Shown: piece after piece, positions 1 through 64,000 of the stretch | Position numbering within the stretch: position 1 is the first letter of the stretch | Layout of the letters: every line of letters begins with the position of its first letter | Origin: Minisyncoccota bacterium | GTDB taxonomy: Bacteria; Patescibacteriota; Minisyncoccia; Phycocordibacterales; UBA6065 | Direction of reading: 5' to 3' | Assembly: GCA_035546035.1 (NCBI GenBank) | Contig: DASZXC010000008.1 | Coordinates: 252,265-316,264 of the forward strand | Length of the DNA stretch: 64,000 nt | Position numbers and translations under genes: made by a program | Notes under the pieces: model-generated | Databases searched by the model: none | What the model was told of the DNA's origin: nothing | The model's input: the letters and a program-made list of their open reading frames with translations, nothing else

Positions 1-89
1 CTTTCAAAAAGGGCCATTTGCCTTGGAAAAGGCTCTGTGTCGTGATATGGTATGCAAATCTCTGCTGAAATTTGGTTGCAGGGGCCCAT

Positions 90-163
90 GTCGGGGTAGC
101 TCAGTTGGTTAGAGCACAGGACTCATAAGCCTGGGGTCGTGGGTTCGACTCCCACCCCCGACA
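90..163 (+). tRNA. tRNA-Met (anticodon CAT)
   Basis: Cloverleaf readable: acceptor GTCGGGG/CCCCGAC, D-arm GCTCAGTTGGTTAGAGC, anticodon loop CTCATAA, T-arm GTGGG-TTCGACT-CCCAC; CCA not encoded. Confidence 0.85.
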
Positions 164-207
164 CACGTGATTTTTTAGTCGGTTTGTGATTAAATAAGTC
201 GCGCACT

Positions 208-281
208 GCGGGTGTAGCTCAGTTGGTTAGAGCGCGTCCCTGTCACGGACGAGGCCGCGGGTTCGAGTCCCGTCACTCGCG
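208..281 (+). tRNA. tRNA-Asp (anticodon GTC)
   Basis: Acceptor GCGGGTG/CACTCGC (one G-U), D-arm GCTCAGTTGGTTAGAGC, anticodon loop CTGTCAC, T-arm GCGGG-TTCGAGT-CCCGT. Confidence 0.85.
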
Positions 282-298
282 CAGAGTCTGTTTTTTAG

Positions 299-334
299 AA
301 AAGGTCCCCTGAATACGCTTCAGGGGACCTTTTC
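299..334 (+). terminator. Intrinsic terminator hairpin after tRNA pair
   Basis: AAAAGGTCCCCTGAA-tacgc-TTCAGGGGACCTTTT, 15-bp perfect stem followed by T-run. Confidence 0.75.
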
Positions 335-366
335 GTACTAGAAATGAACCTTTAAATAATAACTAT

Positions 367-549
367 ATGAACGAAGACAATTCGACTACAAACGCCATCC
401 TCGTCATTCTTATCGTGATCGTGGTGGGCTTTATCGTCTGGTTCGTCATGTCCCGTCCGTCTGCCGCGCCTGCGAATAACGATCAGACTCCTGCTATCCA
501 AGTAAACTTGCCAGGCTCTTCTACCGACGGAAGTCCTTCGGCGCAGTAA
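367..549 (+). CDS. Small hydrophobic membrane protein (60 aa), hypothetical
   Basis: ORF with one predicted TM helix (ILVILIVIVVGFIVWFV), flanked by two terminator hairpins. Confidence 0.4.
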   Translation: MNEDNSTTNAILVILIVIVVGFIVWFVMSRPSAAPANNDQTPAIQVNLPGSSTDGSPSAQ

Positions 550-550
550 C

Positions 551-612
551 GCTAAAATACAATAATAAAACACCCCAGGGCCTGGCGGGGTGTTTTATTA
601 TTGTATTTTAGC
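551..612. repeat. Perfect palindrome with 26-bp arms (copy 1 of 3 related elements); probable bidirectional terminator
   Basis: GCTAAAATACAATAATAAAACACCCC-agggcctggc-GGGGTGTTTTATTATTGTATTTTAGC between convergent genes. Confidence 0.8.
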
Positions 613-613
613 G

Positions 614-1021
614 TTACATCTTCAGGATCTTCACGCCGTGAGGATTCCTGTAGACTCGCACGAAGACAACGGTTATATACGCAGACACTGCGATGGTGAA
701 GAATGTCGCGGCGATGGACTGGAGAGGGAGTATCGTCCAGAACGTCTCGAGAGCCGATGCGAAATACGCCGGCGTCATGGCGAACGTGTTCCTGAGGGTC
801 TTTAGCGCCGCTTCAGCCGACGCGTTCGAGAGCGCTCGGTATATATCGACTGAAAGCACGCTCAAGTTGAGGCAGAGCACGGCGGTCGAGAAGGCGAGAT
901 ACTTGCCGTATCCGGCCAGAAATACGCGCTTCATGATCCTTCCGTGGAGGTGCGCTGGCATGGGTTCTTCCGGCAGAGCTTCTATCATCGCGTCCGTCAA
1001 TTTATATTCCTGATCGTTCAT
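614..1021 (-). CDS. Putative anti-sigma factor / membrane protein, second gene of the ECF sigma operon
   Basis: Immediately downstream of ECF sigma gene on same strand; central hydrophobic helix; no recognisable catalytic motif. Confidence 0.45.
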   Translation of the reverse strand: MNDQEYKLTDAMIEALPEEPMPAHLHGRIMKRVFLAGYGKYLAFSTAVLCLNLSVLSVDIYRALSNASAEAALKTLRNTFAMTPAYFASALETFWTILPLQSIAATFFTIAVSAYITVVFVRVYRNPHGVKILKM

Positions 1022-1049
1022 GTATGTAATGTGATTTTATTCGCAGGCT

Positions 1050-1595
1050 TTATTCATAGTTTACGAGCAACGTCGCCAGCTGTTTCTTTGCCCTCGATAA
1101 TCGGGTCTTCAGCGTATTGATCGGGATAGAGAGCATGTCCGCTATCTCTTCATAGCTGAATCCGTCCTTGTAATAAAGGATTATCGGCCCCCGGTAGAGG
1201 AGGTTGAGGCGATCTATGGCGGCTGCCACGTCTTTCGTTTCGATATTGTCTTCTGTAGACACCGAGTAGTACGACGCGCTATCAGGCTTTGTTTCGTACT
1301 CTTCGTCAAGCTCGGTCGTGGCCTGGCGCTTCTTCTTGCGGAGAAAGTCGTATGCCGTATTCGTCGCGATCGTGTATATCCAGGACTTGATGTTCTTCGA
1401 AGGATCGATCGCCTTTATATGCTTGAATATCTTGACGAAGGTGTCTTGGATAAGGTCCTCGGCATCGTCTTTAGAGCCAACGAGGCGGACCAGATAGCTC
1501 CACAAAGGCTTCTCGAACGTCGAAACGATCTCCTCGAAAGCCAGGATATCTCCTTTTCGAGCCCTCTCGAGTATTTCAGGGGGTATGGTGCTCAT
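1050..1595 (-). CDS. RNA polymerase ECF-type sigma-70 family factor
   Basis: Region 2 (DLIQDTFVKIFKHI, SWIYTIATNTAYDFLRKKK) and region 4 (FSYEEIADMLSIPINTLKTRLSRAKKQL) motifs; start placed at internal ATG 1595 (MSTIPPEI) rather than the extended ORF start 1772. Confidence 0.85.
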   Translation of the reverse strand: MSTIPPEILERARKGDILAFEEIVSTFEKPLWSYLVRLVGSKDDAEDLIQDTFVKIFKHIKAIDPSKNIKSWIYTIATNTAYDFLRKKKRQATTELDEEYETKPDSASYYSVSTEDNIETKDVAAAIDRLNLLYRGPIILYYKDGFSYEEIADMLSIPINTLKTRLSRAKKQLATLLVNYE

Positions 1596-1609
1596 GTTGC
1601 CTATAAGTA

Positions 1610-1636
1610 TACGTCGCAGAATGAAGATTTGTTTCA
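1610..1636 (-). promoter_or_regulatory. ECF-type promoter (TGAAAC-N17-CGTA) upstream of ECF sigma gene; likely autoregulatory
   Basis: Minus strand reads TGAAAC aaatcttcattctgcga CGTA, about 10 nt upstream of ATG 1595; same AAC-N17-CGTA architecture at 5381 and 12242. Confidence 0.55.
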
Positions 1637-1677
1637 GAGCTGAAAGCGTTATATACAAGAGTCGTACTAGATATATT

Positions 1678-2346
1678 ATGACGTCGAGGATAAATGCAAA
1701 GGAGGCCATAGAGCTGCAAAAAGAGATGCGAAAGGACGTCAGGATCGAACCTGTCCGCCGGCCTATACGCACGATAGCTGGAGCCGACGTGTCTTTGGAA
1801 AGGTTCGGCGACGAGCTTTATGCCGGCATAATCGTGCTCTCATATCCTGACCTGAAGCCTGTAGAGCATGCGGTCGCCAAAATGAAAGTCGAGTTTCCCT
1901 ATATTCCAGGCCTACTTTCGTTTCGCGAGATTCCGGGGCTTATAAGATGTTTGGAGAAGCTTTCGGCGAAGCCTGACCTCATTATCGTAGATGGGCAGGG
2001 AATAGCGCACCCGCGAAGGCTGGGCATCGCCGCGCATCTCGGTATCGTATCCGGCGTGCCGACGATCGGTTGCGCGAAGTCTCGGCTCTATGGCGTGTTC
2101 GAAGCGCCGAAGAATGTCGGCGATGCGACGCCGGTCACAGATCCAAAGACGAGTGAGCTTATCGGCTATGCCCTGAAATCGAAAGCCCGGTCGAATCCTC
2201 TGATCATATCTCCGGGATACAAGGCGGACGTTGAAGACGCGCTTTCGATTGTCCGCGAAACGGTGCGCGGCTATAAACTGCCGGAACCTACCCGGAAGGC
2301 GCATGAGTTGGTGAATAGATTCAGAAGGGGCGAGATCCGCGAATAG
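1678..2346 (+). CDS. nfi: Endonuclease V (deoxyinosine 3-prime endonuclease)
   Basis: IAGADVS, IPGLLSFRE, DGQGIAHPRRLGIAAHLG and PTIGCAK motifs; start at internal ATG 1678 to avoid overlap with divergent sigma gene. Confidence 0.85.
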   Translation: MTSRINAKEAIELQKEMRKDVRIEPVRRPIRTIAGADVSLERFGDELYAGIIVLSYPDLKPVEHAVAKMKVEFPYIPGLLSFREIPGLIRCLEKLSAKPDLIIVDGQGIAHPRRLGIAAHLGIVSGVPTIGCAKSRLYGVFEAPKNVGDATPVTDPKTSELIGYALKSKARSNPLIISPGYKADVEDALSIVRETVRGYKLPEPTRKAHELVNRFRRGEIRE

Positions 2347-2372
2347 CGCCTGACGATGCCTCGCGTTTTCGG

Positions 2373-2445
2373 AGCCACCTCCCGGGATCGAACCGGGGAC
2401 CTCTACTTTACGAAAGTATTGCTCTACCAGCTGAGCTAAGGTGGC
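2373..2445 (-). tRNA. tRNA-Thr (anticodon CGT)
   Basis: Reverse complement gives GCCACCT-TA-GCTCAGCTGGTAGAGC...anticodon loop TTCGTAA...T-arm CCCGG-TTCGATC-CCGGG...AGGTGGC; no CCA encoded. Confidence 0.8.
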
Positions 2446-2461
2446 GGAATGTATGACCGCC

Positions 2462-2527
2462 TGGAGCCAACGTCCGGGATCGAACCGGAGACCTCGTCAT
2501 TACCAATGACGTGCTCTACCGACTGAG
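2462..2527 (-). tRNA. tRNA-Thr (anticodon GGT)
   Basis: Reverse complement GCCAACG-TA-GCTCAGTCGGTAGAGC-ACGTCATTGGTAATGACG...T-arm CTCCGG-TTCGATC-CCGGA(G)...CGTTGGC-T-CCA (CCA encoded). Confidence 0.85.
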
Positions 2528-2625
2528 CTACGTTGGCGGCAATTCGAAACAAAGCCGAAAAGACAAAGCCTACTATAGTTTATTTCGGCCCTTTTTGCAA
2601 AATAAGGCCCGGATCCGAGGAGCGA

Positions 2626-2654
2626 TTGACAGACCGGCGTATTCATATATTATC
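2626..2654 (+). promoter_or_regulatory. Sigma70-like promoter (TTGACA-N16-TATTAT) driving a short non-coding unit upstream of prfB
   Basis: TTGACA at 2626-2631, TATTAT at 2648-2653; no plausible CDS downstream before a strong terminator. Confidence 0.35.
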
Positions 2655-2659
2655 CATAC

Positions 2660-2814
2660 ACGCCGACCGGGGAGAACCGTGTGCTCGCATGAAATCCCGG
2701 TAGAGGCGGAAGGCCGGTCATTCGGAAGACGTTTGTGCCCGACACCCAGAGGGCATTTTTCCGAAAAAACCCCGGACTTGGGCCGGCGCGGATCGCGCCG
2801 GCCCTCTTTATTTC
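2660..2814 (+). ncRNA. Candidate small structured RNA (unclassified), bounded by promoter and intrinsic terminator
   Basis: About 150 nt GC-rich segment with complementary blocks (CCGGGG/CCCCGG; TTCGGAA/TTCCGAA; TGCCC/GGGCA) and ending in terminator hairpin; the only ORF here overlaps the tRNA genes and is rejected. Confidence 0.3.
2780..2814 (+). terminator. Intrinsic terminator (11-bp GC stem plus U-run) 37 nt upstream of prfB
   Basis: GGGCCGGCGCG-gat-CGCGCCGGCCC followed by TCTTTATTT. Confidence 0.75.
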
Positions 2815-2850
2815 ACCGAATCCCGCAAGGGCCCTGATGCTATACTTTTA

Positions 2851-3723
2851 ATGATGAACGACAAGGCAAAGCGCATCGCCGAAATAGAGTTTCTCATGAC
2901 CGAGGCGTCCTTTTGGGACAACAAAGACCGCGCGCAGGCGATGCTGCGGGAGCTGAACGATCTCAAGGCCGCCATCGCCGAAGCCGACAAATACGAAAGG
3001 GGAAATGCCATCGTTACCATATTCTCCGGTGCCGGAGGCGACGATGCGGAGGATTTCTCGCGCATGCTCCTTGAGATGTATATGAAGTATGCCGACCGAA
3101 AGGGTTGGTCAGTCGCGTTCCTCCACGACAACCAGAACGATCGCGGCGGATACAGGAACGTGACGCTCGAGATCGGAGGCAAGGGCGCGTATGGGACGCT
3201 TAAGAACGAATCGGGCGTGCACCGCTTGGTCCGCGTATCGCCGTTCAATGCCAAAAAGCTCCGCCACACGTCGTTCTCTCTGGTCGAAGTGATCCCGAAA
3301 TTCGAAAAGACGGAAAGACTCGATATCCCTCCCGAAGAGATAAAAATAGAGTTCGCCAAATCGTCCGGTCCGGGGGGCCAGAACGTGAACAAGCGCGAAA
3401 CCGCGGTGCGCTTGGTCCATATCCCGACGAAGATCGCCGTTCACGTATCGAGCGAGCGCTCCCAGGCCGATAATCGCAGCCGTGCGATGGATATATTGAA
3501 GGCGAAGATATACAAAATGCGCGAAGACGAGCGCATCGCAAAGGAGAAAGGCATGCAGATATCGAAGACGACCGATATCGAATGGGGCAATCAGATACGA
3601 TCGTATGTTCTGCACCCGTATAAGATGGTCAAAGACCACCGCACCGACGCGGAGACCGCCAATGTAGACGCGATTCTGGGCGGAGACATCGATATGTTCA
3701 TAGAAGCCGAAAAGAACCTGTAG
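2851..3723 (+). CDS. prfB: Peptide chain release factor 2 (N-terminally short form, no programmed frameshift)
   Basis: SPF tripeptide motif (RVSPFNAK) specific to RF2, GGQ motif (GPGGQNVNK), single uninterrupted frame; extended -10 (TGcTATACT) 4 nt upstream of ATG suggests leaderless transcript. Confidence 0.85.
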   Translation: MMNDKAKRIAEIEFLMTEASFWDNKDRAQAMLRELNDLKAAIAEADKYERGNAIVTIFSGAGGDDAEDFSRMLLEMYMKYADRKGWSVAFLHDNQNDRGGYRNVTLEIGGKGAYGTLKNESGVHRLVRVSPFNAKKLRHTSFSLVEVIPKFEKTERLDIPPEEIKIEFAKSSGPGGQNVNKRETAVRLVHIPTKIAVHVSSERSQADNRSRAMDILKAKIYKMREDERIAKEKGMQISKTTDIEWGNQIRSYVLHPYKMVKDHRTDAETANVDAILGGDIDMFIEAEKNL

Positions 3724-3762
3724 TTGGGCCGTTGCGTAGTATGGTAGAATAGATGCCTACGC

Positions 3763-4443
3763 ATGATCAGATTCGATAAAGTAACCAAGGTATATTCGGA
3801 CGACTCGGTGGCCCTCGAAGACGTATCGCTCCATATCGAGCCTAAAGAATTCGTATCCATCGTCGGACATTCGGGCGCCGGTAAGACGACCCTCATAAAG
3901 ATGATCCTTGCCGAGGAAAAGCCGACTAAGGGCCGTGTCCTGTTCGAATCGACGGACGTGAACAAGATACATCGGAAGAAGATGCCGGAATACCGCCGCC
4001 GCATCGGAACGGTGTTCCAGGACTTCAGGCTCATTCCGAACAAGACGGTGTTCGAGAACATAGCGTTCGCTATGGAGGCGGCGGGGAGGACCGACGAAGA
4101 GATCGCTTCCGACGTGCCTCACGTTCTTGACCTCGTGGATCTGGGCCGAAAGATATGGAACTTCCCGAACGAGCTTTCCGGCGGCGAAAAGCAGCGCGTC
4201 GCCATCGCTCGCGCTATCGTCAATCAGCCCGATCTCATCATCGCGGACGAGCCGACGGGAAACCTCGACCCGGTGAACACGTTCGAGATCGTGCAGATAT
4301 TGAAGAAGATCAACGACCTCGGCACCACGGTCATCCTTACGACCCATAATAAGGGCGTCATAGAGAACATCGGCCGCCGCGTCGTCACTATGGAAAAAGG
4401 TCGCGTCGTGCGCGACGACACGGAAGGCAAATACGCTATATAA
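3763..4443 (+). CDS. ftsE: Cell division ATP-binding protein FtsE
   Basis: Walker A GHSGAGKTT, ABC signature LSGGEKQRVAIARA, Walker B LIIADEPTGNLD; followed by ftsX. Confidence 0.9.
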   Translation: MIRFDKVTKVYSDDSVALEDVSLHIEPKEFVSIVGHSGAGKTTLIKMILAEEKPTKGRVLFESTDVNKIHRKKMPEYRRRIGTVFQDFRLIPNKTVFENIAFAMEAAGRTDEEIASDVPHVLDLVDLGRKIWNFPNELSGGEKQRVAIARAIVNQPDLIIADEPTGNLDPVNTFEIVQILKKINDLGTTVILTTHNKGVIENIGRRVVTMEKGRVVRDDTEGKYAI

Positions 4444-4460
4444 TCGAATCACCCAACAGC

Positions 4461-5378
4461 ATGTTCTGGATCAATACCAAACGAATAGTGAAATCCGGCT
4501 TCGTGTCATTCTGGAGGAACGGCTTCGTCTCGCTCTCGTCGGTCCTCATCATGACGCTCACGCTCTTCGCGCTCGGCGGCATCATGTTCGCGGGCGCTAT
4601 CCTTAACTCGTCCCTTAATCAGATCAAGGCAAAGGTAGACGTGAATGTCTACTTCGTCCCGACCGCCGATGAGGACAGTATCCTCGCCCTTCAGAAGAAG
4701 CTCGAAGCGTTGCCCGAAGTGGCGAGCGTCGAATACGTTTCCCGCGAAGACGCCCTGGAGAATTTCAAGACGCTCCACGCCAATGACCAGATCACGCTCC
4801 AGGCGCTCGACGAGCTCGGCGACAATCCTTTGGGCGCCATCTTGAATATCAAGGCCAAGGAGCCGTCGCAGTACGAGGGCATCGCCAAGTTCCTCGATTC
4901 CGAAGGCGGCGAGGGAGGGGCATTCATAGACAAGATCAACTATTACCAGAACAAGACGGCGATAGACACGCTGACGAGGATGATAAGCGGCGGAACCAAG
5001 ATCGCGCTCGCGATCACGCTCGCGCTCGTGATCATCTCTATCCTCATCGTCTTCAATACCATACGCCTGGCCATCTATATCGCGAGGGAGGAGATCGCGG
5101 TCATGAGGCTCGTGGGCGCGTCTAACCGATTCGTACGCGGTCCGTTCATCATTTCAGGTATTATGTACGGCCTCGTGTCAGCCGTCATCACGCTCCTGTT
5201 CTTCTATCCGGCGACGTTCTGGATATCGAACGTGACCGCGACGTTTTTCAGCGGCTTCAACCTGTTCTCGTATTATATAAACAACATGCCGATCGTTATG
5301 GGCGTCATCCTCGGCGCAGGCGTCATCCTCGGCGCCATATCAAGCTATCTCGCGGTGCGAAAGTATCTTCGCCTCTAG
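4461..5378 (+). CDS. ftsX: Cell division permease-like protein FtsX
   Basis: N-terminal TM, large periplasmic loop, C-terminal 3-TM FtsX-like permease fold, adjacent to ftsE. Confidence 0.85.
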   Translation: MFWINTKRIVKSGFVSFWRNGFVSLSSVLIMTLTLFALGGIMFAGAILNSSLNQIKAKVDVNVYFVPTADEDSILALQKKLEALPEVASVEYVSREDALENFKTLHANDQITLQALDELGDNPLGAILNIKAKEPSQYEGIAKFLDSEGGEGGAFIDKINYYQNKTAIDTLTRMISGGTKIALAITLALVIISILIVFNTIRLAIYIAREEIAVMRLVGASNRFVRGPFIISGIMYGLVSAVITLLFFYPATFWISNVTATFFSGFNLFSYYINNMPIVMGVILGAGVILGAISSYLAVRKYLRL

Positions 5379-5380
5379 CC

Positions 5381-5407
5381 GGGAACGATTTCGTAAGGTT
5401 TTTCGTA
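5381..5407 (+). promoter_or_regulatory. ECF-type promoter GGGAAC-N17-CGTA upstream of secreted protein gene
   Basis: GGGAAC (5381-5386), 17-nt spacer, CGTA (5404-5407); overlapped by three direct repeats TTCGTA(A/G)G at 5390, 5402 and 5412. Confidence 0.5.
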
Positions 5408-5466
5408 GTACTTCGTAAGGACGCACTATAAAGAAGGACGCGTCCTTTACAAGCTAAGAAAACCTT

Positions 5467-6201
5467 ATGAAAAAACCAAAGGCATTTGCGTACTCCGCGG
5501 TTTCGATCGCCTTGGCGGCGGCCCTGCCGGTCTCCGCGCAGGTAACGGGCGGATTAAATACGGGAGTGGGCGCAGATATCAATATCGGGTCAGGGACGAA
5601 TGCGGCCGTTAACGTCGGCGGGGTCGCATCGAGCTCGTCAAATACGAGCGGCAATGCTTCGTCTGGCGTGACCGTAGGCGGCACGGTCACCGCCGGCGCT
5701 TCGGCGAACGCGCCTTCGGCCCACATCGAGACGTTCGCCGTTTCGCGAAGCGATGCGAAGGCGACTACGACCGAATACATAGCTCCTGCGAACGTCACTT
5801 CGCAGGCTGATTTCGAGACCTATTCTAAGGCTCTCGTCATGGCCGACGAGAATGTGGCCAAGATATCGACGGGCGACGACTATGTCTCTGTCTGGTACCA
5901 TGAGCCTGCCAAGGTGCTCGGCGTCATCCCCGTGACCGCTACGGTCAAGGCGACTGTCGACGCGGCAGGAGATGTGAGCGTCGACTATCCGTGGTGGTAC
6001 GGCCTCTTCGTCAAAGACGACACGGCCGTGGACTTCAAGAACGACATAGATACCACTGCCGGCGTCATCGCCCGAGGCGAAGCTTCTGCGACGCTCTCTT
6101 CATCCGCGAAGGCGCGGCTCGTGAATGCGGTGCGAACCACTATGAAGGCTCACTATGACGCAAACGTCAGCGCGTCGTCATCAGAGACCGCCGCTTATTA
6201 G
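5467..6201 (+). CDS. Secreted hypothetical protein (signal peptide, Gly/Ala/Ser-rich N-terminal region)
   Basis: Signal peptide MKKPKAFAYSAVSIALAAALPVSAQ; no recognisable domain. Confidence 0.6.
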   Translation: MKKPKAFAYSAVSIALAAALPVSAQVTGGLNTGVGADINIGSGTNAAVNVGGVASSSSNTSGNASSGVTVGGTVTAGASANAPSAHIETFAVSRSDAKATTTEYIAPANVTSQADFETYSKALVMADENVAKISTGDDYVSVWYHEPAKVLGVIPVTATVKATVDAAGDVSVDYPWWYGLFVKDDTAVDFKNDIDTTAGVIARGEASATLSSSAKARLVNAVRTTMKAHYDANVSASSSETAAY

Positions 6202-6272
6202 GAAGCACGCAAAATGCATACAAAGAACGCCCCAGGCCCTAGGGCGTTCTTTGTATGCATTTTGCGTGCTTC
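6202..6272. repeat. Perfect palindrome with 31-bp arms (copy 2 of 3); probable terminator
   Basis: GAAGCACGCAAAATGCATACAAAGAACGCCC-caggcccta-GGGCGTTCTTTGTATGCATTTTGCGTGCTTC directly after stop codon 6201. Confidence 0.8.
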
Positions 6273-6298
6273 TCGGTAAGAGCGTACAATGACCGCGC

Positions 6299-6889
6299 AT
6301 GGAACGTTCCGACATTGATCTTATGAGCGCTTCAAAGGCGGGCGATACTCGCGCTTTCGACGAATTGGTCGGTCGCTATGCCGATCGCATCTATGCATTC
6401 GTCTTGCGCCTCTCGGGCGACGCGAACACCGCCGCCGATGCCGCGCAGGAGACGTTCATCAAGGTCTGGAAGAATCGGAAGAAATATCAAGCGGGCAGGA
6501 ACGTCTCGCCGTGGATATTCGCTATCGCCCGGAACGCGACGTTCGATCTCCTTCGCAAGAAGAAAGACCGCGCATTCTCTTCGATCCAATCGGACGATGC
6601 CGGCGACGTAGGGGAAAGCATCCCTGACGAATCGATAGATATTCCGGAAGGATTCGACCGCAGGAAATTCGCCGAGCTCCTCGAAGAGACCATCGAAACC
6701 CTGACGCCGAATCAGAGGGCTGTCGTCATGCTCCATGACGTGGAGGGCATGACGTTCGACGAGGCGGGGGAAGCCTTGGGAAAGCCCCTTAATACCGTTA
6801 AAAGCCATTACAGGAGAGCTATAGCGGCTCTAAGGATTAAACTCGGATCAAAGCTCGCCGGCAGGCCGGGACCGCACCAAAATCGCTGA
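6299..6889 (+). CDS. RNA polymerase ECF-type sigma-70 family factor (second copy)
   Basis: Region 2 (AQETFIKVWKNRKKY, SPWIFAIARNATFDLLRKKK) and region 4 (MTFDEAGEALGKPLNTVKSHYRRAIAALR). Confidence 0.85.
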   Translation: MERSDIDLMSASKAGDTRAFDELVGRYADRIYAFVLRLSGDANTAADAAQETFIKVWKNRKKYQAGRNVSPWIFAIARNATFDLLRKKKDRAFSSIQSDDAGDVGESIPDESIDIPEGFDRRKFAELLEETIETLTPNQRAVVMLHDVEGMTFDEAGEALGKPLNTVKSHYRRAIAALRIKLGSKLAGRPGPHQNR

Positions 6890-6907
6890 AATTAACGTAT
6901 ACATGTC

Positions 6908-7306
6908 ATGGCACTACAGAGCCGTCCATTCTCAGGAATAGCGAATATCGAAGCTCCGGGATCTCTCCGCGAGTCCGTTCGCGCGCGTGTAGCCGTCATA
7001 GAGCGCCGCGCATGGATATTCCGATTCTCCGGCCTTGCCGGCCTTGCGCTTGTCTCTGTTTCAGGCTTCGTCGCATCGTGCGCATATGTCTATCAGGCAG
7101 TAGCCGCATCGGGCTTTATCCAGTACGTCTCTCTTATCTTCTCTGACGGAACCGACGTCCTCGCTTTCTCAAAAGAGCTCTCTCTTTCCATGCTCGAATC
7201 TCTTCCCGCATTCGGCATCGCGCTCGTCCTTGCCGCCGGCCTTGTGGCCGTAGGCTCGGTCATGACTTCGGTCAGATTTGCCCGCCACTTTAACAGCGTT
7301 GCTTAA
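6908..7306 (+). CDS. Putative anti-sigma factor (membrane protein)
   Basis: Directly follows ECF sigma gene; two hydrophobic segments; no catalytic motifs. Confidence 0.45.
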   Translation: MALQSRPFSGIANIEAPGSLRESVRARVAVIERRAWIFRFSGLAGLALVSVSGFVASCAYVYQAVAASGFIQYVSLIFSDGTDVLAFSKELSLSMLESLPAFGIALVLAAGLVAVGSVMTSVRFARHFNSVA

Positions 7307-7311
7307 ATTTT

Positions 7312-7845
7312 ATGAACGAACCGATCAATAAGAGATTCGACGATATATGGGACAAGGTCTTTTCAGGTCCTACCAAAGGCCGGCGCATCGCGCTCGTGCT
7401 TGTCGGAGTCATAGCGACGCTCCTCGTATTCCAGGCGGGCGTGTCTGTCGGCTACCACAAAGCTTCGTTCTCGTACCGATCGAGCGATAGATTTTTTCGG
7501 ATGGTCCAAGGCCCTGAAACGGGCGTCGCGTCGCTAACGACGGGCTTTCCCGTAGACGAATTCTCTGCGAGCCACGGCACAGCGGGCCGAATCGTATCGG
7601 TGTCGCTTCCTACCTTCGTCGTCGCGAGCCCTGATAACCGCGAGCAGACCGTCACTATCGACGGAAACACGGTCGTCCGCATGTTCAGGGCGACCGCATC
7701 GTCGTCCGATATACGGCCTGAACAATTCACCGTCGTATTGGGCGAGCCGAACCAGGCCGGAACCATTCAGGCCCGCTTCGTGCGTATCATGCCCGCGACC
7801 ATGAGCGTCCAGGGCGTTCAGACCATACAGTCTTTTCCTCGCTAA
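7312..7845 (+). CDS. Membrane-anchored hypothetical protein in sigma/efflux operon
   Basis: N-terminal TM helix (IALVLVGVIATLLVF), 5-nt gap to upstream gene, 2-nt gap to macA-like gene. Confidence 0.4.
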   Translation: MNEPINKRFDDIWDKVFSGPTKGRRIALVLVGVIATLLVFQAGVSVGYHKASFSYRSSDRFFRMVQGPETGVASLTTGFPVDEFSASHGTAGRIVSVSLPTFVVASPDNREQTVTIDGNTVVRMFRATASSSDIRPEQFTVVLGEPNQAGTIQARFVRIMPATMSVQGVQTIQSFPR

Positions 7846-7847
7846 TC

Positions 7848-9539
7848 ATGAAAAAAATAAAAACCTGGATCATAGCCCATAAGATAATGGCCGGAGTGGC
7901 GGCTGTCGCCGTCGTAGCCGTCAGCTATGGCGTATACCGCCATGCATCGCCCGCGTCCGCGGCGACGAAATACGTCCTCGCGAACGTGGAGAAGGGCACG
8001 CTCATCTCGTCTGTTTCTGGATCGGGCCAGGTCGCTGCCCAGAACCAGGTGACGGTGACGAGCAATGCGTCAGGCGATATCACGTCGGTCCTGGTTCAGG
8101 ACGGCGATCAGGTCGTCGCAGGCCAGACGCTTGCGACCATAGAAGCGGCGGACGCGTCTCGCGCCGTGGACAATGCCGAATTGGCTCTCGAAAATGCCCG
8201 CGTCGCATATGACAAGGCTGTAAAGGAGTCCGAGAACCAGTCCGCATCGTCGACCGTCTCTGACGTCGCCAAAGCATATCAGGCGGGATACAACGCTATC
8301 GTCGCGACATCCATCGATCTTCCGGCTATATTCTCCGGTTTGAATGATCTCTATTACACGCCGTCGCATTCTCCGTATTTCTCCGACATAAAGCTCGCGA
8401 ACGAAGTAGACGCGGCGGCGGTCACATATAAAGAGCAGGCGGGTTCCGCATTTGACGAGGCGCGCAATGAATACCAGGCGAACTTTCTCCGCTACAAGAA
8501 CATCTCCGAGACGTCCTCCGAAGAAGAGATCGTCGCGCTCCTCGACGAGACGGACGTCATCCTGAAAAAGCTCCTCGGCTCGCTTTCCGGCACGTATAGC
8601 ACGCTCGATTATGTCGAAGGCAAGCTCTCGGCCGTACCTTCGGTGCTCACGAGCGACAAGTCCGCGGTATCGTCATATGTCAATAAGGTCAATAGCGACT
8701 CTTCGAGCATCACCAACGCGCTCTCGGCCATAGACAACGCAAAGACCGCAGGGACGTCAGCGAGCCTCTCCATGAAATCGGCCGAGCTTTCGGTCCGCCA
8801 GGCCGAATCGTCTCTTTCCGACGCACAGATAGCGCTGGCCGACCATCGCGTCAAGGCGCCGTTCTCCGGGCTCGTGGCAAAAGTGATCGCCAAGAACGGC
8901 GACAAGGCAAATAACGGCTCCCAAATCGCGACTCTCGTCACCAAGGAACAGATGGTGAACATATCGCTCAATGAGATCGACGCGGCCAAGATCGCGAAAG
9001 GGGACAAAGCGACGCTCACGTTCGATGCCATCGAAGACCTGACGCTCGCTGGGCACGTCTCGAACGTGGACCTCGTCGGCAGCGTGTCGCAGGGCGTCGT
9101 GTCGTACAGCGTCCAGATCGCATTCGATTCCGTCGACGACCGCGTGAAGCCGGGCATGACCGTGAATGCGAGCATCGTTACCGACGCGAAGCAGGACGTG
9201 CTCTTGGTCCCGTCAGGAGCGGTCAAGACCGTAGGCGGAGTCTCATACGTCCAGATACTTCCGACGACATATGACGCGGCCGAGGGGGCGCAGGGAATCA
9301 TTCCTGACGAGGCTCCGACGAATATCCCCGTAACCATCGGCAGTTCGAATGATTCGGAGGTCGAGATCGCGTCAGGCCTCGCCGAAGGCGAACAGATCGT
9401 CGCACGCACCGTCACGTCGTCCGGCGCGACCCGATCGACGACCCCGACCATATTGAACAGCATCGGCGGATCGCGCGCGGGCGGCAATGCCGGCGCGGCC
9501 GCGGGAGGGACGTTTCGAGCGGTCCAATTCAGCCGATAG
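7848..9539 (+). CDS. Efflux transporter periplasmic adaptor subunit (HlyD/MacA family)
   Basis: N-terminal TM anchor, long coiled-coil, C-terminal beta-barrel motifs (VKAPFSGLVAKV, KPGMTVNASIVT, LLVPSGAVK); followed by MacB-like ATPase and permease. Confidence 0.8.
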   Translation: MKKIKTWIIAHKIMAGVAAVAVVAVSYGVYRHASPASAATKYVLANVEKGTLISSVSGSGQVAAQNQVTVTSNASGDITSVLVQDGDQVVAGQTLATIEAADASRAVDNAELALENARVAYDKAVKESENQSASSTVSDVAKAYQAGYNAIVATSIDLPAIFSGLNDLYYTPSHSPYFSDIKLANEVDAAAVTYKEQAGSAFDEARNEYQANFLRYKNISETSSEEEIVALLDETDVILKKLLGSLSGTYSTLDYVEGKLSAVPSVLTSDKSAVSSYVNKVNSDSSSITNALSAIDNAKTAGTSASLSMKSAELSVRQAESSLSDAQIALADHRVKAPFSGLVAKVIAKNGDKANNGSQIATLVTKEQMVNISLNEIDAAKIAKGDKATLTFDAIEDLTLAGHVSNVDLVGSVSQGVVSYSVQIAFDSVDDRVKPGMTVNASIVTDAKQDVLLVPSGAVKTVGGVSYVQILPTTYDAAEGAQGIIPDEAPTNIPVTIGSSNDSEVEIASGLAEGEQIVARTVTSSGATRSTTPTILNSIGGSRAGGNAGAAAGGTFRAVQFSR

Positions 9540-9562
9540 GGCTTCATCCGGCATCTAACACC

Positions 9563-10270
9563 ATGATCGAGATAAAGAACGTCACCAAAACGTATTCTGA
9601 AGGCACCGACGTCGCGTTTCAGGCCCTGAAAGGTGTGAATTTTACGATCAAGGACGGCGAATTCGTGGCCATCATGGGCCCGTCCGGTTCCGGCAAGTCC
9701 ACGCTCATGCATATCATGGGCGCCTTGGATACTCCGTCTTCAGGGCATTATCTCCTCGATGGAAAGGACGTATCGACGCTTTCCGATGACGAGCTCGCTG
9801 ATATCCGAAAGGGCAAGATCGGCTTCGTATTCCAGGCTTTCAATCTGTTGCCGCGTACGACGGTCCTGCGAAACGTAATGCTGCCCTTGGTCTATGCGGG
9901 GGAAGAGCCGGGCGCGCGCGAAGCGCGCGCCAAGACAGCTCTCATATCTGCAGGGCTCAATGAAAGCCATTTCAGCCACCGATCGAACGAATTGTCGGGG
10001 GGCCAGATCCAGCGCGTGGCCATCGCCCGCGCGCTCGTGAACGATCCGACGCTCATATTGGCCGACGAGCCGACGGGAAACCTCGATTCCCGCACGGGCG
10101 AAGTCGTTTTGGGCACGTTCCAGAAATTGAACGAAGAAGAGGGCCGCACCATCGTCCTCATCACTCACGAGCATGACGTGGCCGAACATGCCAAAAGGAT
10201 CATTTTCATCAGGGACGGCAAGATAGAGAGCGATACGTCGGACCATAAGCGTCGTAAGGCAAATATATGA
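9563..10270 (+). CDS. ABC transporter ATP-binding protein (MacB/LolD-like)
   Basis: Walker A GPSGSGKST, signature LSGGQIQRVAIARA, Walker B ILADEPTGNLD, H-loop ITHE. Confidence 0.9.
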   Translation: MIEIKNVTKTYSEGTDVAFQALKGVNFTIKDGEFVAIMGPSGSGKSTLMHIMGALDTPSSGHYLLDGKDVSTLSDDELADIRKGKIGFVFQAFNLLPRTTVLRNVMLPLVYAGEEPGAREARAKTALISAGLNESHFSHRSNELSGGQIQRVAIARALVNDPTLILADEPTGNLDSRTGEVVLGTFQKLNEEEGRTIVLITHEHDVAEHAKRIIFIRDGKIESDTSDHKRRKANI

Positions 10271-11490
10271 GAGCCATAGACCTCATCGAAGAGACGCATA
10301 CGGCCCTTTCGGCGAACAAAGTCCGCACGGGCCTTACCATGCTCGGAATCATCATCGGCATCGCGTCCGTCATCGCCATGACGGCTATCGGCGCCGGCGC
10401 CCAGAATTCCATCGAATCGAGCATCCAGTCAATCGGCTCGAACCTCGTCATGGTCATGCCTGGATTCCAGAGGACGCAGGGCTACGCTGTCTCCGTCGGC
10501 CGCGGGGCGTCGAGGACGCTCACGCGCGCAGACGCCGACGCGCTCGCGACGGAACTAACGCTCGCCAAAGCCGTCGCTCCGGAAATAACCGGCCGCTATC
10601 AGGTCACAGCAAAAGGGACGAACACTAACACGTCCGTTGTCGGCGTCACGGCTTCCTATCCGGGCGTGAGGAACGTCCAGGTGGAAACAGGCGATTTCAT
10701 CAGCGACGAACAGGACAAATCTATAGCAAAAGTCGCCGTCCTCGGCCCGACGGCGCGCGACGACCTGTTCGGAGAAGGGTCGGACCCGGTAGGGCAGATC
10801 ATCCGCATCAAGGGCATTCAATTCACCGTCATCGGCATCACCAAATCAAAGGGCGGCAGCGGCTTCGGCAGCCAGGACGACATGATCTTCATCCCTTTCA
10901 TGAGCGCGGCGCGATATCTGGCAGGTGATACCTATGCGACGACGATCAGCGTCCAGGCCGTAGACGCCAAATCGATGAGCGACCTGCAGACCGAGGTGAC
11001 CGGTGCACTCCTCGTCCGGCATAAAATATCCGACCCGGCCGCGGCCGATTTCACGGTCTTGAACCAGGCGGACATCGTGGCTACCGCATCATCGGTGACG
11101 AGCACTTTCACTATGCTCCTTGCCGCCGTAGCGGGCATATCGTTGGTCGTGGGAGGCATCGGCATCATGAACATGATGCTCACCACGGTGACCGAGCGTA
11201 CCCGCGAGATCGGCCTTCGCAAGGCTATCGGCGCGAAGAAGAAAGATATCAACTATCAATTCCTCGCCGAAGCGATCGTCCTCACGTTCCTCGGAGGGGC
11301 GATCGGGGTCGCGCTGGGGTGGGCGATAGCGTTCGCTTTGACGTCGTTCGGCGTCCTGCAGGCGTCGGTATCGCTTTCCTCGGTGCTCCTCGCATTCGGA
11401 GTGTCTGCGGCGATAGGGATCGTCTTCGGATACTATCCGGCGCGTCGGGCGGCAGATCTGAATCCGATAGAAGCGCTCCGATATGAATAA
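10267..11490 (+). CDS. ABC transporter permease (MacB/FtsX-like, 4 TM with large periplasmic domain)
   Basis: MacB_PCD-like periplasmic region then FtsX-like C-terminal TM bundle; start overlaps ATPase stop by 4 nt. Confidence 0.85.
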   Translation: MRAIDLIEETHTALSANKVRTGLTMLGIIIGIASVIAMTAIGAGAQNSIESSIQSIGSNLVMVMPGFQRTQGYAVSVGRGASRTLTRADADALATELTLAKAVAPEITGRYQVTAKGTNTNTSVVGVTASYPGVRNVQVETGDFISDEQDKSIAKVAVLGPTARDDLFGEGSDPVGQIIRIKGIQFTVIGITKSKGGSGFGSQDDMIFIPFMSAARYLAGDTYATTISVQAVDAKSMSDLQTEVTGALLVRHKISDPAAADFTVLNQADIVATASSVTSTFTMLLAAVAGISLVVGGIGIMNMMLTTVTERTREIGLRKAIGAKKKDINYQFLAEAIVLTFLGGAIGVALGWAIAFALTSFGVLQASVSLSSVLLAFGVSAAIGIVFGYYPARRAADLNPIEALRYE

Positions 11491-12019
11491 TCTCGGCGCT
11501 TTCGTGACGGTATTAAAAGGCATTAAGAACACTACATACGTGAAAAACTCGCATAAAATGATTATCGGCGCGGTCGTTATAGCAGGAGCGTTCTTCTATG
11601 GAGGATACGCATATGCGGCGCATGCGGCTCCTAAAGGAATGAACATGCGCTTCTCCATGGGAGCGAACGGCTCGATGGCGCGTTCGGGAGGCGCGGCTTC
11701 GTTTAATACCGCCGGCGGAGCGGGTACGGCCTTCCGCGCGGGCGGAATGGGTGCCGGCGGAGGATTCGTCACCGGCACGGTCCTTTCCAAAGACGACCAG
11801 TCGGTTACGGTAAAGCTTCAGGACGGCGGATCGAAGATCGTATTCGTCGGCGGTTCGACTCAGGTCATGAAAAGCGTGGCGGGGTCGATCGCAGATATTT
11901 CCGTCGGCGCGAACGTAATGATAACGGGTTCCCAGAACCAAGACGGCAGCGTCACTGCCCGATCGGTTGATATCCGGCCGATGCGCATGGCGTCGACGTC
12001 CATGCCTGTGAAGCAGTAG
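11483..12019 (+). CDS. DUF5666-like secreted glycine-rich protein (typical companion of MacAB in Gram-positive/CPR genomes)
   Basis: Signal/TM then Gly-rich stretch then VTGTVLSKDDQSVTVKLQDGGSKIVFVGGSTQVMK...ITGSQNQDGSVTARSVDIRP; true start may be internal ATG 11558. Confidence 0.6.
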   Translation: MNNLGAFVTVLKGIKNTTYVKNSHKMIIGAVVIAGAFFYGGYAYAAHAAPKGMNMRFSMGANGSMARSGGAASFNTAGGAGTAFRAGGMGAGGGFVTGTVLSKDDQSVTVKLQDGGSKIVFVGGSTQVMKSVAGSIADISVGANVMITGSQNQDGSVTARSVDIRPMRMASTSMPVKQ

Positions 12020-12200
12020 ACAGTAGTACGATACAGGCCTGAGGATTTGTACAGGACACTTTTCGGCATCTCCTACGTATTACATGCAGAAGGCGTTCTT
12101 TCAACAAATAATCTCAAAAGATCAAAAATAGTGCTGCAAGGGAATCACGCTCGCGGAAAGACCTATTCTTTCCAATGCCGATACTTTACACGGCATGAGC

Positions 12201-12236
12201 GATGATAAAAGCCTCCTCTCGGAGGCTTTTATCATT
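12201..12236. terminator. Intrinsic terminator hairpin
   Basis: GATGATAAAAGCCTCC-tctc-GGAGGCTTTTATCATT, A/T tracts on both sides. Confidence 0.7.
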
Positions 12237-12241
12237 CGCGT

Positions 12242-12265
12242 AACCTTTACGCAAAGGCCTTCGTA
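12242..12265 (+). promoter_or_regulatory. ECF-type promoter AAC-N17-CGTA upstream of lmo0937-family gene
   Basis: cgtAAC (12242-12244), 17-nt spacer, CGTA (12262-12265), about 36 nt upstream of ATG 12301. Confidence 0.45.
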
Positions 12266-12300
12266 TTAAAAACGAGCTTATAAGCGATAATCCATAACGT

Positions 12301-12453
12301 ATGCTCGTAACCATAGCAACGCTCCTCGTCATCCTCTGGCTTCTCGGTCTCATAACGTCATATACCGTCGGAGGATTCATTCACGTCCTTCTCGTCGTCG
12401 CCGTCATAATGTTCCTCATCAGGATCATACAAGGCAGGAATCCGGTGTCGTAA
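12301..12453 (+). CDS. lmo0937-family small membrane protein (50 aa), below the 60-aa ORF-track cutoff
   Basis: Translation MLVTIATLLVILWLLGLITSYTVGGFIHVLLVVAVIMFLIRIIQGRNPVS matches the conserved two-helix lmo0937 family pattern. Confidence 0.7.
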   Translation: MLVTIATLLVILWLLGLITSYTVGGFIHVLLVVAVIMFLIRIIQGRNPVS

Positions 12454-12476
12454 GCGTCGCTCCGCGAAGCGCAGGG

Positions 12477-13337
12477 CTACGGCTTCCTGATCGCTTTCAT
12501 GAAGGCGTCGAGCGCCATCGCCGCGCCGGAGGAATTGCGATGGCCGCCTCCGCCGAGGATGGCCGCGATATCGAGAGCCGACGGCGTATGCGAATCAAGG
12601 CTTCTAAAGCTGATCTTCACCCGGTGCGCCTCGATGGTGAACAAGCCCACGGCGCGGTCGCGTTCTTTCGACAAGATATTGCCGCTCTCCGATTTGTAGG
12701 CCGTAATGTTATAGAAAGGCACCGTATGCTGGCCTATCAGAAGGTCCACCGGCTCGGTGCCTTTTATCGCGTGGGCGATCATAAAATCCCCGTATTCGCT
12801 GATGATACGGCCTTTTTCTATGGCAGCGTCGAGCGAGCCGTTCAAAAGCGCGGCTACTTCTTCGGGTCTATTCGAAAGGGGATAGAGATAGCTCGCTACA
12901 TATTTCGTCTTGTCGCCGTATTTCCAGTTCCAGAGGTCGAAGTCTTCGACGTACGTGATGAGTTCCGGGACTTTCTCGCCGGGGAAGAGATATGACCAGG
13001 ACAACGATGATCCGCATTTCGAATTATCGAATACATAGGTGAAGTTCTCATTCTGCGCGGCGAGGGCCATATATTCGTCGCGAACACTCGCATGGTGATC
13101 GATCGACGTGACCTTGCGACCGGCGGCTAAAAATTCTTTTGCGCCGATGACGCAGTCCACGGTCAGGACGCGGTCGCGTGGCGTCGTCTGGGCGATGAGC
13201 TCAGCGATCTCTTCAGCCGTCGCGCCATGGCTCATGGCGAACAAAAGCGCGCCGGGATATTTTTTCGAAACGACCGCCGCCGATGTCGTGCCGTCGCTGC
13301 AGTCTTTGTGATATATCGCTATAGTTTTCTCTGTCAT
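12477..13337 (-). CDS. DHH-family phosphoesterase (NrnA-like oligoribonuclease / pAp phosphatase)
   Basis: DHH motif (TSIDHHAS) and DHHA1 motif GGGGH (ILGGGGHRNSSGAA). Confidence 0.8.
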   Translation of the reverse strand: MTEKTIAIYHKDCSDGTTSAAVVSKKYPGALLFAMSHGATAEEIAELIAQTTPRDRVLTVDCVIGAKEFLAAGRKVTSIDHHASVRDEYMALAAQNENFTYVFDNSKCGSSLSWSYLFPGEKVPELITYVEDFDLWNWKYGDKTKYVASYLYPLSNRPEEVAALLNGSLDAAIEKGRIISEYGDFMIAHAIKGTEPVDLLIGQHTVPFYNITAYKSESGNILSKERDRAVGLFTIEAHRVKISFRSLDSHTPSALDIAAILGGGGHRNSSGAAMALDAFMKAIRKP

Positions 13338-13339
13338 TT

Positions 13340-13969
13340 TTATTCGGTTTTTGCTCGTTTAGCCTGTCTTTCTTGGATAAGGGCATTTCTCATGGCCAGG
13401 CCGAACATAAGCCCGTTCATGACGACCATGAGTACCGGAAGCGTGGCGATATAGAGGTCCCATATCGGCACCGCCGCCAGGTTCAGGACCGAGCCGACGA
13501 AGAACAGCGTCCAGCCTTCGAGATCAAGCTCTTCGCGGGTCATGGGATTGCTGTAGACCCTCCACATGACGGGGATATAGCCGATAAAGCCGATGATAAG
13601 GGTGAGAGTAAGCGCCACGAACGGCGTGTCGAAATGGAACCATCGGATCGAAGATATGGCGACGACGACGAGTATGAGCCTTTCGAGCGTCCCCCAGCCC
13701 TGGCGGCCGTATTTGAAAGAAAGGGCGGTGATGACGCTTGAACCCAGGAAATACGCCGCCGGAACCCATATGGTTGCGCGGGCGCCGAGAGCATAGTAGC
13801 TCATGAGTATAAGGAGGCTCGAAAGCGTCCAGACGAGCCACGAGGCGCGCTCAGGCGGCGCTTCGCCCTTTATTATCTTTATGACGTATGGTGCATAGCC
13901 TGCCAGAGAGCAGGCGCCGCCGATAACGCCGAGATACGGGAGTATGGTCATAAGTATTAGTATACGCAT
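13340..13969 (-). CDS. Polytopic membrane protein, hypothetical
   Basis: Six predicted hydrophobic helices; 3-nt gap to downstream NrnA gene. Confidence 0.5.
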   Translation of the reverse strand: MRILILMTILPYLGVIGGACSLAGYAPYVIKIIKGEAPPERASWLVWTLSSLLILMSYYALGARATIWVPAAYFLGSSVITALSFKYGRQGWGTLERLILVVVAISSIRWFHFDTPFVALTLTLIIGFIGYIPVMWRVYSNPMTREELDLEGWTLFFVGSVLNLAAVPIWDLYIATLPVLMVVMNGLMFGLAMRNALIQERQAKRAKTE

Positions 13970-14018
13970 ATTGGCGGGCTTTGCACCGATATGCGATGAT
14001 AGAGCGTATTACAGGCAT

Positions 14019-14501
14019 ATGAAAACATACGGCACCAAGTTCGTTATCAGCCTCGTAGCTTTTGTAGCACTTATAGGCGCTATCTTCGCCTATGTATCGC
14101 GATCAGGAGGCAAAGCGGGTGCCTTGACCGATACCGAGGCTTCGTCTACGCCCGTCGTCGCTGAAAACCCTTCTGACGCAGCGCAAGATATACCCCGAAC
14201 CGGCAGATACAAGGACGGCACATATAGCGCCCGCGGCACCTATCAGTCGCCAGGCGGCCTCGAATCGGTTGATGTGACGCTCGTGCTCAAGAACGACGTC
14301 ATCACCGACGCTTCGGTCGTATCGAATGCGACTATTCCGCAGTCGATCATGTTCCAGGGCAAATTCATCTCTGGCTTCAAGGCTCTCGTTGTTGGCAAGA
14401 ACATAGATACGGTAAAGCTCGACAAGGTATCGGGGTCGTCTCTCACTCCGAAGGGTTTCAACAGCGCGGTCACCGAGATCAAGGCTGAAGCGGCGGCGTA
14501 A
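14019..14501 (+). CDS. FMN-binding domain protein, membrane-anchored (NqrC/RnfG/PplA-like)
   Basis: N-terminal TM anchor; FMN_bind-like core with flavinylation-type motif DKVSGSSLT; immediately upstream of ApbE; start placed at ATG 14019 rather than the extended ORF start 13944. Confidence 0.7.
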   Translation: MKTYGTKFVISLVAFVALIGAIFAYVSRSGGKAGALTDTEASSTPVVAENPSDAAQDIPRTGRYKDGTYSARGTYQSPGGLESVDVTLVLKNDVITDASVVSNATIPQSIMFQGKFISGFKALVVGKNIDTVKLDKVSGSSLTPKGFNSAVTEIKAEAAA

Positions 14502-14504
14502 ATC

Positions 14505-15386
14505 GTGCGGCTCATGGCATCGAGATTTACATTCGAAGCCATAGGTACCTCGTGGGCCATATATATTCCGGAAGATCTCTCTCCAGAAAGGGAAAAGGCG
14601 CTCCTCGACGCTATACGTACGCGCATCTCTGATTTTGATAAGGCGTATTCGCGGTTCAGAGACGATTCATTGGTCGCTGAGATGTCACGCAAAGCGGGCG
14701 AGTATCGTCTGCCTGACGATGCTTTGCCCATGCTTTCGCTCTATAGAGAACTCTATGACATTTCAGGCGGGCTTGTGACGCCTCTGGTCGGCCAGACGCT
14801 TTCGGATGCGGGATATGACGCGGCGTATACTCTGCGTCCGAGAGCGGATATCGCCCGTGCTAAGCCGTGGGAGGATGTCATCGAATATGAACACCCGATG
14901 ATCAGGATCAAGGAGCCCGTGCTTTTGGATTTCGGCGCTTTAGGCAAAGGATATCTCGTCGATATTGTCGCCGAAGTCATCCGCGGTTTCGGTATCCAGA
15001 ATTATTCTGTTGACGCGGGCGGCGATATCGCGTATCGGGGCGCTGCGCCGCTTCGCGTCGGATTGGAAAATCCGACGGACACGAAACAGGTCATCGGTGT
15101 CGGAGAGCTAAAGGGAGGGAAATGCATATGCGGATCGGCAGGTAATAGGCGCGCATGGGACAGGTTCCATCACATCATCAATCCGCAGACGGCCGAATCG
15201 CCGAAACACATTCTCGCCCTCTGGATCGTTGCCGATACGACGCTTCTTGCCGATGCGCTTTCGACGGCACTCTTCTTTGTGGGGCCGGAGAAGCTGGCGA
15301 AATACGATTTCGAGTACGCTGTCGTATTCGCTGACCGTTCAGCTGTTAGATCACATAATTTTCCGGGAGATTTCTTCGAAGCCTAG
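14505..15386 (+). CDS. apbE: FAD:protein FMN transferase (ApbE family)
   Basis: ApbE family length and motifs (FEAIGTSWAIYIP, DFGALGKGYLVD, GGDIAYRG, CGSAGNRR), 4-nt gap after FMN-binding gene. Confidence 0.85.
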   Translation: MRLMASRFTFEAIGTSWAIYIPEDLSPEREKALLDAIRTRISDFDKAYSRFRDDSLVAEMSRKAGEYRLPDDALPMLSLYRELYDISGGLVTPLVGQTLSDAGYDAAYTLRPRADIARAKPWEDVIEYEHPMIRIKEPVLLDFGALGKGYLVDIVAEVIRGFGIQNYSVDAGGDIAYRGAAPLRVGLENPTDTKQVIGVGELKGGKCICGSAGNRRAWDRFHHIINPQTAESPKHILALWIVADTTLLADALSTALFFVGPEKLAKYDFEYAVVFADRSAVRSHNFPGDFFEA

Positions 15387-15420
15387 AAAGGCCCGGCGCG
15401 GTATACTTAAGTAAAAATAT

Positions 15421-15834
15421 ATGAACAAACTCTACGCATTGGCTCCGACGATATTGCGCATAGGCATGGCGTTGGTATTTCTCTGGTTCGGATCGAGCCA
15501 GTTCATCGATACCGTCGCGTGGACGGCATACGTGCCCGAATGGGTCGTCTCGATGTCGCCTGTGAGCGTCGAGACCCTGGTCCATATCAACGGCGCGATC
15601 GAGATCGTATTCGGAACGGCGCTTCTTTTGGGGTTCTTTACTCGCATCGCCGGATTCATTTTGGCGCTTCATATGGTCCATATCGCTACGCTCGTCGGAT
15701 ACAATGCGACCGGCGTGCGCGATTTCGGCTTGGCTATCGCGGCTATCGCGGTCTGGCTCAACGGCAAAGATGCCTGGACGCTCGATGCGTATCTTGCCAA
15801 AGACCGGTCTGCCCAGATGCAGAGTGGAGTATAA
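15421..15834 (+). CDS. DoxX-family membrane protein
   Basis: Four TM helices with DoxX-like N-terminus (ILRIGMALVFLWFGSSQF). Confidence 0.7.
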   Translation: MNKLYALAPTILRIGMALVFLWFGSSQFIDTVAWTAYVPEWVVSMSPVSVETLVHINGAIEIVFGTALLLGFFTRIAGFILALHMVHIATLVGYNATGVRDFGLAIAAIAVWLNGKDAWTLDAYLAKDRSAQMQSGV

Positions 15835-15862
15835 TAGACAGGTTACAAGTTAATCCATTTTT

Positions 15863-16288
15863 ATGGCAGCAGTACCTATTAATTACGCGGCGCTTTTAGT
15901 CGCGGCCGTTATATCGGTGGCGCTCGGCTTCCTCTGGTACGGTCCTCTTTTCGGCAAGAAGTGGATGACTCTCACCGGGATCCCTATGCCTGCGGAAAAG
16001 CCTCCGTTCTCCGTCATGGTGAGGCCGATGGTCATGTCCGTCGTCGGGTCGCTCTTTATGGCATTTGCGCTCATCCATAACATCACGTTCGGGGCGTCGT
16101 ATCTGAACATGTCGGGAGCGTGCGTCGGCTTGTTCGCCGCGTTCTGGAACTGGCTCGGTTTCGTCGTTCCTCCGGCGCTCAATCATGTCGGATGGGAAGG
16201 AAAGCCGTGGACGCTGTTTTGGATCAATACAGGGTACTTTCTCGTCTATATGGCGATCATCGGCGCGATGCTCGCTGTCTGGCAGTAA
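15863..16288 (+). CDS. DUF1761-like membrane protein
   Basis: Four TM helices, N-terminal NYAALLVAAVISVALGFLWYGPLFGKKW pattern. Confidence 0.55.
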   Translation: MAAVPINYAALLVAAVISVALGFLWYGPLFGKKWMTLTGIPMPAEKPPFSVMVRPMVMSVVGSLFMAFALIHNITFGASYLNMSGACVGLFAAFWNWLGFVVPPALNHVGWEGKPWTLFWINTGYFLVYMAIIGAMLAVWQ

Positions 16289-16291
16289 AAC

Positions 16292-16359
16292 ACTGGAAAC
16301 AAAGTAATATAAAACACCCCGCCAGGCCCTGGGGTGTTTTATATTACTTTGTTTCCAGT
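16292..16359. repeat. Perfect palindrome with 29-bp arms (copy 3 of 3); bidirectional terminator between convergent genes
   Basis: ACTGGAAACAAAGTAATATAAAACACCCC-gccaggccct-GGGGTGTTTTATATTACTTTGTTTCCAGT; stop codon of minus-strand gene lies inside right arm. Confidence 0.8.
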
Positions 16360-16892
16360 AGCTTGCCGTCAGAGACGTGAAGGCGCATTGATTTTCCTAC
16401 GGAAGGAGATATGGTCATCGGCTCATCAGGCTTGCGATCAGAATAATTTACGATGACGATGCCGTCGCGGATCTGGGTGGTCTGGGGCGCGATGCGGTCG
16501 CCGAGGAATACCGCATTAGTGCCGCGATAGCCGCTTTCGGATCCCAAAGCGACGGCGGCGTAATAGAACATGCCGCTTCCGCTTGAATCGCTCGTCAGGA
16601 TGAATGCGATATCGGCGCGGCCGTCCCCGTTCAGATCGCCCTTGGCGTCATTGCCGAAATAGCGGACAGTGGTCTTGGTCGCTGAACCGGGAGACGTCTC
16701 GACCGTCGCGAGGCCGTTTGCGAGCTTCACCAAAGCGCCTTCGACGATATAGGAAGCGTTTTGGGCGTCAGAGGACGCTTTTGCGCGGCCTACGAGCTTT
16801 ACGATCCATAAAGAAACGAGCACGACGGCTACGATCGCGAGGACGATCCATGCCGTCTTTATCCAATTTTTGACGAAGCTCTTCCTCATCAA
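16344..16892 (-). CDS. Membrane-anchored secreted hypothetical protein
   Basis: N-terminal TM (AWIVLAIVAVVLVSLWIV); extended -10 TGcTATAAT 6 nt upstream of ATG, so probably a leaderless transcript. Confidence 0.5.
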   Translation of the reverse strand: MMRKSFVKNWIKTAWIVLAIVAVVLVSLWIVKLVGRAKASSDAQNASYIVEGALVKLANGLATVETSPGSATKTTVRYFGNDAKGDLNGDGRADIAFILTSDSSGSGMFYYAAVALGSESGYRGTNAVFLGDRIAPQTTQIRDGIVIVNYSDRKPDEPMTISPSVGKSMRLHVSDGKLLETK

Positions 16893-16928
16893 CCGATTAT
16901 AGCAGAAGAGGGCGAGAAATTTGTCCGC

Positions 16929-17405
16929 CTATGCTTCGTCGTACGTCCTCTGGAGCGCGGCGATGTCCAATTTCGCCATGCCGAGCATCGCTTTCATCAT
17001 GGCGTCGTTCTTTTTCTCGTTGCCCTTGGACATCAATTCTTCCATCATGGCCGGGACGACCTGCCACGAGAGGCCGTATCTGTCTTTGAGCCAGCCGCAC
17101 TGGCTTTCGGCGCCGCCTTTGACCAGGGAGTCCCAATAATAGTCCACGTCAGCCTGATCTTTGCAGTCTATGACGAACGAAATAGCCTCATTCATTTTGA
17201 ATACCGGCCCGCCGTTCAGCCCCATGAATCTCTGGCCATTCAATTCGAATGTGACGGTGACGACCGAGCCTGGCTTGCCGGGACCGATGTCGGTATAGCG
17301 GGCGATGTCGAGGATCTTGGAGTTCTCTTTAAATATGGAGACATAGAAATTGGCCGCTTCTTCAGCCTGGTTATCGAACCACAGACACGGATAGATTTTC
17401 TGCAT
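16929..17405 (-). CDS. VOC-family protein (PhnB-like / 3-demethylubiquinone-9 methyltransferase domain fold)
   Basis: N-terminal MQKIYPCLWFDNQAEEAANFYVSIF signature of PhnB-like glyoxalase-fold proteins. Confidence 0.75.
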   Translation of the reverse strand: MQKIYPCLWFDNQAEEAANFYVSIFKENSKILDIARYTDIGPGKPGSVVTVTFELNGQRFMGLNGGPVFKMNEAISFVIDCKDQADVDYYWDSLVKGGAESQCGWLKDRYGLSWQVVPAMMEELMSKGNEKKNDAMMKAMLGMAKLDIAALQRTYDEA

Positions 17406-17799
17406 ATGTTTTGAAGTTATCGAGTATGGCCTGCCAGCCCGCGCGCTGGAAATCGGCAGGGTGGACGTTCTCGGGATCGAACGTCTCGATGACGCGGACG
17501 CCGTCTGCCGTCGACTCGAACGATAGCGACACGGCGCGTCCGTCGTCTATGGTGTAGGCGATGGCCTTCTCCGTTTCGACGACGCTGTATATGCCGCCGA
17601 AATCGAACGATGCCGATCCGTCCTTGGCCGCCATGGTCGTGACGAACCTGCCGCCGACGCGCAGGTCGTTCGTCGCGGCAGGGCACATCCAGTCCTTCGA
17701 CGCGAATGCCCAGTTCTTGATGTGTTCAGGCTTGTTCCAAGCGTCCCACACGGTCTTTGGATCGGCTTTGACGATCGTTTGTACGGTTATTTTTTCCAT
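17371..17799 (-). CDS. SRPBCC-family protein (AHSA1 / activator of Hsp90 ATPase-like)
   Basis: MEKITVQTIVKADPKTVWDAWNKPEHIKNW typical AHSA1-domain N-terminus. Confidence 0.7.
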   Translation of the reverse strand: MEKITVQTIVKADPKTVWDAWNKPEHIKNWAFASKDWMCPAATNDLRVGGRFVTTMAAKDGSASFDFGGIYSVVETEKAIAYTIDDGRAVSLSFESTADGVRVIETFDPENVHPADFQRAGWQAILDNFKTYAENLSVSVVR

Positions 17800-18337
17800 A
17801 TGCGTCTATAGTATCACGGACGAAGTCCTTGATGTCGCCGGCACGCTCGCGAATGATGATAGAGAGCCATGCAGTATATCTTTCCGGGTCATTCGAGACG
17901 TCGCGGACGAGGTCGTCCAAGCCTATCCACCGATAATCGGACGCTTCTTCAGGATGAAGGCGGGGAGCGTCGTCCGAGACGCCGAAAAAGACATGGTCGA
18001 ATTCGTGTTCGGTAAGGCCACGGTCGAGCCTTACCTTATATACGAATGAAAACGCTTCTTGGAGGCGGCAATCTATGCCCATCTCTTCCCGAAGGCGCCG
18101 ATGGATGGCGGTTTCGATATCCTCGTCCTGACGCGGATGGCTGCAGCACGTATTCGTCCAAAGCCCGCCGGAATGATATTTGGCCGGGTGCCGTTTCTGT
18201 AGCAGGATATCGCCCTTGGAGTTGAATACGAATATCGAAAACGCTTCGTGAAGGCTGCCGATCTGGTGCGCTCGCAGTTTTCCGATGCCGCCGATCCTCG
18301 CGCCCGTGCCGTCTACGAGGTTGATAGTCTCTTCCAC
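17726..18337 (-). CDS. idi: Isopentenyl-diphosphate delta-isomerase, type 1 (NUDIX fold)
   Basis: HEAFSIFVFNSKGDILLQKR, WTNTCCSHP and EHEFDHVFFG motifs; 3-prime end overlaps next gene by 74 nt. Confidence 0.8.
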   Translation of the reverse strand: MEETINLVDGTGARIGGIGKLRAHQIGSLHEAFSIFVFNSKGDILLQKRHPAKYHSGGLWTNTCCSHPRQDEDIETAIHRRLREEMGIDCRLQEAFSFVYKVRLDRGLTEHEFDHVFFGVSDDAPRLHPEEASDYRWIGLDDLVRDVSNDPERYTAWLSIIIRERAGDIKDFVRDTIDAYGKNNRTNDRQSRSKDRVGRLEQA

Positions 18338-18338
18338 G

Positions 18339-18722
18339 CTATATGCTCCTCATCATCCTCATCGGGTCCGGATGGGTCTTCGATACGGCGACCAGCGCGA
18401 TGACAATGATGCCCGAAACGAGGTGCGGCATCCATGCGTTCATCGGTCCGGTCGAGAATCCGAATATCCAGGGCGATGCGGCTAGGACTACCGCCGCTAT
18501 GAAATCGAAGAGCAAGTGGACGGGCATCGGGATGATCTTTGCGACGCTCCATTCATAGTTCGTGAGGAGCGAATATATGATGAGGCCGACGCCGAGCGTT
18601 CGCGGGATCACGACCGCCGGGCCTCCCATGCCGGAGAACATGAATATGTTAGGGGCGAGGATAAGGGCGATGCCTGCCACGTAATCGAGGATACCGTGGA
18701 ACCAAGTGGGGACGAATTTCAT
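18339..18722 (-). CDS. SPW-repeat membrane protein
   Basis: Four TM helices with SPW motif (LAASPWIFGF). Confidence 0.6.
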   Translation of the reverse strand: MKFVPTWFHGILDYVAGIALILAPNIFMFSGMGGPAVVIPRTLGVGLIIYSLLTNYEWSVAKIIPMPVHLLFDFIAAVVLAASPWIFGFSTGPMNAWMPHLVSGIIVIALVAVSKTHPDPMRMMRSI

Positions 18723-18817
18723 TGATATAAAATCGATGCTTATAAGGGCCGGAGGGCCGAGATAAGTGTAGGGAAGGTGGGGTAAAGAAAGGGTGAAGAA
18801 GTCGTAAAATCTTCCTC

Positions 18818-19051
18818 CTACTTGATCATGTGCCTGTATTCTCGCGCGAATTTTCTTACCAGCCTTATTTTATACCACTGCCAGGGAGTAAGATGCCGTC
18901 GCCAGTGTCGTGAGAGATATTCTGCCTGATTGCAAGAGGCGCAGGCGTAGATGAACATCGATTCCGGTTCGTACTGGAGATGATATTTTACTTTCTTATT
19001 ATTGTCGCTGTAAGGGCGACGGCAAATCGGGCAGATTTCTATATCGCTCAT
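18818..19051 (-). CDS. Small zinc-ribbon protein, hypothetical
   Basis: Two CxxC pairs (CPIC...CASC); lower-GC segment next to tRNA-Gln. Confidence 0.4.
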   Translation of the reverse strand: MSDIEICPICRRPYSDNNKKVKYHLQYEPESMFIYACASCNQAEYLSRHWRRHLTPWQWYKIRLVRKFAREYRHMIK

Positions 19052-19082
19052 AGGCGTATTTTAACAAAATCTATTTTTCGTG

Positions 19083-19153
19083 TTGCCGGACTTGGAATCG
19101 AACCAAAATTTTCGCTTTCAGAGAGCGACGTCCTGCCTTTAGACGATCCGGCA
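19083..19153 (-). tRNA. tRNA-Gln (anticodon CTG), U1:A72 first pair
   Basis: Reverse complement TGCCGGA-TC-GTCT-AAAGGCA-GGAC-G-TCGCT-CTCTGAA-AGCGA-AAAT-TTTGG-TTCGATT-CCAAG-TCCGGCA-A; 71 nt, no CCA. Confidence 0.75.
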
Positions 19154-19271
19154 ATATTATTGCGGCCCGCGCCGCGATGCTTTAAGAAATTAGCATATTT
19201 CATGGAAAAAATGAAATAGGCGGCTCATCCGTAGTATCATAGGTAGGTCCGACTATTAGATTAAACATATT

Positions 19272-19490
19272 ATGTACCTATACTATCCTACGTTCGGCTT
19301 CTTCAACGTCCTTAATACCGTCTTCTGGATCATATTCGTTATATTCATCATCAAGCTCATTAAACGAGGCAGTAGGCCGTGGAATAACGTCTGGAGCGAT
19401 CGTTCTATGGATATCCTCCGCGAACGGTACGCTAAGGGCGAGATCAGCAAGGAAGAATTCGAGGCGCGAAAGAAAGACCTTCAGGGCTAG
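19272..19490 (+). CDS. SHOCT-domain membrane protein
   Basis: N-terminal TM plus C-terminal SHOCT motif ILRERYAKGEISKEEFEARKKDL. Confidence 0.65.
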   Translation: MYLYYPTFGFFNVLNTVFWIIFVIFIIKLIKRGSRPWNNVWSDRSMDILRERYAKGEISKEEFEARKKDLQG

Positions 19491-20005
19491 CGGTTCTCGA
19501 CGCTCTTTCGGAGCGATTGTATTTCGAGCGATAGGCTGACCCCGACGGCCGCGACGGCTGCCAGGAGCACGCCCGCATAGAACACGAGCCAGTTGAAATC
19601 AGATTCGACGTCAAAGCTCGCCGAAGCCTTGGCATCCGTCACCTGGGCATTCGAGACCCGCACCTCGATCGCGTGCCTCCCGGCCTTGGCTTTCTCCGGA
19701 ACGATGACGAAGTCAACGAACGACGCCTGGGTCTCGATCGCTTTGACGAACTCCGCATCGGCGATAGGCTTTCCGTCTTCGAGCACGCGGTACGATATCT
19801 GGAAATCGCGGCGCATGTCGTTTTCCGGGAACAGCGCCTCTATCTGGAAGTAAAGGCGCTCTCCGGCATGGACCGACGCATATTTTTCAGGGACATAGAC
19901 GGTGACCGACGCCGCGCGCGCCTTATCTGCGCCCAACGCCGCGCCGAAGACGGCGAATATCGCCGCGAGAAGAGCCGCCCTGATGATTGTCTTAGTCGTT
20001 TTCAT
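19487..20005 (-). CDS. Surface-operon gene 4: secreted protein with C-terminal TM anchor, hypothetical
   Basis: Signal peptide (MKTTKTIIRAALLAAIFAVFGAALGA), C-terminal helix; ATG 20005 chosen over TTG 20032; overlaps upstream gene stop by 14 nt. Confidence 0.45.
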   Translation of the reverse strand: MKTTKTIIRAALLAAIFAVFGAALGADKARAASVTVYVPEKYASVHAGERLYFQIEALFPENDMRRDFQISYRVLEDGKPIADAEFVKAIETQASFVDFVIVPEKAKAGRHAIEVRVSNAQVTDAKASASFDVESDFNWLVFYAGVLLAAVAAVGVSLSLEIQSLRKSVENR

Positions 20006-21002
20006 GCTTGATTCGGAAGACCATACTACCAATTACGGCTATAAGCGTTAGAGATGTTGCAAGGGCGAATCCATAGAGGATCATGAGCCGCGTCTCCCAG
20101 TGGAAGAGGTCGCGCTCGTCCGACGCGCTCGCGAGCACCCAGTAATTGTCGGCTTCAGGCCCCTGGCGAACGCCGGGAAGGACGATGTGGCGGTACGAGA
20201 ATACCCGTCCTTCTTCGGTGAAATTGCCCGCCGCCTCGTCTGAAAAGAGCCCTTTTACGACTGCTTCGGGGTAGAGCTCGGGAAGATACGACGACAGTTC
20301 CTTTCCGTTCTTCGATGCCAGGAATTTGCCGTCATGGTCGGCGAGGAATACCACTTCGTTTACGCGTTCGGCTCCGCGGATTTCGTCCAGGACGTATTTG
20401 AGGTCGAGCGTGAGCGCCAGGTATCCGTGCACGATGCCGTCGTATTCGACGGGAGCCATGATGTGGATGAAGGGCGTCCTGGTGCCGTCGGGGAACGTGT
20501 AGTCGAGGAGTCCCGATATCTGTATGTCGGTGCTGCTCGATGACCGCAGGTCGTCGAGGAGGTTCCTGAATTGCGGCTCTTCGTCTATGAACGATGCGAT
20601 AGAGTCGCTGGCCTCTGAATAGTCGTCGGCGACGAATCGGAAAGACTGGCCTTTGATAGGTTCGTAATAGACGTGGCAGTATTCGCGGTGAGAGGCGACG
20701 AAGGCTTTGAGGCGCTTTTCGAACGTAGCCTTGCTCACGGGCGATGCCGACGCATGGGCGGCGATGAGATCGGACATCCAGGCTACTTCGTCCCGCGCGT
20801 CTATGGCGAACCGTTCGAGCGACCGGGACAGGGAATCGAGCCTGTCTCCGGCGGTGTCGAGCGTCGCCGCGCGGGTCAGGCTGGCCGCCTGTTCGTACGC
20901 CAGGTACGCATGCAATGAAATAGAGCATGCGAGGACTATGAGGAGCGACAAAGCGATCCTTTTCGACGCATGGCTGTTAAAGATCCTTTTACCAGTTTTC
21001 AT
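19992..21002 (-). CDS. Surface-operon gene 3: bitopic membrane protein with large extracytoplasmic domain, hypothetical
   Basis: N- and C-terminal TM helices flanking about 270-aa domain; 14-nt overlap with upstream gene. Confidence 0.5.
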   Translation of the reverse strand: MKTGKRIFNSHASKRIALSLLIVLACSISLHAYLAYEQAASLTRAATLDTAGDRLDSLSRSLERFAIDARDEVAWMSDLIAAHASASPVSKATFEKRLKAFVASHREYCHVYYEPIKGQSFRFVADDYSEASDSIASFIDEEPQFRNLLDDLRSSSSTDIQISGLLDYTFPDGTRTPFIHIMAPVEYDGIVHGYLALTLDLKYVLDEIRGAERVNEVVFLADHDGKFLASKNGKELSSYLPELYPEAVVKGLFSDEAAGNFTEEGRVFSYRHIVLPGVRQGPEADNYWVLASASDERDLFHWETRLMILYGFALATSLTLIAVIGSMVFRIKHEND

Positions 21003-22188
21003 ACTTTTTCTTTTGATTTCTCCTCTTTACGGCCGCTAGTCCGTAATAGCGGTGGATGAACCAGGTAATAGCCGATATGATGGCCGCGATAAGCAGATAC
21101 CAGGGCAGTCTGCATCCGAACCACGCGAGAATGGCGACATGATCGACGAGCCATTCGAACGGCCACCAGAGGCCGCACATCATTCCCGTGCCGACGACGT
21201 TGAATCGCGCGTTCAGGGTCTCTCGCGAGCTCGTGCCGTACGTCACGTCGAGCGTGAGCCAGTACGATCCCGGTTCGAGGCCGAGCTCCGTCATGCGCTT
21301 GTTATAGACGATCTGGGTTTCGACGGACGTCGTTGCGGTCTCGGTGCGGCGGGTCGCGCCCGACTCGTCCTTGATGGAGAAGAGCATCGTCGCCGGAGTG
21401 CGGTCCGTGCCGAAATTGGTGAACGTGACGCGCGAGACGAGGTCGTCGCCGACGTCTATATGGTCGGGATCGATCGCGAGCGTGATGTCGAAGAGGAAGC
21501 GGGGAATAGATGCCGCCGTCGGTTCGCCGATCCCGCGCTTTGCCAGCACCGTCGCGGCCGCGAGCGCTTCAGGCGGAGCCGCCGTCGGAAGGATGATCGT
21601 CGTAGGCGCTGCGAGCACGCCTGATGACAGGCCCGGATTCGACGGATTATTCTGGGGAGCGTTTTGCAGGTTAGGGACGTCGCTTTTCGTGCCTGTTCCG
21701 CCGCCTCCGCCAGTCGGCGTTGTCGGTGGCGTCGCCGGAGGCGTAGCGGCAGGTTGCCAGTATGTTTTGACCTTGAAATCAGATGAGCCGCACGACGAAG
21801 TGTTGTCGCAGTTAAGGCTGATCTGCCCGGTAACGCTCGAATTTGCGTATCCGTGAAAGAATCCCTGCGAGTCTATCGTCGCGTTGGAAAAGTCTATGTA
21901 GCCGGAGCTCTCGCCCCAGGCATATCCCGACAGGTCCCCGTGAGCGTCGTTCGCGACATATGTCGACCCTGTCGGCGCGAGGCTTATCCAGCCCAGATTC
22001 TCGCTCCAGACATATCCGGTGAGCTTGGAATCCGTCACTTGGGCATTGCCCTCGTTCGTCCCGAAATTGAGCCAGCCCGCTTTTTCGCTCCATGCGTACG
22101 GATATGACGGATCTATTCCTCCGCCCGCGGCAAATGCGAATGCAGGGAAGAGAAGGGCTAGGAAGAGCGCGATGCGGAGAGTTTTCAT
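20989..22188 (-). CDS. Surface-operon gene 2: secreted protein with W-rich repeats, Pro/Thr linker and C-terminal TM
   Basis: Signal peptide; three repeats of form YAWSEKAGWLNFG / GYVWSENLGWISL / GYAWGESSGYIDF; PATPPATPPTTPTGGGGG linker; C-terminal hydrophobic anchor. Confidence 0.55.
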   Translation of the reverse strand: MKTLRIALFLALLFPAFAFAAGGGIDPSYPYAWSEKAGWLNFGTNEGNAQVTDSKLTGYVWSENLGWISLAPTGSTYVANDAHGDLSGYAWGESSGYIDFSNATIDSQGFFHGYANSSVTGQISLNCDNTSSCGSSDFKVKTYWQPAATPPATPPTTPTGGGGGTGTKSDVPNLQNAPQNNPSNPGLSSGVLAAPTTIILPTAAPPEALAAATVLAKRGIGEPTAASIPRFLFDITLAIDPDHIDVGDDLVSRVTFTNFGTDRTPATMLFSIKDESGATRRTETATTSVETQIVYNKRMTELGLEPGSYWLTLDVTYGTSSRETLNARFNVVGTGMMCGLWWPFEWLVDHVAILAWFGCRLPWYLLIAAIISAITWFIHRYYGLAAVKRRNQKKKYENW

Positions 22189-22189
22189 G

Positions 22190-25150
22190 TTATTGGACCA
22201 CGATGTAATTCCATTTATACGTTGCGGCGCCGCTGATGGTCACGCCAAGGCCGGTCACCGTAAAGCCTGTCGTGTTCGAGTTCACGTACAGGTTCAGGGC
22301 CGTAAGGCCGAGAGGGAGCTGTGCGGCGGCCGAGCTCGCCGGCGTAAGGACGACGAACGGCGCCGTGCCATAGGGCGTAGCGAATGTCAGCGTGACGAGC
22401 GCCCCCAATCCCAGGACGCCTCCTGAACCCAGCGTGAACGTGATCTCGCCCGCTGTGTCCGTGCCGCGCACCACGACGGAACCTCCGGAGCCAAGGGTGA
22501 GGGCCGCGCCTGCTGACGCGCTCGGCGTTCCGCCCTGGCCTTTGAGGTGGACGACCGATGCCGTGCCGCCGACGGAGAGCAGATCGTTCGGCGTGGACGA
22601 TCCTACGCCGACCTTGCCCGCGCTCGAGATAGTCATGGTCGAAGTGCCCGAGACGGTACTGCCATTCATGGCGTAATATGCCATCTGTCCGGCGAGGCCC
22701 GGAGAGACGACCGTCGATGACGCTAGGCCAAGCGACGACGTCGCGACCCATGCTGGCGATCCGCCGACGAGGGAGAGTATCGAACCGTTCGTCGTCGCGG
22801 AAAGTCTTGAAAGAGTCCCTGCGCCCGATGCATAGAGGATGTCGCCGACCGAATACGTCGTCTGTCCCGTGCCGCCGTGGCCCGCGTCTACGGCCGTACC
22901 GTTCCATATTCCCGCCGTTATGGTGCCCAGGGTCGTTATGGACGTCTGGCCGACATATGTCGGCGCGATATCCACTGACGGATTGCCCGATACGCCGTCG
23001 CCGTTCGTCAAGGTGATGCGGTTCGATGTGCCCTGGATCGTGCGCGCGGCATATGTGCCTGCGCCCGTGCGGACCAGCATTCCCGCCGTTCCTACGGCGC
23101 CGAGATTATCGAGGGCCGCGCCGTTGGCGACGCCGTATCCGGCGAGCGATGTCGGCGTTCCGGTAATTGATGACCACGTCGTCGAAGCATTAACGGTGAA
23201 AAGGGTCGAAGTCGCCACGGATACCCATGCCGATCCGTTCCAGGACAATATGTTTCCCGACGTTCCGCCCGCGGCATGGGCGATCGTTGACGAGCCGCTA
23301 ATGTACGACGCTACCTGGCTGTTGCTATAGAATTTATTATTCCCTTCGGTGATATCATCGGTGGTGATGCCGGTGAAATTGGCGTTCAGCGTGTTCCCCG
23401 ACCATGACAAGTGCGTGCCGGCCGTTATGCGCGCCGATGGGGATTGATAGAACGACGCCCATTCGGTCGTCGAAGCGACCAAAGGTATGGTGCGGCCCGA
23501 TGCGACCGATATGGTGTCGCCCGTGCGTGCGAGAGGGAATGAAAACAAGAGTGGCGATTCATACGTTCCTCCCGCGGCGAAAAGCGACGACGTCGCGACT
23601 GAAACCCATGCTGTGCCGTTCCAGGATAGGAGATTGCCCGAAGTCCCTCCCGCCGCGTGAGCTATTGTCGAAGAGCTGTTTATATATGTAGCGACTTGGC
23701 CGTTGCTGAAATATTTATTGGTGCCCTCGGGTATATCATCCGTCGTAATGCCTATGAAGCTTGCATTCAACGTGTTGCCGCTCCAAGACAGATGAGTTCC
23801 GGCGGTGATTCGTGATGACGGATTCTGAAGGAAGACATTCCATTCAGACGTTGAAGCCTGAAGCGGAATCGTATATCCCGCCGCAAGCGCGACAGAATTA
23901 GCTGAACGCGAAAGAGGAAACGAGAACGACAGAGGCAGTTCATAGTCAGTGCCCGATTGTGCCGCAGAGACGTTTCCCGATCCGTCGGCTTTGATGATCC
24001 CCGATACGGCGCCCAGATCCGCGCCGCCGCTATTCGATATATTAAGCGACGACGTCGCGACCCATGCAGGCGATCCGCTCACTATGGAAAGGATTTGGCC
24101 ATTCGAGCCTCCTGACGACAATCCGGTACCGCCGTGCGCGATGCCCAGAACCCCTGTCATGTGGCTTATGTCCAGAGCGCTTTCATCGACGGAGAACGTC
24201 GTCCCTGCGAGGTTCAATCCCGAACCCGCAGAATAAGCGATGCCTCCGCCCGTGACGCCGAGGGATGAAGTGGCGATCCATGTCGGCGCGCCCGCGACGA
24301 CAGACAGCACTTGGCCGTTCGATCCGACAGATGAAAGTCCGGTACCTCCATGCGCCGTCCCGAGGACGCCCGTCATATTGGCGATATTGAGAGCGCTTTC
24401 ATTTACCGAAAACGTCGTGCCGACGAGGCTCAGACCCGAACCTGCGGAATATACCGTGCCGCTGCTCGATACGCCCAGCGTCGTCGTCGAAACCCAGGTC
24501 GGCGCGCCGGATACGATTTTCAGGACCTCGCCTTCGTTTCCGTTTGGGAACGATGCGACTGTCGTCGGACCCGATGCATAGAGGAGCGCATTCGACGCGA
24601 ACGAAGTCTGTCCTGTGCCGCCTTTCGCGACGGGAAGGACTCCGCCTATGAGCGACAGGTCGAGCTGCGATTGATTGACCGAGAATACCGAGCCGACCAG
24701 CGTCAGTCCGGTTCCCGCGCTGTAAGTATTGGTCGTCGAGCCGGTCGTCGAAGCGAATGCCGTCGGATCGAGCCACATCGGTACGCCGCCCGATATGGTG
24801 AGCACCTGTCCGTCAGTGCCGACATGGAGCGCTGAAAGCGTATTGGCTGACGATGCGTAGATCACGTCGCCCGACGCATATGAATTGAGGCCGGTTCCGC
24901 CTTGGCCCGCAGAGAGAGGCGTCGTCAGGCCGGAAAGGGACGTAATATCGCCGTTCGCGGCCTTGGCGGCGTAATTGAATTGGACCGTGCAGTTGGTCGT
25001 GCTCGGAAGGCAATTCGGCGTCAGCGTTTCGGCCGGATTGTACGCGCTTCCCGGCGGAGCAGCGAGGGCGGCAAGCTGGCTTCCTCCGAACGAAGCGATT
25101 CCAAGCGCGAAAACATAAAGCCCCGCGCGCACGAATGTCCTGATTCTCAT
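22190..25150 (-). CDS. Surface-operon gene 1: 986-aa secreted repeat protein (tail-fibre-like GGTG repeats)
   Basis: Signal peptide MRIRTFVRAGLYVFALGIASFGGSQLAALA; more than 8 copies of about 45-aa repeat (...HGGTGLSS.GSNGQVLS.V.G.P.W..TSSLG...); two about 130-aa near-identical repeats (ELPLSFSFPLSRSAN... / ESPLLFSFPLARTGD...) also visible as DNA direct repeats 23340-24060. Confidence 0.7.
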   Translation of the reverse strand: MRIRTFVRAGLYVFALGIASFGGSQLAALAAPPGSAYNPAETLTPNCLPSTTNCTVQFNYAAKAANGDITSLSGLTTPLSAGQGGTGLNSYASGDVIYASSANTLSALHVGTDGQVLTISGGVPMWLDPTAFASTTGSTTNTYSAGTGLTLVGSVFSVNQSQLDLSLIGGVLPVAKGGTGQTSFASNALLYASGPTTVASFPNGNEGEVLKIVSGAPTWVSTTTLGVSSSGTVYSAGSGLSLVGTTFSVNESALNIANMTGVLGTAHGGTGLSSVGSNGQVLSVVAGAPTWIATSSLGVTGGGIAYSAGSGLNLAGTTFSVDESALDISHMTGVLGIAHGGTGLSSGGSNGQILSIVSGSPAWVATSSLNISNSGGADLGAVSGIIKADGSGNVSAAQSGTDYELPLSFSFPLSRSANSVALAAGYTIPLQASTSEWNVFLQNPSSRITAGTHLSWSGNTLNASFIGITTDDIPEGTNKYFSNGQVATYINSSSTIAHAAGGTSGNLLSWNGTAWVSVATSSLFAAGGTYESPLLFSFPLARTGDTISVASGRTIPLVASTTEWASFYQSPSARITAGTHLSWSGNTLNANFTGITTDDITEGNNKFYSNSQVASYISGSSTIAHAAGGTSGNILSWNGSAWVSVATSTLFTVNASTTWSSITGTPTSLAGYGVANGAALDNLGAVGTAGMLVRTGAGTYAARTIQGTSNRITLTNGDGVSGNPSVDIAPTYVGQTSITTLGTITAGIWNGTAVDAGHGGTGQTTYSVGDILYASGAGTLSRLSATTNGSILSLVGGSPAWVATSSLGLASSTVVSPGLAGQMAYYAMNGSTVSGTSTMTISSAGKVGVGSSTPNDLLSVGGTASVVHLKGQGGTPSASAGAALTLGSGGSVVVRGTDTAGEITFTLGSGGVLGLGALVTLTFATPYGTAPFVVLTPASSAAAQLPLGLTALNLYVNSNTTGFTVTGLGVTISGAATYKWNYIVVQ

Positions 25151-25219
25151 GCGATCAATTAATGCTAGGTATTACGAAAGCATTGTGCGTATGACGGCGT
25201 AAAGGAAAGATAAAGAAAG

Positions 25220-25235
25220 GGTCAAGAAAAAGTCA
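25220..25235 (-). promoter_or_regulatory. Shared 16-bp motif, site 1 (coding-strand TGACTTTTTCTTGACC) about 70 nt upstream of surface-protein operon
   Basis: Identical 16-mer GGTCAAGAAAAAGTCA also at 28859-28874; direct repeat TGAC-N7-TGAC (11-bp periodicity) typical of OmpR/PhoB-family binding sites. Confidence 0.45.
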
Positions 25236-27197
25236 GCCGGCATAAGCTTCCAGAAACTGCATCATGGTCTCGCGGTCGGCGAGGGCTTTGCGCGCGGCGC
25301 TTTCAAGGGGCGTCAAAAGGGAGTTCAGATACGAATGCTCTTTGAGCGCCGGATTGGTTTCGAGAGACGATCGCGCTTTGTCCGCATGGAAGAGCACCGC
25401 CGCCGCGACGTCGCGTATGGTCTTGTCCCAGAAAACGGAACGGAGGGCAGACATGTCTTCGCTCAGGTCGCATTCGCGCTCGCCGGTCTTCGCTTTCCAC
25501 TGAGAAAGGCATCGAACGCTCGCTGGGTTGAAGAATCCGCGCTCGAGGTCCTTCTGCCAGTCATGAGCGTCGTCATTCAATTGCCGCGCGACGAGATAAT
25601 TCTTGAAAAAGGCGAGCAGGCTCGTTATCTCGCGGGAATCAGGGCTGAAACCGCGGCGGATGAGCATGGTGATCGGTCCCAATGCATGCCCGATCGACTT
25701 TTCGGCGATGACGTCGAGATTTTTATAGTCGGGAAGGCTTTCGACGTCGATTATCTTTCCGGCGAATCTGGTCTGGTGCCTTTCCCAGGCATTCGCTGAT
25801 TCGATCTTGTCCATGAGCGCCGTGAATACGCCGCGCTCCGCGGCCGGGATCATATCGGTATATATGTGCACGACCTCGCGGAGCATCATGTTCGCCAGCG
25901 GCACGTGCTCGGGTTCGCCTTCGTCGTCCAAAATGTCGTCGTATATGCGGTATGCGATCCAGCCGAACAGATTCGCGGCGCCGAGCGTGACTGCTTCGCC
26001 AGCGTCTGATTTTTCCCGTGCGGGCGGGACGCCGATCGATTTTTCGAAATGATAGGGAAGGAGCGTGATCTGCCGGCCCGGATCGCCGAGCGTGAGCATG
26101 CGTATGTAGCGGCCGAGCGATTCTATCTGCCGCATGCTCTGCCCGCCGCATCGGTTAGCGACCCTGTTCACGATCGCTTCATGGACCGAATCATCATACG
26201 TCCGGTCGTCCTGCGCGCGATCGTTCCGCGCCTTTATGTCTTGCGTGGCAGAATTCAATCGAACGTACATTGCCAGAGCTTCGACGCAGAACGCCGCGGT
26301 CAGAGCGGGCGCACCGCTGTACAGGATCGAGCTGCGCGCTTCTTCTATATAGATAGGGTCGGCTTTCCATTCGCGTTCGTCGCAGATCTGTTCAAGCCTT
26401 TTTGCCATGATTCCTAATCGCGAATCGTCTGCATGCCGGAAAGTGCCCGAATCGGCATATGTATACCCGGCCAGAGTCGTTAAAGCGCAGGCGGTTTCAA
26501 GCGCCGTATTGCAGAGTTCGTCTGTTTGCCGCAGGGCGACGATATCGGCGACGGCTTTTTCGGCGGCATTTTGCGGAATGCTTCGTTCCAAAAATCTGGC
26601 CATGAAATACAGCATGACCACGGGCGACGCATAATATTTTGACCGATACGTTCCCGTTTCTATGCGCGACAAACAGAGCGCTTTCAGATTCGGCAAAACG
26701 ATATGTTGCGTTTTCAGGAACGTTCCGATATTGGCATTCACGACCGGGTCGATATCGTGCCAGCGGCGTCGGTCCGCGTCAGGTACGATACCGGAGACGA
26801 GCCACGTCTCGTACGGGCCGCCCGGCTTCTCCTCGGCAGAAATCAGCGCTTCAGTGAATCCTGCCAGCGCCGCGCCGTCTATTTTTTCCGGCATGTATGC
26901 GGCCAACGCCTGCAACGCGCACGACGTATCGTCCAGGTCGTCGGGGTACGGCTTGGCCCGCGCCTCGTCGCAGTCGCGGCGCCAATAGTTCCATGTCCAT
27001 CGGGCGTTGCGCTCTTTTAATATGAATTCGCAGCCTTTGCGTATGATATCCGCCGCGACCGGTTCGTTCTGTACGCCGCGCAAGGCGAGCAATATAAGAG
27101 ACGTATGAAAGACATTATCAAACCCGCCGTCCTTCTTCTGCGAGGACTCGATATGGCGCAAGGCCTTCTGTATTGATCTTTGAGGATTGCTTTCCAT
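25233..27197 (-). CDS. Two-domain terpene-synthase-like protein: N-terminal prenyltransferase/squalene-cyclase repeat domain with DxDDT[AS]-like motif plus C-terminal isoprenoid-synthase-fold domain with two Asp-rich motifs
   Basis: N-term: QKKDGGF and EKPGGPYETW PFTB/QW-like repeats, DLDDTS (class II cyclase DxDDTA-like). C-term: YDDILDDE (DDxxD) and RQLNDDAHD (FQxxDDxxD-like) about 115 aa apart. Confidence 0.55.
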   Translation of the reverse strand: MESNPQRSIQKALRHIESSQKKDGGFDNVFHTSLILLALRGVQNEPVAADIIRKGCEFILKERNARWTWNYWRRDCDEARAKPYPDDLDDTSCALQALAAYMPEKIDGAALAGFTEALISAEEKPGGPYETWLVSGIVPDADRRRWHDIDPVVNANIGTFLKTQHIVLPNLKALCLSRIETGTYRSKYYASPVVMLYFMARFLERSIPQNAAEKAVADIVALRQTDELCNTALETACALTTLAGYTYADSGTFRHADDSRLGIMAKRLEQICDEREWKADPIYIEEARSSILYSGAPALTAAFCVEALAMYVRLNSATQDIKARNDRAQDDRTYDDSVHEAIVNRVANRCGGQSMRQIESLGRYIRMLTLGDPGRQITLLPYHFEKSIGVPPAREKSDAGEAVTLGAANLFGWIAYRIYDDILDDEGEPEHVPLANMMLREVVHIYTDMIPAAERGVFTALMDKIESANAWERHQTRFAGKIIDVESLPDYKNLDVIAEKSIGHALGPITMLIRRGFSPDSREITSLLAFFKNYLVARQLNDDAHDWQKDLERGFFNPASVRCLSQWKAKTGERECDLSEDMSALRSVFWDKTIRDVAAAVLFHADKARSSLETNPALKEHSYLNSLLTPLESAARKALADRETMMQFLEAYAG

Positions 27198-28653
27198 TTC
27201 CTCCTGGTGGATGAGCGCGAGGGAAGACGATGGTGAAATTCGAGCCTTCCCGCTCGACGCTTTTGACCGCTATGGTCCCTTTGAAATCTTTGACGACGAT
27301 GTCCTGCGCATTCGATAGTCCGATGCCCATCCCTCGGTGTCTCTCTTTGGTGGTGAAGAACGGATCGAATATCTTGCCGATGACGGCCGCCGATATGCCG
27401 CAGCCATGGTCTCGCACGATGATCTTGATATCGCCCTTGTTTTCGATCAGGCGCACGGCGACGATCCTCTGATCGAACGGCAATGCAGTATTGTTGTACG
27501 AATCGATCGCGTTCGATATGAGGTTTCCGATGACGTGCTGGAGCTTTGTCGGATTGCCGAACGTCGAAACGCGCTTGTCCGCCGCCCAGTCTATGCGGAC
27601 TTTCGTCTGCGCCGCTTTATACGAGAGAAGCGCCAATGCCTCTTCGATCTCGCCGTTCACCGAGAACTCTTCCTCATGGTCGGGCATGGTCAGCTGCTTT
27701 CGGACCGTCGTCACGAATCGCTCGAGCTTCCGCGAAGCCTGGACCGCCCGGCCGACGCTTTCCCTGATATCCTGCATATCGGGGTGGAGCGAATCCTTCA
27801 GATTGTTGACGTTCGCCGCCACCGCCGAAAGGGGATTCATCAGGTCGTGGAATATTCCCGACGACAGCCTGCCGAATTCGGCGAAATGATAGAGCTGCGC
27901 CAATTTTTCCGCCTGCGCCTGGCGCAATTCGCGGGTACGCTCGACGACCGTCGATTCGAGCGACTCGTTCTTCTCTATGAGCGCCCTTTCCGACCTTCGC
28001 GCCCGGGCGAGCGAGTTCTCTATGTCCTTGTTCGAAAGCCAGGCGATCAATTCGATAGCGAAGAAGAACAGGCAATATTTGATGACGTCTACGCTCTCGT
28101 GCGTCTCCTGCATCCATTTCGTGTCTATCGTGATGGCGCCCGCATCGCCCATGAACCTGCAGACGATGAGAGATATCATGACGATGGCGCTGAAGGCGAG
28201 GCTGAATCTAGTGCCGATGAGCGCCCCTGCCATGATGATAAGGAGCGCGTACATGAGGAGCGTGGACGGCAGGTCCGTGCCCCAGCGATAGACGCCGTAC
28301 GTCGTCGCGGCATAGAAGAACGTGATGGCGAAATACGAGACGAGGTCGAAATAGCCCTTGCGCGAAGCGATATATCCCGCGATGAACAGGGCGGGGAATA
28401 TGCTGAAAACGAAGAACGGTATGCCCTCGTATCCCGGCCCTGCTTCGATCTGGCTGATGAGGACGAGCGTATCGAGCGCGAGCAAGAGGCATATCGACCC
28501 TACGAGTATGACGTTCAGGATCGTCTCCCTGCGGCGGTCGTCTTCGGTCGTCGAGCGCGGCTCGAAGAATATCCGGTATAGAAAACGGATACTTCTTTTA
28601 AAGAAACGTTCGGAGCTTTGAGCGTCCTCGTTTTTCCGGAGAGAAGTATCCAT
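27118..28653 (-). CDS. Sensor histidine kinase (polytopic membrane sensor domain)
   Basis: Six N-terminal TM helices, HisKA H-box (IFHDLMNPLSAV), HATPase_c N/G1/G2 boxes (GNLISNAIDSY, DHGCGIS, GMGIGLS); 3-prime end overlaps next gene by 80 nt. Confidence 0.85.
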   Translation of the reverse strand: MDTSLRKNEDAQSSERFFKRSIRFLYRIFFEPRSTTEDDRRRETILNVILVGSICLLLALDTLVLISQIEAGPGYEGIPFFVFSIFPALFIAGYIASRKGYFDLVSYFAITFFYAATTYGVYRWGTDLPSTLLMYALLIIMAGALIGTRFSLAFSAIVMISLIVCRFMGDAGAITIDTKWMQETHESVDVIKYCLFFFAIELIAWLSNKDIENSLARARRSERALIEKNESLESTVVERTRELRQAQAEKLAQLYHFAEFGRLSSGIFHDLMNPLSAVAANVNNLKDSLHPDMQDIRESVGRAVQASRKLERFVTTVRKQLTMPDHEEEFSVNGEIEEALALLSYKAAQTKVRIDWAADKRVSTFGNPTKLQHVIGNLISNAIDSYNNTALPFDQRIVAVRLIENKGDIKIIVRDHGCGISAAVIGKIFDPFFTTKERHRGMGIGLSNAQDIVVKDFKGTIAVKSVEREGSNFTIVFPRAHPPGGNGKQSSKINTEGLAPYRVLAEEGRRV

Positions 28654-28802
28654 TTTCCCTTAGTCCTTAGGCCTCATCGGTCCATGGGTACATGGTAGCC
28701 GACGCGAGGGCAGCCTCCCGTGCCTCTACGGCGCTTCGCGAAGAAGCGTCGGTGAGGATCTTTTCGACAACGTTGTTCATATGCATGAGAAATGAGTTGC
28801 TA

Positions 28803-28837
28803 AGGAACAGATGCCTATTCGACGATAGGTTGTTCCT
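28803..28837. repeat. Nested palindrome in regulator-kinase intergenic gap
   Basis: AGGAACAG-atg-CCTATTCGACGATAGG-ttg-TTCCT: outer arms AGGAACA/TGTTCCT, inner arms CCTAT/ATAGG. Confidence 0.4.
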
Positions 28838-28858
28838 TCGAAATTGTCGGGCCTGCCC

Positions 28859-28874
28859 GGTCAAGAAAAAGTCA
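28859..28874 (-). promoter_or_regulatory. Shared 16-bp motif, site 2, just downstream of response-regulator stop and about 200 nt upstream of kinase start
   Basis: GGTCAAGAAAAAGTCA identical to 25220-25235. Confidence 0.45.
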
Positions 28875-28887
28875 AATTATAGTAAAA

Positions 28888-29556
28888 CTAATCGTCCTTT
28901 ATCTTGTATCCGCGGCCGGGAATGTTGTAGATCAGCTTTTCCCGCTTCTTTTCGAGCTTTTTGCGCAAGTTGACGATGTGTGTCTCTATGGTCTTCGAGA
29001 GGGGGTCGCTCTCCATATCCCAGACGTGCTCCATGATGGTGCCGCGCGATACGACTTTGCCCTTGTTGCGGAGGAGGAGCTCGAGGAGGGCGAATTCTTT
29101 CCTGGTGAGATACACGTCTATGCCGTTCTTGGTCACTTCCTGGCTTCCGGCATCGAGGAGCACGCCGCCCGCGGCGAACGTCGTCGGTTCGACTTTGTAC
29201 GTGCGGCGGAGCAGGGCGCGCATGCGCGATACGAGCTCCTGATGGGAATACGGCTTGGTGATATAGTCGTCGGCGCCGGAATCGAGGGCAAGCGCCTTGT
29301 CGTCCACGTGGGCATTGACCGAGAGCATCAGGATAGGGACGTGGCGCCCGACGCGGCGGATCTCCTGGCAGACTTCGAGACCGGTCTTTTTCGGCATCGA
29401 ATGATCCAGGATGATCAGGTCGTATTCGTTGGTGCGGGCCATGAACGAACCGGCCGCGCCGTCCGCCGCAGTGTCTACGGCAAAACATTCTGCCTGGAGT
29501 GTGGCTTTGAGGAGGTCTCTGGTCTCCGCTTGGTCGTCCACGACGAGTATCCTCAT
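28888..29556 (-). CDS. OmpR-family response regulator (receiver plus winged-helix DNA-binding domain)
   Basis: MRILVVDDQ, phospho-acceptor context LIILDHSMP, C-terminal trans_reg_C (RLELLLRNKGKVVSRGTI...NIPGRGYKI); start at ATG 29556. Confidence 0.85.
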   Translation of the reverse strand: MRILVVDDQAETRDLLKATLQAECFAVDTAADGAAGSFMARTNEYDLIILDHSMPKKTGLEVCQEIRRVGRHVPILMLSVNAHVDDKALALDSGADDYITKPYSHQELVSRMRALLRRTYKVEPTTFAAGGVLLDAGSQEVTKNGIDVYLTRKEFALLELLLRNKGKVVSRGTIMEHVWDMESDPLSKTIETHIVNLRKKLEKKREKLIYNIPGRGYKIKDD

Positions 29557-29651
29557 GGGATTAGTAGTGTTGCCCAAAGTATATACCACCAGGGGTTTTT
29601 GGCTATTTAGCCGTTATCCACGGCCCTCCGCGCCGTGCCGCTCCCGCTTCC

Positions 29652-29680
29652 TTGCAACCTGTCTAAATACGTGCTATAAT
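29652..29680 (+). promoter_or_regulatory. Sigma70 promoter TTGCAA-N17-TATAAT for DEAD-box helicase gene, with about 95-nt structured leader
   Basis: TTGCAA 29652-29657, TATAAT 29675-29680; leader contains hairpin CGTGAC...GTCACG. Confidence 0.6.
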
Positions 29681-29776
29681 ACTACCACTAGTGATTTGAT
29701 TCTCTCGTCATGTACGTGACTTGGCAGATTCGGGTCACGCGGAAAGGCTCTGACGCAATTAACGGAGCCGCATAAT

Positions 29777-31267
29777 ATGACACCCATAAAAACTCTCGAA
29801 GCGGCAGAGCATGCCGTTTCTCCGTCGGTTAAATTCACCGATCTGTCGTTGAGCGATTCGCTCCTCGGCGCTCTCAATAAGCATGACTTCGTCACCCCGA
29901 CGCCGATCCAGTCGCGCGTCATCCCTTTGGGCATCGAAGGCAAAGACATCATCGGCATCGCCCAGACCGGAACGGGCAAGACGCTCGGCTTCGGCATTCC
30001 TATGATCGAGCGCATCATCGCGGACAAGAACGCTCGCGGATTGGTGCTTTTGCCTACGCGCGAGCTTGCATTGCAGGTGGACGAGACGATCCGCAAGGTC
30101 GGCACCGGCCTCGGCATATATACTGCCGTCCTCATCGGCGGCGATTCGATGGGACGCCAGATCCGCGACCTTCGCGCCGGTCCCAATATCGTCATCGCGA
30201 CGCCAGGACGCTTGATAGACCATCTCGAGCAGAAGACGATCTCGCTCGACCGCGTCTCGATGCTCGTCTTGGATGAAGCGGACCACATGTTCGACATCGG
30301 CTTCATGCCGCAGATCAAGGAGATCGTGAAAAAGGTGCCGAAGACGCGCCAGACCATGCTTTTCTCCGCGACCATGCCCGAGCCGATCGCGAAATTAGCT
30401 ATGGAGCATATGCAGCTGCCGTTGCGTATCGAGGTCGCTCCTGCGGGCACGGCGAATAAGAACGTCGAACAGGAGATCGTCGTCGTCGAGCGTAAGGCCA
30501 AGTTCGGCTTGCTCTCCAAGCTCGTCGGCGAACATCAGGGCCAGCCGGTGCTCGTATTCACGCGCACCAAGCACGGCGCGAAGGAGATCGCGCGATCGCT
30601 CCGCGATTCCGGCATGACCGCTGCAGAGATTCATTCGAACCGCACGCTCGGCCAGAGGCGCGAGGCGTTGGACGGCTTCAAGAAGCATAAATATCAGGTC
30701 CTCGTGGCGACCGACATCGCGGCGCGCGGCATAGACGTCAAAGACGTCGCTCTCGTCGTCAACTACGATCTGCCTGAGCAGTCCGAAGACTATGTCCACC
30801 GCATCGGCCGTACCGGCCGCGCGGGCAAGGAAGGCAAGGCGGTTTCGTTCGCGACCCCGGACCAGAAGCGCGACATCATGGATATCGAGCGCCTTATAAA
30901 GAAAGAGATCCCTCGCAAGAGCCACGAAGGCGCGGCTATGTCCGAAAGCTCGTTCAGCGGCGGGTCTCGCGGTTACGGATCGCGCGGCGGACGCGGATTC
31001 GGTCGCGGAGGTTTCCGCGGCAGCAGGGGCGGTTTCCGCGGAGGTCCACGAAGCTTCGGCGGTCCTCGCGGCGGTCATTCGTCGCATTCTGCGCATGGCC
31101 ACTCGCATGGTCACGCAGGCCATACGGTAGGCTCTCATGGCGGCGCATCGCGCGGCCCTCGACGCGGTTTCAATTCAAAATATCCTCGACCTCTCAAGAC
31201 CGATCCTTCGAAGAAGGTAGAGCTCGGCACCGGTTACAGGCGCGTATTCAGGAAGGGCGTCCGATAA
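29777..31267 (+). CDS. DEAD-box ATP-dependent RNA helicase with C-terminal RGG/His-rich low-complexity tail
   Basis: Q-motif, Walker A AQTGTGKT, DEAD box (VLDEAD), SAT, HRIGRTGRAG; tail GGRGFGRGGFRGSRGGFRGG...HSSHSAHGHSHGHAGH. Confidence 0.9.
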   Translation: MTPIKTLEAAEHAVSPSVKFTDLSLSDSLLGALNKHDFVTPTPIQSRVIPLGIEGKDIIGIAQTGTGKTLGFGIPMIERIIADKNARGLVLLPTRELALQVDETIRKVGTGLGIYTAVLIGGDSMGRQIRDLRAGPNIVIATPGRLIDHLEQKTISLDRVSMLVLDEADHMFDIGFMPQIKEIVKKVPKTRQTMLFSATMPEPIAKLAMEHMQLPLRIEVAPAGTANKNVEQEIVVVERKAKFGLLSKLVGEHQGQPVLVFTRTKHGAKEIARSLRDSGMTAAEIHSNRTLGQRREALDGFKKHKYQVLVATDIAARGIDVKDVALVVNYDLPEQSEDYVHRIGRTGRAGKEGKAVSFATPDQKRDIMDIERLIKKEIPRKSHEGAAMSESSFSGGSRGYGSRGGRGFGRGGFRGSRGGFRGGPRSFGGPRGGHSSHSAHGHSHGHAGHTVGSHGGASRGPRRGFNSKYPRPLKTDPSKKVELGTGYRRVFRKGVR

Positions 31268-31309
31268 TCAATCCTCGAAGCGGGCGCGCAAGCGTCCGCT
31301 TTACCTATC

Positions 31310-32832
31310 ATGGCCACCGACGTAGTACTGCGGTTCGACGAAGTGTCGTTCGAATACGGGCACAATAAGCCGATCCTCGACGAGGTGAGCTTTTCGGTGC
31401 GCCGCGGCTCGAAGATCACCATCATGGGCCAGAACGGCGCGGGCAAGTCGACGATATTCGGCATGATATTGGCGGCAGCGGGGCAGAATGCGGGCCAGGG
31501 TCAGACTACGCCGAAAATTACGAGTGGCAACATCCACATCACCCGCGGCCTTTCGATCGCCATCGCGCGGCAGGTCATTCCGCGACCGGAATTGGCGCTT
31601 TCCGTCAGGGACTTTTTCCAAAAAGCCCTCATGGACACGAATGGCGGCAAAAAGTGTACGATATCGACCCGCGCATGGACGAAGCGCTCGATGCGGTGAA
31701 CTTTCCATTGCCTGCGACGGGAAAGGACCGCGTTGTCAGCTCGTTCTCGGGCGGGCAGCAGGCGCGATTTTTGCTAGCTTCGGCCTTGGTCCAGAATCCG
31801 GATATCCTGTTGCTCGACGAGCCGACGAACAATCTGGACAAAGCGGGTATCGAGCACCTGACCGCATTCCTCAAAGCGTATCCGAAGACCGTCATCGTCA
31901 TTTCGCACGAGGCGGATTTCCTCAATTCATTCACGGACGGCGTCTTGTACCTGGATGTGCATACCAAGAAAGTCGAGCAGTATCAGGGCGACTATTATGA
32001 CGTGCTCAAAGACATAACTGCGCGCGTCGATCGCGAAAATCGCGCCAATGCGTTGCTCCAGAAAGAGATCCAGGCCAAGAAAGACCAGGCCAATGCATTC
32101 GCCATGAAGGGCGGCGGGCTTCGCTTGGTCGCCAAGCGCATGCGCGAGAAAGCCGAAGAGCTCGAAGAAGACATCGTCGAGGTGCGCAAGGAAGACAAGA
32201 CCATCAAGCCGTTCACCATTCCTGCGCAGCCTGAATTCACGGGCGTGATCATGGAGATCAAGGGATATAAGGTATTCAAGAACCATAAGCCGGTGAAAAG
32301 GACATGCGCGGTGAAATTGAAGCGCCGCCAGCACCTGCTTTTGAAGGGTCCGAACGGCATAGGGAAGTCGACGCTACTCGAAGCTTTGGCGACGGGCAAG
32401 AATTCAGATGGCAGCGCGAACGAAGGCGCGACGATCGCATCGGGCGCGCGCGTCGGATACTATCGCCAGGATTTTTCGACCCTGAATTTCGAAGATACGG
32501 TGCACGAATCGCTGCTGTCGGCGTCGGCGACGCATATCGAACAGCATATCCGCGCGGTCGCGGCAGGATTTTTGATACATGCAGACATGATGGATACCAA
32601 GATCGGCGCATTGTCCGAAGGCCAGAAAGGCCTCGTGGCATTTGCGCGATTGGTCCTGCAGAAGCCCAGCCTCCTCATTTTGGACGAGCCTACGAACCAT
32701 ATTAATTTCAGGCACATTCCTGTGATCGCCAAGGCGCTGGATGAATATGAAGGTGCGATGATATTGGTGAGCCATGTGCCGGAATTTGTGTCGCAAATTC
32801 GGATCGATGAGACGTTGGATTTGGAGGGGTAG
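31310..32832 (+). pseudogene. ABC-F family ATPase (two ABC domains) interrupted by a +1/-1 frame change in an A5 run (31649-31653); frameshifted gene, possible sequencing error
   Basis: ORF 31310-31699 (Walker A GQNGAGKST) and ORF 31654-32832 (signature SGGQQAR, second Walker A GPNGIGKST, LSEGQKG, ILDEPTNH) are contiguous in different frames; one extra A restores NGGKKVYDIDPR. Confidence 0.7.
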
Positions 32833-32998
32833 TCAGGTTGTCTCATTTTTTAATATAACGTATTATCCGTCTGTGAACTTATGGCTCCACACTGAGGAGA
32901 GGCCAAGAATAAACACTATTAAATTAATAGTGGCTAGGTTTGCTTCAGATAGAAATTTAAAATCCGTCTTTTCTGGCAATGAGAAAATCTGGCCAATA

Positions 32999-34264
32999 AT
33001 GAAAGACGGTTTGTTTACATTTAAATACAAGATTGAGGGTATTAAATGTGAAAATGTTGAAAATATTTTTATAACCATTATTAGCGGTTCTTCAAGTTTT
33101 ACAGATTATCTGGTCTTTTATTCAGAAAACCCGCCGCTTGTAACTGATTCACCTCTTTATCTCATTGAAGAGACTAAGACTGGTGATAGTGAGAGCCGTA
33201 ACACGGCAGCGTATCAACGTTCTTCAAAATTTGTCTATGCCAGCTTCTTTTATCCCAAGGTTCCTAAAATCATGTTGTACAGCCTAAGGGTTGCGCAGAG
33301 AAAGGAATCGACCTCAACTTCTGTCTTCGGTACAAAACTTCTGGCGACGCTAGGTGTTGAGATTTTGGGCAGAATATTACAGAAAGACGCCTACTCAGCA
33401 TTTTCAAATATTGATGAATTGATCGAGCTTAAGAATGAAATGTCCCTTCCTCATTACGGGCTTGCTGTGCGGATAAATAAGGTAGGGGATGTAATTAAAA
33501 TATCTGCAAGGCTTGAAAAATCGGGCTATCTTTCTCATGATCCCAATATCGGTATGACGACAGTGATCAGTGCGTGTCTTAGAAAATTAGGTTGGAAGGG
33601 CCGCATCGTCATAACTGATCATGGCTTGGCGAGTCAAAAAAATGTAGGAGTAAGAAACAAATTTATTGCTATTGCCAATCAGCTCGGTGTTGAGCTCGAA
33701 AATCTAACCATACCCAGGGTTTCTCTTCATGGAGAATATTGGAAGGTTGAGGCAAACAAGGAGAAAATAGGAACAATTTTTACTAGTATTCTCTGCGAAG
33801 AATTTACGGACTCGGTTGCTATCTATGAAAATCATGGAGGCTGTGAAAGGGGCTATTTTATTTCTGAAAAAAATAAAGAAAATATAGAATATCTTGCTGT
33901 CCCAAAATTTTCAGATAGAGAAAAATACAAGGCGGGGGACAAAAGTTATATCATTTCTATTCCCGATCTAGTCCTCTACGATAGAAAAAGAGACATAATC
34001 ATTAATGCGGAAGGCAAGGTTTTTGCAAAGCGGGAGGAGGGTTATAAGGAAATAGGTGGGTTTGACTCGTTCGAAGATAAATTTATTAAAAAGTATTATC
34101 CGGGCTCAGAAATTTCAAGGACGCTCATACTTTCAGGCAGTAAAGACGAGGCGATTGATAATCCAATTACAGGCTTACTCTTAAATCAAGACGGATTAAT
34201 CGTCTTGGGGGAAAAGACACCTCTCTTGTTCAAGGAGGCTGTGGCGAATCTACTTTCTTTGTAG
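32999..34264 (+). CDS. Putative Type II restriction endonuclease of low-GC R-M island (two PD-(D/E)xK-like motifs)
   Basis: Low-GC coding; motifs TDSPLYLIEETK and IPDLVLYDRKRDIIINAEGK; convergent with and overlapping 3-prime end of methyltransferase gene; start at first ATG inside AT-rich region rather than the extended ORF start 32774. Confidence 0.4.
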   Translation: MKDGLFTFKYKIEGIKCENVENIFITIISGSSSFTDYLVFYSENPPLVTDSPLYLIEETKTGDSESRNTAAYQRSSKFVYASFFYPKVPKIMLYSLRVAQRKESTSTSVFGTKLLATLGVEILGRILQKDAYSAFSNIDELIELKNEMSLPHYGLAVRINKVGDVIKISARLEKSGYLSHDPNIGMTTVISACLRKLGWKGRIVITDHGLASQKNVGVRNKFIAIANQLGVELENLTIPRVSLHGEYWKVEANKEKIGTIFTSILCEEFTDSVAIYENHGGCERGYFISEKNKENIEYLAVPKFSDREKYKAGDKSYIISIPDLVLYDRKRDIIINAEGKVFAKREEGYKEIGGFDSFEDKFIKKYYPGSEISRTLILSGSKDEAIDNPITGLLLNQDGLIVLGEKTPLLFKEAVANLLSL

Positions 34265-35314
34265 TAAATATAGCTGTTCTTTTATATGCTTTTTTGTCGC
34301 AGACTCCCCTTTGTTATTGCTTTTGAAACGGAGATAGTTGATTTCCTTCATTTGAACGCTTCCAAACTCACTAAGTATTTTTAGAATCTCTGCCTGAGGC
34401 ATAATACCTTCAGAGTTGTAACTAAGAAGTAGGCATTTGTATTTTGCTTCACTCACTACAGTTTTTAATGCTCTGAGTGCACTATTTGGATTACAGAATT
34501 CTGACTTCTGTTCACTGTAATCTCGCATACCCGTAATCCCCTTTATCGCTGGATTGTCATATCTCGCAATTGTCTCCAGTAAATGATAATTTGGTGCATA
34601 CTGTCTTTCGTTATATGGAGGATCAAGGTAGAGAACATCAACCTTTAAGTCCGATATTAAATCCATGCTATTTTTGTTATAGACACGGTAATTTCTCTTC
34701 CCGGTGTAAAGCTTTATAGGTTTTATCTCGAATCTTTTCAAAGATCTCGGGTCGTATTTTTTTAAGAAAGCGGCATATACACCAGAAATATTTGCGTAAA
34801 AGGGTACACTTTCGATCAAACATGCCAGTAGCACAAAATATTCATTTTCTGAAATTATTTTTTCTTTTCTCCATAATTCAATCTGTTGGCGTTGGGCATC
34901 AATTTTCTCCGCGTTCTTTCCAGTTAAATATTTACGTATGAATTGCTCGTTCCGCGTTCCTTCTTCAGTGTAGTTTTCATATATAAACCCTTTGATACCG
35001 CCCAAATTATTAAGATAGAACAAGACCTGTTCTAGGGAATTTGAGAATAGAGCCTCTGATGCGGTTGTTCCGATCCTGTTTAAAAGCCTCGCAAATCTAA
35101 CCTCCTCATTATTTTCTATATAAGCTTTCTGTAATACGAAAGAGAAGTACATTAGATCCGATGAAAGGACAGAGTAACCCTTTTCCTTAAAGAATCTACC
35201 TACGTTTGATGTACCGGAAAAAAAGTCACAAAAGGTGCCGTCTTGGAATCCTAAATCAACGACGGTTGAGTGTATTTTCTCCAGGAGCTTTTCTTTGTTT
35301 CCGATGAATCTCAT
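34250..35314 (-). CDS. N6-adenine DNA methyltransferase (Dam/D12-class, DPPY motif)
   Basis: N-terminal MRFIGNKEKLL, FxGxG region and catalytic VLYLDPPYNE; start overlaps stop of upstream methyltransferase (TAATG). Confidence 0.8.
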   Translation of the reverse strand: MRFIGNKEKLLEKIHSTVVDLGFQDGTFCDFFSGTSNVGRFFKEKGYSVLSSDLMYFSFVLQKAYIENNEEVRFARLLNRIGTTASEALFSNSLEQVLFYLNNLGGIKGFIYENYTEEGTRNEQFIRKYLTGKNAEKIDAQRQQIELWRKEKIISENEYFVLLACLIESVPFYANISGVYAAFLKKYDPRSLKRFEIKPIKLYTGKRNYRVYNKNSMDLISDLKVDVLYLDPPYNERQYAPNYHLLETIARYDNPAIKGITGMRDYSEQKSEFCNPNSALRALKTVVSEAKYKCLLLSYNSEGIMPQAEILKILSEFGSVQMKEINYLRFKSNNKGESATKKHIKEQLYLLQRK

Positions 35315-36423
35315 TAGTAGTTGGTGATTAATACCTCAGACACTTTTCCTCTTTTGGTTGTATTTGAGTTGAGAGAACGACTAGATTGTACCGTATAAAT
35401 GTTGAAATCTTTATAGAGATCTCTTATGAACTTACAATCCGAATTCGAAAGCATTACATAAGCGCCTTTTTTATGTAATTCAGTGACGGTTTTTCTGAGT
35501 CTTATTTGATCTTCCTCGTAAAACCTTTCTTTGGTATACCTCGTAAAGTCTGAAGTCTTCGAGATCGGGTAGTAGGGAGGATCAAAAAAAACGAGGTCCT
35601 TTTTTGCTACATTTTTCGTTGCTTCCTCAAAATCAGAACATTCCAAAGAAGTCTTCTTGAGGGTTTTTGAAGCTTTTAGAATTGTCTCTGCGTCGCATAT
35701 AACCTTATCTAGTGAACTACCAATAGGGACATTAAATTGCCCTTTTCCATTTACTCTGTAAATACCATTAAAACAGGTTTGGTTTAAATAAATTGCCCGG
35801 GCGGCTATTTCATAGTTTCTGAAATGGCTAAAAAGATTGTAATTTCTATCCAAATTTCTTATGTGCTCGTAGAGTTTTTCGGAGTGTCTTTCTTTTAGTT
35901 TTTTCAGGGTATCAATTACTAGTTCAGGAAAATCACGGACAGCTTTATAGGTTTCAAGTAATTCTCGGTTATTGTCATTGAGAAATGATTTTTCTGGATT
36001 AAGCTCAAAGAATATCGCGCCCCCTCCAAGGAAGGGCTCAAAATAGCGATTATATTTTTTTGGGAAGTAATTTTTGTATTGTGCAACCATGCCTCTCTTA
36101 CCTCCAACCCACTGTAAGAAAGGTTTAGGACGATTTTTTTCGTGATTTTCTGCCTCTCTCTGTGAATTGTTGGTTAACGGAAATTTCTCGAGTTCCTTTT
36201 TTAAGATGGATTCTTTAAAAGAGATTAAATTCGATGGGTCACATTGTAGATAGTTACAAAGGGTATCGATGGTCGTCAGATCTATTCTTGTTGTTTTCTT
36301 GTTAGCAATTGCGTGTCCTTGCTGGTAACTAAGACCAGTATCTTTACATAATTTATAAAGAGTTTTCCCCTCCCTCTCTAAAATTTTCTTTAGGTTTATT
36401 TCTATACTCATTATGTTCTTCAT
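35314..36423 (-). CDS. HTH(XRE)-fused N6-adenine DNA methyltransferase (Dam-like, DPPY)
   Basis: N-terminal HTH (LYKLCKDTGLSYQQGHAIANKK), Dam motif I FLQWVGGKRGM / FEPFLGGGAIFFEL, catalytic VFFDPPYYP. Confidence 0.8.
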   Translation of the reverse strand: MKNIMSIEINLKKILEREGKTLYKLCKDTGLSYQQGHAIANKKTTRIDLTTIDTLCNYLQCDPSNLISFKESILKKELEKFPLTNNSQREAENHEKNRPKPFLQWVGGKRGMVAQYKNYFPKKYNRYFEPFLGGGAIFFELNPEKSFLNDNNRELLETYKAVRDFPELVIDTLKKLKERHSEKLYEHIRNLDRNYNLFSHFRNYEIAARAIYLNQTCFNGIYRVNGKGQFNVPIGSSLDKVICDAETILKASKTLKKTSLECSDFEEATKNVAKKDLVFFDPPYYPISKTSDFTRYTKERFYEEDQIRLRKTVTELHKKGAYVMLSNSDCKFIRDLYKDFNIYTVQSSRSLNSNTTKRGKVSEVLITNY

Positions 36424-36445
36424 TATATCAATAATGATTGATATA
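36424..36445 (-). promoter_or_regulatory. Palindromic operator abutting start codon of HTH-methyltransferase gene (C-box-like)
   Basis: TATATCAA-taatga-TTGATATA; a third TTGATAT copy at 36463-36469. Confidence 0.5.
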
Positions 36446-36532
36446 ATGAACCAGAGTGCCTGTTGATATCCTTGTCTTCTTCTTAAGCACTCTTTATTTT
36501 CCAGAACTCAGATCTCATATATAATCTTCTCT

Positions 36533-37225
36533 ATGCTCAAACGCACCTGGTTCCCTGGCCTCGTCGCCCTTATAATCGTCTTCTGTGTCTACTGGTTCGG
36601 AATACGCGATAGTGGCCCGTCTACGACCCTCGATCCTTACAACCAAAACCCTGCCGCGCAGAATCCAGGTATCTCCAACAGCCAAATCCAAACTCCGACC
36701 CAGCAAGAGACTCCTTCTACAAGCGATATAAAAACCATCATGGATAACATCACGACCGCGACCCTTCACACGAATAAAGGCGACATCACGATCCAGTTCA
36801 ACCCGGAGACGCCGATCACCGCGGCTAATTTCGTGAAGCTCGCCAAGGCCGGCTTCTATAACGGCACGAAATTCCACCGCGTCATCAAGGGCTTCATGGA
36901 CCAGGGCGGCGATCCTTTTTCCAAGGACGATTCGCTCATGGCTCGATGGGGAACGGGCGGTCCCGGCTATCAGTTCGAGGACGAGATCGGTCCTGATAAC
37001 AAGAACGATGTCGGCACCATCGCCATGGCCAATGCCGGTCCTAATACCAATGGCAGCCAGTTCTTCCTGAATGCGGCGGCGAATAATTTCCTCGACGACA
37101 AGCACACCGTATTCGGCAAGGTGACCAAGGGCCTCGACATCGTTATGGCCATCAACAATGTGCAGACCGATGAAAACGACCGACCTGTGTCGCCGGTCGT
37201 GATTGAGAGCGTCGATTTGAAATAA
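36533..37225 (+). CDS. ppiB: Peptidyl-prolyl cis-trans isomerase, cyclophilin type (membrane-anchored/secreted)
   Basis: N-terminal TM, cyclophilin motifs FHRVIKGFMDQGGDP, GTIAMANAGPNTNGSQFF, HTVFGKV. Confidence 0.9.
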   Translation: MLKRTWFPGLVALIIVFCVYWFGIRDSGPSTTLDPYNQNPAAQNPGISNSQIQTPTQQETPSTSDIKTIMDNITTATLHTNKGDITIQFNPETPITAANFVKLAKAGFYNGTKFHRVIKGFMDQGGDPFSKDDSLMARWGTGGPGYQFEDEIGPDNKNDVGTIAMANAGPNTNGSQFFLNAAANNFLDDKHTVFGKVTKGLDIVMAINNVQTDENDRPVSPVVIESVDLK

Positions 37226-37255
37226 GGCGGCGCATTTACTGATAACGCTGAAATA

Positions 37256-37522
37256 ATGGCCGCATATTATCTCTATATGGTCTCCTGCGCCGACGGCACG
37301 CTCTATACCGGCATCACGACCGATCTGGATCGAAGGATGGCCGAGCACAATGCGGGCGGCAAAGCGGGCGCGAAGTACACGCATGCCCGCCTGCCGGTCC
37401 AATTGGCGTATTCAAAGAAATATAAAGACCGCTCGTCCGCATCCATCGCCGAAGCGGCTCTGAAGAAGCTTTCCCGCGAGGAAAAGATGGAGATGATAGC
37501 GGTGGAGGCTTTGATAGGGTAG
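37256..37522 (+). CDS. GIY-YIG nuclease-family protein (UPF0213-like)
   Basis: YYLYMVSCADGTLYTGITTDLDRRMAEHN GIY-YIG core. Confidence 0.75.
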   Translation: MAAYYLYMVSCADGTLYTGITTDLDRRMAEHNAGGKAGAKYTHARLPVQLAYSKKYKDRSSASIAEAALKKLSREEKMEMIAVEALIG

Positions 37523-37547
37523 GCGTTCGCCTGGACATAAGAGAGAA

Positions 37548-37580
37548 AAAAGCCCCGCGTTCGTACGAACGCGGGGCTTT
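37548..37580. terminator. Bidirectional intrinsic terminator between convergent genes
   Basis: AAAGCCCCGCGTTCG-ta-CGAACGCGGGGCTTT flanked by A-run and T-run. Confidence 0.75.
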
Positions 37581-37596
37581 GGATTTTTAAGCGCTT

Positions 37597-38064
37597 TCAG
37601 ATCAATTCCCAGGTCTTCTTCTCGCAATCGATGGCGATGCCGTGACCGCGGTCGAATTGCTGCCTCGGGATGGTGGGCATCTTCAACACCACCGATCCGA
37701 ATGAATGGGGAAGCTGTTCCGCCATTTCGAGATGAGTGATCACGACGAGGGTTTCCATGTTCTCGCGGCAGCCGTCTATCGCCGCAAGCGCATGGGACAC
37801 GAAGCAATTCCTTTCGTCAGAGTAGAGCCCAGGGAATGTCTTGGTCCGGAATATGCTGCCGGTGCCGATCTGGATCCAGTAAGCGGTGCGGATCGCCCGC
37901 AGGGCTTCCGACGAGATCACGATAGTTTTTCCCGGTCTGGAATTGAACCGCTCCTTGATGAGCTTGCCTAATTCGACGGCTCGGTCATTGCCTGCTTGGG
38001 TGAGAAACTTGCCTGAATCGTCGGCGTCGCAATGCCGGAGGATGATGAGTCTTTTGAGGTCCAT
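37597..38064 (-). CDS. Histidine phosphatase superfamily protein (SixA-like)
   Basis: RHG-type motif LIILRHCDA near N-terminus, about 155 aa; start at ATG 38064. Confidence 0.65.
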   Translation of the reverse strand: MDLKRLIILRHCDADDSGKFLTQAGNDRAVELGKLIKERFNSRPGKTIVISSEALRAIRTAYWIQIGTGSIFRTKTFPGLYSDERNCFVSHALAAIDGCRENMETLVVITHLEMAEQLPHSFGSVVLKMPTIPRQQFDRGHGIAIDCEKKTWELI

Positions 38065-38152
38065 ACAAGAGCGTTGTTTATCCTGTATTACCATTTGAGC
38101 CTTTTATTGTCCATTAGTATGGCTCTATCACTGGTTATCCACAGGCTTATCC

Positions 38153-38181
38153 TTGCAGGTGAACCTTAGTTCACTTATACT
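38153..38181 (+). promoter_or_regulatory. SOS-type promoter: TTGCAG-N17-TATACT with LexA operator GAAC-N4-GTTC (Cheo-box type) occupying the spacer
   Basis: TTGCAG 38153-38158; gtGAACcttaGTTCac 38159-38174; TATACT 38176-38181; 27 nt upstream of ORF 38208 which precedes lexA. Confidence 0.65.
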
Positions 38182-38207
38182 TATCGCATAACGTTTAGCG
38201 CCCGCGA

Positions 38208-38429
38208 ATGGGCGAGATAACCAAAACGAATATGAGCAAATACGAATTGCGAAAGACGATCAAAAGGGAATTAAAAGACCTCAACTGGAAGATAGACATG
38301 AAGATAGTCCGCGGCCTTCCATACAGGACCGAGGCCCGCAGGCACAAATTCCTCATCATGCAGCTCAACAGGCTTTCGAAGAGCTCTACGGGCATTCTTT
38401 CGGCATTCTTCGATCGCGTAGCGGCGTAA
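38208..38429 (+). CDS. Small basic hypothetical protein (73 aa) under putative LexA control
   Basis: ORF directly downstream of SOS-box promoter and upstream of lexA; Lys/Arg-rich. Confidence 0.4.
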   Translation: MGEITKTNMSKYELRKTIKRELKDLNWKIDMKIVRGLPYRTEARRHKFLIMQLNRLSKSSTGILSAFFDRVAA

Positions 38430-38469
38430 GGCGGGGCTGATTATTGTAGAAAGAGGGTATAATTCATCC

Positions 38470-39036
38470 ATGATCGAAACCTATAAGAAAAAGATCATAG
38501 CCTTCTACGAACGGCATAAGCGCATGCCGGGGTATAAGGAATTGATGGATATCACGGGTTTCAAATCCAAGAATGCGGTCTACAAGATGATCAACAAGCT
38601 CGTCGAGCTCGGCGTTATTACGAAGGACGGCGAGGGCAGGATCGCCCTTGTGCGATCGGGGAGCGAGATACCCATGCTCGGTCTTGTCGAAGCCGGTATC
38701 CCGACGGTGGCGGAAGAATCCGATCTCGATGTCCTGAATCTCAACACCTATCTCGTTGAGGACAGGGAGAGTTCGTACCTGCTCGAGGTCAAGGGCGACT
38801 CTATGATAGAAGAGGGTATAAGGGAAGGTGACCTCGTGGTTGCGGAGAAGCGCGGCGATGCGAAGGAAGGCGATATCGTCATCGCCGAAGTGGATGGAGG
38901 CTGGACGATGAAATACTACCGAAAGAAGGGCAGCCAGATCTATCTAGAGCCTGCCAACAAGAAATACAAGCCGATCTATCCCGAATACGATCTCAAGATC
39001 GCGGCTATCGTGAGGGGAGTGATACGCAAATACTAG
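38470..39036 (+). CDS. lexA: LexA repressor (S24 peptidase)
   Basis: N-terminal winged HTH, cleavage-site region VEAGIP, catalytic Ser in VKGDSM and Lys in AIVRGVIRKY context; TATAAT 6 nt upstream of ATG. Confidence 0.85.
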   Translation: MIETYKKKIIAFYERHKRMPGYKELMDITGFKSKNAVYKMINKLVELGVITKDGEGRIALVRSGSEIPMLGLVEAGIPTVAEESDLDVLNLNTYLVEDRESSYLLEVKGDSMIEEGIREGDLVVAEKRGDAKEGDIVIAEVDGGWTMKYYRKKGSQIYLEPANKKYKPIYPEYDLKIAAIVRGVIRKY

Positions 39037-39037
39037 T

Positions 39038-39421
39038 ATGCAGGAATTCGAGCTTATGGCGGCGGTCGCATACGATCGACTGCCGGAATGGGTGCGCACC
39101 AGAATGAAGAACGTCGCCATAACGATCGAAGATTTCGTAGATACCGATACTGTCCGTGATATGGGCCTTGAAGACCATATGGGACTTCTCGGTCTCTATA
39201 AAGGCGTGCCGCAGACCGAACGGACGATTGCCGCAGGATTCGAGATGCCTGATACGATCGTCCTCTACCGCATGCCGATACTGGAAGAGGCTTCGGATTC
39301 TGGAAAACCGATCGAAGATGTCTTATTCGAGACTCTTTGGCACGAGATCGCGCATCATTTTGGCCTCACCGAAGAGGACGTCGAGAAAAGGGAAAGCGAA
39401 GAGTTCGGCGAGCCTGTATAA
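39038..39421 (+). CDS. Metallopeptidase-family protein (DUF1025-like, HExxH)
   Basis: LWHEIAHHFG zinc-binding motif, about 127 aa, 2 nt after lexA stop. Confidence 0.7.
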   Translation: MQEFELMAAVAYDRLPEWVRTRMKNVAITIEDFVDTDTVRDMGLEDHMGLLGLYKGVPQTERTIAAGFEMPDTIVLYRMPILEEASDSGKPIEDVLFETLWHEIAHHFGLTEEDVEKRESEEFGEPV

Positions 39422-39428
39422 TCTGCCT

Positions 39429-39815
39429 ATGGAAAATACAACTCATACGAAAACGATCTGGGCATGGCTTATTATCGCGATCCTTGTGGTCCTCGCATAT
39501 GTTTCTTTTCATATGATTAAGAGAGGCGGTGATATCGATGTCCCGCCGGGCTTCGTCGGTCCTAAAAACGACATCGTGAATGACGTCGTATTCGCGTGCA
39601 CGGCAGGAAAAAGCATCCATGCCGTATTTCATACGACTAATACGGTCGACCTCGTCCTTTCTGACGGCCGCGCTCTCTCTATTCCGCAGGTCATATCTGC
39701 ATCCGGCGCTCGCTATGCCGACGCCGACGAATCATTCGTCTTCTGGAACAAGGGCAACACAGCGTTCATACAAGAAAAAGGAGCGACGACGTTCGCAGGC
39801 TGCGCTATCAAATAG
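39429..39815 (+). CDS. MliC-family membrane-bound lysozyme inhibitor-like protein
   Basis: N-terminal TM/signal, conserved SASGARYA and FWNKG...E pattern of MliC family; ORF-track entry 39156..39815 is a 5-prime over-extension. Confidence 0.65.
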   Translation: MENTTHTKTIWAWLIIAILVVLAYVSFHMIKRGGDIDVPPGFVGPKNDIVNDVVFACTAGKSIHAVFHTTNTVDLVLSDGRALSIPQVISASGARYADADESFVFWNKGNTAFIQEKGATTFAGCAIK

Positions 39816-39818
39816 CTG

Positions 39819-41168
39819 CTAGGCCTTTTTAGCAGCATCTGTTCCCGCGACCCATCCCGTAGACCAGCAGAGCTGGAGGCTGTATCCGCCCGAAGGCCTT
39901 TCGATATCTAGAACGTCTCCGACCAGATACAGATTCGGCACGATGCGCGATTTCATAGTCTTGAAATCGACTTCTTCGAGCTTTACGCCGCCCGATGCGA
40001 CGATGGCTTTCTCTTTGCCGAGGAATCCGATGGGCGTCATGCGCATGTCTTTCAGGATCTTTACGAGGCGAAGGCGCTCTTCGCGCGTAACGATATTGAT
40101 CTCTTTTTCAGGGTCGAGCTGCGCCAATTCGATGACGGCCGAAGACATCGCCGGCGTGACGAGGTCTTTGATCGCATTCTTTACCTTCTTATTGGAATTA
40201 GCCGTAAACGATTCCTGCGCTTTTTTATCCAAAGCTGCATTGTCGAAATCGGGCATTATGTCGAGCGAAAGCTCTACTTTGTCGCCGGGCTGGGCGTACT
40301 GGAGCGATTCGCGGACGTCCTTCGAGAAATTGATAGCCAGAGGGCCGCTGATGCCGAAATGGGCGAATACCATGCGGCCGACGAGCGATTTTCCCCGCGA
40401 TTCTTTGCCGTTCTCTTTTACATTTTCCGCGCCTTGGCCAGCAGCCCGTTTTTCGATGATCGTCAGTTTCGCGTGCTGATTGGAAACGCCCGATAGCTCG
40501 CGCACCCATTTTTCGCCGATCTTTATGGGAACGAGGGCGGCATCAGGCTCGACGATGGTATGGCCCGCTTTGCGGAGCCATTCGAATCCCTCGCCCGTTG
40601 AACCGGTTTCAGGATGCGATGTGCCGCCAGTCGCGATGATGTATGAATCAGCGACGATGGTTTCGATCACTTTCGCGCCGCTTTTACTTTCGCCGCGCAT
40701 CACGTTCACGCCCACGATCTTGCCGTCCTGGATGTGAAGCCCTTTGGCCGAGACGCCTGACGCGACTTCGACCTTAGTATCCTTCATATATTTGACGAGC
40801 ACGTCCCACACCGATTTTGCGCTGTTGGATAGAGGGAAGACGCGACCTTCGTTTTCGACTTTGGTCGGCATATTGCGGCCGTTGAAAAAAGCGAGCGACT
40901 CGGCGACCGCATGCTGCGCGAAGGTCGAGAACAGGAATTTGCCCTTGCCCTTGAGCTTGCCGAGGAACGCGCGGATATCAGGCGTATCGTTCGTGACGTT
41001 GCATCGCCCGCCGCCGGTGATGAGGAGCTTCTTGCCGAGACCCTCGTTCTTTTCGATCAGAACGACCGATGCGCCCGATTCAGCCGCGCGCCCGGCCGCC
41101 ATCATGCCCGCCGGGCCTCCGCCGATGACGCAGACGTCATATCTTTCCTTAAAAGCGCCTTTCTTCAT
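39819..41168 (-). CDS. HI0933-family FAD-dependent oxidoreductase (BaiN/aminoacetone oxidase-like)
   Basis: YDVCVIGGGPAGMMAA, ITGGGRCNVTN hallmark, C-terminal GDVLD motif. Confidence 0.85.
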   Translation of the reverse strand: MKKGAFKERYDVCVIGGGPAGMMAAGRAAESGASVVLIEKNEGLGKKLLITGGGRCNVTNDTPDIRAFLGKLKGKGKFLFSTFAQHAVAESLAFFNGRNMPTKVENEGRVFPLSNSAKSVWDVLVKYMKDTKVEVASGVSAKGLHIQDGKIVGVNVMRGESKSGAKVIETIVADSYIIATGGTSHPETGSTGEGFEWLRKAGHTIVEPDAALVPIKIGEKWVRELSGVSNQHAKLTIIEKRAAGQGAENVKENGKESRGKSLVGRMVFAHFGISGPLAINFSKDVRESLQYAQPGDKVELSLDIMPDFDNAALDKKAQESFTANSNKKVKNAIKDLVTPAMSSAVIELAQLDPEKEINIVTREERLRLVKILKDMRMTPIGFLGKEKAIVASGGVKLEEVDFKTMKSRIVPNLYLVGDVLDIERPSGGYSLQLCWSTGWVAGTDAAKKA

Positions 41169-41230
41169 AACGAGAACAGGCTACCATGGAATCTCGTAGT
41201 ATCATATGTACATCCGATAATTTCACTTTT

Positions 41231-41872
41231 ATGGCTTCATCAGAAAAACACATAGAGGCAAAGACGATACTCGTATTCGCGGTCATCGCTCTGGCGGCGG
41301 TCGCTCTGGCTTGGTTCATATTCGCTCCGAAATCCGAGGATTATGAGACGACGGGCAATGGTTCGACTACTTCTCCGGTAACGGCGAACGGCACGTTCTA
41401 TTCGAATCAGGATATGGCATTCAGCGTCACGGTGCCTGTCGGATTCACCGTAGACGAATCGTATATAAACCAGAATCTCGGTCCTGGCCGGGAGATTCCG
41501 GGCATCGCATTCAAAATCCCGGCGTCCGTCGCGGCAGGCACGAATCTGTCTGCCGATTCAAAGGTCTCCGTCGAAGAGCTTTCCGACGTGGACTGCATGC
41601 CTGCCGATTTTCTTTACCAACCGCGATCGTCGGCTCCCGTCGCTATCGGGTCTAATCGGTTCATTGTGGCAACTTCAGCCGATGCGGGCGCCGGGAATAT
41701 ATATGAAGAGACCGTCTATGTGACCGAACGCGGCAGCCGCTGCTATGCGGTCCGCTATTTCATCCATTACGGCAATATCGGCAATTATCCCGCGGGCGCG
41801 GTGAAAGAATTCGATCGTGCCGCGCTCGTACGATCGTTCGATGCGATCACTGCAAGCCTTAGGCTCATATAG
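41231..41872 (+). CDS. Membrane-anchored secreted hypothetical protein (paralog A)
   Basis: N-terminal TM (ILVFAVIALAAVALAWFIF); shares pattern with next gene; start at ATG 41231. Confidence 0.45.
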   Translation: MASSEKHIEAKTILVFAVIALAAVALAWFIFAPKSEDYETTGNGSTTSPVTANGTFYSNQDMAFSVTVPVGFTVDESYINQNLGPGREIPGIAFKIPASVAAGTNLSADSKVSVEELSDVDCMPADFLYQPRSSAPVAIGSNRFIVATSADAGAGNIYEETVYVTERGSRCYAVRYFIHYGNIGNYPAGAVKEFDRAALVRSFDAITASLRLI

Positions 41873-41873
41873 C

Positions 41874-42455
41874 ATGGCCGCGCTCGCTGAAAAGAAGAAG
41901 GGATCGTCTCTTGTATACGCAGGGGCGGCGCTTCTTATCGTCGTCGGCGCGTATGCGTATCATATGTATCCCTCGTCTTCGACCGCGCTCACCGACAAGA
42001 CGGCGAAAAGCTATACTTCCGCCCAATTCGGCATTTCATTCCTATACCCGCATGGATATACGATCAAGGAAGATAATGTAGGTCCGTCGGCGCCTCTGCA
42101 TCACGTCATAACGTTCGTTCCGGAAGGATTGTCGGCCGTGCCTCAAAACAGCGAAGCGCCCGCAGGCATCGCGTTCGAAATCCGCGAGAACGAGCCTGTC
42201 GAGATGAGCGCCGAGACATTCATACGGACGGATCCGGCATCGAATTGGAATATAGCGACGAGCGGTATCGTGCCCAAGACCTATGGATCCGTATCAGGCA
42301 TGGAATATTCATGGTCCGGTCTGTATGAAGGCAGGTCTTTCGTCGTTGCTCGCCGCGGTTTCATCTATGTCTTCTCCGTGACAAGATTCGAACCGACCGA
42401 TGCGGCGCTTTCCGATTTTGATCGGATCCTTTCGACGCTCGAATTAGCTGAATAG
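41874..42455 (+). CDS. Membrane-anchored secreted hypothetical protein (paralog B)
   Basis: N-terminal TM; parallel segments to paralog A (FSVTVPVGFTVDESY vs FGISFLYPHGYTIKEDN; FDRAALVRSFDAITASLRL vs FDRILSTLELAE). Confidence 0.45.
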   Translation: MAALAEKKKGSSLVYAGAALLIVVGAYAYHMYPSSSTALTDKTAKSYTSAQFGISFLYPHGYTIKEDNVGPSAPLHHVITFVPEGLSAVPQNSEAPAGIAFEIRENEPVEMSAETFIRTDPASNWNIATSGIVPKTYGSVSGMEYSWSGLYEGRSFVVARRGFIYVFSVTRFEPTDAALSDFDRILSTLELAE

Positions 42456-42490
42456 ATCGGCGGTGAAAGGCGCTCTGGTATAATAGGCGC

Positions 42491-43864
42491 ATGAAGATCA
42501 ACCGGTCTCCCTGGATTCACCAGCTCGACAAGACCCGTGCGGTGGAAAAGCTCCGTGCTGACATCGAAACCGATATCGCCATCGTGGGCGCGGGTATCGC
42601 GGGCATAGCGACCGCGTTCTTTGTCCTGAAACATACGGACAAGAAAGTCGCCATCATAGAAAAGAGCCGCATCGCGCACGGCGCTACGGGACATAATGCG
42701 GGGCAGATCGTGAGCTATTTCGAAAGGCCGTTTACCGAGCTTTGCGAAGAGTTCGGGCTCGATCTGGCAGCGGAAGGCCAGCGATCGATAGAGCTTGCCT
42801 GGGAGCTTTTTGACGAAATGTATACCGAAGCGGGGCTCCGCATCCCGTTCTCGCGCTTCATCGGATATGACGGCCTTTCGACATACGACCAGGTCCTGGG
42901 GCATCTAAAGAACGCTGTCCTGCGCGCGAAGACGGGCTTGCCGATACAGGAGATGTGGCTCTCCGATCGGACAGCGTTTGCCGCCAATATCCCGAAAGAA
43001 TATGCGGGCTTCTATAAATTAGTCCCGCAAGAGGATATCCAGACGGCGCTCGAGACCGAAAAGAGAGGCTTCGTGGCGGTGACGCTCCATCATAAGGGCG
43101 TGGTCAATTCGGCGCTTTTTTCCGAACATGTCGCGGCGTATATAAAGCAGAAATACCGCGACCGGGTCATCATATATGAAGAGACTCCTATATTGAAGGT
43201 CGTCTTGCATGACAAGGATGCTGTGCTCGATGCGGGCACGCATATGGTGACAGCCGATCACGTCGTCCTGTGCACGAACGGCTTCGAGAACCTGACTATC
43301 CAGAACAAGGCCGGCATGGCTATCGATACCAAGTTCCATCACCTGGTGAACGGCGTCGTGGGGCGTATGTCCGGCTATCTGGAGAAGATGAACAAGCCGC
43401 CGATGGCCGCGAGCTATTACGTTCCCCCTGAAGGCGGCTTCGCTAACATGGACGACCCGTATTTCTATATCACTCGCCGCGAATATGAATATGAAAAGGG
43501 CGCGGACCATAACCTGGTCTGCCTCGGCGGCCCCCAGCACGATATCCCTGACCGCGAAGAGTATCTATATGAATTCGACTATCCTGAAGAAGTCCAGGTC
43601 GAAGTAGACAAGTTCGTTCGCGACCTCTACGCCGTCGAGCCGAACCGCAAGATCGAATACCAGTTCACCTGGCACGGTCTCATGGGATATACGCCGAACC
43701 GCGTCCGATTGATTGGCGCAGAGCCGAAGAACCAAGTCCTGTTATATAACCTCGGCTGTAATGGCGTCGGCATATTGCCGTCTATATACGGAGGCAAGCG
43801 TATCGCCCGCATCCTTTCCGGCGACAAGGTCGAGAAGTCCATATTCGATCCGAAGGAGCCGTAG
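42491..43864 (+). CDS. FAD-dependent oxidoreductase (DAO family)
   Basis: Rossmann dinucleotide motif IAIVGAGIAGIATAF...VAIIEK, GATGHNAGQI. Confidence 0.8.
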   Translation: MKINRSPWIHQLDKTRAVEKLRADIETDIAIVGAGIAGIATAFFVLKHTDKKVAIIEKSRIAHGATGHNAGQIVSYFERPFTELCEEFGLDLAAEGQRSIELAWELFDEMYTEAGLRIPFSRFIGYDGLSTYDQVLGHLKNAVLRAKTGLPIQEMWLSDRTAFAANIPKEYAGFYKLVPQEDIQTALETEKRGFVAVTLHHKGVVNSALFSEHVAAYIKQKYRDRVIIYEETPILKVVLHDKDAVLDAGTHMVTADHVVLCTNGFENLTIQNKAGMAIDTKFHHLVNGVVGRMSGYLEKMNKPPMAASYYVPPEGGFANMDDPYFYITRREYEYEKGADHNLVCLGGPQHDIPDREEYLYEFDYPEEVQVEVDKFVRDLYAVEPNRKIEYQFTWHGLMGYTPNRVRLIGAEPKNQVLLYNLGCNGVGILPSIYGGKRIARILSGDKVEKSIFDPKEP

Positions 43865-43932
43865 GCGGATACAGAGGGCGGGGAAGAGGAAAGAAAAAGC
43901 GGCGCGCATGCACATGCGCGCCGCAGTCGCTT

Positions 43933-44523
43933 TCAAACGGCAACAGGTTCCTGGTTAAGGACGTCGTAGCTCACTTCCTCTAGATTTCCTGCGGGAATCC
44001 TGAAGGGAATGGGCTTGTCGGTGTCCCGGAACGGAAAGACCACGAGATCGGCGCCGTTCTCCCGTCTGATGAAGAGAAGGATGGTGCCGACTTCGAGGTA
44101 CTTGTCGTTGACCTTGGTCTTGTCCGACCATTTGATCTGCATGGGGACCAGCTCGATGAAGTGTCCCTCGTCGCTCGGGACAAGATGTCCGTCGCGGGGA
44201 GGGATGCGCCTCTTCGCCGTGATCCGTTCCGGCTTGCCGTCCGGGTGCTCGAGAAATCCGGTGATCTGCCCGCTCATGCCGGCGATCGTCGCGAATTGCC
44301 CGATCCTGAAAGGCCCGATGCCTTTTACGATCAGCGCTTTTCTTTTCACTCGATTCCTTACGTTTGAGGGTTTAGATGCAAAGAACAAATCGGAGAAGTC
44401 ATTCTCGCCTTTAAAAGCAGGGAGGTCAACTGTGGAAAAGTCTTTGATACAGGGCTGTAATAGGACACTATATTGACATAAGTAAATTAATATATTGTAA
44501 AGTTTTCCTACTCCCGCGATCAT
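43933..44523 (-). CDS. Hypothetical protein, start uncertain (possible small beta-barrel domain)
   Basis: C-terminal two-thirds GC-typical coding; N-terminal 80 codons fall in AT-rich promoter-like DNA so true start is probably internal (about 44277). Confidence 0.3.
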   Translation of the reverse strand: MIAGVGKLYNILIYLCQYSVLLQPCIKDFSTVDLPAFKGENDFSDLFFASKPSNVRNRVKRKALIVKGIGPFRIGQFATIAGMSGQITGFLEHPDGKPERITAKRRIPPRDGHLVPSDEGHFIELVPMQIKWSDKTKVNDKYLEVGTILLFIRRENGADLVVFPFRDTDKPIPFRIPAGNLEEVSYDVLNQEPVAV

Positions 44524-44743
44524 GCGGAGGACGGCTAAGCGCTGTTTCGGTCCAGATGTCTTTTATATTTCCAGGACGACAGACTAGGAACGGCTTTCAT
44601 AAAGGACATCGAATAGGGTATCGGAGCTCAGTTTGTCTTTTATGTGTCCTTTATAGCCAGCGCCGCTTGCGATCCGGCCCCACATTGAGCCATTTCTTTG
44701 ACATAGAGGCGTATTTGCCTAAGGTGGAGATAAGTCGCCCACG

Positions 44744-47700
44744 ATGCAAATCCTTCTGAAGCTTAGGAAATCTCACGTTAAAGCGCTTTCCGCAGCGCTC
44801 ATTTCTGCTGTCCTGGCGCAGCCTTTCATGGTGCTCATGCCGACCCAGGCGTATGCCGACAGCGCATCGGCGGGGCAGGTATACACATTCAGCAATCCCG
44901 GCACGACCAGTTGGAATATTCCGGTCAACGCTACCCAGATCCGCATCAAGGCGTGGGGCGGCGGCGGAGGCGGCGGTAACGGCGCGAAGACGGGCAACCA
45001 CAATATCTCGGGCTTCGGCGGCGGCGCGGGAGCGTATGCCTCGGCCGATTATTCCGTTTCAGCTCCGAACGACTCGCTTACGATCACGGTCGGCGCGGGT
45101 GGCACGGCATATCAGACCGGATCTATAGCCCTCGGCGGCTCGAATAGCGAGATCCGAACGTCGGGCGGCACCATCATCGCAGGCGCGGGCGGCGGCGGCG
45201 CGGGCGTCTCTGGCGTAGACGGCGGAACCCAGGGATCCGGCAGCGACGGCCAGTCGGGCCAAGGAACCGGCGGCGGGCTTCCGGGTACGACAAATAACGG
45301 CGCGGGTGGCCATGGCGGCACTGCATATGCAGGCGATGTATTCCTTAACGGCGGCGACGGAGGCCCTTATGCTTTCGATGGCGATAACCCCTACGCGTCT
45401 GACGGCGGGTCTTCTCCGTTCGGCGGCGCGGGCGGTTCGCGAGGACGCTGCGGACGCGACGGCGCATGCCCAGGCAGCCAGCCTGGAAGCTCATTGGCCC
45501 AGGACGGCGCATTTCCTGGCGGCGGCGGAGGCGGTTCCGATGTCGGCACCGGCGGCTATGGCGCGAACGGCCAGGTCACGATCGAGATCCTCTCGACGTC
45601 CGGTCCCGCAGACCAGGCTCCTATCGGTTTCCTCGATTCCGTATCGTGTTCGAGCATAAACGGCTGGACTCTCGATCCTGATACGCCGGCGATCTCGAAT
45701 ACCTATCACATCTATATGGACGGCCCTGCTGGTTCAGGAACGGTCATCGCCGGTCCTACGGCAAGCGACCCTCGCGGCGATGTGAACAATGCTACCGGCT
45801 ATGCGGGCGATCATGGATTCAGCTACCCAACTCCTGATGTTTTGAAGGACGGTGGAACTCATCAGATCTACGTCTACGGCATTAATACGGATACTATCGA
45901 TCTGAATCATACGAATACGCTTCTTAACAACAGCCCTATGACGCTTTCGGGCTGTACTCTGCCTAGTAATCCCGGCGGCGGCAATACCAATAACGGCCTC
46001 TCCGTCTCGATCAGCGCGACGCCTTCGAGCGTGACGATCCCGAACGGCGGATCGGCTCCGGTCTCTATAACCTCGACCGCTGCCTATACCTCGAATACCA
46101 TCACTCATCATGGCCTTGAGGTTCGTTTCAACGGCGGCGCATGGCAGAACGCGGGCGCATGGCCGATTCCTGTCGCGAACAGCGCGCAGGTCTCTGACGC
46201 GTCGTTCACCACGCTCGACCTGACCCAGGCGGGATCGTATGATTTCCGCGCATATGCTTCTGCCGACGGCGGGGCGAATTACGTATATTCCTCTATCCAA
46301 ACCGTATCGGCTACGACGGGCAACGGAGGCGGCGGTAATAATAGCCAGGGCGTAAGCGTCGACCTTTCCGTCGCTTCCTCGACCGTTTCGATCCCGAACG
46401 GCGGCTCCGTCCAGCTTTCTATGGTCTCGGCCGCGACGGTCACCGGCGGTACGGCTCTTACTCAGCATGGACTCGAAATGCGCCTCAACGGCGGCGCATG
46501 GATGAATGCGGGAGCATGGAACGGACTGGTCGCGAATGCGCCGCAAGCGACCGATGCGTCATTCTCGGCTCTCAATATCAATCAGCCTGGCGCCTATGAA
46601 TTCCGCGCATATGCATCGATCGACGGGACGAATTACGTCTATTCTTCGATCCAGCCTGTTTTAGCGGCCGGAGGTCCTGGTCCCGGCACGCCTCTTTCCG
46701 TATCCGTTTCCGTAAATCCGTCGTCTGTTTCCATTCCGAACGGCGGTTCCGTCGCGGTTTCCGTCACCTCGACCGCAAGCTATGGCGGCAGCTCTATCAC
46801 GCATCACGGGCTCGAGATAAGCTATAACGGCGGCGCATGGATGAATGCGGGAGCATGGCCGAATCCTGTTCCGAACGTTGCCCGAACCTCGGACGCTTCT
46901 TTTGTCGCCCTTAATTTGAGCCAGGTGGGCACCTATGATATCCGCGCCTATACGTCCACTGACGGCGGCGTTACCTATGTGTATTCTGCTCCGCAGACCG
47001 TAACGGCGACCGTCGGCGGCGGAGGTGGCAATAACGGCACGACGACGCTTTCGGTCACGATGACGGCGACCCCGACCGCGGTCATCATCCCTCCTTCGGG
47101 CGGCGGTGCCACCATTTCTATAACCTCGACGGCTAACGTCCCGTCAGGTGCTACCCTGACCCAGCATGGTTTGGAGATGAGCGTGAACGGCGGCGCATGG
47201 CAGAACGCGGGCGCATGGAATAATCCTCTTCCGAACACGGCCCGCATTACCGATGCGACGTTCCCTATGCTCACGCTCACGATCCCGGCCGTGTACACTT
47301 TCCGTGCATATGCTTCGACTGACAATGGCGCTACCTATGTCTATTCGCCGGTCCAGACGGTTTCCGCGGAACCTCTTTCCGTAGACATCTCCGTCAATCC
47401 GACATCTATCACGTTCACGTCGGCAGGACAGATTATTCCTGTTTCGATCACGTCGACCGCGACGTATACCGGCACGAACGGCGCTCTTTCGCACCACGGC
47501 CTCGAGATGCGCCTCAACGGCGGCGCATGGCAGAACGCGGGCGCATGGAACCCCGCGTTGCCGAACGTTCAGCGCTCGACCGACGCGTCGTTCACCGCGC
47601 TCGACCTGACCCAGGCGGGATCGTATGATTTCCGCGCATATGCTTCTGCCGACAACGGCGCTACCTATGTATACTCTCCGACCCAGACCGTGACGGCGAC

Positions 47701-48751
47701 TTCGACTGTCAATAACGGCGGTAACAACGGCGGCGGCAATACGGGCGGCGGGGGAGGCTCGTCTGGCGGCGGCTCGGTAGGTACCGGCGGCGGTACCGGT
47801 CCTAATGGCGCGTGTATCGGCAACTGCCCTCCTACCTCTAATGTAAGGATGGTCTCTTCAGGCGGCGGCGTTATCCCGGGCGATATCTGGATCCTCATCG
47901 ATTCGGTAAAGGCAGCTCCTGCGTCAGGTCCGACCGCTCCCGAGCTCGTCTGCCCGTCGGTCAATCTCATAACCAAGTTCCTCAAGGCGGGGACGCAGAA
48001 CGATCCTAACGAGGTCCGAAAGCTCCAGTATTTCCTCAATACCTATGAAAATGCCGGCCTTAACGTAGACGGCGTATTCGACGCGGCGACGGAAGCCGCG
48101 GTAAAGGCGTTCCAGAACAAATATGCCGATGAGGTATTGGCTCCGTGGGGCGCTAATACGGCGGCTACGGGCATCGTATATATAACGACGGCGCGCAAGA
48201 TCAATCTCGTATTCTGCGCCGATCATCCGAATTATGACGGCAGCGACGTAAAGGACATCATTGATAATAATGTCCTTAATAATCCGACGCCTGACAATTC
48301 AGGCGAATTCCAGGGCGTCATAGGCCAGGCTACGACCTCGCCTAACATAGCGGGCGTATTTGGCGCCTTTACAGGCCGTCTTATGGATATCCTGCGCAGC
48401 CTTCATCTCTATCCGCTGCTGGTACTCCTTCTCCTTCTTCTTGGAATGGCCTTTATTTTGCAAGGGACCTTTATAAAGGACATCAACTCCTTGAAAGCCT
48501 TGGCTGCCTTCATGCGCGGCATAGCCATCCTTGCCGTAGGCTCTGTCCTTAATGTCCTTAATACATTGTCCTTTATGCTCAATCCTGCATGGCTTGCGCA
48601 GAAGACGGGGCTTACGCTCGCATGGGTGCTGGCGCTCGACGTAGCGAATGCTCTCGCCGTAGTCGCGGTCTGTATCGCTATCCTCCTCGCTCTCTATAGC
48701 AGAATCGTGGAGCTCGAAAAGAACGCTTCGGATATTCCGATCAATAAATAG
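44744..48751 (+). CDS. 1335-aa surface protein: signal peptide, Gly-rich N-domain, seven tandem repeats of about 115 aa, peptidoglycan-binding-like domain, C-terminal TM helices
   Basis: Signal MQILLKLRKSHVKALSAALISAVLAQPFMVLMPTQAYA; repeats containing HHGLE(M/V)R.NGGAW(Q/M)NAGAW; PG_binding_1-like VRKLQYFLNTYENAGLNVDGVFDAATEAAVKAFQ; three C-terminal hydrophobic helices. Confidence 0.7.
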   Translation: MQILLKLRKSHVKALSAALISAVLAQPFMVLMPTQAYADSASAGQVYTFSNPGTTSWNIPVNATQIRIKAWGGGGGGGNGAKTGNHNISGFGGGAGAYASADYSVSAPNDSLTITVGAGGTAYQTGSIALGGSNSEIRTSGGTIIAGAGGGGAGVSGVDGGTQGSGSDGQSGQGTGGGLPGTTNNGAGGHGGTAYAGDVFLNGGDGGPYAFDGDNPYASDGGSSPFGGAGGSRGRCGRDGACPGSQPGSSLAQDGAFPGGGGGGSDVGTGGYGANGQVTIEILSTSGPADQAPIGFLDSVSCSSINGWTLDPDTPAISNTYHIYMDGPAGSGTVIAGPTASDPRGDVNNATGYAGDHGFSYPTPDVLKDGGTHQIYVYGINTDTIDLNHTNTLLNNSPMTLSGCTLPSNPGGGNTNNGLSVSISATPSSVTIPNGGSAPVSITSTAAYTSNTITHHGLEVRFNGGAWQNAGAWPIPVANSAQVSDASFTTLDLTQAGSYDFRAYASADGGANYVYSSIQTVSATTGNGGGGNNSQGVSVDLSVASSTVSIPNGGSVQLSMVSAATVTGGTALTQHGLEMRLNGGAWMNAGAWNGLVANAPQATDASFSALNINQPGAYEFRAYASIDGTNYVYSSIQPVLAAGGPGPGTPLSVSVSVNPSSVSIPNGGSVAVSVTSTASYGGSSITHHGLEISYNGGAWMNAGAWPNPVPNVARTSDASFVALNLSQVGTYDIRAYTSTDGGVTYVYSAPQTVTATVGGGGGNNGTTTLSVTMTATPTAVIIPPSGGGATISITSTANVPSGATLTQHGLEMSVNGGAWQNAGAWNNPLPNTARITDATFPMLTLTIPAVYTFRAYASTDNGATYVYSPVQTVSAEPLSVDISVNPTSITFTSAGQIIPVSITSTATYTGTNGALSHHGLEMRLNGGAWQNAGAWNPALPNVQRSTDASFTALDLTQAGSYDFRAYASADNGATYVYSPTQTVTATSTVNNGGNNGGGNTGGGGGSSGGGSVGTGGGTGPNGACIGNCPPTSNVRMVSSGGGVIPGDIWILIDSVKAAPASGPTAPELVCPSVNLITKFLKAGTQNDPNEVRKLQYFLNTYENAGLNVDGVFDAATEAAVKAFQNKYADEVLAPWGANTAATGIVYITTARKINLVFCADHPNYDGSDVKDIIDNNVLNNPTPDNSGEFQGVIGQATTSPNIAGVFGAFTGRLMDILRSLHLYPLLVLLLLLLGMAFILQGTFIKDINSLKALAAFMRGIAILAVGSVLNVLNTLSFMLNPAWLAQKTGLTLAWVLALDVANALAVVAVCIAILLALYSRIVELEKNASDIPINK

Positions 48752-48801
48752 TCAGATATCGGCTCGCGGTCGCAAGGGTCGGACTTTGATATAATTCGCA
48801 T

Positions 48802-49176
48802 ATGAGCAAATACACATCGTGGATCATTATCGGCATAGCGGTAGTTCTCATCATTGGCGGCATAGTTTGGTACGGCGATCAGCCAGGTCAGTACGATCAG
48901 TTCGCGACCTGCATAAAAGACAGCGGCGCGACGTTCTTCGGCGCGTTCTGGTGCCCTCATTGCCAGGAGCAGAAGTCGCTTTTCGGCAAATCGTGGAAGA
49001 AGCTCCCGTACGTCGAATGCTCGACGCCTGACGGCCAGGGGCAGACCGAGATCTGCAAGACCAATAACATAGAGAGCTATCCGACCTGGCAGTGGAAGTC
49101 GGGTGACCGAAAGACGGGCGTGCTTACGTTCGATGAGCTCTCGCAATTCACCGGCTGTCCGGCCATAAAGGGATAA
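48802..49176 (+). CDS. Membrane-anchored thioredoxin-fold thiol-disulfide oxidoreductase (CPHC active site)
   Basis: N-terminal TM, WCPHCQEQK redox motif; extended -10 TGaTATAAT 6 nt upstream of ATG. Confidence 0.7.
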   Translation: MSKYTSWIIIGIAVVLIIGGIVWYGDQPGQYDQFATCIKDSGATFFGAFWCPHCQEQKSLFGKSWKKLPYVECSTPDGQGQTEICKTNNIESYPTWQWKSGDRKTGVLTFDELSQFTGCPAIKG

Positions 49177-49181
49177 ATAGC

Positions 49182-49724
49182 ATGCTTGCAACCATCGTAA
49201 ATCCGATCTGGGGAGCTCTATCCGTCGTCGCACTCATACTCTCTGCGCTCCTTCTCGCCGCACGCTTTTCTCCGGCGCTCCGACAAAGCTCGTTCGGCCG
49301 ATTCTTCGCGGATAAAGGGCTCTTGGTCGCATTCGTCGTGTCGCTCCTCGCCACGGCAGGAAGCCTCATATATTCAGACGTGATCGGCTATGAGCCGTGC
49401 AAGCTCTGCTGGTTCCAGCGCATATTCATGTATCCGCAGGTCATCCTTATGGGCATAGCGCTCTGGAAAAAGCATGACTGGATGAAGACATACGGCCTCG
49501 CGCTCTCGTGCATAGGAGCGGCGATCGCCCTCTATCACATATCGGGGCAGTACGGCCTCGCGCCTCTGCCGTGCGCCGCCGTCGGGCAGTCGGTATCGTG
49601 CGCAAAGGAATTCGTCCGCACGTTCGGATTCATAACCATTCCGGCCATGTCCTTCTCAGCATTCTCCCTTATCGCGACGACGCTCTGGCTTTCCATACCA
49701 TGGTCCACTCCATCGCGTACATAA
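49182..49724 (+). CDS. Disulfide bond formation protein B (DsbB/BdbC family)
   Basis: Four TM helices, CKLCWFQR first Cys pair, second Cys pair CAAVGQSVSC in periplasmic loop. Confidence 0.8.
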   Translation: MLATIVNPIWGALSVVALILSALLLAARFSPALRQSSFGRFFADKGLLVAFVVSLLATAGSLIYSDVIGYEPCKLCWFQRIFMYPQVILMGIALWKKHDWMKTYGLALSCIGAAIALYHISGQYGLAPLPCAAVGQSVSCAKEFVRTFGFITIPAMSFSAFSLIATTLWLSIPWSTPSRT

Positions 49725-50197
49725 CGGCTCTGGTACTCCTCGCTCCGGCGATCCTAATGGCATTCGTGCCGATGCTTCCGGCGCTTACCTATATGTTTGT
49801 GGTGGCGCTCGCATTCGGCGTCATTGACCGATTCACGGCGCTTTCCGGCATGGATGTGCTGATACTCCTGTGCATCAGCCTGACATCGATCGTTATCGAC
49901 CATACGTCAGGCCTTTTGGGCGCTAAATACGGCGGCGCGCATACGAAATCGCTCCTCTGGGGAATGCTTGGCGCGTTCGCAGGGCTCTTTATCTTTCCCG
50001 CATTCGGGAGCTTTATCGGACTCTTTTGCGGCGTATTGATCGCAGAGCTCTATTTCCGCCGAAAGCATGAAGATAGGGGAGGAAAGGCTCTCAAAGCCGC
50101 GGGAAGCGCCCTGTTGGGCACGGCGGTCGGCGTCGCCGTGAACGTGGCGCTTTCGATCGTCTTCCTTATCCTTTTTACCGTTTTCGCCCTCAATTAA
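49700..50197 (+). CDS. DUF456-like membrane protein
   Basis: Four TM helices, Gly-rich helices (GLLGAKYGG, GAFAGLFIFPAFGSFIGLF); start at ATG 49700 (the longer track ORF begins with GTG 49508 inside dsbB). Confidence 0.55.
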   Translation: MVHSIAYITALVLLAPAILMAFVPMLPALTYMFVVALAFGVIDRFTALSGMDVLILLCISLTSIVIDHTSGLLGAKYGGAHTKSLLWGMLGAFAGLFIFPAFGSFIGLFCGVLIAELYFRRKHEDRGGKALKAAGSALLGTAVGVAVNVALSIVFLILFTVFALN

Positions 50198-50680
50198 ATG
50201 TCTAACGGAACGAAAATAGCCATAGCGGCGCTCATAATCCTTCTCGGAATCTATGCATTCTTTGCACTCGATATTCCTTACAGGTCTTCTGACGAAGCGT
50301 CTTCGACTCCGATTACAGGCGGGACGAATTCGGCTGCCCAAAGCGACCTGCCATTCCTGACGTCGCCGGCTTCGGGCGCGGCTATATCGTCTCCGGTCCA
50401 TATGACGGGCGAAGCCCGCGGCAATTGGTACTTCGAAGCATCGTTCCCGATCGAAATCGTTTCGGCGAACGGCACGGTCCTCGGCACCGGGCATTCCAAT
50501 GCGACGAGCGACTGGATGACGGCCAATTTCGTTCCGTTCACCGCCGATATCTCGTTCAACGCAGGCTCGTCATCGGCCGGATTCATCAGGATCAAGAACG
50601 ACAATCCGTCGGGCGATCCCGCTCGCGACAAGCATTTCGATATCCCCGTTATGTTCGCCACATCGTCGAAGGTCAGATAA
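50198..50680 (+). CDS. Gmad2 immunoglobulin-like domain secreted protein
   Basis: N-terminal TM/signal; GEARGNWYFEASFPIEIVSANGTVLGTG...WMTANFVPF pattern of Gmad2 domain. Confidence 0.55.
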   Translation: MSNGTKIAIAALIILLGIYAFFALDIPYRSSDEASSTPITGGTNSAAQSDLPFLTSPASGAAISSPVHMTGEARGNWYFEASFPIEIVSANGTVLGTGHSNATSDWMTANFVPFTADISFNAGSSSAGFIRIKNDNPSGDPARDKHFDIPVMFATSSKVR

Positions 50681-50689
50681 TATAAAGAT

Positions 50690-50995
50690 ATGTCATCGCT
50701 TATCCACGCCGATATCTTCTTTTTCATCTCGACGATCGCGCTCGTGCTCATATCTATCGGCATATGCATCACGCTCGTCTATGTCATCGCTATCCTCAAA
50801 AACGTCCGGGAAATGACCGATAAGGGCAAGGAAGAATGGGACGAGATCGTTTCGGACTCAAAAAAGCTCCGCTTGGCGCTCCGCGACGAAGGCATGAAAT
50901 GGAAACATGTCGTAGACCTCGTGCGTACCTTCTTTGTGAGGGACTCCGAAAAGCGATCCGTCAAAGCGGTCAAACACAAGGCGGTCAATAAATAA
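50690..50995 (+). CDS. Small membrane-anchored hypothetical protein
   Basis: Single N-terminal TM then charged helical region. Confidence 0.4.
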   Translation: MSSLIHADIFFFISTIALVLISIGICITLVYVIAILKNVREMTDKGKEEWDEIVSDSKKLRLALRDEGMKWKHVVDLVRTFFVRDSEKRSVKAVKHKAVNK

Positions 50996-51003
50996 CTATA
51001 TAT

Positions 51004-51423
51004 ATGGCAGATCATAAAAATGGCGCCACAGGCGCTATCATCGCGGGCATTGCGGGACTGACGGCTGCGGCGGTCGGGGCATATTATCTGTACGGCCACG
51101 AAGACGCCGCTAAAAACCGGGCCAAGGTCAAAAGCTGGATGCTCAAAGCCAAAGGCGAAGTCCTCGACGAGCTCGAGAGCGTTCGAGATGTCACTGAATC
51201 GGCATATATGAGCGCCGTTGACGTCGTGGCGCAGAAATATCGCGAGCTCAAGAATATAGATCAGGACGAATTGGCCGCTTTCATAACCGAGATGAAGGGC
51301 CATTGGCAGGGTATTCGAAAGACCTTTGAATCGCACGCTTCGCCTTTGTCCGCAAAGAAAAGCGCCAAGGCCGTTGCAAAGCCGTCCGGCAGGAAAGCTC
51401 CCCGAACTCCGAGGAAGAAATAG
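51004..51423 (+). CDS. YtxH-like hypothetical protein with Lys-rich tail
   Basis: N-terminal Gly/Ala helix (GAIIAGIAGLTAAAVGAYYL), C-terminal basic tail. Confidence 0.4.
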   Translation: MADHKNGATGAIIAGIAGLTAAAVGAYYLYGHEDAAKNRAKVKSWMLKAKGEVLDELESVRDVTESAYMSAVDVVAQKYRELKNIDQDELAAFITEMKGHWQGIRKTFESHASPLSAKKSAKAVAKPSGRKAPRTPRKK

Positions 51424-51443
51424 CGGCGTGCTATCATATTCTC

Positions 51444-52202
51444 ATGAAGACATCGTGGGGAGGCGTCGCTGATTGGTATGACAAGGTAGTGAACGACGAG
51501 GACTCATACCAGTCCCAGGTCGTCTTGCCATACATTTTGCGCCTCATAACCCCAAAGAGGGGCGACAATATATTGGATCTTGCCTGCGGGCAGGGATTTT
51601 TTTCGCATGCGCTTGCCGCTGAAGGCGCTCGGGTGACGGGCGTAGATATCGCCCCGGAGCTCATCGATATCGCGCGAACCCACGCGATGCATAATCAGGA
51701 GTTTTTCGTGTCTTCCGCGGACGATCTGCGCGCGTTCAGAGATAAAAGCTTCGATGCCGCGCTGTGCATCCTGGCCATTCAGAACATAGAGAGCATGGGC
51801 AAGGCGTTCAAAGAGGTCGCGCGCGTTTTGAAGACGGGAGGGAAGTTCGTCCTGGTCTTGAATCACCCGGCATTTCGCATACCGAATAAGAGCTCATGGG
51901 GTTTCGATGAAAAGACGAATAGCCAGTACCGCCGCGTCGATGAATACGTATCCGAAAGCCGTTCCGCCATAGACATGCATCCAGGGCAGGACGCAGAGGG
52001 TAAAAAAGAGCTTACCTATTCATTCCACAGGCCGATCCAGGGATATTCGAAGGCGCTCGCCAATGCGGGCTTTGTCATAGCGAGGATAGAAGAGTGGATG
52101 TCGCATAAAGAGAGCGAAAAAGGGCCGCGAAAACAGGCAGAAGATAAGGCGCGCAAGGAGTTTCCAATGTTCATGTGCATTGAATGTGTGAAAAGTTATT
52201 AA
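51444..52202 (+). CDS. Class I SAM-dependent methyltransferase
   Basis: Motif I ILDLACGQGFFS, motif post-I VTGVDIAPEL, motif II FDAALC. Confidence 0.8.
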   Translation: MKTSWGGVADWYDKVVNDEDSYQSQVVLPYILRLITPKRGDNILDLACGQGFFSHALAAEGARVTGVDIAPELIDIARTHAMHNQEFFVSSADDLRAFRDKSFDAALCILAIQNIESMGKAFKEVARVLKTGGKFVLVLNHPAFRIPNKSSWGFDEKTNSQYRRVDEYVSESRSAIDMHPGQDAEGKKELTYSFHRPIQGYSKALANAGFVIARIEEWMSHKESEKGPRKQAEDKARKEFPMFMCIECVKSY

Positions 52203-52259
52203 AAAATCTTCATTTTTTCTTCAGGTCGGCTTGCTATACTGAAGCCATATAAAAAAGCC

Positions 52260-53006
52260 ATGAATACATATTCGATCCCTAATCTCGACAGGATGATGAC
52301 CCTCGATACGGCGCCGGGCGAGCGCCAGTATGTGTACAAGCTCCGCGACCTTCCGGAAGCCGACAAACCGCGCGAGAAACTGCTCGCGCATGGCCCTAAC
52401 AGCCTTTCGATCGTCGAATTGGTGGCGATCATCCTGAATACCGGCACGGTCAAAGAAGACGTGCTTTCCATGGCGTCTCGCATCATCCGTGAATATGGCG
52501 AAAAAAGCTTTGCGTCCCTCGACGATGCCAAAAGACTCTCCGTTGATCTCGATATTCCTTTGGTAAAGGCTTGCCAGGTCGTCGCATCGTCTGAATTGGG
52601 CCGTCGATTCTATAAAAAGCCGGGTGGCAGGAATATTGCCATCAGGAATGCCAAAGACGTTTCGAATTATGTCCGCGATATGCATGAATTGCCGAAGGAG
52701 TATCTCCGCGGCATATACCTCAATAACCATCACCGCATCGTGCATGACGAAGTCCTTTCGATGGGCACTCTCGATGCGAACATCATTCATCCGCGCGAGG
52801 TTTTCAAGCCCGCATTCGAATACGGCGCTTCTGCGGTCATTCTCGTTCACAACCATCCATCGGGCGTCACGACGCCTTCCGGCTCCGATATAGAGATAAC
52901 TCGTCAGCTCGTCGAAGCCGGAAAGATCATGGGCATAGCGCTCGTCGACCATGTGATCGTAAGCAAGGGCAAATACACGAGCGTGCCTGCTATCTATCAG
53001 GAATAA
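52260..53006 (+). CDS. radC: RadC-family JAB/MPN domain protein
   Basis: HhH N-terminal region, JAMM motif HNHPSGVTTPSGSD. Confidence 0.85.
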   Translation: MNTYSIPNLDRMMTLDTAPGERQYVYKLRDLPEADKPREKLLAHGPNSLSIVELVAIILNTGTVKEDVLSMASRIIREYGEKSFASLDDAKRLSVDLDIPLVKACQVVASSELGRRFYKKPGGRNIAIRNAKDVSNYVRDMHELPKEYLRGIYLNNHHRIVHDEVLSMGTLDANIIHPREVFKPAFEYGASAVILVHNHPSGVTTPSGSDIEITRQLVEAGKIMGIALVDHVIVSKGKYTSVPAIYQE

Positions 53007-53019
53007 AATCGGCGGCTCG

Positions 53020-53268
53020 ATGTACTATTCATCTCTCAAACCCGTATACCTGACCCTTCGAGACCTGCCTGAAGGGGTCGAACAGCCTATACAGACGAGC
53101 TATCTCAATATGCTCATGGGCATGTTCCTCCGTATCCTCGTCAAAATCTATTCTCCCGATGACCTCGTCGAAGAAGACAGGGCGAAGCTCCGCAAATACC
53201 TCGAACGCATATTCGAAGCGAAGGATGCCCTTATGGGCAAAGACACAGGCAACGGCCGCGACTACTAG
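53020..53268 (+). CDS. Small hypothetical protein
   Basis: ORF only; typical codon usage. Confidence 0.35.
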   Translation: MYYSSLKPVYLTLRDLPEGVEQPIQTSYLNMLMGMFLRILVKIYSPDDLVEEDRAKLRKYLERIFEAKDALMGKDTGNGRDY

Positions 53269-53282
53269 CGCTGTCGCGATAA

Positions 53283-54452
53283 TTAGACGATCCTCGTATC
53301 TTTTAGGGCATACGTATAGCGCAGGCCATAGAGCATAAAGAGGCCAAGGAATACGAATAAGCCTTTTATATCGAAACCAAAGAAAAGGATCGTCGCAATA
53401 ACGGGGCTCACGATATAGGCGAGAGGGCGCACCATACGCGCAAAGCTGATGATATTCGTATTCGAGGCATTTACGTGCTTGAAGAAATAGATATCTATCA
53501 TCACTTCGGCCGATGCGGCGCCGACGCGGGTCAGGAATAATATTGCCGCCCAGATCACCGCATTATGGTCGGTCACGAATCCGATCGCCCCCGTCGCGAG
53601 GCCCATCAGAATGAAGCTCGCCGTTAGCACCTTCTTCTCGCCATGCCTGTCGGCGAATCGTCCCAAAGGACCGCCTACCAGTACGAACGGGATCAGCATA
53701 AACGTGAATATGAGGCCGATCTGCGACCAGTCGAAGCCGACCGTCTCGTGAAGGTATATCGGCGTGTAAATGATCATCCAGGCATAGAAGAATTGGAGCA
53801 GGAAGCTCAAAAAGAGGATGCTTTTGACGTCGCGGTCTGCCCATACCTGAATGAAGCCCTTCCAGAACGGCAGGCGGCTGTATGCGGGGTCTTTGACGTC
53901 GCGCAGGCCGAAGAATACGAGGAATATCGCCGGTATCAGGGTTATGCCCGCAACGGCGTACATATTGCCGTATATGTTGTCTTTGAGTATCGCTGATGTG
54001 ATAAGGGGCGCTATGAGCCACGCCGCGTTCGTTATGGCGAAGAACGCGCCGCGTATCTTGCCGGTCCTCGCATCGCTCGAGAATCCTTCCAAGAAGACGT
54101 CGATGGTGAAGTTCGTGAGCGCGACGGCGACGAAGTTCAATATGAACGACGAGACGATGACGATGACCGACTGGCCCGTCGCAAGGCCCGCAAGCGACAG
54201 CATAGAGAGAAAAAGCAGACCGAGGGTCGTCTTGAAATTGCCGAAGCGGCGCAGGGCGTCGGACATCTCGACGAATGCCATGATGGCGATGATAGAGCTC
54301 GCGGTGTATATGATGCCGACGAGCCCGTCGCCCGTGAATTTGGCGAGGAACGACGAATTCACGTACGTCGGAATGGCATAGCTCAAGTTGAATACGAATC
54401 CGATGACGTACATCACGAACCGCTTTCCGACGAGCCTTTTCTCTTCTGGCAT
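53283..54452 (-). CDS. MFS transporter
   Basis: 12 predicted TM helices, MFS motif A-like GRFADRHGEKK. Confidence 0.8.
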   Translation of the reverse strand: MPEEKRLVGKRFVMYVIGFVFNLSYAIPTYVNSSFLAKFTGDGLVGIIYTASSIIAIMAFVEMSDALRRFGNFKTTLGLLFLSMLSLAGLATGQSVIVIVSSFILNFVAVALTNFTIDVFLEGFSSDARTGKIRGAFFAITNAAWLIAPLITSAILKDNIYGNMYAVAGITLIPAIFLVFFGLRDVKDPAYSRLPFWKGFIQVWADRDVKSILFLSFLLQFFYAWMIIYTPIYLHETVGFDWSQIGLIFTFMLIPFVLVGGPLGRFADRHGEKKVLTASFILMGLATGAIGFVTDHNAVIWAAILFLTRVGAASAEVMIDIYFFKHVNASNTNIISFARMVRPLAYIVSPVIATILFFGFDIKGLFVFLGLFMLYGLRYTYALKDTRIV

Positions 54453-54460
54453 GAAGCCAA

Positions 54461-56440
54461 TTATATCGTGAGAAGGACCGGAATGACCACCGGGCGCTTC
54501 GCGGTCTCCTGGAAGAGGTGCCTCGAGACCGTATCGGTGACGTTAGCCTTGATCATTTCGACGTTGAGGGGATTCATGCCGCGGGCGGTATCTTCGATGG
54601 TGTTCTTGATGATGTCGCGGGTGTCGCGGAGGAGGTCCTGGGATTCGCGAAGGTATACGAAGCCGCGGGAGATGATATCCGGAGACTTGCGAAGGCGACC
54701 CGTCTGGGCGTCTATGACGGCGAAGACGATGAACATGCCGTCCTGAGCGAGCGACTGGCGGTCGCGGAGGACCACTTCCTGCGCGTCGCCCACGGCGAAG
54801 CCGTCGACAAGCACCAAGTTCGCAGGAGCCTTCTCCTTGAGGACGCGGATCTTCCTGCCTTCCTCGTAGATCTCGATGACCGAGCCGTTGTCGGGCACGA
54901 CGACGTTCTCGCGCGGAGTGCCGAGGGACATGGAGAGCTCTGCGTGCTGGCGGAGGAAATAGTGGTAGCCGTGAAGGGGCACGAAGAAGCGGTACTTGAT
55001 CTGCTCGTGTATCCATTTCAATTCGTCGCGGTTGCCGTGGCCCGATGCGTGGATATCCGAGTCGAGATAGGTGATGACGCGCGCCTCGGTGCGGTAGAGA
55101 TTGTCCTTCAATTTGATGACGGCGTTGTAGTTCGTCGGGATGATAGACGAAGAGAGGAGGATGGTATCGGTCTTGCGGAGCTGGACGTGCTTGTGCTGCT
55201 TCGTCGCCATGCGCATGAGGGCGGCGAATTCCTCGCCCTGGGCGCCGGTCACGAGCATTACGATCCTGTCAGGCGGGTATTTCTCGATGTCTTCGACGGG
55301 AATGATGTTCTTGATCTCCGCGAGCTTGAGGTGTTTGATGATGTCGACGTTGGTCTTCATCGAGCGTCCCTCGACGACGACTTTCTTGTTGTATTTCTCC
55401 GCGGCCTTGATGATGGCGATGATGCGCTCTACCTGGGACGCGAAGGTGCCGATGATGAGACGACCTGACGTAGTCTGGATGAACTTGTCTATATTCTCGA
55501 TGACGACGGATTCAGAGAGCGAGAAGCCGGGCTTTTCGATCGACGTCGAGTCCATGGTCAACAGGAGGACGTTGCGGTCCTTGAACTGGCGGTACTGCTC
55601 GATCTCTTCTTCGGTGGGGACGCCCTTGATGTTGTCCACGCGCACGTCTTCGATGAAGACGATGTCGCCGTACGGCGTATCTATGATGAGCCCCATCGAG
55701 TCAGGGATAGTGTGGGAGATAGGGAAGGTCTTCACCTTGATCTTGCCGCAGGTGATGGTCTCGTTGCCGCTGATGACTTTGATGTCGAGCGGTTCGAGGT
55801 GAGGAAACTCCTCCTGGCGCTTCTGGATCATGATGGCGCCGAACTGGCGGGTATAGAGAGGCGGGTACCCGATGCGGTCAACTACATATGGGATGCCGCC
55901 GATATGGTCCAGATGGCCGTGGGTGATGAAAAGGGCGCGGATGCGGTCTTTGCGCTCTTCGAGGTATTTCGTGTTCGGAAGGATGTAGTCGATGCCCGGC
56001 GTCGCCTCCTCTTTGAATTGAAAGCCGGCGTCGATGACGATGATGTCTTCGCCGATCTCGATAGCGGTCATGTTCTTGCCGATCTCTTCCACGCCGCCGA
56101 GCGGGATGATGCGGATATTGCCCGGAGCGATAGGCGGGATAGGGGCCAGAGGAGCGCGATTCTCGCTCCTTTCTTCGCCGATCTCGATAGCCGGGGTGCC
56201 CGCGCCGCCGTGAGCGCGGCTCGAGCCGCTCATGCCTCCGCGGGATCCGCCGAATCGGCGGGGACCCTTGCTCCGCATCATGCGCTTCATGCGCCCGCCG
56301 AGGCCTCCTCCCATGCCGCCGCGAGGCCCGCGAAAGCTCCTGCCTCCGCGATTGCCCCGCCTCGGTCCCCGTCCTTCGCCTGCATGATGAGGCGCTCCCG
56401 TCGTCCGTTCTGCCGTCTGTGGTTTGTTCTGATCTTCCAT
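54461..56440 (-). CDS. rnj: Ribonuclease J with N-terminal Gly/Arg-rich extension
   Basis: Metallo-beta-lactamase motif FITHGHLDHIGGIPYVV, beta-CASP and C-terminal domain; about 100-aa N-terminal RGG/GGR-rich low-complexity extension. Confidence 0.9.
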   Translation of the reverse strand: MEDQNKPQTAERTTGAPHHAGEGRGPRRGNRGGRSFRGPRGGMGGGLGGRMKRMMRSKGPRRFGGSRGGMSGSSRAHGGAGTPAIEIGEERSENRAPLAPIPPIAPGNIRIIPLGGVEEIGKNMTAIEIGEDIIVIDAGFQFKEEATPGIDYILPNTKYLEERKDRIRALFITHGHLDHIGGIPYVVDRIGYPPLYTRQFGAIMIQKRQEEFPHLEPLDIKVISGNETITCGKIKVKTFPISHTIPDSMGLIIDTPYGDIVFIEDVRVDNIKGVPTEEEIEQYRQFKDRNVLLLTMDSTSIEKPGFSLSESVVIENIDKFIQTTSGRLIIGTFASQVERIIAIIKAAEKYNKKVVVEGRSMKTNVDIIKHLKLAEIKNIIPVEDIEKYPPDRIVMLVTGAQGEEFAALMRMATKQHKHVQLRKTDTILLSSSIIPTNYNAVIKLKDNLYRTEARVITYLDSDIHASGHGNRDELKWIHEQIKYRFFVPLHGYHYFLRQHAELSMSLGTPRENVVVPDNGSVIEIYEEGRKIRVLKEKAPANLVLVDGFAVGDAQEVVLRDRQSLAQDGMFIVFAVIDAQTGRLRKSPDIISRGFVYLRESQDLLRDTRDIIKNTIEDTARGMNPLNVEMIKANVTDTVSRHLFQETAKRPVVIPVLLTI

Positions 56441-58237
56441 TTAATTGTTATTAAGTATCGAATCCTTGTCCTTCACGAATATGTCCCAGACCCGTTCGGT
56501 ATCCACGTACCAGCGCTCTACTCCGAGGAAGCGATCCGACGACGTCGTGATCTCTCCCAGCTCTACTCCATGGAGCTTTGCCGGAACGGCATAGAGGAAA
56601 TCGGGGCTCCAGAGGAATACCGCCGGGGTGTCGTTGGCGATCTCGGATTTGACCGTCGCGTACGAAGCCGCCGCAGCTGACGACGACGTGGCCGCCTGCA
56701 TCTTTTCCAGAGCCTTGTCCACTTTCTGGTTGGTATAAAGGGCGATATTAAGGCCCGGATCGTTCCTCTGGGACGAATGCCAGAACGGATAGAGGTCCGA
56801 GTTCTTGCCCGTTACGAGGCCGAAGAGGAGCGCGTCGTATTTGCGCGGCCTGATGACGCTCTGGTTCAGGTCAGACGGCTCGTATACCTGCACGTCCATG
56901 CGAGCGCCGAATGCCGTCCAGGTCTCCTCTAATCTCTTCGCCGCGAGGACGAGCTCCGGGACGTTCGCGGTAGAAAGGGTAAAGGCGAGGGTGGTCGTCG
57001 CCGCGCCTTTGGTCTTTGCCTTGTATTCGTATATGCCGGTATCGGGATTCTTCTTCCATCCTGCCTTCGCGAGGATCGCCGCGGCATTCGCCGCCGTGGT
57101 CGAGGCAGCCGCCGCGCCCGCGGCGTTCTTTTCGGTCGTGGTCGGAGGGAGCGGGCCGTCTACTGCCGTGCCGTATCCCGAGAGAACGCTCGCGATAAGC
57201 GAGTCTTTGTCGACGGCGGCGTTCAAGGCCTGACGGACTTCCTTTCGCGCCAGGATCTCGTTCTGGTTCTGGTCAAAGAAGACGCCGAAGACGCGGGTCA
57301 GAGGCGCGGTCAAAAGCGCCGCTCCGCCGATATTCGCCGCCGATGCCGGCGAAAGATTCGACGCGCTTTCTACTTCGCGGGCGACGAGGGCGTCGTCGAG
57401 CGCCTGCTCGGTCGCGAACGCTTTTATCGAAAGGCTTGTTATGTAGGGCTCGCCGAGAGCGTAGTCCGGATTGGCTTTGAGCACGAATTCGGTCGGAATG
57501 CCGTCGGACGACTTCAAGACCGAGGCGATGACGTACGGACCCGATCCGACCGCGGTGGTGTTAAGCGACGAGAACGGCATCTGGTCCACGGTCAGGCTCT
57601 TCCAGAGGTGCGACGGCAGGATGCCGAGCGTCAGATTGTTTATGAAAGGCGCGTACGCCTGCTTGAGCCTGAAGGTCACTTCCTTCGGTCCCGTCTTTTC
57701 GACGGTGACGCCTTGCCAGTTCACGTAGCGCGGGCTCTTCAGGGTCGAATCCTGGGCTTTCTGGACGGTATAGACGACGTCGTCGGCGGAAACGGCCGTT
57801 CCGTCGCTCCAGACGGCTTTGTCCCGGATCGTAAGGGTATAAGTAAGGCCGTCAGGCGAAATGGTGTACGACTGGGCGAGGTCAGGGACGATAGAGCCGT
57901 CCGGCTCTGCCTTGAGGAGGCCCGAATAGACGAGCTGGGTCAGGTCGCGGTCCGCGTCGGATACGGCAAGGAGGGGATTCACGAATCGCGGCGTGCCGAC
58001 GATGCCTTCGACGAGCGATCCGCCGCGGCGGGGCACGTCGACCGAAAAGCTATCGCTCACTTTTCCGAGCAAAGACAGAACGCCCCAGGCGAATGCCACG
58101 AAGCAGACGAGGAAGAGGACTTTCTCGGTTATGGAAAAAGACGAAGCGACGGAATCTATCTTTTCGAGGCTCTTGTTCTTGCGGTCGCGCGACAATGATT
58201 CGAGAAGCGCGCGGAAGAAAGGTTGTTTCTGTTCCAT
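56441..58237 (-). CDS. ABC transporter substrate-binding protein, family 5 (peptide/nickel type), membrane-anchored
   Basis: N-terminal TM; family-5 SBP length and motifs (GSGPYV, LLFGL.TGKNSDLYPFWHSSQ). Confidence 0.75.
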   Translation of the reverse strand: MEQKQPFFRALLESLSRDRKNKSLEKIDSVASSFSITEKVLFLVCFVAFAWGVLSLLGKVSDSFSVDVPRRGGSLVEGIVGTPRFVNPLLAVSDADRDLTQLVYSGLLKAEPDGSIVPDLAQSYTISPDGLTYTLTIRDKAVWSDGTAVSADDVVYTVQKAQDSTLKSPRYVNWQGVTVEKTGPKEVTFRLKQAYAPFINNLTLGILPSHLWKSLTVDQMPFSSLNTTAVGSGPYVIASVLKSSDGIPTEFVLKANPDYALGEPYITSLSIKAFATEQALDDALVAREVESASNLSPASAANIGGAALLTAPLTRVFGVFFDQNQNEILARKEVRQALNAAVDKDSLIASVLSGYGTAVDGPLPPTTTEKNAAGAAAASTTAANAAAILAKAGWKKNPDTGIYEYKAKTKGAATTTLAFTLSTANVPELVLAAKRLEETWTAFGARMDVQVYEPSDLNQSVIRPRKYDALLFGLVTGKNSDLYPFWHSSQRNDPGLNIALYTNQKVDKALEKMQAATSSSAAAASYATVKSEIANDTPAVFLWSPDFLYAVPAKLHGVELGEITTSSDRFLGVERWYVDTERVWDIFVKDKDSILNNN

Positions 58238-58292
58238 ATGAGAGCCCGCCCGAAGGCAAAGCTGTGTTGGTTACGTAAGGTAAGAGAGTTTC

Positions 58293-58523
58293 CTAGCGGA
58301 CGAGCGAGAGGAAAGAGGTGAGCGCGAAAAGGATGCCGAGGACGATAGTCGCGATGAAGAGCGTCTTTTCAAGGCCGCGCCTGGTATGGAATACCGAGCT
58401 CATATTGTCCGCGCTGCCGAGCGCGCCTCCGTTCTGCGCGCCTGTCTGCTGGAGAAGGACGGTCAGAATGAGGAGCACCGATATGGTTATCTGTATATAC
58501 GGCAGCACGCTAGAAATACTCAT
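58293..58523 (-). CDS. secG: Preprotein translocase subunit SecG
   Basis: Two TM helices (VLPYIQITISVLLILTVLLQ ... LFIATIVLGILFALTSFL) with Gly-rich loop; start at ATG 58523. Confidence 0.6.
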   Translation of the reverse strand: MSISSVLPYIQITISVLLILTVLLQQTGAQNGGALGSADNMSSVFHTRRGLEKTLFIATIVLGILFALTSFLSLVR

Positions 58524-58623
58524 GGAGGAGATACTACCACGCCTTCGGGAACGGCGCAATTCGAGGTCCGGCCAATAAAAAAGCCCGCGGCGGATGTTCA
58601 GTCCGGCGCGGGCTCGAGAGAGA

Positions 58624-58633
58624 GGGGGGGGGG
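58624..58633. repeat. Homopolymeric G10/C10 tract in intergenic region upstream of secG
   Basis: agagGGGGGGGGGGagag; adjacent hairpin AGCCCGCG...CGCGGGCT. Confidence 0.9.
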
Positions 58634-58637
58634 AGAG

Positions 58638-58991
58638 CTATCGTTCAGAGTCGAAGGCGAGCGACGGATGCATGTCCCGCAGCTCGGCTTCGCTCATAGG
58701 CTCTGGCTGGACGAGGCTGCCGTCGTGGTACTTCTTGACGACGTATGCGACTCGTTTGATCGCCGGCATCCAGGCGTCTTCTTCGTTGAAGCGCTCGATG
58801 CAGACGCTGTTCTGGACCACCATGATGCTCAAGATCCCGAAGACTTCCATGATCTCCCGGAACGGCGCGGGAAAGGCTTTTTCCGGCATGTCTGCCGCCT
58901 GGCCTTTGAACCAGGAGATATCCGGGTGGATATCGCGGTCGAAATGCACGAAAGCGAGGCAAGAACTGACGATCTTGTATCCGTGAATCAT
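58638..58991 (-). CDS. Hypothetical protein (117 aa)
   Basis: ORF only; no motif recognised. Confidence 0.35.
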   Translation of the reverse strand: MIHGYKIVSSCLAFVHFDRDIHPDISWFKGQAADMPEKAFPAPFREIMEVFGILSIMVVQNSVCIERFNEEDAWMPAIKRVAYVVKKYHDGSLVQPEPMSEAELRDMHPSLAFDSER

Positions 58992-59048
58992 TGTCGTTAA
59001 GGGTCTTAAGGGTTGAAAGTTCTAAGTTTGAGCCTATTTTACATTATA

Positions 59049-59077
59049 TTGACAGCTCTTGTCAAGAGGTGTATAAT
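59049..59077 (+). promoter_or_regulatory. Consensus sigma70 promoter TTGACA-N17-TATAAT with -35 embedded in palindrome TTGACAgctctTGTCAA
   Basis: TTGACA 59049-59054, TATAAT 59072-59077, palindrome 59049-59065; 48 nt upstream of ORF 59126. Confidence 0.6.
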
Positions 59078-59125
59078 TAGGTTAGGTTAACGTCTCCTCA
59101 GTTCACCCTCAACCCCGATTACGCC

Positions 59126-59491
59126 ATGCTCTTCACATACGTTCTGGTCGCGGTGTGGATCGCCGCATATTTCGGTATCCTCATCGCGGATCTCGTCGGC
59201 CTCGCCGTGTACGCGTTCGAGAACCCTGACTGCAAAAAAGTCTCGGCGGCGGTGACGCTCGTCATCGGCGCTCTCCTCGTCGCGAGCCTCGGCTACGTCT
59301 CGATCCGCATCGCCCTGTTCTTCGGCTCCTATGTCTGGTGGAAAGAGCTCCTCGCCTCGCTCACGGTCTTCGCGATCTCCTGGAAGGCGAGCTGCAAGAT
59401 CTACAAGAACATGGATTTCTTCATCACCCACGTGGATTATGACCTGATCCAGGGCAAAAAGCGGCGCTCCCGCCCGCCCACGTTCGTCTGA
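59126..59491 (+). CDS. Membrane protein, hypothetical (3 TM)
   Basis: Three hydrophobic helices; downstream of consensus promoter. Confidence 0.45.
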   Translation: MLFTYVLVAVWIAAYFGILIADLVGLAVYAFENPDCKKVSAAVTLVIGALLVASLGYVSIRIALFFGSYVWWKELLASLTVFAISWKASCKIYKNMDFFITHVDYDLIQGKKRRSRPPTFV

Positions 59492-59577
59492 AGGACTCAA
59501 GACAAAGCTCCCGCCGTCCGGCACTCCCGGATGCGCGGGGCTTTTTTCTTTGGTAGAATAAGGCTCCCCGCGGTTCC

Positions 59578-60231
59578 ATGAACGAACAAAACCATAAGGC
59601 CTCTCACAATCCCGTCCTGACCTTTCTCGACCGATTCCTCGACGTGCCGGAGGCTAAGGTCACGTATCTCACCAAAGCGACCGCCGTAGACCGGCTGCTC
59701 GCCAAGACCTTTCTCAAGCTCTTGCCTCCCGGCATCACGCCGAACGACATAACCAAGTTCAGGCTTCTTTCCGTTCCGTTCATCGGCGTCCTTCTCGGCT
59801 TCGATTTCTTCGCTTCCGGAACGGTGCTCTTCTTGTTCGCGGCATTCTCTGACGCGCTCGACGGCGCTCTCGCCAGGACGCAGAGGAAGATCACGACCTG
59901 GGGCACGCTCTATGATCCGATCGCGGACAAGCTCCTGATCGGCCTGGTCTCCGTCATTATCATCTCGAAATACGTGAGCACGCATCTGGCGCTCGCCATC
60001 GTCCTGATCGAGGTCGCCCTGGTATCGTCGGCGTATTACCGATATAAGGGCAGGGTGGTGCCGGCAAAGACCATGGGAAAGAGCAAGATGATCCTCCAGT
60101 GCGTGGGCATCATCGTGCTCCTCCTCTCAATTCTTTTTAATATCCCGGCACTGCTCGCGGTCGCTACGTGGATACTCTACGGAGCCGTCGTCTTCGGCCT
60201 TCTGTCGCTCTTTGTTTTTCGCTCGATATAA
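59578..60231 (+). CDS. CDP-alcohol phosphatidyltransferase family protein
   Basis: Conserved DALDGALAR...G...DPIADK motif, 5-6 TM. Confidence 0.75.
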   Translation: MNEQNHKASHNPVLTFLDRFLDVPEAKVTYLTKATAVDRLLAKTFLKLLPPGITPNDITKFRLLSVPFIGVLLGFDFFASGTVLFLFAAFSDALDGALARTQRKITTWGTLYDPIADKLLIGLVSVIIISKYVSTHLALAIVLIEVALVSSAYYRYKGRVVPAKTMGKSKMILQCVGIIVLLLSILFNIPALLAVATWILYGAVVFGLLSLFVFRSI

Positions 60232-60245
60232 TCCATACTTAAGCC

Positions 60246-60800
60246 ATGAAAAGATCAACCATAATCATCATCGTCGTTGTCGTACTGATCCTCGGATATA
60301 TAGGCGTCTCATATAATGGGCTCGTCACCGCGTCAGCGTCCGCCGACGCGCAGTGGGCGCAGGTAGAAACCCAGTATCAAAGGCGCTTCGACCTCATCCC
60401 GAATCTGGTGAACGCGGTCAAGGGCGCCATGAAGCAGGAGCAGGCGGTATTCGACGCTATAGCCGATGCTCGCACGCGATATTCGGGCGCCGCTACGGCG
60501 AGCGACAAGGCTGAAGCCGCGAGTGAAGTAGAGTCTGCGTACGCGCGGCTCCTCGTCGTTATGGAAAACTACCCGACGCTCAAGTCGTCCGAGAACGTCA
60601 TGACGCTCCAGGCACAGATAGAAGGCACTGAAAACCGCATATCGGTCGAGCGCGGCAGGTATAACGACGCGGTCCGGGACTATAACCTCCGCGTAGCGCG
60701 ATTCCCGAGCTCTCTCGTCGCGGGAACGTTCGGGTTCGGCGCCAAGGCATACTTCCAGTCCGCGGCGGGCGCCGACACGGCGCCGACCGTAGAGTTCTAA
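60246..60800 (+). CDS. lemA: LemA-family protein
   Basis: N-terminal TM, LemA core (YNGLVTASASADAQWAQVETQYQRRFDLIPNLV, VMENYPTLK, RGRYNDAVRDYN). Confidence 0.85.
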   Translation: MKRSTIIIIVVVVLILGYIGVSYNGLVTASASADAQWAQVETQYQRRFDLIPNLVNAVKGAMKQEQAVFDAIADARTRYSGAATASDKAEAASEVESAYARLLVVMENYPTLKSSENVMTLQAQIEGTENRISVERGRYNDAVRDYNLRVARFPSSLVAGTFGFGAKAYFQSAAGADTAPTVEF

Positions 60801-60804
60801 ATAT

Positions 60805-61707
60805 ATGAAGCGAGCCGCCTTCATCATGAATGCGGTAGCGGCGCTCGCGAGCTCAATAATTATATTTTGCAGCCTCGCGAGCGCCGCTTTTGCCTATGTA
60901 AGCCCCGGCGAAGCCACGGGATACGCGAACGACTTCGCCCAAATACTTCCGGCCGATAAGCGGGCCGCTCTCGAATCGAAGCTCTCCGCATTCCATTCGG
61001 AAACAGGCGCAGAGATCGCCGTCGCGACGGTCAAAAGCCTCGACGGCGACACGGTAGAGGATTTCGCGGCGAAGCTTTTCCAGGAGTGGGGGATTGGAAG
61101 GAAAGATGCCGACAACGGCATGCTTATCCTCGTCGCCCCGAACGAACGGGAGATGAGGATCGAAGTCGGCTACGGGCTCGAACCTTCGGTGACCGACGCC
61201 GCGGCGTCTCTCATTGTGAGGAACATCATGATTCCGGCATTCCAAAAAGGCGATTATTACGCCGGCATAGACGCCGCGGCGGATCAGGCCATCGGGCTCA
61301 TCAAAAACGATCCTGAAGCGGTGAAGTGGGCGAACGACGCCGAACATGCCGATTCCGCCGCGATATCGACGGGCCTCGTCATATTCCTTCTCTTCATCGC
61401 GTTCCGCCTGCTCATATTCATGGCGACGACGAAATCCTGGTGGCTCGGCGGTGTCGTCGGCGGGGCGCTCGGCCTCATATTCATAGGCACGCTTTTCGGT
61501 ATTGCCGGATGCGCGCTGGGCGGACTTCTCGCCGATTTTCTTCTGTCCCGATTCGCAGGCGATTGGATCAAAAAGCATTTCCACGATCATCGCGGTCCGG
61601 GCGGCCCTTGGTTCATCGGCGGCCTTGGTGGGGGAAGGGGTGGCGGAGGATTCGGCGGGTTCGGAGGCGGATCATCGGGCGGCGGCGGCGCCAGCGGCCG
61701 CTGGTAA
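60805..61707 (+). CDS. TPM-domain protein (YgcG-like) with Gly-rich C-terminus
   Basis: Signal peptide, TPM domain (GAEIAVATVKSLDGDTVEDFAAKLFQEWGIG), TM, GGGRGGGGFGGFGGG tail; LemA-TPM pairing. Confidence 0.8.
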   Translation: MKRAAFIMNAVAALASSIIIFCSLASAAFAYVSPGEATGYANDFAQILPADKRAALESKLSAFHSETGAEIAVATVKSLDGDTVEDFAAKLFQEWGIGRKDADNGMLILVAPNEREMRIEVGYGLEPSVTDAAASLIVRNIMIPAFQKGDYYAGIDAAADQAIGLIKNDPEAVKWANDAEHADSAAISTGLVIFLLFIAFRLLIFMATTKSWWLGGVVGGALGLIFIGTLFGIAGCALGGLLADFLLSRFAGDWIKKHFHDHRGPGGPWFIGGLGGGRGGGGFGGFGGGSSGGGGASGRW

Positions 61708-61736
61708 GCAGGCGGCTCCGCTCCGTAAGCTGGAAG

Positions 61737-62042
61737 CTATCGCGCGAGCCAGAGGGCGAAGGACAGATATATGATCGTGATGACCGCGAACGCTCCGACC
61801 GTCTTGAGGAAAAGATTCAGCGCCTCCTTCTTTTTCCCGTCGACGAGCAGGATCGCGGGCTGGTAAAAGAAGAGATATCCCATGAGGGCTACTGAAAGAG
61901 TGACGAGCGATACCATTCCCATCGGTATCAGCACGGTCTCCGGTCCCTGGAAGCGATTTTCGCCGACCCAGTTAAGCCCTAAGAAGATAAGCGCGATATA
62001 GCCTCCCGCCACAGCCGCATTATAGAAAGGATTTTTGCTCAT
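61737..62042 (-). CDS. Small membrane protein, hypothetical
   Basis: Three TM helices; start moved to internal ATG 62042 because longer ORF overlaps tRNA-Ser. Confidence 0.4.
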   Translation of the reverse strand: MSKNPFYNAAVAGGYIALIFLGLNWVGENRFQGPETVLIPMGMVSLVTLSVALMGYLFFYQPAILLVDGKKKEALNLFLKTVGAFAVITIIYLSFALWLAR

Positions 62043-62122
62043 GTCCTTTAGAATAGCTGATATGCCGATAATGTTACATCGTTTGGCGAAAGTCTGCGCA
62101 TCGAGTATAAATAAGGTCTCAC

Positions 62123-62212
62123 GGAGGCGTCGCATAGTGGTCTAGTGCGCGACCCTGGAAAGGTCGTATATCCGAAAGGGTATCGAGAGTTCGAATCTCT
62201 CCGCCTCCGCCA
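62123..62212 (+). tRNA. tRNA-Ser (anticodon GGA), long variable arm, CCA encoded
   Basis: GGAGGCG-TC-GCATAGTGGTCTAGTGCGC-GACC-CTGGAAA-GGTCG-TATATCCGAAAGGGTATC-GAGAG-TTCGAAT-CTCTC-CGCCTCC-G-CCA. Confidence 0.85.
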
Positions 62213-62284
62213 GTTTGACAACGGTTTTTCCGTGCCTAGTATGGGGTCCAGAACCCTCAACCCAACCCTCGATATATCGAAATA

Positions 62285-63040
62285 ATGAGCAATGAACATA
62301 TCGCGCAGGAGAATCTCCGGGCGCTCGCCAGTAACCCGTATCCCGGTCGCGGATTCGTCCTCGGCCTTTCCGAGGACGGCGAGTCCTTCTTCCAGGTCTA
62401 TTGGATCATGGGCCGGAGCGAATCGAGTCGCAACCGCGTATTCGAATGTGGCATGGAGCAGCCGCTCTCTTTTTCCGGGCCTCGCGTCTCGACGAGGGCC
62501 GCCGATCCGTCCAAGGTCCAGGAGAAGGACCGGCATCTCATCATCTATGATGCGATGCTCGAGGCGCCTGGTCTCTTCGTCGTGAGCAACGGCGCCCAGA
62601 CCAATGCCGTTCGCGACGCTATGAAGGACGGCGCCTTCCTTATGGACTCTCTCAAGGACTGGCAATACGAGCCTGACGCGCCGAATCATACGCCCCGCAT
62701 CACGGGCGTGATCGACCTTCGTCCCGGCGGCGAGGCTGAAATCGCCGTGCTTCTCAAGACCCCGGACGGCGACGGATGCGTTCGGATGCGCTATCCTCTC
62801 GGCCTTCAGCCCGGTTTCGGATATTGCGTCACGACGTACGAGACCGACGGCAATCCGTTGCCTTCGTTCCGCAAACCGCCGTATATCATGCCGATCCGGG
62901 GCTTGGTTCACGATATCCTCGATACGTACTGGTCGGCGCTCGATAAGGTCAATCGGGTCGCGATCGTCGTAAAGCAGATCTGGCGCGAGCCGAAGTCATC
63001 GACCATCGCCATCGAGAACAAGCATCGGCTTCCCGGCTGA
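62285..63040 (+). CDS. IMP cyclohydrolase, PurO-like (archaeal-type)
   Basis: N-terminal NPYPGRGFVLGLSEDGESFFQVYWIMGRSESSRNR resembles PurO GR.LVVG....F.AYRVSSRSFPNR core. Confidence 0.55.
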   Translation: MSNEHIAQENLRALASNPYPGRGFVLGLSEDGESFFQVYWIMGRSESSRNRVFECGMEQPLSFSGPRVSTRAADPSKVQEKDRHLIIYDAMLEAPGLFVVSNGAQTNAVRDAMKDGAFLMDSLKDWQYEPDAPNHTPRITGVIDLRPGGEAEIAVLLKTPDGDGCVRMRYPLGLQPGFGYCVTTYETDGNPLPSFRKPPYIMPIRGLVHDILDTYWSALDKVNRVAIVVKQIWREPKSSTIAIENKHRLPG

Positions 63041-63088
63041 CCGCCTTCCGTTCTTTGCGAAGCCGCCACAAGAAGTGGCGGCTTTTTC

Positions 63089-63847
63089 TTATACGGTCCG
63101 ATTATATTTTCCCGTAACGGTATTCCAGTAGATGAACATGAGCTCGACGCTCGAATCGATGTACGAGCGCAGTCCAACCTTGGATCCCGCAGGATTATCC
63201 CAGACCACGGGCATCTCTTTCACCGCATAGCCATGCTTCTGGGCGATGACGAGGAGCTCGATGTCGAAGCCGAACCGCTCGATCTTCTGCAGGGCGAAGA
63301 TTTCGTCCGCAGCGCGGGCGCTGAAGAGCTTGAAGCCGCGCTGGGTATCGGATACTCCCGATGCGGTCACGAGGCCCACGATCGCTTTCGTTATCTTGCC
63401 GAGCAGCCGGCGATGCCAGCCGTTATGCTCTATCGTCCGCGATCCTTCATGGGCGATCGAGCCGATCACGATATCGCAGCTTGACCCTCTCATGGCATCG
63501 AGGAATCGTTCGACGGCGCCGATCTTCACGGAATTGTCAGCATCCATGTAGAGCCTGTATGCGCCGCAGGCTTTTTCCATGCCAGTCTTCACGGCGTGGC
63601 CTTTGCCGCGGTTCTCGGCATGCTCGATCAGCCGCAGGCCGGGGAAGGATTCGGCGAATTCCTTCACTACGCGGCTCGTATCATCCCTCGATCCGTCGTC
63701 TACGACGATGATCTCATATCGAAGGCCCGCGGGCGCTGAAAAATATAAATAGCGCTTGATGCTGTCGAGCGTCGCGCCGATCCTCTTGGATTCATTATAG
63801 GCAGGGATAATAACCGACAGGTCGATGCCGTTTCTCATAGTGTTCAT
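63089..63847 (-). CDS. Family 2 glycosyltransferase (polyprenol-phosphate sugar synthase-like)
   Basis: LSVIIPAYNE, IVVDDGSRDDT, DAD-type motif YMDADNS. Confidence 0.85.
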   Translation of the reverse strand: MNTMRNGIDLSVIIPAYNESKRIGATLDSIKRYLYFSAPAGLRYEIIVVDDGSRDDTSRVVKEFAESFPGLRLIEHAENRGKGHAVKTGMEKACGAYRLYMDADNSVKIGAVERFLDAMRGSSCDIVIGSIAHEGSRTIEHNGWHRRLLGKITKAIVGLVTASGVSDTQRGFKLFSARAADEIFALQKIERFGFDIELLVIAQKHGYAVKEMPVVWDNPAGSKVGLRSYIDSSVELMFIYWNTVTGKYNRTV

Positions 63848-63878
63848 GTTTTTATCGCTAAGCAGTAAGCCTCTGCGT

Positions 63879-64000
63879 TTATTCGGGCCGTTCCCTGAAG
63901 ACGAAGGTCTTATATCCGATGAAGTTCCACGCGAGGACCAGCAGGGTCCCGCATATCGCGCCCATGTTCGCCGCTACTCTGGAGTCCAAAGGCGAAGAGA
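63879..64000 (-). CDS. GtrA-family membrane protein (C-terminal fragment; gene continues beyond window)
   Basis: C-terminal ...GTLLVLAWNFIGYKTFVFRERPE typical of GtrA family, adjacent to GT2 gene. Confidence 0.55.
   Translation of the reverse strand, partial: SSPLDSRVAANMGAICGTLLVLAWNFIGYKTFVFRERPE

Follow-up and report, generated by a model that had tools for sequence, protein, structure and literature searches.

A soluble two-domain (beta-alpha) terpenoid synthase-like protein family encoded as the third cistron of a two-component operon across Patescibacteria

The window analyzed here, a stretch of 64,000 nucleotides from a Minisyncoccota bacterium (contig DASZXC010000008.1), carries on its minus strand a gene for a 654-aa, two-domain (beta-alpha) terpenoid synthase-like protein (25233..27197), with a strong ribosome-binding site (AGGAGG) located 5 nt 5' of the ATG at 27197. 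An earlier note, made from the letters of the window, had quoted several motifs from this open reading frame, all of which were located in its translation: QKKDGGF at residues 20-26, PDDLDDTS at 85-92, GGPYETW at 126-132, YDDILDDE at 419-426, and RQLNDDAHD at 538-546. These are not chance matches, because P85, D87, D89, T91, G127, P128, Y129, and W132, together with D420, D424, Q539, D542, D543, D546, and D550 in the C-terminal half, were invariant across 50 homologs sharing 26-44% identity. The protein is predicted to be soluble, with zero transmembrane segments, and it contains no gamma domain. In its AlphaFold model (pLDDT 91.9, pTM 0.87), both domains adopted the folds that the note had claimed, rather than those of LanC or A2M. 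The proposed pairing of a class II cyclase-like N-domain with a class I/prenyl-synthase-like C-domain was thus supported by profile and fold evidence, although no PDB chain was found that superposed on both domains at once.

The start of the gene overlaps by 80 nt the 3' end of a gene encoding a 511-aa sensor histidine kinase (27118..28653, minus strand; HATPase_c, 7.8e-21), the N-terminal half of which is a multi-pass membrane region with at least four strong transmembrane segments at residues 48-206 and without a large external loop. The first gene of the module encodes a 233-aa OmpR-family response regulator (28888..29589, minus strand; Response_reg, 7e-28; Trans_reg_C, 1e-23). The note had correctly placed the gene beside a two-component system; it is, however, not merely adjacent but overlaps the kinase gene within the same operon. 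This arrangement recurred among the homologs: an orthologous multi-pass histidine kinase lay immediately 5' of the family gene in 75 of 79 loci, most commonly with a 4-nt overlap at the junction, the motifs of its transmembrane region were conserved across loci, and both the kinase and the response regulator were found upstream in 59 of the 70 loci with enough flanking sequence. Across the candidate phyla radiation (CPR), the gene holds a conserved third place in an operon that begins with the response regulator and the histidine kinase. Unbiased clustering of neighbors revealed no recurrent gene besides this pair and a polyprenyl synthase, the latter being encoded no more than 6 kb away in 13 of 86 loci and as the next gene downstream in 8 (about 10%). 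The operon context, absent from the first sequence-only reading, was the strongest contextual signal that we obtained. Outside the operon, a type 1 isopentenyl-diphosphate isomerase gene (idi; 17726..18337, minus strand; NUDIX, 2.7e-21) was confirmed by the NF002995 equivalog (150.9 bits; cutoff, 127) at a distance of 6.9 kb, and its presence indicates that the organism handles IPP/DMAPP.

The family comprises 1,769 clusters at 50% identity from 329 GTDB species, almost all of them Patescibacteria. Across the representatives of these clusters, the C-domain occupied approximately residues 340-650 of proteins of ~640 aa, and the beta-alpha fusion is the rule in the family. For representatives of ~375 aa consisting of the C-domain only, an origin from standalone or split genes was weighed and dismissed, as the two that were checked start at the ends of 1.1-1.3 kb contigs. 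Pfam misses the family, for which database names are "hypothetical" or "prenyltransferase/squalene oxidase repeat-containing," and about 15 members carry the precomputed label PF28380. Open-access full text yielded no earlier account of the family, nor any beta-alpha cyclase or any terpene cyclase encoded in a CPR two-component operon.

The N-terminal half (approximately residues 1-315; 26253..27197, minus strand) forms a beta domain with an (alpha/alpha)6 barrel fold, a predicted monodomain class II terpene cyclase. The window protein by itself gave no significant domain match against Pfam, NCBIfam, or with phmmer, and Pfam SQHop_cyclase remained below threshold, whereas our family profile matched the cyclase domain of AsDMS. 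The match to AsDMS reached E=1.9e-17 with the family profile (1e-4 for AstC) compared with only E=0.26 for the window protein alone, and the homology was thus revealed by the family profile only. This half follows the MstE/AsDMS type, with one beta domain instead of a beta-gamma pair. LanC, A2M thioester, and glycosidase toroids were ruled out for it by the family-profile and fold comparison. The sequence DLDDTS, previously read as a class II DxDD-type motif, held up in the alignment: the PDDLDDTS region aligned with PDDLDTT of AsDMS, in which D323, the middle Asp, is the catalytic acid (PMC12232559). Within the acid motif D86-D87-L88-D89-D90-T91 (26925..26942, minus strand), D89 is the predicted general acid; D87, D89, and T91 were present in all 50 homologs and D90 in 49. 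Among 159 full-length representatives drawn from the 50%-identity library, the motif was missing in only about 2, and the general-acid Asp was kept in about 157. Invariant aromatic residues (W67, Y71, W72, Y129, W132, W146, Y188, and Y189) were also found in the beta domain of the 50 homologs.

The C-terminal half (residues 352-654; 25236..26144, minus strand) is an alpha domain with the all-alpha trans-isoprenyl diphosphate synthase fold, bearing a FARM-like motif on helix D, a SARM-like motif on helix H, and a degenerate IPP site. The first motif, D420-D421-I-L-D424 (DDxxD; 25926..25940, minus strand), sits at the C-terminal end of a long helix (residues 399-423 in the AlphaFold model); position 421 was D in 43 homologs and N in 7, and D(D/N)xxD occurred in about 156 of the 159 representatives. 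The second, D542-D543-A-H545-D546-W-x-x-D550 (25548..25574, minus strand), follows R538-Q539 and extends DDxxD to DDxxDxxxD, a pattern found in 158/159 representatives. The assignment of the two Asp-rich stretches as FARM/SARM-like and the expectation that the acidic motifs of both halves would be kept among homologs were thereby both upheld. Further conservation among the 50 homologs was seen for H545 (48), R440 (45), position 500 (always K or R), R538 (R in 45, K in 5), and the aromatic residues W413, Y416, Y419, W471, W547, F589, and W590. The IPP-binding GGKxxR loop and the RRG following the FARM were absent at positionally equivalent sites in the 50 homologs, which instead carry G-(K/Q/R/H)-Q-I-T-L-L-P and DDxLDxEGxPxxLP (a positional mapping made by eye), whereas canonical synthases encoded beside family members carry GGKxxR and HDDxxDxxxxRRG.

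Sequence comparison of the alpha domain with characterized families revealed no statistically significant link. Pfam polyprenyl_synt (PF00348) matched 3 of the 50 members at E values of 0.032 or worse, and Terpene_synth_C matched 2 of 50. Against 12 neighboring polyprenyl synthases, hhalign gave a probability of 3.7% with a weak local alignment in the SARM region, where the second motif aligned with AFQIQDD...D(I)xEGK of these genuine synthases; a forced global alignment to the same 12 was meaningless. A C-domain profile searched against PDB sequences returned nothing significant, the top-ranked spliceosomal p14 and LegK7 being noise. Comparison with the metal motifs of class I cyclases showed that DDxxD is present and that D542/D546/D550 lie at i, i+4, and i+8, which is the spacing of (N,D)Dxx(S,T)xxxE, but the residues are not those of NSE/DTE. 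A terpene-synthase-type alpha fold (PF03936 / PF19086) was not the closest structural relative, and the C-domain showed neither the fold nor the profile of SQS/PSY (PF00494). The fold and profile evidence effectively rules out that this half is some unspecialized helical bundle whose acidic motifs arose by chance.

Comparison with known systems delineated what is particular to this family. The drimenol synthase AsDMS (Aquimarina spongiae; PDB 9mhs) has an N-terminal HAD phosphatase partner, whereas the 654-aa protein has a C-terminal trans-IPPS-fold alpha domain and no HAD domain, the profile match being confined to AsDMS residues 261-523 (the cyclase domain). AstC represents the fungal HAD-like terpene cyclases of the same kind. 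The GGPYxTW loop is family specific, and the phosphate-binding R368 and R370 of AsDMS are replaced by W146 and D148. MstE (Scytonema merosterolic acid synthase; PDB 6sbb; identity ~15%) is a standalone protein of ~350 aa that acts on a meroterpenoid substrate and uses DxD, in contrast to the DxDD and covalently attached alpha domain found here; other monodomain class II cyclases among the closest systems were 6ij1 and 8paj. Relative to trans-IPPS (FPPS, GGPPS, and solanesyl-/decaprenyl-PP synthases; PF00348), the family lacks GGKxxR, RRG, and the His upstream of the FARM, has the post-SARM GK loop deleted, and has conserved His and Trp residues added. This residue pattern is presumably nearer to that of IDS-derived terpene synthases and non-IPP prenyltransferases than to that of elongating enzymes; MoeN5 and Ord1 are non-elongating trans-IPPS offshoots.

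Bifunctional enzymes of the PvCPS type and of the DCS type (plant, fungal, and rarely bacterial) likewise carry a class II site with DxDD and an alpha site with Asp-rich motifs on one polypeptide, using them for sequential isoprenoid chemistry (PMC12393454, PMC11469919). Both contain a beta-gamma didomain, with the alpha domain of PvCPS being N-terminal and a true GGPP synthase and that of DCS/TPS enzymes being a terpene-synthase-type cyclase. To our knowledge, neither type has been reported from CPR or as part of a two-component operon. The N-to-C order that the note had likened to plant and fungal diterpene synthases is indeed beta-alpha, but the likeness is loose because the N-terminal half is a single beta domain without gamma, unlike their three-domain gamma-beta-alpha architecture. 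In Bacillus, YtpB (tetraprenyl-beta-curcumene synthase) and SqhC ionize a long polyprenyl diphosphate at its head and then proton-cyclize its tail to yield a membrane terpenoid. This is a functional analogy only, as these are separate proteins, SqhC is beta-gamma, and no homology of the C-domain to YtpB was detected, a Pfam DUF2600 search giving no match. The sesquarterpene pathway is cited in PMC7306690.

From the folds, beta-domain homology, motif conservation, IPP-motif loss, operon structure, and taxonomic spread established above, we infer the catalysis, step order, substrate, and physiological role of the family as follows. With moderate confidence, we favor a soluble bifunctional terpenoid synthase of a new beta-alpha architecture, predicted to combine class II and class I-type steps. 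In the beta domain, the invariant D89 of the DxDD motif would protonate the terminal C=C (or an epoxide) of an isoprenoid chain, triggering ring formation within the aromatic-lined barrel. The alpha domain, which may have descended from or converged on the trans-prenyl-diphosphate synthase fold, appears to keep a full allylic-diphosphate/Mg2+ site (DDxxD, DDxxDxxxD, a K/R-S resembling "KT," an R-Q resembling "FQ," and R440) and would hold that isoprenoid by its diphosphate head. Because the basic IPP-binding residues are lost, this domain would ionize or remove the head group in a class I-type step rather than elongate the chain, with the substrate presumably supplied by a separate polyprenyl synthase. 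Both sites could work in succession on one substrate, either with class II cyclization followed by diphosphate removal (copalyl/drimenyl type) or with the class I step preceding class II, as in the Bacillus YtpB-to-SqhC route. Because the gene is probably co-transcribed, and often translationally coupled, with those of a dedicated OmpR-type regulator and a histidine kinase of the intramembrane type, terpenoid production would be tied to a membrane-borne signal, and the likeliest role is to adjust the condition of the cell membrane or to report on it. Several points count against this bifunctional-synthase reading, namely the alignment of W146/D148 with R368/R370 of AsDMS, the nonsignificant sequence link of the alpha domain, the by-eye positional mapping of the IPP-site residues, and the close translational coupling with a kinase, which is commoner for accessory signaling proteins than for regulated enzymes.

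A prenyltransferase-cyclase fusion resembling the fungal PvCPS, in which the C-domain would make FPP/GGPP from DMAPP and IPP and the N-domain would cyclize it to drimenyl-PP/copalyl-PP released with its diphosphate intact, seems unlikely. The IPP-site motifs that such an enzyme would need (GGKxxR and RRG) are missing here, although the genuine synthases of neighboring genes in the same genomes have them, Pfam polyprenyl_synt essentially misses the C-domain, and the canonical synthase directly downstream in about a tenth of the loci would be redundant. In addition, the invariant H504, the H545 present in 48/50 homologs, and several pocket Trp residues are not features of elongating synthases.

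We also consider it quite unlikely that the protein is an accessory sensor of a three-component system, which would bind an isoprenoid diphosphate (e.g., a prenyl lipid carrier or a prenyl compound from the host) and modulate the kinase, with catalysis absent or secondary and the pockets serving as ligand sites. In two-component systems, accessory proteins are commonly encoded as a third cistron overlapping the kinase gene. The near-universal third-cistron position of the family, the stop/start overlap with the kinase gene in many loci, the kinase's lack of an extracytoplasmic sensor domain, and the absence of any other conserved gene partner all fit this explanation. However, about 157/159 representatives keep the general-acid Asp and 158/159 keep the full Asp triads, a conservation of catalytic residues in both domains that exceeds the usual need of ligand binding alone, and each domain is an entire enzyme fold whose pocket is lined with aromatic residues.

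Membership in the plant/fungal alpha-beta-gamma "DCS" diterpene synthases, converting GGPP to copalyl diphosphate and then to a diterpene, would agree with the order of beta before alpha along the chain and with the presence of both DxDD and DDxxD, and recent work has identified bifunctional enzymes of this type in a small number of bacteria (PMC11469919, PMC12164552); we nevertheless regard it as highly improbable, given the single beta domain. That the protein is not a terpenoid enzyme at all, its N-terminal half being another (alpha/alpha)6 toroid and its C-terminal half a helical bundle with fortuitous acidic motifs, is hardly credible and effectively refuted by the AsDMS profile match and the fold evidence.

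If the bifunctional-synthase reading is true, the family would represent a new terpene-enzyme architecture, in which an alpha domain derived from IPPS is joined rigidly to a beta-only class II cyclase without gamma, and a large divergent family overlooked by current Pfam-based genome mining. As a natural beta-alpha didomain with both active sites seemingly intact, it bears on how the alpha, beta, and gamma domains came to be assembled in modern terpene synthases. It would also be uncommon for such an enzyme to be the constant third member of a two-component operon. CPR/Patescibacteria are thought to be host-dependent for lipids. A survey of polycyclic triterpene synthesis reported no SHC in CPR (PMC7306690). 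The conserved place of the gene in a sensor-kinase operon suggests that these bacteria make or sense an undescribed cyclic terpenoid, and a cyclase wired to a membrane-embedded kinase offers a testable route to whether ultra-small CPR symbionts make their own membrane or signaling terpenoids. We tentatively entertain, as a possible though doubtful extension, a lineage-wide CPR module in which the kinase/regulator pair controls, and perhaps partners, a beta-alpha enzyme making a cyclic terpenoid from a polyprenyl diphosphate, with a hopanoid-like membrane-ordering or signaling product. If true, such a module would constitute a terpenoid-based membrane-homeostasis or signaling circuit unlike any described in bacteria.

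The gene at 25233-27197 on the reverse strand encodes, as its longest open reading frame, a protein of 654 aa, and ccAGGAGGaaATG 5' of the ATG at 27197 favors this start over that of the GenBank entry for the identical protein, called at 642 aa and annotated as a "hypothetical protein" in a Candidatus Paceibacterota MAG. All of the motifs quoted in the earlier note were found in the 654-aa protein. In an alignment of 50 full-length homologs (26-44% identity), the invariant positions were N70, Y71, P85, D87, D89, T91, G127, P128, Y129, W132, W146, D150, and Y189 in the N-terminal half and G412, W413, D420, D424, E472, S501, Q539, D542, D543, D546, and D550 in the C-terminal half. The Asp-rich motifs were likewise retained among 159 full-length representatives of the library clustered at 50% identity, with DDxxDxxxD present in 158 and D(D/N)xxD in approximately 156, and the class II Asp motif was truly lost in only about two (P0057 and P0102). 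Such conservation across the family far exceeds chance.

No Pfam domain was detected in the N-terminal half from the single sequence, which yielded only faint hints, one from TIGR01787 squalene cyclase (E = 0.025) and one from the PDB entry for drimenol synthase. The family profile matched the cyclase domain of AsDMS, the drimenol synthase of Aquimarina spongiae (PDB 9mhs), with an E value of 1.9e-17 (profile positions 35-308 against chain residues 261-523) and the fungal HAD-like terpene cyclase AstC at 1e-4, bearing out the class II cyclase-like N-domain that had been proposed from the sequence. PDDLDDT of the target aligned with PDDLDTT of AsDMS, placing invariant D89 at the position of D323, the middle Asp of the motif and the general acid of that enzyme (PMC12232559). 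The AsDMS cyclase is a single beta domain, with the monodomain class II cyclase MstE (PDB 6sbb) as its nearest structural relative (PMC12232559). Because residues 1 to ~315 of the target fit one toroid only, its N-terminal half is a beta-only domain rather than a beta-gamma didomain, a class II cyclase by the membership tests and with an intact acid motif. When the profile alignment was read against the AsDMS structure (PMC12232559), however, the phosphate-binding R368 and R370 fell on invariant W146 and near-invariant D148 of the target, a difference that bears on mechanism; R415 aligned with a variable position in the family and Y416 with Y188. The beta-domain subfamily also occurs alone or in other fusions (P0289, P0295-P0297 of 315-362 aa, P0302 of 433 aa, P0051, and P0298): P0051 (961 aa; motif PDDLDCT) joins it to an Asp/Arg beta-hydroxylase domain, and P0298 (433 aa) to a short NHase_alpha-like segment.

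For the C-terminal half, no significant sequence relative was found in the PDB, even with the domain profile, and Pfam searches over 50 members returned polyprenyl_synt for three of them, at E values no better than 0.032, and Terpene_synth_C for two. In the AlphaFold model, D420-D421-x-x-D424 closes the long helix 399-423, as the first Asp-rich motif (FARM) of trans-prenyl synthases closes helix D, and helix 522-552 carries R538-Q539-x-x-D542-D543-x-H-D546-W-x-x-D550 in the way that helix H carries FQxxDDxxD. The prenyl-synthase-like C-domain of the earlier note, with its FARM/SARM-type motifs, is upheld in fold and in the conservation of both motifs. Position 500, always K or R in the 50 homologs, and invariant S501, 42 residues ahead of the second Asp motif, echo the "KT" element of trans-prenyl synthases, and A468-N469-x-W-E472 echoes their "GQxxD". 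Comparison by hhalign with 12 genuine polyprenyl synthases from neighboring genes gave only a weak local alignment (ARQLNDDAHDW..DLxRG against AFQIQDDI..D(I)xEGK), which falls where expected, in the second Asp motif region. These neighbors all carry GGKxxR ~42 residues ahead of FARM, together with HDDxxDxxxxRRG, whereas GGKxxR and RRG are absent at the equivalent positional offsets in the target family, where G-(K/Q/R/H)-Q-I-T-L-L-P and DDxLDxEGxPxxLP occur instead. Aromatic residues (W413, Y416, Y419, W471, W547, F589, and W590) enrich the predicted pocket, along with invariant H504 and H545. The alpha domain agrees with trans-IPPS enzymes in fold and motifs and departs from them in the IPP site and in profile, and it does not qualify as a canonical class I cyclase; its diphosphate/Mg2+ site is intact and its IPP site degenerate. 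Positional mapping suggests that it keeps the full Mg2+/allylic-diphosphate site and no longer binds IPP, so that it would bind and probably ionize a prenyl diphosphate instead of elongating one. A true prenyltransferase-cyclase is unlikely given this missing IPP site.

A long helix (297-350 in the AlphaFold model) links the last barrel helix to the alpha domain, and the spacer from the end of the beta domain to the QITLLP element is fairly constant (median 62 residues, mostly 57-68), consistent with a fixed arrangement of the domains. The C-domain profile recovered 1,769 representative clusters, 1,218 of them below 1e-30, and nearly all matches were proteins of ~630-670 aa with the domain at approximately residues 340-650; two short representatives that were checked proved to be contig-end fragments. 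The beta-alpha fusion is the rule in the family, or "obligate". A precomputed Pfam label, PF28380.1, attached to P0014, P0039, P0212, and ~12 other members, is not reproduced by the local Pfam-A and could stem from a newer model that includes a portion of the family.

A histidine kinase gene (27118-28653, reverse strand) lies directly upstream of the target gene, preceded by an OmpR-type response regulator gene (28888-29589, reverse strand). The two-component neighbors pointed out earlier are real, and more than adjacent, as the target gene begins within the non-conserved 3' tail of the kinase gene, with an overlap of 80 nt. Gene calls at six loci of distant homologs showed the regulator-kinase-target order again in five, all but L009. 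Of 86 loci examined by tblastn, 79 had enough flank, and in 75 of these a same-strand kinase homolog ended directly upstream, most commonly with a 4-nt overlap; kinase and regulator were both present in 59/70. These kinases, of ~470 aa, carry conserved motifs all through the membrane-spanning N-terminal half, including family-specific ones such as RREFILN, WG.DLP..LL.YAL, and WLSNREIE, and this region matched no known sensor domain; their sequences mark them as orthologs rather than arbitrary kinases. At least four strong transmembrane segments fall within residues 48-206 of the window kinase, which lacks a large external loop; transmembrane segments are absent from the target protein. Throughout the candidate phyla radiation (CPR), a conserved module of three genes thus unites regulator, multi-pass kinase, and target, tying the target gene to a dedicated intramembrane-type two-component system. 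Unbiased clustering of all neighboring ORFs yielded one other recurrent partner, a canonical polyprenyl synthase, near the family gene in 13/86 loci. In eight loci, about 10%, this synthase gene follows the family gene directly and in the same orientation (L005, at 9903-10922, and L013, L019, L021, L024, L054, L070, and L077, all with GGKxxR and HDDxxDxxxxRRG); its product is a candidate substrate supplier. No polyprenyl synthase occurs within the 64-kb window. The idi gene reported earlier is bona fide, at 6.9 kb from the target gene rather than 8 kb.

The supposed surface operon 3' of the target gene (19992-25150, reverse strand) does adjoin it but is not conserved beside family members in other genomes. 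It comprises a 986-aa protein with long internal repeats (recurring "..HGGTGLSS.." and "SAGSGLSL.GTTFSV.ES") and no Pfam or NCBIfam match, a 399-aa ORF without a match, and a 336-aa protein weakly matching dCache_1. A DEAD-box helicase (29777-31267, forward) diverges from the regulator gene, and L003 and L009 likewise have one close to the module. A low-GC island at 32700-37400 (GC 0.37-0.45 against 0.55-0.60 elsewhere) holds a pair of neighboring genes for Dam-type N6-adenine methyltransferases (34250-35314 and 35314-36423, reverse), one with an HTH_26 domain, and ORFs without Pfam match at 32774-34264 (forward) and 36515-37402 (reverse); the island probably represents a restriction-modification or mobile element gained by horizontal transfer. 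The window further encodes a 3-demethylubiquinone-9 3-methyltransferase-family (glyoxalase-like) protein (16929-17405, reverse), a LexA-like S24 peptidase (38470-39036, forward), and an MliC lysozyme-inhibitor domain protein (39156-39815, forward).

Relatives were found in 329 genomes when one genome per GTDB species was scanned, and the best 80 of these were almost all Patescibacteria/CPR, from both major CPR branches and Saccharibacteria (Paceibacterota, Moraniibacteriota, Levyibacteriota, Daviesbacteria, Doudnabacteria, Shapirobacteria, Nomurabacteria, Microgenomates, Saccharibacteria, and CPR2). Approximately 20 loci are labeled "uncultured Gammaproteobacteria bacterium" (L015, L017, L020, L031, L045, L054, and others), and L021, L042, and L049 carry the labels Methylomirabilota, Sulfotelmatobacter, and Vitreimonas. 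Loci with non-CPR labels share the kinase-linked neighborhood of the CPR loci and lie on contigs of sizes typical of CPR genomes (a single one of 1.3 Mb, for example), and these labels may be taxonomic mislabels. No SHC was found in CPR in a published survey (PMC7306690); searches based on Pfam would not have seen the present family.

We favor, with slightly better than even confidence, a bifunctional terpenoid synthase that would carry out two steps on a single isoprenoid made by another synthase: the beta domain would initiate ring formation by protonation at the distal end and the alpha domain would handle the diphosphate head with metal. By analogy with labdane-type pathways and with AsDMS and AstC, which pair a cyclase with a diphosphate-removing domain, the class II step may come first, followed by diphosphate removal. 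Since the diphosphate-binding arginines of AsDMS are replaced by Trp and Asp, a neutral substrate with the class I step first, like YtpB before SqhC in Bacillus, would be equally compatible. Sensing by the kinase must take place in or at the membrane, and co-transcription with this kinase suggests that the product of such a bifunctional synthase is a membrane terpenoid made according to membrane state, or a signal. That the protein is instead an accessory sensor of the two-component system would fit its tight translational coupling to the kinase; we consider this unlikely, slightly more so than a true prenyltransferase-cyclase.

Both domains are members of known superfamilies; neither the searchable literature nor the solved structures yielded the combination of a cyclase made of the beta domain alone, an alpha domain derived from IPPS with no gamma domain, CPR-wide spread, and a fixed place in a two-component operon. 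The family would contribute a further architecture to the evolution of terpene synthases and opens a testable question on terpenoid lipids or signals in CPR.

What the first reader, a model, noticed from the sequence alone, without database searches (positions are those of the whole stretch)
32833..36532. Low-GC 3.7-kb island inserted between the ABC-F gene and ppiB carrying a Type II R-M system (nuclease plus two Dam-class m6A methyltransferases, one HTH-fused)
Base composition drops sharply right after the ABC-F stop codon and recovers at ppiB, which indicates horizontal acquisition. No integrase, transposase or flanking repeats were seen.

The two methyltransferase genes are translationally coupled (TAATG) and both carry DPPY. 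The first has an N-terminal XRE-type HTH, suggesting autoregulation.

The convergent 421-aa ORF is compositionally part of the island and carries two separate PD-(D/E)xK-like motifs: TDSPLYLIEETK and IPDLVLYDRKRDIIINAEGK. Two methyltransferases alongside a roughly 420-aa nuclease with duplicated catalytic motifs would be consistent either with a Type IIS-like system that modifies the two strands separately or with a DpnII/MboI-like GATC system.
Basis: partly seen in the sequence, partly recalled or inferred. Interest (0 to 1): 0.6.

Follow-up and report, generated by a model that had tools for sequence, protein, structure and literature searches.

The report
BtsCI-like Type IIS restriction-modification island
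A 3.7-kb stretch of foreign, low-GC DNA in a Paceibacterota (candidate-phyla-radiation) genome carries a three-gene restriction-modification system of the BtsCI kind, which probably targets GGATG; it is an ordinary defence module with a swapped, repressor-fused methyltransferase.

Summary
Positions 32833-36532 are the only low-GC stretch in the window (GC 0.37 against 0.55-0.57; GC3 0.34-0.38 against 0.71-0.74). An independent assembly reproduces both junctions exactly.

The island holds three genes:
- A nuclease whose true length is 463 aa (GTG start at 32873), not 421 aa.
- A 354-aa D12-class m6A methyltransferase.
- A 365-aa HTH-fused Dam/DpnM-like methyltransferase, translationally coupled to the 354-aa gene (TAATG).

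The nuclease has no Pfam, NCBIfam or PDB match. It is 46% identical over its full length to NEIFL0001_1034 of Neisseria flavescens SK114. The BtsCI paper names that protein as a BtsCI (GGATG 2/0) homologue. The nuclease carries both BtsCI catalytic motifs at the same spacing.

It is therefore a monomeric, two-active-site Type IIS enzyme, and not DpnII/MboI-like or AlwI-like.

The 354-aa methyltransferase is the M.FokI N-domain (GGATG-strand) type. The bottom-strand methyltransferase has been replaced by a DpnM-like enzyme. That enzyme has lost both residues that read the G of GATC and keeps the ATC readers, which fits CATC(C).

A conserved operator, TATATCAA-N6-TTGATATA, sits on its promoter.

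GGATG specificity is inferred, not shown. Interest is modest.

The parts
32833..36532 (.). Low-GC island lying between the ABC-F stop codon and the ppiB start codon
   Evidence: GC is 0.369 against 0.55-0.57 in the flanks, and GC3 is 0.34-0.375 against 0.71-0.74. It is the only stretch below GC 0.45 in 64 kb. Both junctions are reproduced exactly in the independent contig L001.
32873..34264 (+). Restriction endonuclease of 463 aa with a GTG start; BtsCI-family monomeric Type IIS enzyme with two active sites
   Evidence: Homologues are 461-467 aa and start MK-NLWLHTEERP. It is 46% identical, E=6e-146, to N. flavescens SK114 NEIFL0001_1034, which is a BtsCI homologue according to PMC2831314. It matches PADLOC REase_II model PDLC03445 at 5e-63. 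The AlphaFold2 model has pLDDT 90.3.
33104..33229 (+). N-terminal (bottom-strand, 'Cb') catalytic site: D78 ... D92-X6-E99-x-x-K102 ... Q115-R116 ... K119
   Evidence: The D-to-E and E-to-R offsets are the same as for BtsCI D121/E128/R145. D78, E99, K102, N110, Q115, R116 and K119 are conserved in 68-70 of 71 diverse family members, whereas D92 is variable.
33962..34018 (+). C-terminal (top-strand, 'Ct') catalytic site: P364-D365-X14-E380-G-K382
   Evidence: The D-to-E offset of 15 residues is the same as for BtsCI D388/E403/E405. P364, D365 and E380 are conserved in 68-71 of 71 members. Position 382 is K in 44 and E in 26, which is the EXK/EXE dichotomy described for this family.
32838..32866 (+). 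Promoter-like site for the nuclease gene (TTGTCT-17-TATTAT), ending 6 nt before the GTG
   Evidence: Consensus scan only; the number of such sites in the region does not exceed chance. A similar -10-like hexamer sits just before the start codon in L002 and L088. This evidence is weak.
34250..35314 (-). 354-aa D12-class m6A methyltransferase of the M.FokI/M.BtsCI N-terminal-domain type; predicted to methylate the GGATG strand
   Evidence: Pfam PF02086 at 4.5e-35. It matches positions 1-339 of the 646-position fused-methyltransferase PADLOC model PDLC03287 at 3e-94. It is 52% identical to the N. flavescens 354-aa methyltransferase and 56% to the P. disiens 353-aa one. The DPPY motif is present. 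Its 3' end overlaps the nuclease gene by 15 bp, convergently.
35314..36411 (-). 365-aa HTH-fused Dam/DpnM-like m6A methyltransferase; predicted bottom-strand (CATCC) methyltransferase and autorepressor
   Evidence: TIGR00571 dam at 4.6e-78 and DpnM (2dpm) at 1.2e-72. It is only 24% identical to the FokI-C-type methyltransferase of the N. flavescens system. At the EcoDam contact positions, K9 is Q and R137/Y138 are S/S, while R124 and P134 are kept. An identical 365-aa protein is in NCBI from a Ca. Paceibacterota MAG. It is coupled to the 354-aa gene by TAATG.
36214..36396 (-). Cro/C1-type HTH domain (HTH_26) at the N-terminus of the Dam-like methyltransferase
   Evidence: Pfam PF13443, E=1.5e-13.
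36424..36445 (.). Operator-like palindrome TATATCAA-N6-TTGATATA (perfect 14+14 palindrome at 36419-36450), containing a TGnTATAAT-like -10 element 12 nt upstream of the methyltransferase ATG
   Evidence: Found as a repeat. The 8-N6-8 core is conserved, with a variable spacer, directly upstream of the HTH-methyltransferase ATG in five loci, four of them independent. It is unique in the window: 1 match against 0.09 expected. It is absent from sister cassettes that carry LexA instead of HTH_26.

Best explanation
The island is a horizontally acquired, self-contained Type IIS restriction-modification cassette of the BtsCI/BseGI kind. It sits in a Candidatus Paceibacterota (Patescibacteria) chromosome.

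The nuclease. The 463-aa nuclease is predicted to act as a monomer. It binds an asymmetric site, most probably 5'-GGATG-3'. It cuts the two strands with two different active sites in one chain. The N-terminal D/E...E...K...QR site would nick the bottom strand. The C-terminal PD-X14-EGK site would nick the top strand. As in BtsCI, this would give a cut a few bases from the site (2/0).

Host protection. Two separate m6A methyltransferases protect the host, one per strand. The 354-aa enzyme is orthologous to the GGATG-specific N-terminal domain of M.FokI/M.BtsCI. The 365-aa enzyme is a DpnM-type Dam methyltransferase that has replaced the usual M.FokI-C-type enzyme. It has lost the two residues that read the first G of GATC and keeps the readers of A-T-C. 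It is therefore predicted to methylate CATC(C).

Regulation. The N-terminal HTH of the 365-aa enzyme is predicted to bind the palindrome TATATCAA-N6-TTGATATA. That palindrome overlaps the -10 element of the methyltransferase operon, so the enzyme would repress its own transcription and that of the coupled 354-aa gene.

What is shown and what is inferred. Shown here: the composition break, the gene structures, homology to the BtsCI-related family, conservation of both catalytic motifs, the non-orthologous swap of the second methyltransferase, the contact-residue substitutions, and conservation of the operator. Inferred: the recognition sequence, the cut position, the monomeric sequential nicking, which strand each methyltransferase modifies, and the repression.
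For: Foreign origin:
- GC and GC3 break sharply at the gene boundaries.
- None of 80 related Patescibacteria genomes has these genes next to ABC-F.
- The same three-gene cassette occurs elsewhere beside serine recombinases, an integrase, OLD and CBASS genes. Related trios occur on small Psychrobacter and Bartonella plasmids.

Nuclease family:
- It is 46% identical over the full length (E=6e-146) to N. flavescens SK114 NEIFL0001_1034, 472 aa.
- PMC2831314 reports that a 472-aa N. flavescens SK114 protein is 33% identical to BtsCI, has both catalytic sites, and is flanked by two methyltransferases. The genomic context matches.
- Motif offsets are identical to BtsCI. D92/E99/R116 correspond to D121/E128/R145, and D365/E380/K382 correspond to D388/E403/E405.
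- Both motifs are conserved in 71 diverse members, with K or E at position 382.
- A PADLOC Type II REase model matches the window, Neisseria and Prevotella proteins equally well.
- A Prevotella disiens homologue (48% identical) sits in a methyltransferase-methyltransferase-nuclease operon of 298/353/466 aa. This matches in gene order and closely in size (311/355/466 aa) the P. intermedia Pin17FI system, whose GGATG/CATCC m6A methylation was seen by SMRT sequencing (PMC5608340).

Methyltransferases:
- The 354-aa enzyme matches the N-half of a 646-position fused-methyltransferase model at 3e-94. It is 52-56% identical to the Neisseria and Prevotella orthologues.
- The M.FokI N-domain recognises GGATG and the C-domain CATCC (PMC3985630).
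- In EcoDam, K9 and Y138 read the first base pair, R124 the fourth, and L122 and P134 the third (PMC4417163).
- The window enzyme and all 120 of its closest homologues have Q at the K9 position and S-S at R137-Y138, with R124 and P134 kept.
- The bona fide CATCC-type methyltransferases of the Neisseria and Prevotella systems show the same pattern: R and P kept, K9 and Y138 lost.

Operator.

Site frequency: GGATG is mildly under-represented in the host DNA (112 observed against 149 expected, z=-3.0, rank 25 of 512). GATC (1.07) and GGATC (0.91) are not.
Against: - No direct comparison with BtsCI, BseGI or BstF5I sequences, or with REBASE, was possible. The link to BtsCI goes through the published 33% identity of the Neisseria protein.
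- The window nuclease is only 43-50% identical to the clade for which GGATG is predicted or observed. Specificity can change at that distance.
- The second methyltransferase is not orthologous to that clade's. This could equally signal a different bottom-strand sequence.
- GGATG avoidance is weak (5th percentile of 512 words) and is not expected to be strong for a recent acquisition.
- The nuclease has lost the ATG-AAA start seen in its homologues. It has only a GTG with no Shine-Dalgarno sequence, so its expression is uncertain.
- Foldseek against the PDB gave no significant match. The PD-(D/E)xK fold of the two domains is therefore inferred from motifs and from the BtsCI/BsmI literature, not from a fold comparison.
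Confidence: 0.7

Rival explanations
1. The architecture is the same (a BtsCI-fold Type IIS nuclease plus two strand-specific m6A methyltransferases), but the recognition sequence differs from GGATG. Candidates are GGATC, the 4-bp GATG/CATC, or another xATC-containing asymmetric site. The swap of the second methyltransferase would mark the change of specificity.
For: - The second methyltransferase is non-orthologous to that of the GGATG clade (23-26% identity), while the nuclease and the 354-aa methyltransferase are only 43-56% identical to that clade's.
- Related fused or separate D12-type methyltransferase pairs serve other sites. Examples are GATG/CATC in MhoVII and AlwI-family systems (PMC12898733).
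- The strongest PDB match of the second methyltransferase is the GATC enzyme DpnM.
Against: - Loss of both G1-reading residues (K9, Y138), with the readers of base pairs 3 and 4 retained, argues against a GATC-containing site such as GGATC. It fits CATC, the core of CATCC.
- The 354-aa methyltransferase is clearly of the GGATG-strand type.
- GGATG is under-represented in the host DNA and GGATC is not.
Confidence: 0.18
2. The cassette is a decaying R-M system. The two methyltransferases are active, but the nuclease is not made or is inactive, so the island now acts only as a pair of (auto-regulated) orphan methyltransferases.
For: - The canonical ATG-AAA start of homologues is replaced here. 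Only a GTG without a recognisable ribosome-binding site remains.
- Gene callers chose the truncated 421-aa ORF.
Against: - The 463-codon frame is intact.
- Every near-invariant family residue is present: E8, E9, D78, E99, K102, N110, Q115, R116, K119, D365, E380, K382 and others.
- A -10-like hexamer 6 nt upstream of the GTG is compatible with a leaderless transcript, as in sister loci.
Confidence: 0.08
3. It is a DpnII/MboI-like GATC system, made of a Dam-type methyltransferase, a second methyltransferase and a GATC-cutting nuclease.
For: The HTH-methyltransferase is strongly similar to DpnM (E=1.2e-72) and passes the NCBIfam dam model.
Against: - The nuclease has no similarity to DpnII/MboI-type enzymes (no Pfam hit even at E up to 10). 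It belongs to the BtsCI-related family.
- The second methyltransferase is D12-class and not DpnA-type N6_N4_Mtase.
- The G1-reading residues are lost in the Dam-like enzyme.
- GATC is not avoided (ratio 1.07).
Confidence: 0.02
4. The compositional break is an assembly chimera that joins DNA of two organisms.
For: The source is a metagenome-assembled genome, and the GC change is abrupt.
Against: - An independently assembled Logan contig spans both junctions with 0 mismatches over 4706 nt.
- The breaks coincide exactly with gene ends.
- The flanking host genes ABC-F and ppiB lie in the same order in related genomes.
Confidence: 0.02

Closest known systems
BtsCI / BseGI / BstF5I R-M systems (GGATG 2/0), and the putative isoschizomers Nfl_ORF1032 (N. 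flavescens SK114) and Cup_ORF1489 (C. upsaliensis) named in PMC2831314
   Same: - The nuclease is about 460-470 aa with two different catalytic sites in one chain, an N-terminal D-X6-E-...-QR site and a C-terminal PD-X14-E-x-K/E site, at identical spacing.
- It is 46% identical to the Neisseria protein.
- Host protection is by two D12-class m6A activities, one per strand.
- The 354-aa methyltransferase is orthologous (52%).
   Different: - The bottom-strand methyltransferase is not the M.FokI/M.BtsCI C-domain type. It is a DpnM-like enzyme with an N-terminal HTH.
- The nuclease gene is convergent to the methyltransferase genes, not co-directional.
- BtsCI itself has EXE in the C-terminal site where this protein has EXK.
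- BtsCI has a single fused methyltransferase.
- Specificity and cut site are untested here.
Pin17FI / Pin25611FI of Prevotella intermedia (GGATG/CATCC, m6A seen by SMRT; PMC5608340)
   Same: - It is a three-gene system of 466-aa nuclease, 355-aa methyltransferase and about 300-aa methyltransferase.
- A Prevotella disiens system of the same gene order and sizes has a nuclease 48% identical and a 353-aa methyltransferase 56% identical to the window's.
   Different: - The P. intermedia sequences themselves could not be fetched. Orthology to the P. disiens system is inferred from genus, sizes and gene order.
- The Prevotella second methyltransferase is FokI-C-type (24% identical to the window's).
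BsmI / Mva1269I / BsrI group of monomeric Type IIS enzymes with two catalytic sites
   Same: The mechanism class is the same: one polypeptide with an N-terminal ...E...QR site for the bottom strand and a C-terminal PD...EXK site for the top strand. Nicking is sequential, and single-site mutants are nickases (PMC2831314, PMC11889245).
   Different: - Neither sequence nor Foldseek similarity to solved PDB structures (which should include the BsmI crystal structures published in 2025) was detectable here.
- Those proteins are much larger (about 670 aa) and recognise other sites.
FokI R-M system
   Same: - The predicted recognition sequence is the same.
- The 354-aa methyltransferase corresponds to the GGATG-specific N-terminal half of M.FokI-type fused methyltransferases.
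   Different: - The nuclease is unrelated to FokI (no PDB sequence hit).
- No dimerising cleavage domain is present, and the predicted cut is close to the site.
DpnM / EcoDam (GATC Dam methyltransferases)
   Same: - The catalytic domain of the 365-aa methyltransferase is a clear family member (2dpm at 1.2e-72, dam TIGR00571 at 4.6e-78).
- Y119/N120/R124/P134-equivalent residues are retained.
   Different: - At the EcoDam first-base-pair contact positions, K9 is Q and Y138 is S (R137 is also S). This holds throughout its subfamily of 120 of 120 closest homologues.
- It carries an N-terminal HTH.
- It is embedded in a Type IIS cassette.
R-M systems autoregulated by an HTH fused to the methyltransferase (SsoII/Ecl18kI-type; cited from my own knowledge, not tested here) and C-protein controlled systems
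   Same: An N-terminal HTH sits on the methyltransferase, and a palindromic operator overlaps its own promoter.
   Different: - Those examples are C5-cytosine methyltransferases.
- Here the HTH is on a D12 m6A enzyme, and no operator copy is seen at the nuclease gene.
- Binding is untested.

Membership tests
BtsCI-type monomeric two-site Type IIS restriction endonucleases | Full-length sequence homology to a recognised family member | tested here: met
   The window nuclease is 46% identical, E=6e-146, over 469 columns to N. flavescens SK114 NEIFL0001_1034 (472 aa). That protein is named a BtsCI homologue (33% identity) in PMC2831314. The same PADLOC REase_II model hits both.
BtsCI-type monomeric two-site Type IIS restriction endonucleases | Direct similarity to BtsCI or BseGI protein sequences | not testable with these tools
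BtsCI-type monomeric two-site Type IIS restriction endonucleases | N-terminal bottom-strand site (S/K)(D/E)-X6-E-X14/15-QR | tested here: met
   The window has T-D92-X6-E99-X15-Q115-R116, with the same D-to-E-to-R offsets as BtsCI D121/E128/R145. E99, Q115 and R116 are conserved in 69-70 of 71 members.
BtsCI-type monomeric two-site Type IIS restriction endonucleases | C-terminal top-strand site PD-Xn-E-X-(K/E) | tested here: met
   The window has P364-D365-X14-E380-G-K382, with the same offsets as BtsCI D388/E403/E405. D365 is conserved in 71 of 71 and E380 in 70 of 71. Position 382 is K in 44 and E in 26.
BtsCI-type monomeric two-site Type IIS restriction endonucleases | Recognition of GGATG and cleavage at 2/0 by a monomer; single-site mutants nick | not testable with these tools
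   This needs enzyme assays or methylome data. The only indirect support is the mild GGATG under-representation.
BtsCI/FokI-type modification (two D12 m6A activities homologous to the two halves of M.FokI/M.BtsCI) | A methyltransferase homologous to the N-terminal (GGATG) half | tested here: met
   The 354-aa methyltransferase matches positions 1-339 of the 646-position model PDLC03287 at 3e-94. It is 52% identical to the N. flavescens 354-aa methyltransferase.
BtsCI/FokI-type modification (two D12 m6A activities homologous to the two halves of M.FokI/M.BtsCI) | A methyltransferase homologous to the C-terminal (CATCC) half | tested here: not met
   The window's second methyltransferase is only 23-25% identical to the 284-298-aa FokI-C-type methyltransferases of the Neisseria, Psychrobacter, Bartonella and Prevotella systems. 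It is DpnM-like instead.
DpnII/MboI GATC systems | A DpnII/MboI-type nuclease | tested here: not met
   The nuclease has no Pfam hit, even at E up to 10.
DpnII/MboI GATC systems | A GATC-specific Dam methyltransferase with intact base-contact residues | tested here: not met
   The enzyme is homologous to DpnM. However, the K9 and Y138 equivalents (first-base-pair readers in EcoDam, PMC4417163) are Q and S.
DpnII/MboI GATC systems | A second methyltransferase of DpnA type (N6_N4_Mtase) | tested here: not met
   The second methyltransferase is MethyltransfD12.
AlwI-family Type IIS systems (GGATC and relatives) | A nuclease of the AlwI family (Pfam RE_AlwI; the accession is known to me, not checked here) | tested here: not met
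   The nuclease has no Pfam family hit.
R-M systems autoregulated through a methyltransferase-fused HTH | An N-terminal HTH on the methyltransferase | tested here: met
   HTH_26, E=1.5e-13.
R-M systems autoregulated through a methyltransferase-fused HTH | A palindromic operator in the methyltransferase's own promoter region | tested here: met
   TATATCAA-N6-TTGATATA is conserved 8-20 nt upstream of the ATG in five loci (four independent). It is unique in the window and absent where the HTH is replaced by LexA.
R-M systems autoregulated through a methyltransferase-fused HTH | Sequence-specific binding and repression | not testable with these tools
   This needs EMSA or reporter assays.

The most novel reading that the evidence does not exclude
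The window's cassette represents an undescribed sub-lineage of BtsCI-like Type IIS systems. In it, the bottom-strand methyltransferase was replaced by a Dam/DpnM-type enzyme re-targeted from GATC to CATC(C) through loss of the two G1-reading residues. That enzyme carries a swappable N-terminal repressor module. Here the module is a Cro/C1 HTH with its own operator. In sister cassettes it is a complete LexA with an apparently intact self-cleavage site and Ser/Lys dyad, which would wire R-M expression to the SOS response. A weaker variant of the same reading is that the methyltransferase swap marks a new recognition specificity.
Probability: 0.35. Interest if true: 0.5.

Novelty: new variant of a known kind. 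Interest (0 to 1): 0.3.

Why it matters
As a defence system it is ordinary: one more Type IIS R-M cassette moving between genomes, here into a small candidate-phyla-radiation genome.

Three points give it some practical or conceptual value:
- The nuclease family has 365 clusters at 50% identity, and thousands of sequences, but no Pfam or NCBIfam model. It is annotated 'hypothetical' everywhere. Linking it to BtsCI lets these genes be annotated. It also offers many natural variants of a monomeric two-site enzyme, the kind that is readily converted into strand-specific nickases.
- The DpnM-like partner methyltransferase is a natural experiment in Dam specificity. The G1 readers are lost and the ATC readers kept. 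This could be tested directly and would inform methylome motif assignment.
- The regulator module on that methyltransferase is exchangeable (HTH or full LexA). If functional, this is an unusual way to couple modification to DNA-damage signalling.

Tried and rejected
- Sequence searches of the nuclease against the PDB found nothing significant. This held for the single sequence and for a 46-sequence profile. The only hit, to the UvrC endonuclease domain at E=0.35, was disregarded as chance.
- Foldseek of the confident AlphaFold2 model against the PDB gave no match at E<=0.001. There were only weak local hits to Mus81, Hef and T7 endonuclease I.
- Profile-profile comparison of the N-terminal, middle and C-terminal thirds found no internal duplication.
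- The first attempt to obtain organism names for family representatives gave only unnamed metagenome proteins. Searching from the Psychrobacter plasmid homologue then reached the Neisseria and Prevotella proteins.
- The search for an empty insertion site failed. No related genome has the island. The nearest syntenic relatives have a PLD-like gene (and sometimes more) between ABC-F and ppiB. The closest relatives by ABC-F identity are not syntenic or their contigs end there.
- No flanking direct or inverted repeats of note were found. The 14-nt inverted pair at 32559/36645 lies inside the flanking coding regions and is taken as chance.
- Recognition-site avoidance is suggestive only.
- Literature searches for BstF5I methyltransferases and for LexA-methyltransferase fusions returned nothing useful.

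Full report
**1. The observation**

The region 32833-36532 is a sharp compositional island. Its GC is 0.369, against 0.565 for the 20 kb to the left and 0.552 for the 20 kb to the right. GC3 of its three genes is 0.34-0.375, against 0.71-0.74 in the neighbouring ABC-F, ppiB and DEAD-box helicase genes. It is the only part of the 64-kb window with 1-kb GC below 0.45.

The break starts immediately after the ABC-F stop codon and ends at the ppiB start codon. A contig assembled independently by Logan from run SRR12170516 (L001) is identical to window 32613-37318 over all 4706 bases and crosses both junctions. A chimeric join is therefore unlikely.

There is no integrase or transposase ORF, no tRNA within 13 kb, and no meaningful flanking repeat.

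**2. Gene structures and corrections**

The island holds three genes.

- *The nuclease.* The ORF on the plus strand runs in frame from 32774, but homologues are 461-467 aa and begin MK-NLWLHTEERPR. In the window the homologous position is the GTG at 32873, followed by NLWLHTEERPR. This gives a 463-aa protein ending at 34264. Those residues include E8 and E9, each present in 67 of 71 diverse family members.
- *The two methyltransferase genes.* They lie on the minus strand and are joined by TAATG. The 354-aa gene (34250-35314) overlaps the nuclease gene convergently by 15 bp.
- *The upstream methyltransferase.* It most probably starts at ATG 36411 (MSIEINL..., 365 aa). Its homologues start there, and so does an identical NCBI protein from a Candidatus Paceibacterota MAG.
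- *Domains.* Both methyltransferases are Pfam MethyltransfD12 (4.5e-35 and 2.6e-57) with DPPY. The upstream one has an N-terminal HTH_26 (1.5e-13).

**3. The host**

The ABC-F protein is up to 86-87% identical to proteins from Candidatus Paceibacterota / Parcubacteria MAGs. The island's methyltransferase is recorded in NCBI from a Paceibacterota MAG contig of 380 kb.

None of 80 related genomes carries the three island genes beside ABC-F. In the nearest syntenic relatives, ABC-F and ppiB are 1.4-2.5 kb apart. A PLD-like gene lies between them, and in one genome further genes as well. That PLD-like gene is absent from the whole window. The spot is therefore variable, and a clean empty site was not found.

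**4. What the nuclease is**

The protein has no Pfam or NCBIfam match and no PDB sequence match. It does match a PADLOC Type II REase model, PDLC03445, at 5e-63. It belongs to a sizeable family of 365 clusters at 50% identity.

The BtsCI paper (PMC2831314) describes the following:
- BtsCI (GGATG 2/0) has an N-terminal SD-X6-E-X14-QR site (D121, E128, R145), whose mutation leaves top-strand nicking.
- It has a C-terminal PD-Xn-EXE site (D388, E403, E405), whose mutation leaves bottom-strand nicking.
- Two 33%-identical homologues are named, a 463-aa protein of Campylobacter upsaliensis and a 472-aa protein of Neisseria flavescens SK114. Both have EXK in place of EXE, and both are accompanied by two separate methyltransferases that match the two halves of M.BtsCI.

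Searching from a plasmid homologue led to the 472-aa N. flavescens SK114 protein NEIFL0001_1034. In that genome it follows two D12 methyltransferases of 289 and 354 aa. The window nuclease is 46% identical to it over the full length (E=6e-146).

The window protein has D92-X6-E99-X15-Q115-R116 and P364-D365-X14-E380-G-K382. The residue offsets are exactly those of the BtsCI catalytic residues.

Across 71 diverse family members the following are each conserved in at least 67: E8, E9, D78, E99, K102, N110, Q115, R116, K119, P364, D365 and E380. Position 382 is K in 44 and E in 26, reproducing the EXK/EXE dichotomy of the paper. D92 itself is variable, and D78 is the better-conserved acidic residue upstream.

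The two sites are not a detectable duplication.

**5. The methyltransferases and the likely target**

The 354-aa enzyme:
- It matches the N-terminal half (positions 1-339) of a 646-position fused-methyltransferase PADLOC model at 3e-94.
- It is 52% identical to the N. flavescens 354-aa methyltransferase and 56% to that of Prevotella disiens.
- By the paper's statement, this is the M.BtsCI/M.FokI N-domain type. The M.FokI N-domain recognises GGATG and the C-domain CATCC (PMC3985630).

The second methyltransferase is not orthologous:
- The window's HTH-fused enzyme is 23-26% identical to the 284-298-aa FokI-C-type methyltransferases of the Neisseria, Psychrobacter, Bartonella and Prevotella systems.
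- It is a close relative of DpnM (1.2e-72).

The family thus splits into two cassette types:
- A co-directional methyltransferase-methyltransferase-nuclease type with a FokI-C-like methyltransferase (Neisseria, Prevotella, plasmids).
- The window's type, with a regulator-fused DpnM-like methyltransferase and a convergent nuclease gene (window, L002, L085, L086/L087, L088).

The co-directional type has experimental support for GGATG. The P. intermedia systems Pin17FI and Pin25611FI (nuclease 466 aa, methyltransferases 355 and 311 aa, same gene order) were assigned GGATG/CATCC from SMRT methylomes (PMC5608340). The P. disiens system recovered here has the same gene order and closely matching sizes. 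Equating the two Prevotella systems is an inference.

For the window's type the target must be inferred:
- In EcoDam, K9 and Y138 recognise the first base pair of GATC, R124 the fourth, and L122 and P134 the third. First-pair recognition is the least conserved in the family (PMC4417163).
- Aligned to EcoDam and DpnM as printed by the PDB search, the window enzyme has Q for K9 and S-S for R137-Y138. It keeps R124, P134, N120 and an aromatic residue at position 119.
- The same holds for the four sister loci and for all 120 closest homologues.
- The FokI-C-type (CATCC) methyltransferases show the same pattern: R124 and P134 kept, K9 and Y138 lost.
- The simplest reading is that the DpnM-like enzyme reads xATC and not GATC. 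It would then serve as the CATC(C)-strand methyltransferase, keeping the system's target at GGATG/CATCC.

Weak additional support comes from word frequencies in the 60 kb of host DNA. GGATG occurs 112 times against 149 expected (ratio 0.75, z=-3.0, rank 25 of 512). GGATC (0.91) and GATC (1.07) are not depleted.

A different target, such as the GATG/CATC recently shown for MhoVII or a GGATC-like site as in AlwI-type systems (PMC12898733), cannot be excluded. That is the main rival explanation.

**6. Regulation**

A perfect 14+14-nt palindrome (36419-36450) lies just upstream of the HTH-methyltransferase start.

- Its core, TATATCAA-N6-TTGATATA, is conserved at the same place in five loci (four independent). 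The spacer and surrounding sequence vary.
- It occurs once in the window, against 0.09 expected.
- The promoter-proximal arm reads TTGATATAAT, an extended -10-like element 12 nt from the ATG.
- Sister cassettes whose methyltransferase carries LexA instead of HTH_26 lack this palindrome and have other repeats. This ties the palindrome to the HTH module.

Autorepression of the methyltransferase operon is therefore a well-supported inference. No copy of the operator is found at the nuclease gene. How nuclease expression is delayed after entry into a new host is unknown.

**7. Mobility**

The same cassette sits beside serine recombinases, a tyrosine integrase, an OLD-family nuclease and CBASS genes in other metagenomic contigs. 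The co-directional variant is on small Psychrobacter and Bartonella plasmids, one of them mobilizable. In the window the cassette has no mobility gene of its own.

**8. Verdict**

The nuclease coordinates need correcting. The Type IIS alternative is preferred, and the DpnII/MboI alternative is not supported.

The system is a BtsCI-related Type IIS R-M cassette with a non-orthologous, HTH-fused second methyltransferase. That makes it a variant of a known kind.

Family membership of the nuclease is well supported, at about 0.85-0.9. The GGATG specificity and the 2/0 cut are inferences, at about 0.55-0.6. Interest is modest.

Noticed in passing
L092:4052-5554 and L093:5001-6509 (sister cassettes); proteins P0490-P0557: In many sister cassettes the Dam-like methyltransferase (56-62% identical to the window's) is fused to a complete LexA and not to HTH_26. 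Pfam finds LexA_DNA_bind plus Peptidase_S24. The Ala-Gly cleavage site, the GDSM/GNSM serine and the TLKK lysine are all conserved. The gene order is the same: LexA-methyltransferase, 352-354-aa methyltransferase, convergent 460-462-aa nuclease. NCBI names some of these proteins 'transcriptional repressor LexA'. I found no paper describing such fusions. They suggest SOS-coupled control of an R-M system.
   Followed up: partly
window 31310-32832 (shift near 31640-31660): The ABC-F gene just upstream of the island is split into two frames (31310-31699 and 31654-32832). In relatives it is a single 483-aa ORF. The break looks like a 1-nt deletion after 'ggcaaaaag'. There is also an insertion (…AAAGQNAGQGQTT…) in the N-terminal part. 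This is either a real frameshift or pseudogene, or an assembly indel.
   Followed up: partly
L005, L006, L009 (between ABC-F and ppiB); whole window: Related Patescibacteria have a PLD-like (PLDc_2) 345-352-aa gene between ABC-F and ppiB, and L005 has further genes there. No PLD homologue exists anywhere in the 64-kb window. The interval is a variable spot, and the island may have replaced that gene.
   Followed up: partly
window, host part (1-32832 and 36533-64000): CTCAG/CTGAG is the most under-represented 5-mer in the host DNA (20 observed against 65 expected, ratio 0.31). CTAG is the most depleted 4-mer (0.40). The CTCAG depletion might reflect another restriction system elsewhere in this genome.
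   Followed up: no
L083 (Psychrobacter sp. P11G5 plasmid pPspP11G5c) 2527-3930 and 3986-5401: This 13.6-kb mobilizable plasmid carries two tandem paralogues of the nuclease (467 and 471 aa, 78% identical) after the two methyltransferase genes.
   Followed up: no
window 32861-32866, 36440-36445 (minus strand) and 36520-36525: -10-like hexamers lie only 6-12 nt upstream of the start codons of the nuclease gene (TATTAT), the HTH-methyltransferase gene (TATAAT, inside the operator) and the host ppiB gene (TATAAT). This hints at leaderless or near-leaderless transcripts. It rests on consensus matching only.
   Followed up: no
window 38470-39036: A stand-alone host LexA gene (188 aa) lies 2 kb downstream of the island. 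It aligns with the LexA modules of the LexA-methyltransferase fusions at only 30-33% identity, so those modules are not recent copies of this host gene.
   Followed up: partly

Follow-up and report, generated by a model that had tools for sequence, protein, structure and literature searches.

The lexA gene of an uncultivated member of Candidatus Paceibacterota (Patescibacteria, CPR) is preceded, on the same predicted transcript, by a conserved gene for a 65-amino acid basic protein, and the promoter ahead of both genes carries in its spacer a perfect palindrome, very likely the operator through which LexA represses its own synthesis. We put at about 80% the probability that this regulatory architecture is correct and that the small protein is a true partner of lexA under LexA control. 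The decisive evidence for the operator and promoter is comparative: promoter, palindrome and two-gene order are invariant in all related loci examined. The locus lies within a 64-kb stretch of DNA, referred to here as the window, and the coordinates of its features are collected in Table 1.

Table 1. Features of the small gene-lexA locus (positions in the 64-kb window).
Feature	Position	Strand	Basis or remark
DnaA-box consensus TTATCCACA	38135..38143	+	Sole perfect copy in the 64-kb window
-35 hexamer TTGCAG	38153..38158	+	Read from the sequence; TTGCAG, TTGACG or similar at this position in related promoters
Putative LexA operator gtGAACcttaGTTCac (GTGAAC-CTTA-GTTCAC, perfect 16-bp palindrome)	38159..38174	+	Perfect in 65/65 non-redundant promoters
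-10 hexamer TATACT	38176..38181	+	Read from the sequence; TATACT or TATAAT in most related promoters
Gene for small basic protein, 65 aa, uncharacterised family	38232..38429	+	Conserved start, dN/dS, AF2, synteny
Candidate internal -10, TATAAT	38458..38463	+	6 nt before the lexA ATG
lexA, 188 aa	38470..39036	+	TIGR00498 above cutoff; Peptidase_S24 E-value 1.7e-25
Zincin_1 (former DUF1025) HExxH protein	39038..39421	+	Pfam PF06262 E-value 5.3e-28
MliC-like protein (lysozyme-inhibitor fold), N-terminal hydrophobic segment	39429..39815	+	Pfam PF09864 E-value 5.4e-13

The two promoter hexamers and the palindrome lie where the original prediction placed them, and the palindrome extends to 6+6 bp, as had also been proposed; it occupies 16 bp of the 17-bp spacer. 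Transcription would be expected to start near position 38188. The description of this arrangement as a "textbook" SOS promoter is too strong for the -35 hexamer: TTGCAG agrees with TTGACA at just three of six positions, which accounts for the failure of a simple sigma-70 scanner to find the promoter when run on the window. Within the window, the 8-base core GAAC-N4-GTTC is not significant when taken alone (two copies versus 1.04 expected), and its second copy, at 46738, falls inside an ORF of 1335 amino acids. The full GTGAAC-N4-GTTCAC sequence occurs there as a single copy.

For the comparison, we used 65 non-redundant promoters upstream of orthologous loci in Patescibacteria genomes and metagenomes. 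Every one of them has a perfect GTGAAC-N4-GTTCAC within the spacer of a TTGxxx / TAxxxT promoter, with a spacer length of 17 bp in 48 cases and 18 bp in 17, while the four central bases of the operator vary. The most frequent -35 hexamers are TTGCAG (29) and TTGACG (13), with TTGCAA, TTGACT and TTGACA also represented; the -10 hexamer is TATACT in 40 promoters and TATAAT in 19. All 79 perfect operator sites in the 402.6 kb of fetched loci precede the small ORF by no more than 200 nt; the rest of that sequence has none. Two additional 20-kb loci contain one operator and one DnaA-type box apiece, both at the small gene-lexA promoter. No second perfect operator is present in the window or in approximately 440 kb of fetched flanks, from which recA, uvrA and dnaA are also missing; relaxed operator scans of the flanks returned five core matches, about the number expected by chance, with none in promoter context. 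Motif searches for recA, uvrA and dnaA gave no match in the window or the fetched loci, and there are no SOS genes among the ten largest ORFs of the window. Because the window and the fetched flanks contain no second operator, recA or uvrA, the identification of LexA as the binding protein rests on the type of motif and on its position. With the GAAC-N4-GTTC core, the location at the lexA promoter and conservation in 65 of 65 promoters, we consider the proposed LexA operator very likely to be right.

Judged by its sequence, the downstream gene is a bona fide lexA, as had been claimed. The protein scores 120.2 bits against TIGR00498 (cutoff, 110.95) over residues 13-187, which include the winged-helix region. 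Its putative cleavage site, VEA75-G76IP, aligns with VAA84-G85EP of E. coli LexA, with Ala75-Gly76, Ser111 and Lys148 corresponding to Ala84-Gly85, Ser119 and Lys156 of the E. coli protein, and the catalytic Ser111 and Lys148 are invariant in five LexA orthologues. These matches bear on another explanation of the palindrome, namely that a different regulator, for instance the small protein itself, binds there and that the GAAC-N4-GTTC form is coincidental. In favor of this explanation, Pfam LexA_DNA_bind gives no match to the N-terminal domain of this LexA at E <= 0.01; however, the TIGR00498 match spans nearly the entire protein, the alignment with E. coli LexA begins at residue 20, and the palindrome, with its Gram-positive LexA-box core, is located at the promoter of lexA, the single location bound by almost every LexA protein. 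Further, Sanchez-Osuna, Barbe and Erill reportedly described a LexA-binding motif for Patescibacteria in 2017. Their paper (Environ Microbiol 19:3465) appears among the LexA-motif papers in a passage of PMC8565304. We therefore regard a non-LexA regulator as very improbable, and the Patescibacteria LexA operator motif as probably known already.

The putative operator resembles the Cheo box of B. subtilis, for which the consensus CGAAC-N4-GTTCG is quoted in PMC9700832, in its GAAC-N4-GTTC core, its location at the lexA promoter and its overlap with the RNA-polymerase site; the two systems also share a LexA with an S24 self-cleaving domain, an Ala-Gly site and a Ser/Lys dyad. In contrast to the Cheo-type box, the core is flanked by GT...AC (GTGAAC/GTTCAC) rather than C...G in 65 of 65 sites, and the 16-mer is perfect and invariant and falls exactly within the promoter spacer. 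Unlike in B. subtilis lexA autoregulation, the transcript here carries lexA in second place. A LexA that represses its own gene through a GAAC-N4-GTTC box is standard, and the operator alone is not new.

A further element, absent from the original prediction, lies 9 nt upstream of the -35 hexamer: TTATCCACA, a match to the 9-mer DnaA-box consensus given in PMC8203912. Its identity to that consensus suggests that DnaA may bind there. The 9-mer is present with at most one mismatch in 64 of the 65 non-redundant promoters, versus 4.4% of random 90-nt windows; 40 copies are perfect and 24 have one mismatch, and the orientation is always the same. Relative to the operator start, the copies lie at -22 to -25 (51 promoters), -33 to -35 (7) or -15 to -17 (6), distances that are helically phased relative to the -35 hexamer. 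E. coli offers a precedent in uvrB and recN, which are jointly controlled by DnaA and LexA and whose promoter regions likewise combine a DnaA box with a LexA box (PMC6015884, PMC8203912). In this lineage, unlike at uvrB and recN, the doubly marked promoter is lexA's own, and the pairing is conserved class-wide with fixed orientation and helical phasing.

The small Lys/Arg-rich ORF that had been predicted ahead of lexA is a real, conserved gene and, by its position, a LexA-controlled one, although it is shorter than first read: the conserved start codon is the ATG at 38232 (MSKYELRK...), which gives 65 amino acids, and not the start at 38208, which gave 73. Nor is it unannotated, as NCBI already lists its product as hypothetical protein VHE10_03015. 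A dN/dS of 0.03-0.11 and an entropy that is highest at third codon positions show that the gene is under purifying selection. In 82 of 86 loci, it is the immediate same-strand 5' neighbor of lexA; in the remaining four, the contig reaches less than 225 nt 5' of lexA, which leaves no room for the test. In 46 of 65 loci, the two genes overlap or are separated by no more than 15 nt. At 50% identity, the family forms 284 clusters among 1.84 billion representatives; it is unannotated, and its members come only from Paceibacterota, Parcubacteria, Taylorbacteria and Zambryskibacteria. Among 73 diverse members, seven residues are invariant (M1, N18, D22, I25, G28, Y31 and H38). The original prediction had named non-conservation of the ORF as grounds for doubting it, and these results show the opposite.

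The same data dispose of the idea that the ORF encodes no functional protein and is just a leader peptide, or a reading frame open by chance, in the 5' region of lexA. In its favor are the lack of a Shine-Dalgarno sequence before the small ORF and the lack of a database family. The lexA genes of the clade share the absence of a Shine-Dalgarno sequence (5/65), however, so that it is a lineage trait, and we rejected it as evidence against translation of the small ORF. Together with the confidently modeled AF2 core and the size of the family, the invariant residues and dN/dS count against a leader or chance ORF, and the latter two effectively refute it. Structured RNA near the locus was also considered and rejected: an Rfam scan of 37000-41000 (E <= 1) gave sub-threshold matches only, all confined to a terminator hairpin at 37549-37580. 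A 5' UTR hairpin with the stem GCGCCCGCGAATGGGCG seemed compensatory in four sequences, but its fold is no better than that of shuffled sequences (z = -1.0), and it was dropped also because it is missing in locus L002 and in leaderless loci.

Downstream of lexA, the locus is far less constant. The HExxH peptidase placed in the operon by the original prediction does adjoin lexA, its ATG lying 1 nt (not 2 nt) after the lexA stop codon, and the Zincin_1 gene is probably co-transcribed with lexA in this genome. It is not a conserved member of the unit, being found downstream of lexA in just 4 of 56 related loci. The MliC-like gene, the final member of the same-strand cluster, recurs only in the closest relative (L001), and the gene 3' of lexA is highly variable among related loci. 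Both genes were accordingly rejected as conserved operon members. Just ahead of lexA, 20 of 65 loci have a TATAAT-like hexamer (at least 5/6) that stops 4-9 nt short of the lexA start codon, versus a background of 3.5%, and in some of them it overlaps the last codon and stop of the small ORF; no matching -35 was found for it. Tentatively, this candidate internal -10 could produce a leaderless lexA transcript outside operator control, and leaderless transcripts for the small gene and lexA appear to exist in parts of the clade.

Prediction makes the small protein a helical hairpin, basic in charge and hydrophobic at its C-terminus. Its AF2 model (pLDDT 80) has two helices, after which come a variable basic linker and a short tail that ends on a hydrophobic residue in 65 of 72 members; the net charge is +10 here, with a family median of +8. 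The amphipathicity of the tail is modest, with a median hydrophobic moment of 0.36 versus 0.24 for shuffled tails (shuffled 95th percentile, 0.46). None of 72 members has a transmembrane segment, the maximum 19-residue Kyte-Doolittle mean being 1.19 and none exceeding 1.6. Searches of Pfam (E <= 0.01), NCBIfam (E <= 1) and PHROG gave no match, a PDB profile search returned two non-significant, unrelated matches only, and Foldseek against the PDB found only generic helical hairpins, none at E <= 0.001.

Two functions for this protein are both viable. The one to which we lean, at somewhat less than even odds, is that of an SOS-induced effector of the lineage: a checkpoint protein, cytoplasmic or peripheral to the membrane, that would halt division or replication until repair. 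Since the gene 3' of lexA varies, nothing but the small gene accompanies lexA invariably on the LexA-controlled transcript; and if the candidate internal -10 supplied LexA independently, the small gene alone would be strictly damage-dependent. The basic body and hydrophobic C-terminus resemble features of peripheral membrane targeting or of a C-terminal degradation tag. Gram-positive SOS division inhibitors are typically small, fast-evolving and adjacent to lexA (PMC6851548), and YneA, SosA, ChiZ and DivS are, like the gene described here, lineage-specific, LexA-controlled genes beside lexA; for several of them, the C-terminus is involved in their own turnover (PMC6851548). Those genes are divergent from lexA, however, whereas the 65-aa gene is co-directional with it and upstream, and their products, which work on the outer side of the membrane, have one transmembrane helix and often a LysM domain, whereas the 65-aa protein has neither feature and is predicted to be soluble. 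The SulA family likewise gave no match in Pfam (E <= 0.01) or NCBIfam (E <= 1). Thus, the specific proposal of a YneA- or SulA-like division inhibitor stands as a positional analogy only, while the operator, lexA and the small gene itself, as named in the original prediction, are supported. Also against an effector, the family seems more conserved relative to LexA than staphylococcal SosA, in an informal comparison across differing scales (PMC6851548), and the tight co-directional coupling with lexA is more like that of a stoichiometric partner.

That coupling leads to the main rival, which we find rather unlikely: the small protein would be an accessory factor of LexA (or RecA), made in fixed proportion, that tunes operator binding or self-cleavage. 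Strict co-occurrence and same-strand order with lexA speak for such a factor, and the short gaps or overlaps between the two genes suggest coupled translation. By their sequence spacing, the invariant N18, D22, Y31 and H38 would lie on matching helix faces, a pattern that would fit a constant partner, whether protein or DNA, and the strong positive charge would suit extra DNA contacts. Small LexA co-regulators are, moreover, an established category: gp7 of phage GIL01 and DdrR of Acinetobacter (approximately 9 kDa) are small, lineage-restricted proteins that act by binding a repressor, Bacillus LexA for gp7 and Acinetobacter UmuDAb for DdrR, which is encoded beside its repressor gene (PMC9700832, PMC11332147). 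Yet gp7 is phage-borne and DdrR divergently transcribed, whereas the 65-aa gene is co-directional with lexA. PDB searches with the small protein revealed no sequence or fold similarity to gp7 (PDB 6N7O), DdrR or other proteins, and gp7 is not among the Foldseek PDB matches listed (50 of 101 with E <= 10). It is also not obvious what a co-repressor would do with the conserved, hydrophobic C-terminal tail that follows the variable linker, and if the internal lexA promoter is real, the ratio of the two proteins is not fixed.

A third and improbable explanation is that the protein is a general nucleic-acid binder (nucleoid, RNA or ribosome-associated) whose link to lexA reflects stress co-expression only. 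Its net charge would fit, as would a helical hairpin like that of some ribosomal and RNA-binding proteins, with L29 chains among the weak Foldseek matches; those matches are not significant, however, and one would not expect a housekeeping protein to be subject to a perfect repressor site in all loci, or to be missing outside one class of Patescibacteria.

The checkpoint-effector reading has a further point of comparison in Sda of B. subtilis, also a very small helical hairpin whose promoter has DnaA boxes (see also PMC8203912). There, those boxes control the promoter directly, C-terminal residues direct proteolysis, and the protein couples replication trouble to a cell-cycle decision. Unlike the 65-aa gene, sda is neither LexA-controlled nor linked to lexA; there is no homology between the two proteins, and the targets of Sda are sporulation kinases, which are missing from Paceibacterota.

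From these features, we infer the following mode of regulation. A LexA dimer on the palindrome would block RNA polymerase. Upon derepression, the small protein and new LexA would be made together, and the new LexA would re-repress the operon. The TTATCCACA element near the -35 hexamer most likely lets DnaA modulate the small gene-lexA promoter, and an operon with DnaA input would sense replication status in addition to DNA damage. Carried to its full extent, the proposal is that Paceibacterota hold the whole damage switch in one LexA and DnaA promoter and that the 65-aa protein founds a new family of SOS checkpoint effectors or LexA cofactors, possibly providing the sole damage checkpoint of these minimal genomes; this we offer as a conjecture that we think somewhat less probable than the effector role taken by itself.

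Three observations go beyond the operator. A strongly conserved, functionally unannotated 65-aa gene precedes lexA on the repressed transcript in every relative examined, a DnaA-box consensus lies at helically phased distances from the -35 hexamer in 64 of 65 promoters, and leaderless transcripts appear to be used in parts of the clade. Patescibacteria have tiny genomes and are mostly unculturable, and very little is known of their cell-cycle control. A short promoter and a 65-aa protein make a compact, synthesisable target that can be approached without culturing the organism. Should the protein turn out to be a cofactor of LexA, it would be the first of chromosomal origin with class-wide conservation.

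The palindrome upstream of lexA has arms of six bases each (6+6) around a 4-bp centre and occupies 16 of the 17 spacer positions between the -35 and -10 hexamers; all three elements lie exactly where the original prediction had placed them. Support for an operator from within the window is modest: the GAAC-N4-GTTC core occurs twice in 64 kb, compared with 1.04 expected, the second copy (46738) lying within a 1335-aa ORF, and the complete 16-mer occurs once. A generic sigma-70 scan of the window did not call the promoter, because TTGCAG agrees with TTGACA at only three of six positions.

Coordinates of features in the window and in related loci
Feature	Position	Strand	Location or basis
DPPY-motif ORFs (354 and 369 aa)	34250-36423	-	neighbouring ORFs
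Hairpin AAAGCCCCGCGTTCGTACGAACGCGGGGCTTT	37549-37580		between convergent GIY-YIG and 165-aa genes
165-aa gene	37597-38094	-	divergent from lexA-operon promoter
DnaA-box consensus TTATCCACA	38135-38143		just upstream of -35; consensus match
-35 hexamer TTGCAG	38153-38158	+	read in window sequence
Palindrome gtGAACcttaGTTCac	38159-38174	+	read in window sequence
-10 hexamer TATACT	38176-38181	+	read in window sequence
Small gene (65 aa)	38232-38429	+	directly before lexA
Candidate internal -10, TATAAT-like	38458-38463		before lexA ATG; hexamer match
lexA	38470-39036	+	Pfam and NCBIfam matches
Zincin_1 protein gene	39038-39421		Pfam match
MliC-like protein gene	39429-39815		Pfam match
Perfect TTATCCACA sites upstream of rpoB	L046 ~4155, L060 ~3594, L071 ~3253, L073 ~2634, L076 ~1145, L077 ~4077		related loci

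We compared this region with 4 loci found with a profile of the small ORF, 80 metagenome loci retrieved through a LexA alignment (LexA identity 63-86%) and 6 from exact-protein look-ups. Every one of the 65 non-redundant promoters with enough upstream sequence has a perfect GTGAAC-N4-GTTCAC flanked by a TTGxxx hexamer and a -10 that stand 17 bp (48 promoters) or 18 bp (17) apart. Among the -35 hexamers, 29 read TTGCAG and 13 TTGACG; among the -10 hexamers, 40 read TATACT and 19 TATAAT; the four central bases of the palindrome vary freely. The 402.6 kb of sequence contain 79 perfect palindromes, every one of them upstream of the small ORF, and two extra 20-kb loci have exactly one perfect site apiece, in the same position. 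Such conservation within a spacer is the signature of a polymerase-blocking repressor site. LexA is by far the likeliest binder, because of the GAAC-N4-GTTC core and the position at lexA; the Bacillus subtilis LexA-box consensus is CGAAC-N4-GTTCG (PMC9700832). That some other regulator binds the palindrome is very improbable, and the predicted LexA operator is strongly supported. In 2017, Sanchez-Osuna, Barbe and Erill reported a LexA motif for Patescibacteria, as cited in PMC7739468 and PMC8565304; for this superphylum, the box as such is probably known already.

The lexA product matches Peptidase_S24 (Pfam) and passes the NCBIfam LexA equivalog TIGR00498 (120.2 bits; cutoff 110.95). In an alignment with Escherichia coli LexA, Ala75-Gly76 matches the cleavage site, Ser111 and Lys148 match the catalytic dyad, and all of these residues are invariant in its orthologues. 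In the closest relative, L001, a long ORF at 636-2228 (stop-to-stop, ~530 codons) gives a second, weaker match to the LexA alignment HMM (68.5 bits); lying a few kb from lexA, it may code for a further S24-domain protein.

What follows lexA is not conserved: 38 different Pfam families are represented among 41 downstream proteins, a few of which are repair-related (for example IMS/DinB, a methylpurine DNA glycosylase and a PIF1 helicase). The HExxH peptidase that had been read as a continuation of the operon is incidental, with Zincin_1 following lexA in just 4 of 56 loci. No classical SOS gene is among the window's ten largest ORFs. Since the downstream gene varies while the small gene is constant upstream, the conserved unit comprises promoter, small gene and lexA. 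In a more distant family member (L087, 3001-5844), an additional 100-aa gene separates the small gene from lexA, and an RNase_T exonuclease-UvrC/Cho fusion gene lies directly 3' of lexA.

The original prediction of an ORF upstream of lexA held for the gene, which is real and conserved, and not for its 73-aa length: 13 close homologues, all from Patescibacteria, begin MSK[YF]..., corresponding to the ATG at 38232 and a 65-aa product. This product is identical to the NCBI hypothetical protein VHE10_03015 [Candidatus Paceibacterota bacterium], whose gene lies on a contig of 380,287 bp. When 1.84 billion representative proteins were searched with a profile (E <= 0.001), 284 clusters were returned, all of 44-147 aa; the named members, from Paceibacterota, Parcubacteria, Taylorbacteria and Zambryskibacteria, all carry hypothetical-protein annotations and lack any Pfam domain. 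In 82 of 86 loci, an HMM of the protein placed the ORF immediately 5' of lexA and on its strand; the other four have <225 nt of contig upstream of lexA. The idea that the ORF is non-coding or a leader peptide is effectively excluded by seven residues invariant among 73 diverse members (M1, N18, D22, I25, G28, Y31, H38), by dN/dS of 0.03-0.11 wherever dS is unsaturated and by sequence entropy that is highest at third codon positions.

In 55 promoters, the distance from the operator to the small gene ATG is 50-83 nt. In four others (L038, L057, L079, L080/L086) it is only 29-30 nt, placing the ATG 6 nt past the -10, so that the mRNA would be leaderless. In this clade neither gene relies on a Shine-Dalgarno sequence: such sequences precede 0 of 71 small genes and 5 of 65 lexA genes. 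In 20 of 65 loci (31%, compared with a 3.5% background), a near-consensus -10, in most cases a perfect TATAAT, has its end 4-9 nt (mostly 6-8) from the lexA ATG, in some overlapping the last Leu codon and stop of the small gene; no accompanying -35 was found. Tentatively, this hexamer may be an internal promoter for leaderless, operator-independent lexA expression.

An AF2 model of the small protein has two antiparallel helices joined at G-L-P-Y, with core pLDDT >90. Nothing significant was found in Pfam, NCBIfam, PHROGs, a PDB sequence profile or Foldseek against PDB. Median net charge in the family is +8 (+10 for the window protein); a generic nucleic-acid binder seems improbable. Of the 72 members examined, 65 end in a hydrophobic residue and none has a transmembrane segment. 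We favor an SOS-induced checkpoint effector (probability about 0.4), because the small gene is the sole invariant passenger of the repressed transcript, because small effectors adjoining lexA are the rule in Gram-positive bacteria (PMC6851548), and because the protein's make-up, a basic body joined by a variable linker to a hydrophobic C-terminal tail, would fit either targeting to the membrane periphery or a degradation tag. Membership in the Gram-positive class itself was rejected, since the transmembrane helix, with or without LysM, that defines those effectors is missing; that it acts as a division inhibitor is plausible though not proven. In the main rival reading, which we regard as somewhat less probable than the effector, the protein would be a LexA accessory factor comparable to phage GIL01 gp7 or Acinetobacter DdrR (PMC9700832, PMC11332147); the strict, closely spaced coupling to lexA (gap <=15 nt or overlap in 46 of 65 non-redundant loci) speaks for it.

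The promoter alignment also revealed a conserved GTTATCCACAG upstream of the -35. The DnaA-box consensus TTATCCACA (PMC8203912) occurs with at most one mismatch, in constant orientation, in 64 of the 65 promoters (40 perfect copies), compared with 4.4% of random 90-nt windows. Its starts fall at -22 to -25 (51), -33 to -35 (7) or -15 to -17 (6) relative to the operator and never between these classes; their ~10-bp separation would be expected from a face-of-the-helix constraint. The window has one perfect copy, with one-mismatch copies at chance level; thus, the motif is not a general promoter feature. DnaA is the presumed binder, and E. coli uvrB and recN are known to be controlled jointly by DnaA and LexA (PMC6015884). 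Flanks of related loci hold 12 other perfect copies (~2.5 expected), six of them upstream of a promoter-like region and a long rpoB leader. These boxes, frequently in tandem pairs, follow a common AAAGTCAA context and lie 5' of promoter-like TTGACA elements and a ~250-450-nt leader (from ORF coordinates); the same factor may have a second target here.

The divergent 165-aa gene has no Pfam, NCBIfam or PHROG match, contains a phosphatase-like LRHCDA stretch and is absent from all related loci; in L001, a GIY-YIG gene abuts the promoter directly. The hairpin, with a perfect 14-bp stem, T-runs on both strands and only sub-threshold Rfam sRNA matches, is probably a bidirectional terminator. Judged by their translations, the DPPY ORFs look like N6-adenine DNA methyltransferases; their composition seems AT-rich relative to their neighbors, so they could be the remains of a mobile restriction-modification system.

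The comparison establishes how the locus is built, that this arrangement is conserved, that the repressor has the features of LexA and that the small gene is coding. For its operation we infer a switch in which LexA would sit on the spacer palindrome and block initiation, DNA damage would free the promoter through RecA-stimulated LexA self-cleavage, and the small protein and LexA would then be made, fresh LexA resetting the switch; DnaA at the upstream box would modulate the promoter. Beyond the LexA box, this locus is distinguished by its obligatory small partner, its DnaA-box-like element and its apparently leaderless variants.
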